Positions 1 through 36,859 of a stretch of DNA of 36,859 bases are shown piece by piece. Below the pieces are notes generated by a model. That model worked only from the letters and a program-made list of their open reading frames with translations, searched no databases and had not been told where the DNA came from. The position numbers and the translations under genes are program-made. The stretch lies in assembly GCA_004431415.1 (NCBI GenBank), contig QPMI01000438.1, positions 1 through 36,859 on the forward strand, in the 5' to 3' direction. Numbering within the stretch: the stretch's first letter is position 1; every line of letters starts with the position of its first letter. The stretch comes from Cyanophora paradoxa CCMP329 (taxonomy: Eukaryota; Plantae; Glaucophyta).

Positions 1-1812
1 TTGATAGCAAAGAAACAAAAATCCACACCGGTGCATCGCTGTCGACTGTCAGCGTGACAGCGGCGGGCAAGGCCGGTCTGGTGACTTCAGACTCGTATCG
101 GCGCGACATTACCTCGCTATCAACGTCATGCCAGTTGATGCTGTTGCGGACGAAACGGGAATAGCTGCAAGCTTTGGCGAACACTCTCTTGAGCATTCTG
201 AAGGCCATTGCTGACGAAAGGCTACGTATACCGGGCTGAAGAGGTGTTGGGCTGACTTAATGTGGCGGGAAGAGTGGCGCATACTGATCGATACCCCCGC
301 AAGCAGTTGGACCCCCCCCCTCCCCCTCTTTGCGAGTTTTTCGACGCGTACAAGAAAACCCGAAGATGAACAGGCAAGCGACTCTCATGTGGTGCGTGCA
401 GCAGGCCAAGAAAGTACAGTTATTTCGCATCAGATGCACTCGCATGCACATATTCCAAAGTATTCGCATATCGGGTCGTTGTATCAACAAACTCTTCCTT
501 CGTTGATGTGCGAATGCGAAGAATGCGATGCAAGTTCGCCGTTTGCTGGACTCGAGACGTTCGTGGATACATCTGCGTTGTCATGATTAGTCAGCACCGA
601 ACACAACAGGCTTAGTGAAGCAACGAACAAAGAATAAGATTTGCGATCCTTCGGACCGTGATTAATTATTCTAGCAAGACATTCCCTGTTGTCGCATCGA
701 GGCTGCGTAGGTTCGAAACTGCGCCTTCAAAGACCAAAGCATAAGAAAGCACGCAAGTGGCGAGACCGATTGTAATTCGTAAAGATAATAGTGGCGCCAC
801 GTTGCGCAGTTTTTCGTAATGTGTTTATGCTTGCAAGACCACGAACGAGGTGGCTCGATAGACAAAATGAGCTTCACGCAGCAGTGAGTAGAGCGTTTTT
901 TTTGTATAATTCTGAGCAAGAAGAATGCGCAACTGTTCCAATTACGATACGCTTGGCTGCAATTGCACCCATTCTTGGAGGTCGAAATTGCAAGGGCAAC
1001 AAATGATTCGTATCGGAGAGTGCTCTCTCCAGTGCGATGAGGTTTCGGGCAGCTTGGAGATCTCTTACTGATGGTGAGGACGACGAGTTGACGAGTGTTG
1101 GAATCGAACGAGAATTGCGTGTTCGCGAAGCTCTCTTCGAGGAGTTTGCGGTATTGCTTGCGAGTCGAGGTGGAAGATCCGTGGCGCCAGAATGTCAAAT
1201 CTGCCTGAGCGTTCCGTGCGATAAAAGCTTAACTTGTACCGATGCATTAAGGTGCGATGATACAAAATGACATGAAGACGTGCAAGAGCGTCTTAGCGGT
1301 CTTCGTATTCCCAGCTGTGCTCGGCTGTTGTGCATGTAGAAGGAGACGAAGCGATCGGGATTCTTTCCAAAAACGCAGTAAAATACTCAACACACGATAC
1401 GTTCAGCGTCTGCAAATATGAACGGTCAGCCATTATATGTATAGGTAAATGACTTCATTTCGGAAAGAACCTCGTCATTCTCTCCGGCATTGAATCCAAT
1501 GCAACTAGGCATTGATTCAATGAGATCGACGAGTTTCTTGAAAGCTGAAATGGAGATTTTCCAGCCATGTGCTAGAATAACTTTTGTCACATCGTTGCCT
1601 TGAATGCTTCGTATAAATCGACGACTCACGAGCGCAAGTTTCAGAAGAACGCGGCATCTTCATCTGCATGCCTACCTCTGTGTCTTGTACGGGATGAGAT
1701 TTATTGACGAGTTTCAGGATTTCAGGGAACTTTCTTGACTCTCGTGCATCGGTTATCATTTGTGAAAGCTCTTTGTTCAGTCGAGTGTTTCGCACGGGAC
1801 GACATCGGGTGT
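1..1812 (-). CDS. Multi-exon gene of unknown function running off the left edge; possibly the 3' continuation of the gene at 1894-6050
   Basis: Minus-strand open segments bounded by GT..AG: ...LNKELSQMITDARESRKFPEILKLVNKSHPVQDTE|gtaggc, LALVSRRFIRSIQ...GFNAGENDE|gt, and MAFRMLKRVFAKACSYSRFVRNSINWHDVDSE near 30-210. Acceptor with ctaat branch point near 1813-1830. No domain recognised. Confidence 0.45.
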
Positions 1813-1893
1813 CTGCTTGTTGTAATTAGAATACGCAAGTAACATGCACTAGAAGCTTCTAGGTCTAACTATAATCAGCGGGCTTCGGCGGGA

Positions 1894-4800
1894 TCACTGA
1901 TCTACTTTGCTGCTAGCCTTTGCCCTTTTGTTTGCCGCTAGCGCTGCGGCGTCGGCCGCGGCCTCTGCCGCGGCCTCTGCGCGGCCTCTGCCGCGGCCTC
2001 TGCCGCGGCTCTGCCGGTTGATTCTTCGCTGGACAATTCGGTCGCAGCATCACGAGCCAGCTCACGCTTCTCTGAGACCGAAGCATGCTCGCGCCCTCCT
2101 CGCCTTGCTCGCCGCCTCCTCGCCTTGCTCGCCGCCTCCTCGCCTTGCTCGCCGCCTCCTCGCCTTGCTCGCCGCCCTCCTCGCTTGCTCGCCGCCCTCC
2201 ACGCCCTCCAGCATTGGACCTTTAAAAAAAGGTAATGTTTTCAAGCCCGATAAAGATGCGAATGCGAATATGAACGCCCACCTTTCTTATCGGCTTTTTC
2301 CGTTCTCCTCCTCTTGAGCTCCCTATCATCTTCATCTGCGGAATAGCATCGTTCAGTTGTAGCGCCGCGATTAGCGGAGCTAAATAAGAAGATGAACCGG
2401 CAGAATCCGGAGCTGCCGTGATAGTGAGCATTTGACTATCAGGTCCGTTCAAATTTTGGCAGGGCAAGGACCTGATTTGGAAATCGAGCTCGGGCCGGCC
2501 ACGGGGGCAGGAACCTGCGAAGACTTCTTGACCCATTCGTCCAGTTCCTTCCGGTCGAAAAAACGTCTTTTGAATGTGTCTGTCCTGATGAGCGAAAAAT
2601 CTGGTTAAAGCCTCCGAATTGGAGTTCAGCGAAGAGCTCACCAAGAGCTTGAAGTTGATCCTCGAAGTATTTGGGTTCGAGGAAATAAGCAGGGCGGTCT
2701 TCCGAGCTGAACTTCGCATCTTGCTTCGGAAGGAGATCATCAGCTTCTTTGAGCTCGTCGAGAGTCCAGAAGCCCACTGCAATAAAAGAATCATATAATT
2801 GTTAGCAAAAGTTGGAAACCTCTAGAGAATTGCATGTTATCAAGCAAACGAACCGTGAAACGAAGGCTGATTGCGTTCAACGAGTCCACAACCTCGCGTT
2901 CTGCACGAGAGAGCTTTCGCCAAGCATGCTCTTGCGGACGAGTGGATGGTATCCGACCGCGCCGAATATCACATCAATGTTTGGCTGGTCTGGAACACCG
3001 AATTGGGTTTCTGGTTCGTCGTCTTCTTCCGCATCCTCGCGACCGATGGCAAGCTGCGGCACGAGCACTCGTGTGATGCGGCCGAACAAGGCGCTTGATA
3101 TTGCCCATCTGCGCGTGCGTTATTTTAGATTGTCGAAGTGATTGAAGGCATGCGTAATGGCGCACTTGCCGAAGGCATGAAGAATCTCTGTAGCGAGAGG
3201 CCAATCAAAGAATCGATTTTCTTTGAACATGTTCATCTGCACGATTTCACCGGATTGCATGAACTTTGTAGAGCTGTAGGTCCATGGCCAGTCAAGAAAA
3301 ACAAAGCCTGGCAAGGACGCAAATGTGCGTACACCATCCTTATGCACAGGCGATACATAAGCCGAGCCTTCGACATCTTCTCGCCACGCTTCGCGTGGCG
3401 GGTGTGGATAACCGTAATCTGCGTCTCGGCATTTTCATCCCTGTAGCGGTGTCACCGGACGCAACAGGACATGTTAAGTAGAGAAGGCGCACAGCGCGTT
3501 GTGGACAACAAGGGCCTGCGGACACGTCTGGAAAATTTCTTTGGCAAGGCCCATGCAATGCTCACACTCCTCGAACGAAACCATGTGTTCTTTGTGCTTG
3601 TGTTTGGAAATCTGCTTGATCTTCGTGTTCGCCTCTCGCATATCATAAGCGGCGAAGCCATAGTACATGGCGTTGTAGTCCTCTTCCGTTACCTGGTCGT
3701 CCACCCGAGGCCCTCTGCTTTCTCTGTAGCCGGGCGCGAATCGTAGGACATAAAGAAAGCAGGCTGGAGATTCATTAAGAATAAATAAAGAAGTCTTCAA
3801 GCCTACCAAGAATGCAAAACGCACCAAGCCTTTCAAAGACGAAATAATTTCATTCTTCTCTTTCATGTTGTAAAACTTGAGCATCTGCTTCTTGTGGATG
3901 TCCTTCACCTCGTCGCTCGACAACTCCGGTCCAGAAACTGAAGCGATGGAGGTTACAAGGAATCCCAAACACAAAACAGGACTCACAACAAAAAAGTGTT
4001 GTTCCTGGCACAGAAGCCTTCAGCGCCTTCATCACAGGCCGAACCTTCGTGTTGGTCTGGGTGAACCACAAGTCAGATCACAGGCCGTAAAGCATGAAGG
4101 ATATAAAGATTGAGACCTCGTACACAGGTGCCAAAGAAACGCCGATTACTGATGAAGCGGTGAACCCGTGTTTCTCAGTGGACACGGCGCACATCGCGTC
4201 GACAATATGATCAGGTTCAGCAGCGTTCTGACGGAGCACACCGAGTGGCTCCGAAGTGAACCCCTTCAAAATATGCTCTCCATTGGAACGCGTTGCAAGA
4301 TGTCCTCTAGAAGAGCATGGAAAACCTGTTGGCACATACGAGATCTCAAGGGACGGATTCTGAGAAAGACAAACATGAAGAAACGCACAGAGCCATTCCT
4401 CGCCTGGGAGAAAATCCACTGTAGGACCCGCGGATCGAGGCAATTTGTAAAGCTTGCGAAATTCCGAGTCAGACTTCGCCGGTGGTCCACAGTTCTGGGT
4501 TCGGCTGTTTCCTGTGTCAAGACAGGGTGAGCAGTACGTCGACTTGCACCTGCCACGATGAATAAGTAGCGAATACGATCGCTTAAACTGCAGAAGCGCT
4601 TAACTTCTGCTTACCACTTATTGCCACAGCTGACAACTCGCTGACCTTCGGGCACCAAGAGCCCACACGCCGAACAAACGGCGTTCTCCGCAATGTTTTC
4701 AATGAAACTCGAAATCGGTTGTGCAGCCGAGACAGCAACAGCATCCGGGGCTGTGAATCGAGGTTTGAAACGGAATTCTTTTAACTATCTCTGACAAACG

Positions 4801-6050
4801 TGCACCTGCAATTTCACGACGTCCGTACTTCTCAAAATGTGTTTCATACTCTTGCAGTTCCTCTTCATCCCATGGTTCTGGCTTCTTGGCTGAGAAACAG
4901 TCAGAAATGCAAATCCCACATTGCCACTGCAAAACTGTCACGGAAAACGCACGTTCGAAGGGAGCTTTCCCGGCTCTTGAGGGTGTGGGCGAGGAAGATG
5001 GCGAGCGATGGGGCGTAGAAGAGCCGCCGGGCACGGCGAGGTGGAGCCGGCCCCGCCGCCAGTGGCGCCTTCTCCTTCTCCTTCTTTGCCCTTTTCTCCC
5101 TCGCCATCGCAACCAAACGCTTCGAACACGTCAAAAGCTCGTGCGTCGATTTACGAAGCTGAGCCAGCGCCTCCCTGCATTTGCTGATTTCCGCATCGGT
5201 GGTAGCGACTTCGAGACGCTGTTTCAAGTCTACGATGCTCGAAAAAGAGTGTGAGAAACGAGCCATTAAAAAATCGCCTTGCAACTCCCGAAAGAGTTGG
5301 TCTGCTTCTTGATTCATCCGATTTGCCTCGGGTTGGGCTGGTCCTGCCGCTGGTGCTTGGGCTGGTGGTTGGTCTCCGCCAGGTTTGTCGAAATCCGCTT
5401 GCGGCGCAGATGGGGATACGGAGGCACTCGCATCAGCGCTAGCTGCACCCCGGATGCTCCGGCCGCGGGTCCCTCCAACGGTAATATTCCAGCAGAAAGG
5501 TTTTCGGCTCCACCTGAAGACAAATCAGCCAAGACCAGCGCGATCCAAGACGATCCCACCTAGTGGTGGCCGGGTACTGTCTGAAAGTTGGGCTGTTTCT
5601 GCGAGAGAATTGACATCCTGTTGTATTTCGGGATCATGATCAGCATAGTAGTCGGGCAGAAAATGGAATGAATCTCCTAATTCGGTTATCTACTTGAAGT
5701 TCGTTAGGAACAGAGGTGCCAAGGCCTGACGGCCGAAAGAGCCGCGTCCGCAGTTGGTTCGCACCCGCGATTGCAATTGCTTGGGATCCTCGCCCGCGGC
5801 CGGATCCGGATCCATAGCAGCCGCGCGCGCCAACCGGGCTGCCGTGCCGCAACAAGTTCAGATTCTGTAGCTTGTCGTACTCGAAATGGAACGCGCCGTC
5901 AAAGTTCCAACCGGCGCGACCGTGCACGTTGAGAAGCGAGTTCAAAGCCACCGAAGATGAACTGCGCCAGAAGACAAAGCGTTTCATGCTCAGGTTATCC
6001 GAAAACATCACGCATAGGCGGAATACTCCGGGATCCGCACCAATCAAGAA
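1894..6050 (-). CDS. Large multi-exon protein with an ADD/PHD-like Cys8 zinc finger, a coiled coil and an acidic/Ala-rich repeat C-terminus
   Basis: Splicing GT-AG introns 4614-4550 and 4388-4326 gives in-frame VCSACGLLVPEGQRVVSCGNKWCKSTYCSPCL...EEWLCFPC. Further exons lie in ORFs 5640-6047, 4901-5317, 3474-3986, 3120-3347, 2877-3089 and 2439-2777. Putative stop TGA at 1896-1894 after ...AAAEAAADAAALAANKRAKASSKVDQ. The 5' end is uncertain. Confidence 0.6.
1955..2205 (-). repeat. Coding minisatellites: 12-bp unit (gccgcggcctct, AEAA) and 20/21-bp unit (ctcctcgccttgctcgccgc[c], EGGEQGE)
   Basis: Direct tandem copies at about 1955-2015 and 2095-2200; several units are 1 nt short of a codon multiple. 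Confidence 0.85.
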
Positions 6051-7430
6051 GATTAGCTATTCCGATTGACCACACTGATTGAACAAGTAGATGTAAAGCC
6101 GCCCGAATGACCACACTGAGCAAGTTGCGGCCCGGTTGCAAGTTGCGGCCGGTTGCCTTTTGGGGGGGTACCCGCACGCAGCCCGGGGCGACGGGCCGGC
6201 GGCGTGCCGGTACGGTGCGGACTCTACGCTGTGCGGACTCTATACTAGTTGGACCTTGCAGGCAACAGGAGAGCTAGTTGCAGTGCGGGCAAACATGCAT
6301 ATGCAGGCCGCCTCTCCCAAGCTAGTTACATCGCAGCTATAGCTAGCAGGAGAAGTTTTTCGGCCTACCGTCCATGTGACTAAGCGGTACACGAGGAGCA
6401 GCACTCCGGATTCCTCAGCCAGCCTTCAAACGACCATTTGCAGTTCGCGCGTACGAGCGGCCAGAAGCAGCCCCGGGCGCTTCGAAGAAAGGAAGAGGCC
6501 GGCTAGCTACCTTGCAGTCGCTCCCCGCCGCGACGATGCTCTCGCCAGCCGTACGTCGGCGACAAAAACCAATATGCATGCAAAAACGAGGTGCGCTGAG
6601 AAACCTACACTAGCTGCGGCTCAGAACGAACTCAACGATCTCTTTAAATCACATGCCGCTAACGTTGCGCTTGTCTGCGGCACCCCTCGAGCAGGTTTGG
6701 GTCACATCGCCAGAACCGTGCACTCGCAGCCACCGACAGCGATCTGCCTACGTATACGTATACGTGCGCACCGATCAGCAAAGCCAGAAACAAGCGGTCG
6801 TCGAGCGCACCAGGATAACAAGGCGCCGACGTGCCATAGCGGTCATTCTGTCCATTCCGGCGACGCTGTTTAGTCAGCTTATGTCGACACTGAAGTGGTT
6901 TTATACCGTAAAAGCGCACCGAGACCTGCCGCGGGCGCCGTGGTGGTGAGCTGGCTGCAGTCTTTCTCTTACCTGATCTGGTGGTGCAAAGTTAGGGCGC
7001 GAAGCGCAGTGCCTGGGCCGGGAGGCAGCACGAATAGTTTATATCTAACATTGAGAAAGCGAAGTACGCACGTCTGGGCGGCGGGGCTCAGTTTCCCGGC
7101 GGCGGTCCGGCCCGCTGCGCGGCGGCGAGGCCGGGCGCGCCACCCGCTGCGCGGCGGCGGGTCAGGTCTTGCACGGGGATAGTGCACATGCATACCAAAG
7201 TGGTGGCGTACCGTTAGAGGCACCTGGCGTCCGAGAAGAGCGAGGTGCGACGGAAACGCAATGGGGGAAAACTGATCTGGGAACGCGCGACCGCTTCCTG
7301 TGAGCGGAACAATCTATCATTCAACATTCATTCAGCTCGGACCCGCGGCCGGATCCCTCGAGGACTCAGTCAGGGCCAGCTCGTTGCAAGAGGCGAAAAC
7401 GAGGACGAAACGCCAGAGGCAGCTTGCAAG

Positions 7431-7478
7431 TTGCAAGGCGGTCTTGCAAGGCGGTCTTGCGCATGCAAGGCGGTCTTG
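7431..7478 (+). repeat. 13-bp tandem repeat (ttgcaaggcggtc) x3, upstream of the F-box-like gene
   Basis: Three copies; the third carries a 6-nt insertion (tgc becomes tgc-gca-tgc, 7458-7466). Confidence 0.8.
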
Positions 7479-7556
7479 TAAGCCGGCCTAGCGCTTTGGC
7501 TATAGCTAGGTTTTGACCCCGCTTGCACTGTACCCCAGCTGTTTTTTGGGGGCCAA

Positions 7557-10486
7557 ATGGCCGGGCCGCTTGTTGACCATGCCGGCGCCAGCGCTAGCTG
7601 TAGCGGGCCTGCGCCACGATCCGCATTGGCTGATGGCCGCGTGCGATCTTTATCAGACTTCCCTGAAGACCTCTTGATCAAGCTCACAACAGAAGTCGGC
7701 ATCGTCGACGCCTTAGGAAATGGCTCGATGAAGCTAAGCCGGTTCATGAAGCAAATCGTTGAAAAGCAAGCTTGGCCGGAGCTCCAGCTTACGTCGTGCT
7801 CTGCGTTCGGGCATGGACGATATGTGCAAGATGCCGTCTGGGCTCAAGTCTTGGACCGCTTGATTGCCAGCGCTCAAGATGGCCGCCTCAGTGTTCGGGA
7901 CTTGCAATTGAAGCGCAACGATTTCCCCGAAATGGCACCGTCTTCATTGCAAGGGTGCGCGCGGCGTCGACCTCGGGCAAACATGAAATTAAAATCGCAA
8001 TCGCAAAATCGCATGACCAAAGAGTTGCGTTCGAAAACAGATTCCTTCGCTACTTCGAATTTTATCTCAACAGCGTGCGGGTTTACAGGAAGTCCGAATC
8101 AGCCACCCTGACTTCGCTCGCAATCTGGCAGCGGGATCCCGCTGTAGGTAAGCCTCAGGCGCAATTCTCTAAAACGCAGATGTATGCAACTGAAGATTTG
8201 CACCTCAGGATTCCCTGGGAACTGAAGCGTAATGCGGTGGTACCGCCGAAGAAGTATCCAGCCCTACGCTTCAGTCCTGACGAATCTGAAACAATCGAAC
8301 TCGATCCCGACCCTGAACGTACTAACAGCAAAGATGACATTGACATTCCCTCTGACGACGTCGGCTCGCTTGGATCGTCCGCCGAAAACGAGCTCTGTGA
8401 CTGGATAACAAGCGCGTTTCACTGGATCCCCCGGACTTCACTCCGACGACTTTATGAGCGCGATGGCGAAGACTGCTTTATTCCACACCGTGCACTAGCG
8501 AGGCTGCTACTATTCGTACGGCACTGTATCCGCGGCATAGGTATATACAAGATATCCTGGCCAGTATCACGAGTTCGTCCTCAACACTACAACTGCTTTC
8601 AGTTGATCTGAACATTGATGTGATACGAAATAATTTCTTTGGAATGCCGCCACGTGCGTGTACGGGGCATTTCAGTTTTTGAAATATTGACCCTGGAAGC
8701 AGTCGGTACACGCCGGAAAAAGTTGTTCGAGGCACTCACCCGACTCGTTAAAATCGAACATCTCGATATATCTGGCAGTTTCGTCGTTGACGCCGAGTTC
8801 ATCACCGAGCTACACCAGAGTATCGAGCCATCTGCTTGCATTTGGCGGTCGCTTGGACTGTCAGTCGGAATTCTATCGAAGCCAGTTGACGGGCACGAGA
8901 ACAGCCGTCAGTTTAGAGCAGTGGAGTTCAATGCTTACAGAGAAACTGCGGTCCGGGCCGCTGAAACTATCGCTCGTCGGTTCCCCGCGCTGGAAGTGCG
9001 TGCTCGCTTCATTGCGTTGTTGTTTTCTGCACCTGTGGCTTATCATACTCGAGCAGGAGCTGAGATTTCTCACACCGCAAGCGTTCAAGGGAGTCCAGAA
9101 TATGGAGCAATACATAGCTCTCCCCAGCCGGGACTTACAGCACTATTTACCTTGAAAACGCTGAAGGCCCTTCAGATCGGTCCGCACATATCCCTTATAA
9201 TTACCGAGTTGTCCCTCCAGATTGGACGGAGCGTTAGATATCATATACTGACATTGTAGCGTTAGATATCTTTTCTCTAATAGACGCGAACCACGGGAGA
9301 GAGAGTTTCAGAACAAGCCCGATCAAGTACCTCTCCGTTATCGAATGTGACCGGCGGCAAGCGAGGGACCAACATAGCTCAGAAGCTTTGCGGGCGCTGA
9401 TAGCGGTCAATTTTGCGTCACTCGTGGCTTACTGTCCTGTGCGTTCGAATTCATGTGTTTAACTGCCAACGGGCGCACATGCAGTTGACGACTGTGCCTC
9501 CCCTAGGATTCTCTCAGACATCTCACCTTGATGAGCAAAACATGGTTTTCTATGAACATCATGACGTCTGTTGCCCTGATTACCAATTTAACGTCTCTCG
9601 TGCTCAACATCGACATGACGCATTCCGCGACTCCGCGCCCTAAAGGCTATCGCTGTTCTGGGTGCTTCCACCAACACGTAAACAACATGGACGATGAGCA
9701 GTTGTATCGAGAACGGGATCACAATTCGGCAGCGGCTAATCTGGAATCCCTGCAAATGATCCGAGCCTTGACCTACCTCGAGCTGAGGCTCTCAGGATGC
9801 AAGCATCGCCTTGTCAGCTTTTGGAAGCTCTCGTCCTCAAGAAAGTGTTCAATGCACTGAAAGCTGTTAAAACTTTCACTCTCAGCATACATCACACACG
9901 CATCGCATACGGACTTCCAAAATTGCAGAATGTCGACGTGTCAACGCCAACGTACGAGATCGGAACTGCACTTCAAGAGTTTGATAAAGCCGACGAATTA
10001 GTTGCACAGCAAGCAGCAGCGGTCATTTCGACGTATTCGGATAGAATCACATCATATCGTCGTGTTGGTAGTCTTCCAGTCGTTGAGGAGTGCAAGGCTA
10101 TTCAAAAGGCCAGCGCGTCGTTGGTGCAAGTTGGCCTATTTTTCAGCCCATCACGTCGAATGCGGAATTCGTACACAAGCGATTCTGCAGTATTGGCTGA
10201 TCTCGAACGTACTCTCGAACCGCTTCGCGGGCCCCTCCCCCTCCTCCATTGTGCCGCGCCCGCCGCGACATTTTTTTCAGGGCATCCCTCTTCCAGAATC
10301 CCAGCTATGCTGCGGCATGTCTTGTTGATTTCTTCTCCGGGATTTGCCTCAAACAGAACGATTTGTAGGACCTTCCGGCCCCTGGCGAGTGCATATTACG
10401 AAGCATCGACATCCAATGCTCACAACAAACGAGCACGAGAGACCGAGCTCTCGCTACGTCAACGACGCTCCTCGTTCTTTGTGTAA
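7557..10486 (+). CDS. F-box-like / LRR (FBXL-like) protein, multi-exon, with apparent frameshifts
   Basis: N-terminal LSDFPEDLLIKL (F-box-like start). LRR-like segments LVKIEHLDISGS, LKTLKALQIG, LTSLVLNI, LTYLELRLSGC, LPKLQNVDV. C-terminal block RRVGSLPV...TLEPLRGPLP aligns by eye with KRVGLVPV...ALQPLRPSLP of the gene at 25237-28012. Confidence 0.55.
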
Positions 10487-10652
10487 TCATCATGCTAAAT
10501 TTTAATTCAGGCTTTGGCTCCTGACGTGAAAAAAGCCTAGGAATGCTACTGAATATCTATATATAGCTATACGCAATCTTAACCGTGCGCGGCCGTGGGC
10601 CGGGCTAGTCACGCACTGTACTAGTCACGCACAGGAAGGGCACATGCTCGAC

Positions 10653-10830
10653 TTACGGGATCACCGAATCCCTCGCGACGTAGCAACGATGCAACCGGGC
10701 CGGGGTTGCACCTGTCATTTCAGTGACGCGTAGCGGGGAAGGCCGGCAATCCCCGAGAACGCGCACGTCGACAAAGCTGCCCTCGTTCTCGAGCCGCGGT
10801 AAACGTCGCGGCGTGTATAGAGCAATCAGC
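10653..10830 (-). pseudogene. Isolated fragment paralogous to the C-terminal part of the gene at 22119-25046
   Basis: ALYTPR...FVDVRVLGDCRPSPLRVT versus AFIPR...VLEVQVLGDSRPSPQGIT. DNA gcggggaaggccggcaatccccgagaac (about 10732) versus gcggggaaggccgagagtccccgagaac (about 22418). Confidence 0.5.
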
Positions 10831-11569
10831 GCTGTCGGCTCCGCTGTCGGCTGTCGGCTCCGGTGGATCTCTCCAGCGTCTTCAGGCCTTAACTTCGTCT
10901 TCGCCATGCTGCGCGCCGCGCAACGACTTGGACGAAACCGTGGCCGAGGCCGTGGCGCGGCTTTGCCGTCGGCGCCAGCTTCGCCGCCGCTGCTTCGCCG
11001 CAGCTTCGCCGCTTCGCGAGCTTCGCCGCTTCGGCCCATGAGGGGTACGAGGGGCTTCGGCCCGCGAGTCATGAAACGTGGCCGCGAAGTGGATGAAGCA
11101 CTGGCGAAAGTCGAACGGGCGGAGACGGAACTGGTCAAAGCGCGGGCTGAGCTCGCCGAAGTGCTGCTCGCGCTCGAGCGGCCGGCTGCGGCCACCACAC
11201 CGGAGACGGCGACCGCAAGCAGGGACATGGAGCTTGTCGAACTCATCGACATCACCGATTCCGAGTCCGATGAGCCAGGCCCTTCGACTCCGGCGGCCTC
11301 CTACTTGCATGTGAGCGCGTGCTTATCGGCGGGTGCCTGTCCCCCTTCACCCCTCTGCAGGAGATCCGGGCCAGGCGAAAACCGCTGTTGCACCGCCGGC
11401 GACACCGGCAGCGGTCATCCCTCCGGAGTCACTTGGGCGCCTGACAACCTTGACCCCTCTGCAGGAGATTCACGTCCTGAAGCAGGTGCTGGAACCGTGT
11501 CCGTCACCCGTCGCCAACGTCGCCTTCGCAAGGGGCGCCTGCCGTGCGCCCCGCCCCTTCCCCCCCCGG

Positions 11570-11930
11570 CGCGAGCCCGGAGCGCCGGCGATCAAGCGCG
11601 AGGCCGGAGCGCCGGCGATCAAGCGCGAGCACGAGGCATGCGCAGCGCCTCCGGCAGCGCCGCAGGCCGAGCCCGGAGCGCCGGCGATCAAGCGCGAGGC
11701 CGGAGCGCCGGCGATCAATTGCAAGCGTGAGCGCAAGGCAGCGCCTCCGGCAGCGCCGCAGGCCGCCGTGGTCAAGCGGGGCGCGCAGCGGAGGCGCCGC
11801 CGGCCGCGGCGACCGCGGCGGAGCGGCCGCCGCACTCCGCCCCGTCGGCCCGCCCCGTCTTCGTCAAGCGCGAGCCGGAGGCGCCGCACGCGGCCCGCCC
11901 CGTCTTCGTCAAGCGCGAGCCGGAGGCGCC
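11570..11930 (+). repeat. Coding repeats PAIKRE x4 and PVFVKRE x2
   Basis: ccggagcgccggcgatcaagcgcgag recurs at about 11577, 11604, 11673 and 11700; cggcccgccccgtcttcgtcaagcgcgagccggaggcgccgc occurs twice (about 11846-11932). Confidence 0.8.
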
Positions 11931-12579
11931 GCCCGCGCGCCGCGCCCCGCCCGGGGCACGCATCCTCCTCCCCTCCTCCGGCCCCCGCCCCCGCCGCGGC
12001 TGCCGCGCCGGCGGCGGCAGCGACAACGGTCATCGCGCCCGACGCACTCGTGCGCGCCTCTTCCTCCTCCGCCCCTCCCCGGCGCCGGCTGACCGCTCCA
12101 GGCGCTCCCGCAGGAGGTGCGCGTGCTGGAGCAGGTGCTCGAGCCGCGGCCCTCGCCCGTCGCCGCCCTCGCCTTCTCATGGGGCGCCTGCCGTGCGCCC
12201 CCCGTCCACCGGCCCCCGCGCGCCTCACGCCGCGCAGCGCTCTCGGGCCCCGCCGTGAGCGACTCCATCGTGAGCCTACACTGTTGTGGCAAGGCGCAGA
12301 AGTACCACTGGCGCCGGCCGGCGCCGGAGGAGGCCCCCGTGCAGGAGCCGCCGCCGCCAGGCCCCCTCGACATCGTCGGCATGGTCCCCATCGTGCGCCC
12401 CCGGGCCCTCTCCCCCCTTGCGCTGCGCCGCCTCACGGGCCCCGCAGGAGATCGACCTCGACATGGACCCCATCCTCGCCTGCCCCCGCGGGCCCATGGT
12501 CCCCGTGCCCCAGCCCGCCGCCCCAGCCCCCGGTGCGGCGGCTGCCGGCGCCGCCCCGGGCAGAGCGGCCTCGGTGGAG

Positions 12580-12586
12580 GTACCAG
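12580..12586 (+). repeat. Left target-site duplication GTACCAG
   Basis: Identical 7-mer immediately outside both TIRs (12580-12586 and 19497-19503). Confidence 0.93.
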
Positions 12587-12619
12587 TACACCGGCACTTT
12601 TCCGCCAAGCACCGAAATC
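12587..12619 (+). repeat. Left terminal inverted repeat (33 bp)
   Basis: tacaccggcacttttccgccaagcaccgaaatc is the exact reverse complement of 19464-19496. Confidence 0.95.
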
Positions 12620-12665
12620 GGTGTTTTCGGTACATTTCGTTACCGAATTTTTCCGACTTTTACCC

Positions 12666-12829
12666 AACCGCGCCGGCTGGTTACCCAATTTTTCCGAATT
12701 GTACTCAACCGCGCCGGCTGGTTACCCAATGGTTCCGAATTTCACTCAACCGCGCCGACTGGTTACCGAATGGTTCCGAATTTCACTCAACCGCGCCGGC
12801 TGGTTACCCAATGTTTCCGACTTTTACCG
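12666..12829 (+). repeat. Left subterminal array, 4 x 41 bp
   Basis: aaccgcgccggctggttacccaat(t/g)..ttccgaatt..actc units start at 12666, 12707, 12748 and 12789. Confidence 0.92.
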
Positions 12830-13649
12830 AGGTCCCGGCTTGGAGCTCAGCTAGCCGGCTAGCATACCTAAGAGGCGGTCACCGGGTAGAGATGCATGGC
12901 GCGCGCTGGCGCTCAGAGCGGGAGCGGCAGAGCCGCGCTCTCCCGTCGACGTTTCTCCCGTCGCTAGTAGCCTAGTAGTAGCCGTTGCTGCATGCTCTAG
13001 CTAGTAGCAGCATGCAGCCGTAAACGAGCTGGCACGCCTCGCGAAGGTGCGTCCCGAAGGAAGGCCCAGAGACCGCACGGTGCGTCTTTCCTTGCTTGTG
13101 GGCTTTTGCTCTGCCTCGTAGGTCACGAAGCTTCGTCGTTCTCTCGCTCGCTCGGCAGCTCTCCGTGGCGAAGGCATGCGGGGCGGCCGCGGACGGCCGC
13201 GGTGCGTGCACGTGGTTCCCGTGCCTGGAGGGCTTCTGCTCTCCCTCGCGGCTCACGCAGGTCACAGGGACGGTTCGAAGATGGCAGATGCGCGGCTCGT
13301 TGGCCGTTGCGCTCGCGTTCGCGCGGATGCTGTTCAGGTCGCCGTCGGATCGGAGCTGTCTCACATGTTTCGGTGTGTAGCGCGGCCGTCGCAACCTCCC
13401 GATCGGCGGTCGCCTCGGGTGCGCCGGCGCCTCGGGCCTGCCAAGCACAGCATTGGAACAGCCACGCGCTCGCGCATGGCTGACGAGGCACAGGCCGCGA
13501 CGCGGCCGCCTCGGATCGTCGCAGTTTGGGAGTGCTTCCACTCCACAGCCTGGGTGAGCCCCTGACGCGATTTGAGCCGGCTGCGCGCGTGCGCGTCGCT
13601 GACAGGGCGCGCAGGTCATACGAAATGCTGGACGCGCCGCTTGCGGGGC

Positions 13650-14560
13650 AGGGCGGCGGCGCGGCGGGCGGCGGCGCGGCTCGCCGCACGGGGCGGAGGC
13701 TCGGCGGGCGGCGACGCGTCTCGCGGGGCGGGGCGGAGGCGCGGCGGGCGGCCTCTCCGCTCGCAGGGCCGCGTCGGCGCGGCTCGCGCGGCGGGGCGGA
13801 GGCGGGGCGGGCGGCAGCTCCGCTCGCGGGCGGCGGCGCGGCTCGTGGGGCGGGGCGGAGGCGCGGCGGGCGGCCTCTCCGCTCGCAGGGCCGCGTCGGC
13901 GCCGCTCGCGCGGCGGGGCGGAGGCGCGGCGGGCTGCAGCTCGGCTCGCGGGCGGCGGCGCGGCTCGTGGGGCGGGGCGGAGGCGCGGCGGGCGGCCTCT
14001 CCGCTCGCAGGGCCGCGTCGGCGCCGCTCGCGCGGCGGGGCGGAGGCGGGGCGGGCGGCAGCTCCGCTCGCGGGCGGCGGCGCGGCTCGTGGGGCGGGGC
14101 GGAGGCGCGGCGGGCGGCGGCGCTGCTCGCCGGGCGGGGCGGAGGCGCGGCGGGATGCGGGGCGGCTCGCGAGGCGCGGCAGACGGCCCCGCGGCTCGCC
14201 AGGACGGGGCGGGAGCGCGGCGGGCGGCGGCGCGGCTCGGCGGGCTGGGCGGAGACACGCCCGGCGGCGACGGAGCTCGCCGGGCGGGTCTGAGGCGCGG
14301 CGGTCGGCGGCGCGGCTCGCCGCACGGGGCGGAGGCGCGGCGGGTGGCGGCGCTGCTCGCCGGGCGGGGCGGAGGCGCGGCGGGCGGCGGCGCGGCTCGC
14401 CGCACGGGGCGGAGGCGCGGCTAGAAGCGGCATCGGGTGCGGCGGGCGGCGGCGCCGCTTCCGGGGTGGGGCGGAGGCGCAGCGGAGGCTCGGCGGGCGG
14501 CTGCGCCGCTAGCAGGGCGGGGCGGGGCGGAGGGGAGGGGCGGGGCGGGGCGGGGAGGGG
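13650..14560 (+). repeat. Left GC-rich modular arm (core ggcggggcggaggcgcggcgggcggc)
   Basis: Many copies of the core alternating with a few spacer types; blocks are near-exact reverse complements of 17270-18425. Confidence 0.9.
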
Positions 14561-14637
14561 CAGGTAGAGAATCGTGTGCGAACCTGCTGATGTCAGGAAG
14601 AGACTCATGTGCAAAATATTGTAACCTCGCCGGGCAG

Positions 14638-17132
14638 AGCCTAGTCGGCGAATATCACCAAGGAAAACATCTTATCTGACAAGTTACATCCGGGCAAGGA
14701 GATGCTCCCGGGGGTTCTTGAGGGTGCTGGATTTGATTCTGAGGTCGTCGTAGGCCCGGCACTAGCTCGTAGCCCTCCGTGCATTATTTGGAGGGCGAGT
14801 CGCCACAATTTTTGGCGGGCTTTTTGGGGCCTTCCCGCGCAGCAGGGCGTGCGAGTAGAAGCCCGGCAGCCGATAGGCAGGTCAAGGCCCTATCTAATAT
14901 GGTACTGAATGACTCACGTCGGTCGGGAGTCGAGTTAGGGAGGCACGGGTGGACTGGGAATCGGCTCTCAAAATTGATCTCGGGATAAATTCAATTAGGG
15001 AGTTGTTCTCACTCGCCGCTGCGCCCGGACGTCCTGAGCTTATAGTTAAACACTCTTCATATACATGTGGGGGCACTGATATTGTCTGCGGGGGCTCATA
15101 GGTGCCACTTACTCGGTATCTGTTTAATGGCATGTAGAGACTCATGATCATGTGCAAAAACTTGCAAGCTCGCCGCGCCGAGCTTAAAAGCACGAATGAG
15201 CTTGTAAGAACGTCAGATTCGGATTCCCCGCCCTCAAAATGGGCGGGGTGGAAAGTTTGGGTAGTCACGGCCCGGGACGACGCGGCGGAGTCGGGTCGAG
15301 TGTGCTACTTGAGTCAGCTAACCTGCCACCAAGAAGCCTAGTCGGCGAATATCACCAAGGAAAACATCTTATCTGACAAGTTACATCCGGGCAAGGAGAT
15401 GCTCCCGGGGGTTCTTGAGGGTGCTGGATTTGATTCTGAGGTCGTCGTAGGCCCGGCACTAGCTCGTAGCCCTCCGTGCATTATTTGGAGGGCGAGTCGC
15501 CACAATTTTTGGCGGGCTTTTTGGGGCCTTCCCGCGCGGCAGGGCGTGCGAGTAGAAGCCCGGCAGCCGATAGGCAGGTCGAGGCCCTATCTAATATGGT
15601 ACTGAATGACTCACGTCGGTCGGGAAATGAGTTAGGGAGGCACGGGTGGACTGGGAATCGGCTCTCAAAATTGATCTCGGGATAAATTCAATTAGGGAGT
15701 TGTTCTCACTCGCCGCTGCGCCCGGACGTCCTGAGCTTATAGTTAAACACTCTTCATATACATGTGGGCGCACTGATATTGTCTGCGGGGGCTCATAGGT
15801 GCCACTTACTCAGTATTTGTTTAATGGCATGTAGAGACTCATGATGCAAAAACTTGCAAGCTCGCCGCGCCGAGCTTAAAAGCACGAATGAGCTTGTAAG
15901 AACGTCAGATTCGGATTCCCCGCCCTCAAAATGGGCGGGGTGGAAAGTTTGGGTAGTCACGGCCCGGGACGACGCGGCGGAGTCGGGTCGAGTGTGCTAC
16001 TTGAGTCAGCTAACCTGCCACCAAGAAGCCTAGTCGGCGAATATCACCAAGGAAAACATCTTATCTGACAAGTTACATCCGGGCAAGGAGATGCTCCCGG
16101 GGGTTCTTGAGGGTGCTGGATTTGATTCTGAGGTCTTCGTAGGCCCGGCACTAGCTCGTAGCCCTCCGTGCATTATTTTGGAGGGCGAGTCGCCACAATT
16201 TTTGGCGGGCTTTTTGGGGCCTTCCCGCGCGGCAGGGCGTGCGAGTAGAAGCCCGGCAGCCGATAGGCAGGTCGAGGCCCTATCTAATATGGTACTGAAT
16301 GACTCACGTCGGTCGGGAAATGAGTTAGGGAGGCACGGGTGGACTGGGAATCGGCTCTCAAAATTGATCTCGGGATAAATTCAATTAGGGAGTTGTTCTC
16401 ACTCGCCGCTGCGCCCGGACGTCCTGAGCTTATAGTTAAACACTCTTCATATACATGTGGGGGCACTGATATTGTCTGCGGGGTCTCATAGGTGCCACTT
16501 ACTCAGTATCTGTTTAATGGCATGTAGAGACTCATGATCATGTGCAAAAACTTGCAAGCTCGCCGCGCCGAGCTTAAAAGCACGAATGAGCTTGTAAGAA
16601 CGTCAGATTCGGATTCCCCGCCCTCAAAATGGGCGGGGTGGAAAGTTTGGGTAGTCACGGCCCGGGACGACGCGGCGGAGTCGGGTCGAGTGTGCTACTT
16701 GAGTCAGCTAACCTGCCACCAAGAAGCCTAGTCGGCGAATATCACCAAGGAAAACATCTTATCTGACAAGTTACATCCGGGCAAGGAGATGCTCCCGGGG
16801 GTTCTTGAGGGTGCTGGATTTGATTCTGAGGTCGTCGTAGGCCCGGCACTAGCTCGTAGCCCTCCGTGCATTATTTGGAGGGCGAGTCGCCACAATTTTT
16901 GGCGGGCTTTTTGGGGCCTTCCCGCGCGGCAGGGCGTGCGAGTAGAAGCCCGGCAGCCGATAGGCAGGTCGAGGCCCTATCTAATATGGTACTGAATGAC
17001 TCACGTCGGTCGGGAAATGAGTTAGGGAGGCACGGGTACCGGTGGACTGGGAATCGGCTCTCAAAATTGATCTCGGGATAAATTCAATAGGGAGTTGTTC
17101 TCACTCGCCGCTGCGCCCGGGCTACCTGAGCT
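14638..17132 (+). repeat. Tandem array, about 697-bp unit x 3.6, near-identical copies
   Basis: Unit starts (agcctagtcggcgaatatcacc) at 14638, 15335, 16027 and 16725 (periods 697, 692, 698); the fourth copy is truncated near 17132. Confidence 0.95.
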
Positions 17133-17269
17133 CTGGCGGAAATGTTCCATCTTAATTATATTCCAACTATATACTATATATACTATATACTATATTCCGT
17201 CAGCTGCGCCTCCCGCTGCCCGCGGCTGAGGCCCGCCGAGCATCCGCCAGCCCCGCAAGCGCCGTCCAC

Positions 17270-18425
17270 CGCCCGGCGCGCCTCCGCCCCGCCCCACGAG
17301 CCGCGCCGCCGCCCGCGAGCGGAGCTGCCACCCGCCCCGCCTCCGCCCCGCCGCGCGAGCTGCGCCGACGCGGCCCTGCGAGCGGAGAGGCCGCCCGCCG
17401 CGCCTCCGCCCCGCCCCACGAGCCGCGCCGCCGCCCGCGAGCCGAGCTGCAGCCCGCCGCGCCTCCGCCCCGCCGCGCAGCGGCCCTGCGAGTGGAGAGG
17501 CCGCCCGCCACGCCTCCGCCCCGCCCCACGAGCCGCGCCGCCGCCCGCGAGCGGAGCTGCCGCCCGCCCCGCCTCCGCCCCGCCGCGCGAGCCGCGCCGA
17601 CGCGGCCCTGCGAGCGGAGAGGCCGCCCGCCGCGCCTCCGCCCCGCCCCGCGAGACGCGTCGCCGCCCGCCGAGCCTCAGACACGCCCGGCGGCGATGCA
17701 GACCCGCCCAGCGAGCTCCGTCGCCGCCGGGCGTGTCTCCACCCAGCCCGCCGAGCCGCGCCGCCGCCCGCCGCGATCCCGCCCCGTCCCGGCGAGCCGC
17801 GGGGTCGTCTGCCGCGCCTCCGCCGCGCCTCGCGAGCCGCGCCGCCGCCCGCCGCGCCTCCGCCCCGCCCGGCGAGCAGCGCCACCGCCCGCCGCGCCTC
17901 CGCCCCGCCCGGCGAGCCGCGCCGCCGCCCGCCGCGCCTCAGACCCGCCCGGCGAGCTCCGTCGCCGCCGGGCGTGTCTCCGCCCAGCCCGCCGAGCCGC
18001 GCCGCCGCCCGCCGCGATCCCGCCCGTCCCGGCGAGCCGCGGGGCCGTCTGCTGCGCCTCCGCCGCGCCTCGCGAGCCGCCCGCCGCCCGCCGCGCCTCC
18101 GCCCCGCCCGGCGAGCAGCGCCGCCACCCGCCGCGCCTCCGCCCCGTGCGGCGAGCCGCGCCGCCGCCCGCCGCGCCTCAGACCCGCCCGGCGAGCTCCG
18201 TCGCCGCCGGGCGTGTCTCCGCCCAGCCCGCCGAGCCGCGCCGCCGCCCGCCGCGATCCCGCCCCGTCCCGGCGAGCCGCGGGGCCGTCTGCCGCGCCTC
18301 GCGAGCCGCCCCGCATCCCGCCGCGCCTCCGCCCCGCCCGGCGAGCAGCGCCGCCGCCCGCCGCGCCTCCGCCCCGCCCGGCGAGCAGCGCCGCCGCCCG
18401 CCGCGCCTCTGCCCCGTGCGGCGAA
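17270..18425 (-). repeat. Right GC-rich modular arm, inverted relative to the left arm
   Basis: Core gccgcccgccgcgcctccgccccgcc; for example 17511-17678 is the reverse complement of about 13696-13865. Confidence 0.9.
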
Positions 18426-19073
18426 CCGCGGCGCCGCCCACGGTGCCTCCTACCCGCCGCGCCGCAGCACGCCCCACACCCACCACCGCCGCCGAATCGG
18501 AGGCGGCGTGCGGTCGATCCAGCAGCCGGCACTGCAATTGCAAACCGTGAGCACTGCGAACGCGTACCGCCGGCCCCGAAGCGCGGCTCGGGCGGCGCAC
18601 CTGAGGGCGATGCGCGCTCTCGGAAGGCTGGATCGGTCCAAGCGCGGCGGCGAACACGCTGAAGCTGCGATCGCGTCGTCTACATGTGCATAAGCATGAC
18701 CACGTCGAATCTCCTCTAATCCGAGAGCTCTGCGTGGGCGGCGGGCCGCCCTCAGCTACATGTACAGGGTTCGGAGCGGATCAGCCTAGAAGCGGGCGCG
18801 GCGGACCGTCTAGAGCTGCACGCGCTTCGCTCGTATCACGCCCACGAACTGCTGGAGTCGAAACTCCGCCTTGGGGGCGCGAGCGCACTGCGGCAGCGGT
18901 CGACGACCCGCGCCTTGATATCCCGTCGACTCGGCCGCACGCGTCGGGCCTCCCGAACCGTTCCTGTGCACCTGCGTGAGCCACGAGGAAGAGCAGGAGC
19001 CTTCTAAGCACGGGAAAGACGCACCGACCGCCCGGAGAAGGTCGCACGAAGGTCGATGCCCGACGATGCTGCT

Positions 19074-19130
19074 GGTCGTCTAGATCTTCGCCCTGCATGC
19101 AGGTCGTCTAGATCTTCGCCCTGCATGCAG
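19074..19130 (+). repeat. Perfect 28-bp tandem duplication
   Basis: ggtcgtctagatcttcgccctgcatgca at 19074 and 19102. Confidence 0.9.
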
Positions 19131-19271
19131 CGCTGCAGCTGGCGATGCGCGCCGCCGCGCCGGCCCGCGGCCTGCAGCTCGCTGCAGATGGAGCCAGTCG
19201 AGCGCCTCCTAGGTATGCTAGCCGAGCTGGAGCTGCGTCGGCTTGCTGGCTAGTAGAACCGAATTTTACTC

Positions 19272-19435
19272 GACCGCGCCGACTGGTTACCGAATTTTTC
19301 CGAATTGTACTAAACCGCGCCGGCTGGTTACCGAATTTTTCCGAATTGTACTGAACCGCGCCGGCTGGCTACCCAATGTTTCCGAATTTTACTCAACCGC
19401 GCCGACTGGTTACCCAATGTTTCCGAATTTTACCC
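19272..19435 (+). repeat. Right subterminal array, 4 x 41 bp, in the same orientation as the left array
   Basis: Units start at 19272, 19313, 19354 and 19395 with the same plus-strand consensus as 12666-12829. Confidence 0.92.
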
Positions 19436-19463
19436 AATGTTTCCGATTTTTACCGAAATCGGT

Positions 19464-19496
19464 GATTTCGGTGCTTGGCGGAAAAGTGCCGGTGTA
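19464..19496 (-). repeat. Right terminal inverted repeat (33 bp)
   Basis: gatttcggtgcttggcggaaaagtgccggtgta, followed directly by GTACCAG. Confidence 0.95.
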
Positions 19497-19503
19497 GTAC
19501 CAG
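19497..19503 (+). repeat. Right target-site duplication GTACCAG
   Basis: Matches 12580-12586. Confidence 0.93.
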
Positions 19504-21429
19504 CAGCACCAGCGGCGGCAGCGCCGGCGGCCCCCACAGCGGCGCCGGCATCGCCGCCGCCCGCATTGCAGCCCCTCGGCGGGTCCTTCTCGCAGCCTTC
19601 GGCAGCACTGGCGGTGCCGGCGGCACCGGCACTGATGTTCACGCACGCGCTGGAGCTGCCGACGGAGGCGCTGCAGCGCGTCGGGCCGCAGCGCCCTGCG
19701 CACGCCCTCCCCGCCCTCGCCCTCTCCCGCGTGCGCCCTCCCACCCGCCCGCCGGCCGCCAGACTCCGCACTGACGCCGGCGCAGAACGACGCGTACATG
19801 ATCGCCTCCCTTGGCACCGCGGGGTACCTCTTCAGGTGCCCCGCACGTCCAGCCGCCGCGCTCCTGGGGCCCTGACGCGGGCGCTCCTGGCGAGGGGCAG
19901 CGTGTACGGGCGGCACGCGCGCTGGGAGCGGTTCGGGCTGATGCGGAGCGACGCGGAGGGGCCTGGGGCGAACCCCCAGTGGCCCACCGCCATCGCCTTC
20001 AGCCTCCACGACAACAACGTCGTTCTCGTCGGCACACAGGTGCCCGCCCGCCCGCTCCTTGCCCTCCAGCTACTTGCTTCTCTCAGATCGCCCCGCGTAG
20101 ACGGGTCGCGTGCGGATCTCAAACCTCAAGAGCCGGCGACCTGTGGTGGAGTGCGCCGCCGGCCTCGGGCCCAGCGGCGAGACGGTGCCCGTGGCAGCGG
20201 TGCTGCCAACGGTCTGCCGGGCGCCCTCGTGGGCGTGGTGGGTGAACCCGGGCCTCCCGGCGCCCCGCCCCGCCCCGCTGGACGCCTCCACCCCCGACCC
20301 CACCGCCGAGGGTCGCTGGATCTACTGCACCTTTGCTGCCTCTGGGACGTGCGTGATTCGACCTGTGCCCCCCTTCCCGCCGACCCGTCCTCGCCTCCAG
20401 CGGGCGGCGCAGAAGCCTGTTGGCACTCTTCATGCCCTCCGCCGAGTTGCTAAACGTGCAGCCGCCTGAGGGCGCCGGCCCCACACCGGACTGCAGTCCG
20501 CCCCTTCCACCTTTCCTATCTCAGCGCGGCGTCTTCTGACCTAGCACGCAGCACTGGCGCAGCTGGACCTCGCGGGGACCGCCCCGCATGGATCCACCGC
20601 CCGCGTCGTCCCCGGCGGTGCGCGCCTCGCCCACCCGCGCCGCTGAGCAAAGAACCCTCCGGGTGCAGGAGTGCATTTCTTCCTGCAGGGGTTTGACCCG
20701 GCGCGGCGCACACCGCCGGCACCACCGCTGCCGCGGCGCCCCGGGGGCCCGCCGCCTCCCCCGCCACTGCCGTTCGGGCTGCCGCCGGTGGACCTCCCGG
20801 AGGAGGAGACACGGCTGGCACAGCTCGTGGCGGTGACCTTTGAGGACCGCCTTGTGCTCGCCCGCCTGCGCCCGCTCCCCGCTGGCCCCGTCCCCATGGC
20901 CCTCCAGATCGTCCACGCCGCGCCCCTTCCCCGGGGCTACACCCGCTTCGAAGCCTCCGCTCTCTCTGCCGATGCAGGTGCCCTTTTCGTCCTCGCCACC
21001 CGGTCGAGGAAAGGGCAGTCCCTACTCGTCTTCGACCTCTCCCCGGGCCCCGCCAACCTCGCCTGGACTCTGCCGCCGGGCCGCCTCGCCCATCCTGCCT
21101 GCACCCTCAACCTACGTGCCGCCATCCGGCCCCGCCTGCGCACCGCCAGCGACGGCTCCCCCGGGGCGCCTCCCGCACCCGTGGATGCCCACATCGCCAC
21201 CTGCCTAGCTGCCTCACCCAAAAACCCCAGTCTGGTGCAACTTCTCACCGGTACCCGAATCTGCTGGACTGACAGTCCCGCAGGTCGCGGTGGGCACGCG
21301 AGGGGGGGCAACAACCCTTCTCCGCATCCCGGAGCCATTCCTGCGCATGCGGGGGCCGCAGCCCTATCTGTAGGCTTGATTTCGAATTCGAAATTGCACC
21401 TCATGAAGCTCGTGTCTCGTATACGTAGC

Positions 21430-21950
21430 TAGTGACCCTGAGCGTAGACCAAGCCCAGCCCTGATGATGAAGCCCTCAAAGTCGAGTCGTAGTCATGAAG
21501 CTAGTGAACACTAATCCCCCGCTAAGCCGAGACCCTCAAGATCCGATTATCATGATCTTGACGTGACTCTGGCCGACTCGGCAAGGGCCTTGTGATCATG
21601 ATGAACTTCAGAAGCACTACGCCGAGCCCCTCAGGCCTAATAATTAAATGATCATGAAGCCTTGAGCTCATGTGGCGGGGCCTCCGACTCGGCGAGGCTC
21701 GCAGAGCCTCGGAGTCGACAGCTTCCTTTCAAGTTTCAAGTTTGGCTCCCTGATTATCACATATGGTGATCATGACTCAGTGACTCGTGATCATGATCAG
21801 TGACCGTCGCACACTGACGACGTCATGCCATGATGGAGGCTCTGAGGTCGAGCCTTACCGTACCCTAGTACTGAGTCATGATCAGGGCCTTGCTGCCTCG
21901 TAACCCCTTGACTCAGTGATCATAATGATCATGTCATGCCGCAGTGCGTA
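21430..21950. other. Non-coding tract dense in short palindromes (tcatga, tgatca) and gactc/gagtc
   Basis: No ORF of 60 aa or more lies within it; tgatcatga or tcatgatca at about 21593, 21649, 21767, 21788 and 21876. Confidence 0.7.
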
Positions 21951-22118
21951 CTAGCTATATACCCATTTCGCCATTCGCGATCGGTGCAAGCTTCAATTGC
22001 AAGGAAAGATTCAAGTCCTTGGCAAGCACAAATAAGGTACATCGTACACTCTTGGCCACTGTGAATCTTTCGTAATGTAGTAAAACCCTGGCAGCAGCTC
22101 CGCCTGCACAGGCGCAAA

Positions 22119-25046
22119 TTAAACGCGCACAATTAACTTTTGCCAGCATCTGCGCGTGCGTGCCGAGCTCACCGACGCGCCTGGTCTGTCAAAAAACCCA
22201 CACCTCTTCACAAAGTAGTATAATCTCAACTCAGGTTCACTGCATTCCTCGATGCCAAGCATCCGAATCGATTTTTGCAGAAGCTGCTCCTGCCAACCAC
22301 CTGCCTTAGGTATTTTCACGGACACAGGTCCTGCGCAGCGATTCAACTCGGGCTGGTGCGGGATGCCGGGTTATATTAACAGAACTCATATCTAACCTTC
22401 GACTTTGGTTATGCCCTGCGGGGAAGGCCGAGAGTCCCCGAGAACCTGCACTTCAAGCACCTGCATACTCTCGAACGACGTCTGGTGCCCGCTGGCAGAA
22501 CGCGGGATGAAGGCCCGCTTAAAAACGTCGATATTAATATCAATAGGAACGAGGAAGCGATGGTACACAGGCGGTCCCGCGCGTGTCCCGACGGTTGAGA
22601 TGAAAGGAAGTCCAGAATACTTGGCTAACTGGAAGGTACTGCAAAGAGGAACCCTTCGAATTCGGGAGATGTAAGCGCTTGCTCGAAATGTATGAGCGTA
22701 GAGCATGGAAAGCGAACCAGAGCTCTCTACCATCATATTTCGCTCGACATCGAAGCAAGGATCGTGGTGGCTTGCTCGAATGAGCTGGAGAGCATGTTGG
22801 AACTGCTCTTGAACACAGCTGCATCGATGTTCCAATGTGTGGCGGCTTGTGTCTACATTGTCACGCAACCCGCGCAGGAGATCGATCGTCTGAATGAGCG
22901 CCAATCGGTATTGCTGGGACGTTATAATCTCTGCGATCCTTTTTTCATATTCAAGGGAGTTCGATGTTGTAAGTGGCTCCGAACCATGGAACGACTTCGA
23001 CAGCTCCAAAGCAGTTAAATTGGTCGATGCCCCGAACGTCGTCTCCCAGGGATCTGTACCGTCAGCCATTGCGTGGACCTGATGGTGAACACATATCGAA
23101 CAATTGCAAGTTCTCGACACGTCAACAGCTCACGTACCAACAAGAAAGATGGGATAAGAGCTTTTCCAATGAGGATGCCGTGGACAAGAACACGCCCCCA
23201 GCGGCCACTGCCGCGTCAACGAAATCTTGAAAGGCAAAAAAAGTCCTAGCGTTTCGGAAGCACGCTGACGCGAGAAAAGACAGTTACAATGTATGCAGTC
23301 AAGAAGTAGTACATGCGAAAAACAATGCGAACTCGTGAGTGCCTCGTCGAACACAAGTGCAATTCCATAGCAAGAGCACAGATCGGATAACCGGATGAGG
23401 AAGTCGAGGGAGAGGAATTGAAGCCCCTCGACTGGATCGACACGCACGGCCTCGCAGACGATGATCCGGATTGGAAGGTCAGCAAAAGGAATGGAACGAC
23501 TCATTAACGTGTCATCCACACCCTTCACCGCCTGCCGCCTGTGTTCGATGCGCTACAGGTCGGAGTCAGTGTTGACGTTGCTCCGAAGCACGGACGAATA
23601 TAGATTAAAAGAGTGTCACCTGACGGATGTTGTCGATCACCTCCTCGATGTGAACCAGACGATCCCCTCTAATCTGATCAGTTGGCGGATGCTTTTCGTA
23701 GACAGCAGGCAAGGTCATATGCGCTTCTCTGAAAGTCCCAATCACGATTTTGCATTGCCAATCAAAACAGACAAAAGCAGACCTGCCCGGATATGCATTG
23801 GCTAGAGCAGTGGCGCTTGCTGGTTCGTTCTTGAGATTGACACCGAACACTCCGCGAGATGCGCCCCATGAGCCTTCGAGCCAGTTGATGAATCCTCCAA
23901 CTTCTCCTGAACTACGTGCGATCTGGAAAGTGCATCATCAAGAAAAAAGCCATAATAAGCAGCAGACCAGAAGGGCACACATGGTTCGCCACCTCAAACA
24001 CCACGGGCTCAAGGTCTGACACGCTCCCAGCGTTCGACAGCGTAGTCACAGTTAGACCGGACATTACATTTATGTTTTCTTCGATCTGTTCCCGCAATTT
24101 GGAAATGTCACCTGGCAGTAAGTAGTGAGCGATAGCAAATGAGAGACATAACACGGATCTTACAAGACGATTCCCTTGATGAAAAGACACCCACGGTTTC
24201 ATCCGGATCCTCAGATGCGTTCGGGCTACGATCACCGAAGCAGATGTCGCGCGAGAGAAAATCTGCAGCCGAATCGAAGCCGATTGGATCCATGAGGCGC
24301 TCCCAGAAACTGGACGAGAGTGAGACAAAAAGCTCTCGCAATGTGCATACACATGACTTGCCTGATTGAGTGGCCGAGCTGCTGCACGGTTCGCGAAACG
24401 ATGTGCGTTGCGCTGCCCCATCCTCCGGCAAAGTCGTAATCAAGACGCTGACGGTATGTCATCCAGGTAGATGAAAATCTCTCGCCCCACTCGGCCAATG
24501 CGCTCCGCAAGTGTGATGCTATTGCCCCCCACGTTTGTAGTGAAGTCTTATTGTGTGTATCCGACCATGTACACCCGTCGACGTCAAAGATTATTGTCTC
24601 GAAGGCATCGAACTCAGGACTGGGCAGCGCGCAGCAGGTCCTGATGATCAATTACGTCTGGACAGCTCGCTAGCGGCTGGGAGTCGACGAAAAACATGCA
24701 CCTGAACGCGCGTATAACATCTTCAAAGCTGGCCTGCGGAGGCAGGGCACGGCGGACAGCAAGGATGACGAGGAATGCCACCGTTGCGGGAGGCGAATCG
24801 GGCAGGTGCAGATCCAGACTCTCCACGGCCACCCTTCCAGAGGACCAGAATGACTTACGTAAGAAAGATGAGCATGCGCGCACTCACTGAAGCACAGCTG
24901 ACAGCGAAGCGAGGGCAACGAGAGCCTTTGTATGGTCCGAAGTTTGTCGGAGTGCGCGTGCAGAAGCACCTGTTGAGGACGGTTGCTCGAAAGCACGACG
25001 GAGTTCCTCTGCGACGAGAATGAGGATGAGGGCCAAGACCCGCCAT
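22119..25046 (-). CDS. Divergent class-III PLP-dependent aminotransferase-like protein with N- and C-terminal extensions (multi-exon, at least one frameshift)
   Basis: Motifs in canonical order: TLSNAGS (about 24030; nSGseA), WLEGSWGASRG (about 23860; gsyHG), IIVCEAV...FLIRLSDLCSCYGIALVFDEALT (DE at about 23340-23350), HGILIGKAL (23156-23182; PLP lysine), ETTFGAS (about 23035; gTFgGnP). Confidence 0.7.
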
Positions 25047-25236
25047 AGCTAGCGCGGCCTACGAGCTAGCATGACGCGCTATGACATCGATACCAGTAGC
25101 ATACCCTTCCAGTCTGACATTCTGACCGCTGACTGCGTTCTGACCGCTGACTGCGGGCGCGCTGCACGTACTTCGAGTACCCCCCACCCGCCACTCAGCG
25201 GCCACTGAAACTGGAAAGGCGCTAGAACCAGATCCC

Positions 25237-28012
25237 ATGAAGCGCCCGCTTTCGCCGGGCGGTGAACATTCTGGCGGTGAACATCAGAGCAAGATTGAAC
25301 GGCCCGGTGAACACCTGCGCTTTTGTGGTCAGCGCGTTTTCATCTTACTAGCACCCTCTGGCAGGGGCCGGAATGTCCAGCACAATGCCCGTTAGCGGAG
25401 CCGACAGCCACCCGCTGGCAGGGGTCGGAATGTCAAGCTCAATGCCCGTGAGCGGCGCCGCCAGCGAGGGAAACGAGAGTCGTACCGGTTCGCGGACGGA
25501 ATCCATGCATGCATTGCTGTCTCGCAAGTAAAGCTGACTGCGCGTGCACGAAGACTCGTCTGCGCATGTGGAGCTCGAGGCCGGAGGCGGCGGCGAGGCT
25601 GCCTATCTTCCCGACGCTCTTATCGTGGAAGCTCTCAAGAACGCTGACTTCGTCGATTTGTGGACGGGTTACGGATTCATAAGGTTTCGCCAGCGTTCGG
25701 CAAGCTGCTCCGAAATCTTGCTATTGGCGAGCTCAATCTATCGTTCGCACTTGAATCTCGCGGGGTCGTGATTGCGATCTGCATACCCTCTATGGCGGCG
25801 AGGAAGTCCGCTGGCTGGCACAACGCGTCACGGAAACGATGCGCGAGCAAGCAATAGCGTCATGGAGTCGGCTTTTGAGGTTTTGCATTCGATGTGCCGC
25901 GGCGTGGGGTTTTCGCACAAGTGTGTTTCGCTTGGAGGGCAGTTTCTACAAGCAAGTCGATCAGGTCTTCGTTACGCTGGTGAAATCTTGCGTTTTCGTT
26001 TTCGTGATTGTGACATTTTTCAATTACGCACATTTTTTGCGACACGGCAGGTTCCCCGCCTGCTCTCCCAACTCGACGGGCTTCGCACGCTCAGGATTGC
26101 TCACCAGGCACCAGACAGCGAATTTATCCGTGCATCTCGCACTGCTCGTCGTTATGCATACATTTTGAAGGTCCTACAAGAATGCCCCAAGACTGTCGAG
26201 CACTTGAGTTTGCTTCTGTCAGTCTCCGACGGTCGCAACGATAAGTCCCTATCCGCATCTTGGCTAGGTACCCTCAGCAAGCGCATATTCGCATTAATAT
26301 TCCAGTGGTTTTCATTGACTGTACATAGATCCGGTACTTTCTTCCGCTTGCGAAGGTCCAGGTTCGTCGGGTTAGATGCATCCACGTCTTATTTATCGTG
26401 TAGCCACGTGCAAATGTGCTCACACATTCGATGCAGAACGAGAAGTATTCAATGGGATTGTCGCGGCCCTTTCTGCCCTTCCAGCCTCATGCATGTGGAC
26501 TTCGGCGAAGGCATGCTCGTAAACAGGCGCATGCTTGAAGAGCTCGCGCCAGCACTTCCAAAGTTGGAATCTCTGGGACTAGACGTCGACGGTCCGATCC
26601 CGACTCTCTTTCTCTCTCTGTCTCTGTCTCTCTCTCTCTCTTCTCACGAGCAGTCGAACATCTTCCGCAGCTGGTCCGCGCTCGAATCAAGATGTCATCA
26701 CGGAATGTGCAGTCGCAATTGCTGAGCGCTTTCCAAAGCTGAAGCATCTTCGATTGTTTGTCAACGCTTCACCTGGTCATCATGCTCAGCTGCCGGCTGC
26801 GTTTGCACGTATTGGAAAAATGAAAGAGCTGAGAAGCGTGCATATAGGTTTGCTCTGTCATCGAAGTATGCACGTATACGTATGCTTCGTCCTCTGAAGA
26901 CTTCATATGCAGATCACACCGCATTTCGTGCCCTGGCGCTGTGCACTAGGTTGCCAGATTTCGATCTCAAGAAGCTTCGCAAGTTTTCGGTTGACCTCAC
27001 CGGGCTACCGCGCCCTTGTCGGATTGCCTGCCCATGGGAGCCATCACTAAGACGGAGGTGTCTTATATTGTTTATTTATCAATTCCGATTGCAAAGTTTA
27101 CATCTCGCTCACATCCGAGTAGGTTCTCCCGGAGCTTGATCGAATTGAGTTATTCAATGCTCCAAATCATTATTCGCTGGTGGACCTTGTGATGACCTGT
27201 CTGGCAGGCAATGAGCTCGGCGAGTCGTCGTCCAGTCAATCGCAAAGCACGAAGCAGAAGCAAAAGCAAAAGCAGAAGCAGCCTGAGTCTTATCCGAGGC
27301 AACTGTCTGTCGCTATATCTATTGACGACTGCGGTGACACTGGCCCGTGCTTCAGTAGCGAGATTGTGGGATCGAGCTCGAGGACGGCCTTCGCTTGCAC
27401 TGACCTTCCCGACGTCAATCAAAGTAGAATCGGCTTCAATCAAGCATCCATGTCGCCAATTCTTGCAAACTTGCGCTCACTTGATCTCTCCGTCACTGGC
27501 TGCGGCGGATACTTGGCGAGTGTGCTCACGCAACTTTCATCCGTCGTTGCGTGGAGCGCGATTCTGCAAGCCGTCAAACTTGAGATCGTCCATCAAATTC
27601 CATTCCATGTTCACAGCAAGGATTCTGTGCTGGCTGAAACATCTCTTGCGCTTCACATGGTGGACCTGCTCATGACAAAGCCCAACGTCTTCACGGCAAT
27701 CAAGCGGGTGGGCCTCGTGCCTGTCGCGTGCGAGAATCAGTCGCTTGCGCGATGCGCGAATCTGGAACGAGTGGATCTCGTGTACAGGGCCGCCCGGAAC
27801 GAGTTGATCGATTTGTGTGTCCTCGCTTCAGCTCTGCAACCTCTCCGTCCATCGCTACCCAACTGAATAGATGGCCTTCGTGCAACATTCGTTTTGTGAA
27901 GGACGCGATTTCGGACCCCATGGCCAAACTCGTAAAAGCTTTGCTTCCAGGTTGGCATATTGCCTTTAGTCATGTTGCAGACGCTCTTGCCACTCGTGCT
28001 CGCTTCTGGTGA
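25237..28012 (+). CDS. F-box-like / LRR protein, multi-exon, with apparent frameshifts
   Basis: ATG at 25237 (MKRPLSP). LPDALIVEALKNADFVDLW is F-box-like. LRR-like LDGLRTLRI, CPKTVEHLSL, LPKLESLGL, LANLRSLDLSVTGC, CANLERVDL. C-terminus paralogous to 7557-10486. Confidence 0.6.
25352..25465 (+). repeat. 57-bp in-frame exonic tandem duplication
   Basis: caccc(t/g)ctggcagggg(c/t)cggaatgtc...cagc at 25352 and 25409. Confidence 0.85.
26603..26645 (+). repeat. (CT)n microsatellite, probably intronic
   Basis: ctctctttctctctctgtctctgtctctctctctctc. Confidence 0.8.
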
Positions 28013-28249
28013 TGGTGAATTTCCAGAAATATTGTCGTTCTCTCTCTGTCTTACTACAAACTTGCAATTGCTACTTGCAATTGGCCGGGATTCTTGGACA
28101 GAACTTTAAATTTAGACGGGCTATAGCGCGCTGCTTTTTAGAATTTCACCTGTACACGGTGTTTTGCATTAGATAGCCTCTGTACCCTCGCTCCAATTAT
28201 ACTGTACCCTCTGTCCGGGTTACCGACCAGAACGGAAATCAAAGTTTTC

Positions 28250-29257
28250 ATGGAGCACGCTGTAGCTTGCAAGATAGGGCAGCATCAGGACGAATGCGGT
28301 CCTACAATCACAAAGCGTGCGATGGATGACGGCCGCGGCAACATCAACGGACTTGTTCCGGCTTCGGTCGGTGATGACCACCAGAAGCGTGCTCGTACCG
28401 AAGGCAATGCGCCGGATTTTGAGGTTTCAAAGACTGGTGCGCGGCCGCTTTTAAATTGTTGATTGTGTTTGGATCTCTGAATTCCAATCTGGCTCTGCAG
28501 ACACTGAGAGTGACGTGCTGGATGTCGCTTGCGCCCAGCCCCAGGTAAAGCTGCGAGTGTGCGGTGTTGGACTTCTGCTGGATCTTGGTCGAAGATTCTG
28601 ATCGGACAAAGCAGCAGGAGCAGCGTGAAATAGTGGTAACCGATGTTCAGTCCGTGCCGGTTCCTGACGGCGATGCGATTCTTAATGAAACTGAGAATTC
28701 CAAGAATGATCTTATGGACAATATCGACGCACGTCGCGCCCAGCTCCAGGTATGGTTTTCATCATTCCCCCCGAGTTCACTTGCATATGAATATAATGTG
28801 ATGCATCTCCAGGTGGATAATGCATTCGATCTCGAAACGTCAAAGGAGCAGGAGCAGGATGCAATCGTGGCGACCGGCGTTCAGCCCGTGCCGGTTCCTG
28901 ACGGCGATGCGATTCTTAATGAAACTGAGAATTCCAAGAACGATCTTATGGACAATATCGATGCACGTCGCGCCCAGCTCCAGGTATGGTTTCTCTTTCC
29001 CCCCCTGAATTCACCTGTTTACGAATTGAATTCGACGCACCTTCCAGGTGGATAATGGAGTCGATTCCGTGCGGGCTGCTGCCGGCGATGCGAAGCTAAA
29101 TGTGCTTGAGAATGCCAAGAACGCTGTCATGGAATTCGAAGATGCACATCGCGCCTCTTGCCAGTCCAGGTTTGGCTTTAATAAAACGACAGACTCAGAT
29201 TGACGCTTTTTGCAGGTTGATGATGGATTCGATTCGAATTCAGTGACGTCAGAGTAA
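28250..29257 (+). CDS. Small acidic protein built from tandemly duplicated exon-plus-intron units
   Basis: ATG at 28250. Repeated exon VPVPDGDAILNETENSKNDLMDNIDARRAQLQ (period 234 bp) with homologous introns 28750-28812 and 28984-29047. A third diverged copy with intron 29170-29215. Last exon VDDGFDSNSVTSE, TAA at 29255-29257. Confidence 0.6.
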
Positions 29258-29421
29258 CAGCAGCAGCAGTGAGCTGGAGCAGTATATGCAGAGCAGCTCA
29301 GGCAAGCAAGCTCTAGTCACTTAGCAGAGCATCTCAAGCAGAGCAGCTTAGGCAAGCAAGCTCAGGCAGGCAGAGCACATTCCGCTTATGCACTTCGGTC
29401 GAGAAAGACATGTTTTCGGAC

Positions 29422-29490
29422 ATTTAATCTGTTATCGTGAAAAACCTTGCATAATTGCATATTTAATCTGTTATCGTGAGAAACCTGCAA
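29422..29490 (+). repeat. 39-bp period direct duplication in intergenic DNA
   Basis: atttaatctgttatcgtga at 29422 and 29461. Confidence 0.8.
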
Positions 29491-29697
29491 GGATACACTT
29501 AATAAGAATTTGCAAGGGCGCCTGCCACCCTGAATCCTTGATTGAGAGCCCCTGATATGTGCACATGCACTGAGAAAATATCTAATTGATTCCACCGCAC
29601 TCCGCGCACCCCCCCCCCCCCCCCTCTTCGCAGCTTCTCATCCCCCATTTGTATGCTCTACCCAACTGGTTCGGTAGCGCGGGAAACGTTAACTGCC

Positions 29698-31440
29698 ATG
29701 TTCAAGGGGAAGCGTAAAAGGCAGTATGAGCATGCCCAGTCACATGCTCCAGCGCTAGCTGCAGCTGAAGAGCTTCTGGATGGCATTGTCACCAAGATTC
29801 TCTCCAATCTGACACCTTGGGAATTCTTCACGAGCGAAGTATGGTTAGTGAATAGGCAGTTCAGGCGATGCAGCCGCAGGGCACAGCAATTGTGGAGAGC
29901 TTTCCGTGTGGAGAACTTCCCTCCATTTCGTCTCTTCGATGCACAATGTGAACACGCAATCGAGGAACATGTAAGAATATTGCAGCGTGCCGCCCGCGGA
30001 TTCGAAAAGGCGCCTTGGCGGGCTGCCGGCATCTCCACATCGGCTTTGGGCCGTTTCTGTCAACACAAAACGCACTGTACTCGTTGCTGTCCAATCTGTC
30101 ATGGGTAAGCACAGCATTACGTTCTTGTGGAATGCTGAAAATGGAATCATGCAGGAGTTTTATTGGCTGCTTCACAATCGATGGTGGAGCTGGAGCATGT
30201 AACCATCTCTGAGGATGGCTGGGATTCACACCCTTTGTGTGCAATCGCGAGTCATTTGAGCACAATTCCTTCACTTTCATCCGTTGTCATGCGATTGGGA
30301 ATGCGGAAACAGCTACTGCGTTGCATCGAGAGTTCAACGTTGTTTCCTCAACTGAGAAGCCTTTCTATATCTGGCGCTGCCTGCGCGACACCGACATCGT
30401 GAGCTAATGTTTTCCGTACATTTGAAAGCTTCCTTTCGATCTCACGACACATTCTGGCAGCGGATGATAATGAAAGCTTGGCCAGCGCTCCAGGAGTTCT
30501 CGTGCGCAACTGTGGTGGATCCAATGGCGCTGCACACAATTTCTTCTTGGGCGTTCGAGCGCAGGCTCTCGATTTCTGCAACTCTTCAGTAGCCACAATC
30601 GACCTGTTCAGCACAATATTCCATTTACGGAGCTTCTCAAAGCTGGAGCTGAAGGTACGGACGCTCGGTCTGAATGCAATCTAATAATTGATTTGTTTTA
30701 TTTTCGCAGGTTGATTGCGAGTCGGGGAAATGTCTTTCGTCTCTAGGAACGCTGCGTGGACTTCGCGAGCTGAATCTTGACATATGTGTACGTTTTTAAA
30801 CTTGGATCGCCCTCTCTCCTTATACTGATCGCAGTTCGGAGACTGTCAAGATTCTTGTGGAGGTGGAAGTGAACTGCTGCAGGCCACTGCAAATGGGCTG
30901 GCCGAAGTTCTTCTGCATGGCAACGAGAATTTGGACTGGGTCGAGTTGAAAATCTCATCTTGCGGTCGACGGCATTCCTTGGACGGAGACAGTCTGGTGG
31001 AGCTGGTACGATCGGCGAGGCCAGCCCTCCGTCGGATCACCATACAGCACTCTGGAGGGATCATCGAAAGACATGTTCTGCGAGTGCGATTTGTGGTGCA
31101 GAAGTGAGTCGATATCCATCTTTTCATTGACATTAGCACTGCAGGAAATTGCGGGATGCTACCAAAACCTTCGGGGTGTGAACATTGGCATGGAGTTTGG
31201 ACTGGCCATCGGGTCCGGAGAAAGCTTGCAGCAGCTGGATGCTGTTTGCAAGGATCTACTTAGCTTTTCCCGCGCTAATATGCCTCCCTTGGTGCTTACT
31301 GTAAGCACGCGCGGCAATTACAAACTTTTCCACCCGGCCGTAACATTTTGCCGGAGCTGGTTTACAAATTCTACGATTCGATTTCTGTTTTTGTCGATCA
31401 AAAAGCAGTTGTTCGCAGAGCAGTTATATCGAGTAAGAGC
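29698..31440 (+). CDS. F-box-like / LRR protein, multi-exon
   Basis: MFKGKRKR...LLDGIVTKILSNLTPWEFFTSEVWLVNRQFRR (F-box-like). LRR-like FPQLRSLSISG, WPALQEFSC, LRSFSKLELK, YQNLRGVNI. The 3' end is approximate. Confidence 0.55.
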
Positions 31441-31529
31441 ACATGTAGCATATCAAGTATGCCACTTTTATAAGTGTATACATATGCAGCTTTGTACCTA
31501 TGATCCTACCATTTACATCGTAGCTTTAA

Positions 31530-32992
31530 ATTTCATGACATGAATTTGATTGGTACATCAGACGAAACTCGAGAGACTTCAGTCGCTGCCCGCCTGCCCA
31601 TACCCATCCTTCGCCGCCGATTACCCTCGCTTGACTGTCTTATAATTAGTGTCATTCAATTGCAAGTTACATTGCTTCTGGCTCTACACAAAAGGTTTTA
31701 TTCCGCCACTTCAAACTCTGCCGTTTGAAGTGCCCTTTACAGCTTTCGGAAAGTAAAACAACGTCTGCTTCGGACCACGTCCAAGGTAAATCCAATTGCA
31801 GCACAGCCTCGGAACGGACGCGAAGAAGTTTCGAGCGCAGCTCGTAAATTTCACCTGCATGGGCCTTTTAGTTTCCGCGAAGAAAGACTTCGAACGAATA
31901 GATCGCACCAATCAAATTGGATGGTAGTGTCTGTATCATGATCAGGGACGGCGTCTCAAAATGATATGCATCAGTGAGAGTCACGCTCGTAAGCTTTGGC
32001 ATGCGGTCCGATGAGATAAGCTCAAGAATGGCGGGGTGAAGCGCCAGTGCTCCTGCTGATAGCTCGATGAAGCAACTCGCAAGTTTGCCAAAAATCAGGT
32101 CCACCGGCCAACCCGTCGGCGGAACCACTTCACGGAGGCTGAGGTGGTCGCACACCATACGCGCAACCCAGGAAAAGACTTTGACAGTCTTTTCATCCCG
32201 GAGATTCCAATCTTGAAGCCAAAGCACAGAGATTGATTCAAGGTGCGGTAACGCCGCAAGCGCACGTTCAAGATGGTCAGGCTCCGGGTCCACTATAGTG
32301 GTGTCCAGATGGCGCAATCTTGTCAAGGGAAAGAGAGTTGACATTGAAAAGACTGTGCAGAAGTGTCGAGGGAGGTTCAATGCGATCCCATGCCATGTGT
32401 ACACGTCCAGGCGCGGAAGAATCTTCGAATCCCATTTTCATGTAGGACGTCGGCATATCGACGTCAACGTGGATAGCATTGCACCAACGTCCTTCAGGAA
32501 TCCGGAAGTATTCTTCGCGATGCGAACTGGAACTCCGTCCTGAGGAGTGCGTTGATCGCCCTCTTGGCGGAGGTCCTCGAGCTGGTGCTCTTTCAGTTAG
32601 TACCTGTACAGCAGCATTTCTTCAGCTAGTACAGCAGTTAGTAGAGAGTCTCGTGCATGCCTTAAACTCACACTCGTCTTGTCCATATCCAGGCTGATCA
32701 AACGCCACTGCCTGCAGACTACCTCCAAACGCATGCGCTCGACATGACAATCCAGACAAAACTTGCATCCAGATTTCGTCGGGAAGATCGATCTCTACAC
32801 TTCGGGCGTCATGGGCTCTGATGCGTGGATTTCGAATTCAGGCATCGATATCACCCTGACCAAGGTGAAAATATCGCATCCGCACCTCTCCGCTTGCGGT
32901 GTTGTATTAACGTAAATTTGAGCATTCTTCTTCTTCCTCATCATGGATCGCGTCTCAATCTTTCGCATGTGTCGCTGAAGGGATGCTGTCAT
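31530..32992 (-). CDS. F-box / LRR protein, frameshifted within the F-box (possible pseudogene or sequencing error)
   Basis: 32786-32693 reads LPDEIWMQVLSGLS/(shift)/ERMRLEVVCRQWRLIS, a clear F-box. Downstream LRR-like LTRLRHLDT, LPHLESISV, MPKLTSVTL. Confidence 0.65.
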
Positions 32993-33340
32993 CGCCCTGC
33001 ATGCGCACTCAATAACGTGTTCTTATAAGCCATCATTCACACATTGGAGCCCCATCGCACCGTCGTTTGCGGTCGGCTGTGCGCCCTTCGTTTGTGTTCT
33101 GTGCGCTCATGTTGGTGCGATTTGTTGCGATTTGAAAGATCACAAATCTGTACCCCCATCGAGGATACCCCTCCCACGCAAACAAACCCCATTCCACCGC
33201 GTTCGCAAACAACGCAAACAGGCATTTAATTTCGTTTTCACCAAACAAACTAGCTATAGCACAATTCCCATCGGAGGAAAACTACTTTATTGTGCCGGTT
33301 ACGATTTCGCCGACGCGCGTAAGTGCAGATTCAAGCTCTG

Positions 33341-34380
33341 TTATACGTTCCCGGAGCGCATGCCGTCTCGCCTCTTCGCTGCTACCTCGAGCTCCAGCTC
33401 GTCGATTCGTTGGCTGAGCTTGCCGGCCAATTCATCAGCTGCACGCACTACAACTTCAACGGCGCATGCAAGTCTTGAACATTTCGTTGTAGGGCATTGA
33501 GCGCTTCCTCGTGTTCGGATTGTGTTCTCACCGCTCGGAAAGCAGCAGTCACCCGCATGATCTCTTGCACGGTTTGGCTCAGCTGCTGACGAGCCGCTGA
33601 AAATGTGAACCAAATCAGTTCTATAGTAGCCTGGTTAGCACACACAGCTGCAGGTTGGACGGTCTTACCTTCTTCTTCATTGCTTTCCATGCCGCTTCAC
33701 CGAGAACAGAACGGGTACAGAGAAATTGGAGCCTGGGTACATCCAGATCGCACGATGCACATCAGCGCTGTTCCGAAGCCCTTTACATGCTAGCGCAACT
33801 CTGCGAGTCTCTTCTAAAAAGAAACGGTACGTTCGACCTCTACATGTGAAGCGCGCAGAACTCCCAAAGTCTGACGTGTCTGAAACAGAGCAGGAAACGT
33901 CATTCCACCCGGGCCACGAAAACGCAAGCTCCGAATCCAGGCAACCGAGCCTCCGCCACCTCCGCCTTCTTTTTCGAATTCGACCGGAAGAGATGTCCAA
34001 TGGACTGAACAGATTCCAACGGCGTCAGCGAATTCTTCATTCTAGCTCAACCGCCACTTGAATTTGGCGCCATGGAAAAGCAGCACCCTCAACCATTCCC
34101 AGCGTTCCAAAACTGCGTACTCCAGAAAAGAGCACCGATATCGACCGGACTTTCTACGTCAGCCCTTCGTTAGCGAGTGGCGACACTGTCCACAGCTTTC
34201 AGACAAAATAAGGTCAACCATGCTGTACATTTCCATCGACTTTCGTGAGTCCGAAACACGCAGAAATCGCCTGGATCAAGCTGAAGTGGTTATATCATGC
34301 ATAAGGTTGAGCCCTCCCATGCAGTTGAGCTCGAGGTTCAGGTTGCTGTACTGACAAGAAGCATTTCCTAGCTCATGGCG
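33341..34380 (-). CDS. Hypothetical multi-exon protein with a C-terminal coiled coil
   Basis: Segments ARQQLSQTVQEIMRVTAAFRAVRTQSEHEEALNALQRNVQDL and KLSQRIDELELEVAAKRR; upstream open segments separated by short GT..AG tracts. Confidence 0.35.
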
Positions 34381-34499
34381 CAACGATCCGCGAGTTGTGG
34401 CGAACAAAGGCACTATGTCACGCTTCGATTCTATCAGCGGTCCTTGTGTACACGATCTATCAGCGGTCCTTTGATCGCGTTATGAATAAATTTCATTTT

Positions 34500-36600
34500 T
34501 CATGCTTACTTTAAATTCACGCGGGCGTGTTGCAGCTCAGACCCGGTCCTTTTCCACTTGCTCCGTTTGTTCGATATGTTCGCCTCCATCCATATATGCA
34601 TTTAAAGGTCCGCATCCTTCGCCGCATCGACACTACGGGGTGGGCTTTGGTTTTCCCTGGTCATTGGTTTTACTATCCTGGTTGTAACTCGGCGCGCGAT
34701 TTCAGTTCAAGCTGAAAATGTGCGCGCGAGTTCTCGAGTCGAAGCAGACAATGGCGATCCATCAGTGCTTCGAGCTAAGGTGTGACCGTGTGATGCGGGC
34801 GAATGTTAGTAAAATCTGCCCGCAGCTGAAACATTACAGGTGCAGACAATGTTAAAGGAATCTGATCTCGCAGCATGGAATATCGACGCACTTGTTATCA
34901 GGTCTGTGAACGAAGAAATTCGTCGACAAACGAAAAAGATAGATGATGTTCGGAAATTCAGGTCGGCGTATTCGCACAGCAGGCTGATTGTTCAATTCGA
35001 CTCTTGGGTGGGAACGACAGAACCTTTCACCAGTTGTTGCAAACAGAATGTCAAGATAAACAGGTGCAGTTCAAATGCGGCAGAACATGGCAATGCCGAA
35101 TATCGAGATGGTGATTGCGTTCCCGATAACAGGCAGATGCAGGCCAACACCTGCGCCCGTTGTAGCCTCTAGTGCTCACCTTGCGTATACAAGCATGCGT
35201 ATACAAGACCCGACAGTGAAGCAGACATCACTTGCCGTCATGTATTTTTAAAAAACACTGATCAGACAATTGCCCTACAATTGCAATTGCATACTACAAT
35301 GGAAAACTACTGAACTCAAAATAAATTGTCATGACATCGTACGCATCAAGCGCCTGATCATGAATGCTCATCGATGTGCTAGCTGGCTAGGCTGCCTTTT
35401 TCGGGGGTACTCTGTTCCATTTTTGAACCTTGACGTCCGAGCTTACAGGGCGAGCAGACCGGCATGCCAACGTGCACGCCAAGACCATGCAAGGAGCGTT
35501 CGACTTGGGAGATGTTCAGTGCAAGCTTTTCACTACATGCTTATCGGAAAGCTGAAGTGCATGCGTTACATGCAATCATCACAGCGCTTGCAATGACTGA
35601 TACAGTGCTTGCGTCGGATTCAGCAATCCGCCGTGGGCAAACCCACTTCCTACATCAAAACTCAATTACTTCGATCGTACGATACATGTAGTGGCACAGG
35701 AGTGTACCCGCCGAGTCCAACGTTTCGTGGTTCCAGGAGCAGTGGCTCTTGATTCGCTGTGGACATGTGTCATAAGCATTCGACCGCAGATGTATTCGGA
35801 GCAAGGCAGTGTCCGAATTTCCGGAAATGTCACCTTCTGCTTCAAAGATCCCGACTCCGACAAGTACACTTGGAGGGCAATGCAGGGTAAAGCTTATGTC
35901 GCGTTTTGTTACTTGAGGGAATATATTGACGGCGCAGCTGGATGAAAACACAACAAGAATGGGAAAACAGTCTTTGGAAATCGAAGTCCCAGGCTATACT
36001 AGTTCAGATCGCCCAAATCCGGCACCCCGGCAACTTTGTATACGATGCGAAAGATCAGACGTACGAACTGGCAATCATCGTGAAAACAAGTGCGTGAACA
36101 AACGAGATCTGAGCATGGCCACGGCCGCGGGCATCAGATCGTATCAACTCATGACATCAGATCTGCGCAAATCTTGCGTCGAAAATCTACATCAGAGGAT
36201 AAAAAATGGATCGCGTTAACAGTATGTTTCTGCCTGAACTTTCCGCTCAGCTTCTGTTGAATGCGCGCTTCACGCAGGCGATGGCCGATGCACTCGTAGG
36301 TTCCGAGAATTTGAAGCACTCAACGATTTCGACTTCAATGAATCGGAGTCCATCGCGCCTGCATCGCTTGCTTATTCAACTGTGCAACTGCATTCCAAGC
36401 AAATTCGATCAACGCCACAGGCATCCGTTTCCAGAACTCTGCTACCGGCGAGCAGGTCGTCGAAAGCTTCATTTGTACTGTCGCTTTCGAATTCATGGGG
36501 CTCACTTCAGTTGCTCTGCAGTTAACGCTCTCAAAAATGTCTGGACAGTATATTTTTAGCGCAAGCCAAGATCATGAACACGCTGTCAAACGACAGCGCA
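34500..36600 (+). CDS. Hypothetical multi-exon protein
   Basis: Series of plus-strand open segments with splice-like boundaries (for example cattacag|gtgcagaca at about 34840 and cagg|gtaaag at about 35887). No domain recognised. Confidence 0.35.
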
Positions 36601-36859
36601 CCGGTGCTACGAAATCGAAACCACAGATAGAGGAAGAACAGAATATCGACAGCAATGAATAAATCTCATTAGACGCTTTGTACCCGTGGTCGGCCCTGTA
36701 CCCCGGCCGTGTGCATTGGGCGCCCGATGTTATGATGATCATGATCGGTCCAGAGAGAAGTTCGAATTCGATGCTCGATAGAGAATTACTTCAGTTGGAT
36801 CATATGGCTGCAGCATCAGGCGCGAGTTTGTTTCGGCTTCAACGCGAGATGGAGCAAAC

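Follow-up and report, generated by a model that had tools for sequence, protein, structure and literature searches.

IS3EU and GingerRoot are among the least studied DNA transposon groups. They form one lineage, and complete IS3EU families always have TA..TA ends and usually a target site duplication (TSD) of 6 bp (PMC10045372). Fungal IS3EU families carry terminal inverted repeats (TIRs) of more than 30 bp that start with TAYGG (PMC12730594), and the Zymoseptoria element Styx appears to move non-replicatively (PMC10853768), with a TSD of 6 bp in 33 of 36 cases. GingerRoot, known from Selaginella, has TA..TA ends in 72 of 77 intact copies and a 7-bp TSD in five of the 77, measures 3.9–12.9 kb and prefers gene-poor regions (PMC6839031). 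Foldback elements without genes that carry tandem arrays and satellites, or give rise to them, have already been described in other superfamilies (Tetris, PMC4079207; Galileo, PMC4168063), and we found no published description of a foldback architecture on IS3EU/GingerRoot ends, nor any published report of IS3EU/GingerRoot binding sites or of members in glaucophytes.

Herein we analysed a window of 36,859 bp from the glaucophyte Cyanophora paradoxa (contig QPMI01000438.1), which holds an element of 6,910 bp at positions 12587-19496 (Table 1). The available part of the published genome analysis of C. paradoxa names no DNA transposon family and assigns 11.5% of the genome to unknown repeat (PMC6704402), so that the family is probably undescribed, and of a known kind.

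Boundaries of the element and its empty allele

The TIRs of the element begin with TACACC, are perfect over 33 bp and retain 91% complementarity out to 46 bp. When the whole window was scanned for inverted repeats bordered by duplications, this TIR/TSD pair stood far above all other candidates. Given the local composition, a 7-bp flanking match would arise by chance with a probability of ~5e-4, and no extension of GTACCAG fits a longer duplication. The TIR was not found elsewhere in the window even when three mismatches were allowed (expectation from shuffles, 0). The target itself is not palindromic and lies within DNA of 73% GC.

The element splits a predicted exon of a host gene for which we retrieved five Cyanophora paradoxa models from EukProt, located on five contigs (an exon query led to two relatives, and a cluster look-up and homologue search to the set). 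One of them, P0005 (tig00021015), agrees at 105 of 105 residues with the peptide encoded by the joined flanks, in frame and with one GTACCAG; it is an independent empty allele and confirms the 7-bp duplication. P0005 could be discarded as a spliced product of the present locus, as no GT-AG pair yields its peptide and the model lies on another contig. Since an empty allele with a single GTACCAG exists, the insertion is real. The precise bounds of ~6.9 kb, the perfect 33-bp TIR and the GTACCAG duplication proposed in an earlier note are thus confirmed by both the sequence and the empty allele, as is its in-frame reconstruction of the empty site. P0005 also decides against a CACTA/Mirage-like reading with CACC..GGTG ends and TA as a 2-bp duplication, which would place two GTACCAG around a TA in the empty allele. 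A 6-bp TSD plus a single extra, unpaired base at one of the ends yields the identical sequence and is the less simple reading.

Two other models bear on the locus in other ways. The first three codons of P0003 (tig00020661) correspond to 18760-18768, inside the element, and are spliced to 19572, which is why this model probably represents the present locus. In P0002 the target region is modelled as a short intron, so the exonic status of the insertion site rests on gene prediction. Neither Pfam, the Atlas nor the homologue search assigned the host gene to a class.

Table 1 Features of the element and its surroundings, in window coordinates.
Feature	Position	Strand	Remarks
Interrupted host gene	11071..21370	+	~16 exons; present on 5 or more contigs; one predicted exon split by the element
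Left TSD copy	12580..12586	+	GTACCAG; single copy in empty allele P0005
Left TIR	12587..12619	+	Perfect over 33 bp, with TA start; CCG-core word at 12590, 12601 and 12611 (11 and 10 bp apart)
Left subterminal array	12639..12830	+	4.6 copies of 41-bp unit, which has three related words in 10-bp steps and a GC spacer
Diverged inverted block	12848..12933	+	72% to 19149-19235
Inner-left unique segment	12908..13419	.	DNA depth apparently single-copy; perfect contigs of low depth in two probable RNA runs
Two diverged inverted blocks	13078..13292	+	13078-13130 and 13199-13292, both 79-80% to 18940-19031
Left GC-rich minisatellite arm	13634..14563	+	40-bp unit; 122-bp higher-order repeat; 88% GC
Central head-to-tail array	14638..17132	+	Units of 697, 692 and 698 bp plus ~0.6 unit; 98% identical; 54% GC
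AT-rich linker	17133..17196	.	25% GC; separates central array and right arm
Right GC-rich minisatellite arm	17197..18464	-	122-bp and 239-bp higher-order repeats; inverted relative to left arm
Inner-right unique segment	18465..19258	-	Holds inverted-block partners; apparent single-copy depth
Right subterminal array	19259..19458	+	41-bp unit x4.4 plus 20-bp-period extension; direct to left array
Right TIR	19464..19496	-	33 bp, perfect; ends TA
Right TSD copy	19497..19503	+	GTACCAG; directly abuts element end

Interior architecture

Inside the TIRs, most of the layers given in the earlier note were recovered, with its four copies of the 41-bp repeat now counted as 4.6 and 4.4, its diverged inverted blocks at 72–80% identity, its GC-rich arms at 87–88% GC and up to 98% complementarity, and its central array of 3.6 copies as three full units and a partial one. 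Its claim that the layers are mirrored stood for the TIR and the short blocks, in part for the GC arms, and failed for the 41-bp arrays, which are direct repeats of each other (12653-12828 against 19259-19434, 89% on the same strand); these arrays share exact direct matches of 20–24 bp and no inverted ones. The 41-bp unit comprises three related words with the core A/T-C-C/T-C/G-A in 10-bp steps and a GC-rich spacer, and this spacing of one helix turn suggests that the words are candidate sites for a single protein contacting the same side of the helix.

The GC arms (930 and 1,268 bp) share exact inverted matches of 81–168 bp, and outside them the TIR is the sole exact inverted match of at least 30 bp. 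They are homologous and not collinear mirrors: the left arm consists of A then B, the right arm of three B-type blocks outside A. In the 0.8-kb inner unique segments, mirror symmetry is confined to three short blocks, and the mirrored share of the whole element is ~40%. The element is only loosely foldback-like: its GC arms are repetitive and inverted to each other, and what lies between them and the TIRs is direct arrays and DNA that for the most part is not mirrored.

A degenerate fragment of the 697-bp unit lies at 14590-14643. Although a CTAG-TC junction is present, a tandem Helitron could be dismissed for this unit, as no short GC hairpin precedes the junction, the array ends elsewhere and the 6-mer is expected by chance; nor is the unit a dimer of ~348 bp, as it has no internal repeat. 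Searched against phages, it gave no match.

Copy number, age and possible transcription

Most words of the left junction region were found in 16 probable DNA runs; the read comparison covered the left 4.3 kb, and depths were taken from two of these runs. In these two runs, host-flank contigs reached depths of 644–1,139 and 989–1,916, against 71 and 97 for the inner-left unique contig and 71 and 89 for the right unique contig (assigned to the right end by an 89% match), with unrelated single contigs at 63–70 and 90–95. The resulting ratio of host flank to element, 9–21, suggests one element copy in one of ~10–20 near-identical host copies, an estimate only, since depth is not copy number. Depth-bin arithmetic set a bound of about 5–9 near-identical TIR ends, the element's own two included. 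The absence of other TIR-bounded copies, which the earlier note had held to speak against its proposal, is thus close to what the depths indicate (one copy, at most a few identical TIR ends), and the empty allele still shows a real insertion. No contig bridging the junction occurs among the read contigs listed, so that the junction evidence consists of the assembly and the empty allele.

Over ~1,950 bp, a single substitution separates the host copy from the consensus of the reads of its multi-copy family. The insertion is very recent, as it sits in one of many near-identical host copies, and given this single substitution it postdates a very recent host amplification; the recent age previously read from the perfect TIRs thereby gains a stronger footing. 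Taken as a recently inserted, non-autonomous TIR transposon, the element is almost certainly described correctly. Single-base indels relative to the read consensus were also seen, and look like long-read errors.

Two interior modules are found at higher depth. The GC minisatellite is widespread in the genome, with a summed depth of up to ~1,000 times the single-copy level, and the start of the 697-bp unit reaches ~36–68 times single-copy depth in a variant upstream context, so that this unit either occurs elsewhere in the genome or its array has collapsed in the assembly. Within 13351-13532, short pieces correspond in the same order to a relative whose DNA depth is ~20–30 times single copy and whose depth in two probable RNA runs is 240–250.

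These two RNA runs also hold perfect, low-depth contigs over 12908-13419. The host flank at 10400-11550 is far more abundant, yet most of it has no such contigs in them, which argues for weak transcription of this segment rather than DNA carry-over. The host gene itself is apparently redundant and silent. A search of Rfam gave a single chance match (E 0.51) for structured RNA.

Probable superfamily and proposed mechanism

No transposase was detected by Pfam among 122 ORFs, 11 of them from the element interior outside the GC arms, in line with the earlier view of the element as non-autonomous. Its ends fit IS3EU/GingerRoot better than Galileo. The termini are TA..TA and begin TAY, as in Selaginella GingerRoot, fungal IS3EU and Zymoseptoria Styx/REP9, and the TIR, like those of fungal IS3EU and Styx (36–43 bp), is longer than 30 bp, though it falls short of the 100–150 bp of GingerRoot. 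The size falls within the GingerRoot range, and the insertion lies within repetitive DNA. Against this assignment, the TSD of this single insertion has 7 bp instead of the usual six, a minority length (~6% of GingerRoot copies), and bases 3–5 (CAC) depart from the fungal motif TAYGG..CCRTA, of which TAY alone matches; this motif was reported for rust-fungus families and not for the whole group. The element further differs from described IS3EU/GingerRoot copies in having no transposase and in combining foldback-like arms with a central satellite, features that we found in no published description of the group. On balance we lean towards a non-autonomous cut-and-paste DNA transposon with IS3EU/GingerRoot-type ends, a membership drawn from the ends of one copy and held with modest confidence.

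As one insertion cannot give the TSD norm of a family, P/Galileo, hAT, MULE and an unclassified group have to be weighed as alternatives. The earlier note, which called the element a member of an unclassified or new family, had considered P/Galileo and hAT alone; novelty of the family is probable, and IS3EU/GingerRoot fits better than either. P-superfamily termini are CA..TG, unlike the TA..TA ends found here, which weighs against the idea of a Galileo-like foldback moved in trans by a THAP-DDE transposase, with 7-bp TSDs at GTANTAC-like sites and secondary binding in internal tandem repeats. The likeness raised in the earlier note holds for the TSD length, which is the Galileo norm, and in part for the site, as GTACCAG matches GTANTAC at four of six informative positions; only 1.1% of host 7-mers do equally well, which genuinely counts for Galileo, although it is a post hoc comparison of one site. 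Non-autonomous copies of the Drosophila elements Galileo, Newton and Kepler measure up to 9 kb and likewise have long, internally repetitive arms (PMC4168063; PMC2775673). Their arms, however, are collinear mirrors at ~99%, in contrast to the poor mirror symmetry and direct subterminal arrays of our element, and their preference for AT-rich targets (PMC4168063) contrasts with its GC-rich, non-palindromic one. Overall, a Galileo-type origin appears unlikely.

The asymmetric subterminal arrays recall the transposase-binding arrays of Ac/Ds, and a non-autonomous hAT of a 7-bp-TSD lineage with short TIRs could account for them. The usual hAT terminal consensus is (C/T)A(A/G)NG, which TACAC does not match. 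In addition, a TIR of 33 bp is long for the group and 8 bp is its TSD norm, so that 7 bp fits the hAT7-type minority alone. The hAT7 elements of Puccinia do make 7-bp TSDs, as does Kyakuja of Laccaria, but both begin with CA and Kyakuja has no TIRs (PMC12730594); hAT7-1_PGr, the one hAT7 family compared, starts with CAACGG, unlike TACAC. We consider a hAT rather unlikely. Most foldbacks are MULEs, which can seed satellite arrays (Tetris, PMC4079207; Tm1, PMC3169594), and the Mutator-type Tetris, Tm1 and FB resemble the element in being gene-less, with modular tandem-repeat arms and a link to satellites. Their TSDs are of 8–10 bp, mostly 9 (PMC3169594; PMC4079207), against 7 bp without extension here, and their repeats lie inside mirrored TIRs, whereas the large array of our element is central and its terminal arrays direct; a MULE is accordingly very improbable. 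Hardly less so is an unclassified DDE transposase group with TA..TA ends and a fixed 7-bp stagger. No known group fits every feature, and the repeats of this genome are poorly curated, with the unclassified share given above (PMC6704402), but each feature falls within the published range of IS3EU/GingerRoot, and neither a second insertion nor an enzyme speaks for such a group.

Under the favoured IS3EU/GingerRoot assignment, an rve-type (integrase, DDE) transposase encoded elsewhere in the genome would act in trans. It may bind the CCG-core word, repeated at intervals of one helix turn within the TIR and within the 41-bp arrays, pair both ends and cut at the terminal TA; the ends would be joined to target strands staggered by 7 nt, and host gap repair would produce the TSD. 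The direct orientation of the 41-bp arrays would make the two ends non-equivalent, as each would present its binding words in the direction opposite to the other. Probably no more than the outer ~250 bp of each end is required, which would leave a passive interior free to grow by slippage, exchange between arms and tandem amplification. The genome-wide GC minisatellite may have expanded in both arms, with inter-arm exchange keeping them alike, as suggested by exact inverted matches of up to 168 bp, in contrast to outer blocks that have drifted to 72–80%; the 697-bp unit would have been tandemly amplified recently in the centre.

A wider reading, which we regard as doubtful, is that C. paradoxa harbors one lineage of transposons, either IS3EU-like or unclassified, in which the stagger is fixed at 7 bp, the two ends are not equivalent and gene-less members share interior modules (GC minisatellite arms, transcribed unique blocks and a central satellite) with foldbacks of other end types. 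If true, a third superfamily would join Mutator and P as an origin of foldback architecture, and families would have exchanged modules. The importance of the locus is limited by what seems to be one copy in a redundant, apparently silent gene. It nevertheless adds a further case of a non-autonomous element with satellite DNA, and the young insertion, empty allele, phased motif and non-equivalent ends together make a usable substrate for work on transposase recognition and the fixity of the stagger.

No autonomous partner with these ends was seen; since depth permits only ~2–9 near-identical TIR ends, such a partner would have to be scarce or differ in its ends. A 20-mer of the TIR had no match in viral contigs and four in metagenomes, each unlike the TIR past 20–21 bases and hence attributed to chance. 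Three of these four lie in one bacterial gene, which by eye resembles carbon-monoxide dehydrogenase.

Host segment around the element

The segment that surrounds the element, a non-autonomous TIR DNA transposon, is itself young and multi-copy. Its depth in read contigs is ~10-20 times that of single-copy DNA, and a single read contig extends, without a break, 4.2 kb leftward from 10747. In composition the segment combines 50% GC genes with one 73% GC gene of roughly 16 exons (the host gene that the element interrupts), which is present on at least five contigs; no RNA contigs of this gene were seen in two runs. We looked in the window for a TIR pair bounding the segment and found none.

Relative to the window, most or all of the read depth carries single-base insertions at five positions (see table), which are probably long-read assembly errors and which shift the frame of the host gene in the assembly. 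The last large exon of this gene has weak, beta-propeller-like Atlas matches (0.91-0.92, with recognition below threshold), and no relatives of it beyond C. paradoxa were found among 1.84 billion representatives.

Features in and around the element
Feature	Position	Strand
Spliced gene or genes	~200-5430	-
15-bp inverted repeat	2967-8625	
Host segment	6500-12586, 19504-21400	
50% GC genes	7557-10486, 25772-28000, 29653-31543	
Single-base insertions in reads	10473, 11367, 11777, 11939, 11952	
Stretch with a matching relative	13351-13532	
40-bp GC minisatellite	13634-14563, 17197-18464	
Start of 697-bp unit	14638-14700	
Last large host-gene exon	20689-21237	+
Tandem exon-intron units	28607-29155	

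Repeats within the element

The 40-bp GC minisatellite of the arms is a genome-wide repeat, since its summed depth reaches up to ~1,000 times single copy and RNA contigs contain it with many different flanks. Short pieces of the stretch at 13351-13532 match, in the same order, a relative that has a depth ~20-30 times that of single-copy DNA, is strongly present in the RNA runs and likewise leads into GC minisatellite; this relative is possibly another family with arm modules in common. The start of the 697-bp unit, the repeat of the central array, has ~36-68 times single-copy depth, as against only 3.6 units assembled here, and the sequence upstream of this start also exists as a variant.

Short inverted repeat and flanking genes

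A perfect 15-bp inverted repeat, starting TAT and bearing a 4-bp direct flank, CGAA, was also observed. It may be due to chance, because the window holds two further perfect 15-bp inverted pairs and a read contig spans position 8625 without a break.

In the minus-strand spliced gene or genes, a Cys-rich stretch and the motifs HxD and CxC..CxH by eye resemble PHD, JmjC and SWIM domains, a reading unsupported by Pfam, Atlas and a homologue search. Several 50% GC genes appear, on visual inspection of their sequence, to have an F-box-like motif at the start and leucine-rich repeats after it; Pfam gave no matches on their scanned ORFs. A flanking gene includes three diverged tandem exon-intron units of ~230 bp each, which are 72-86% identical.
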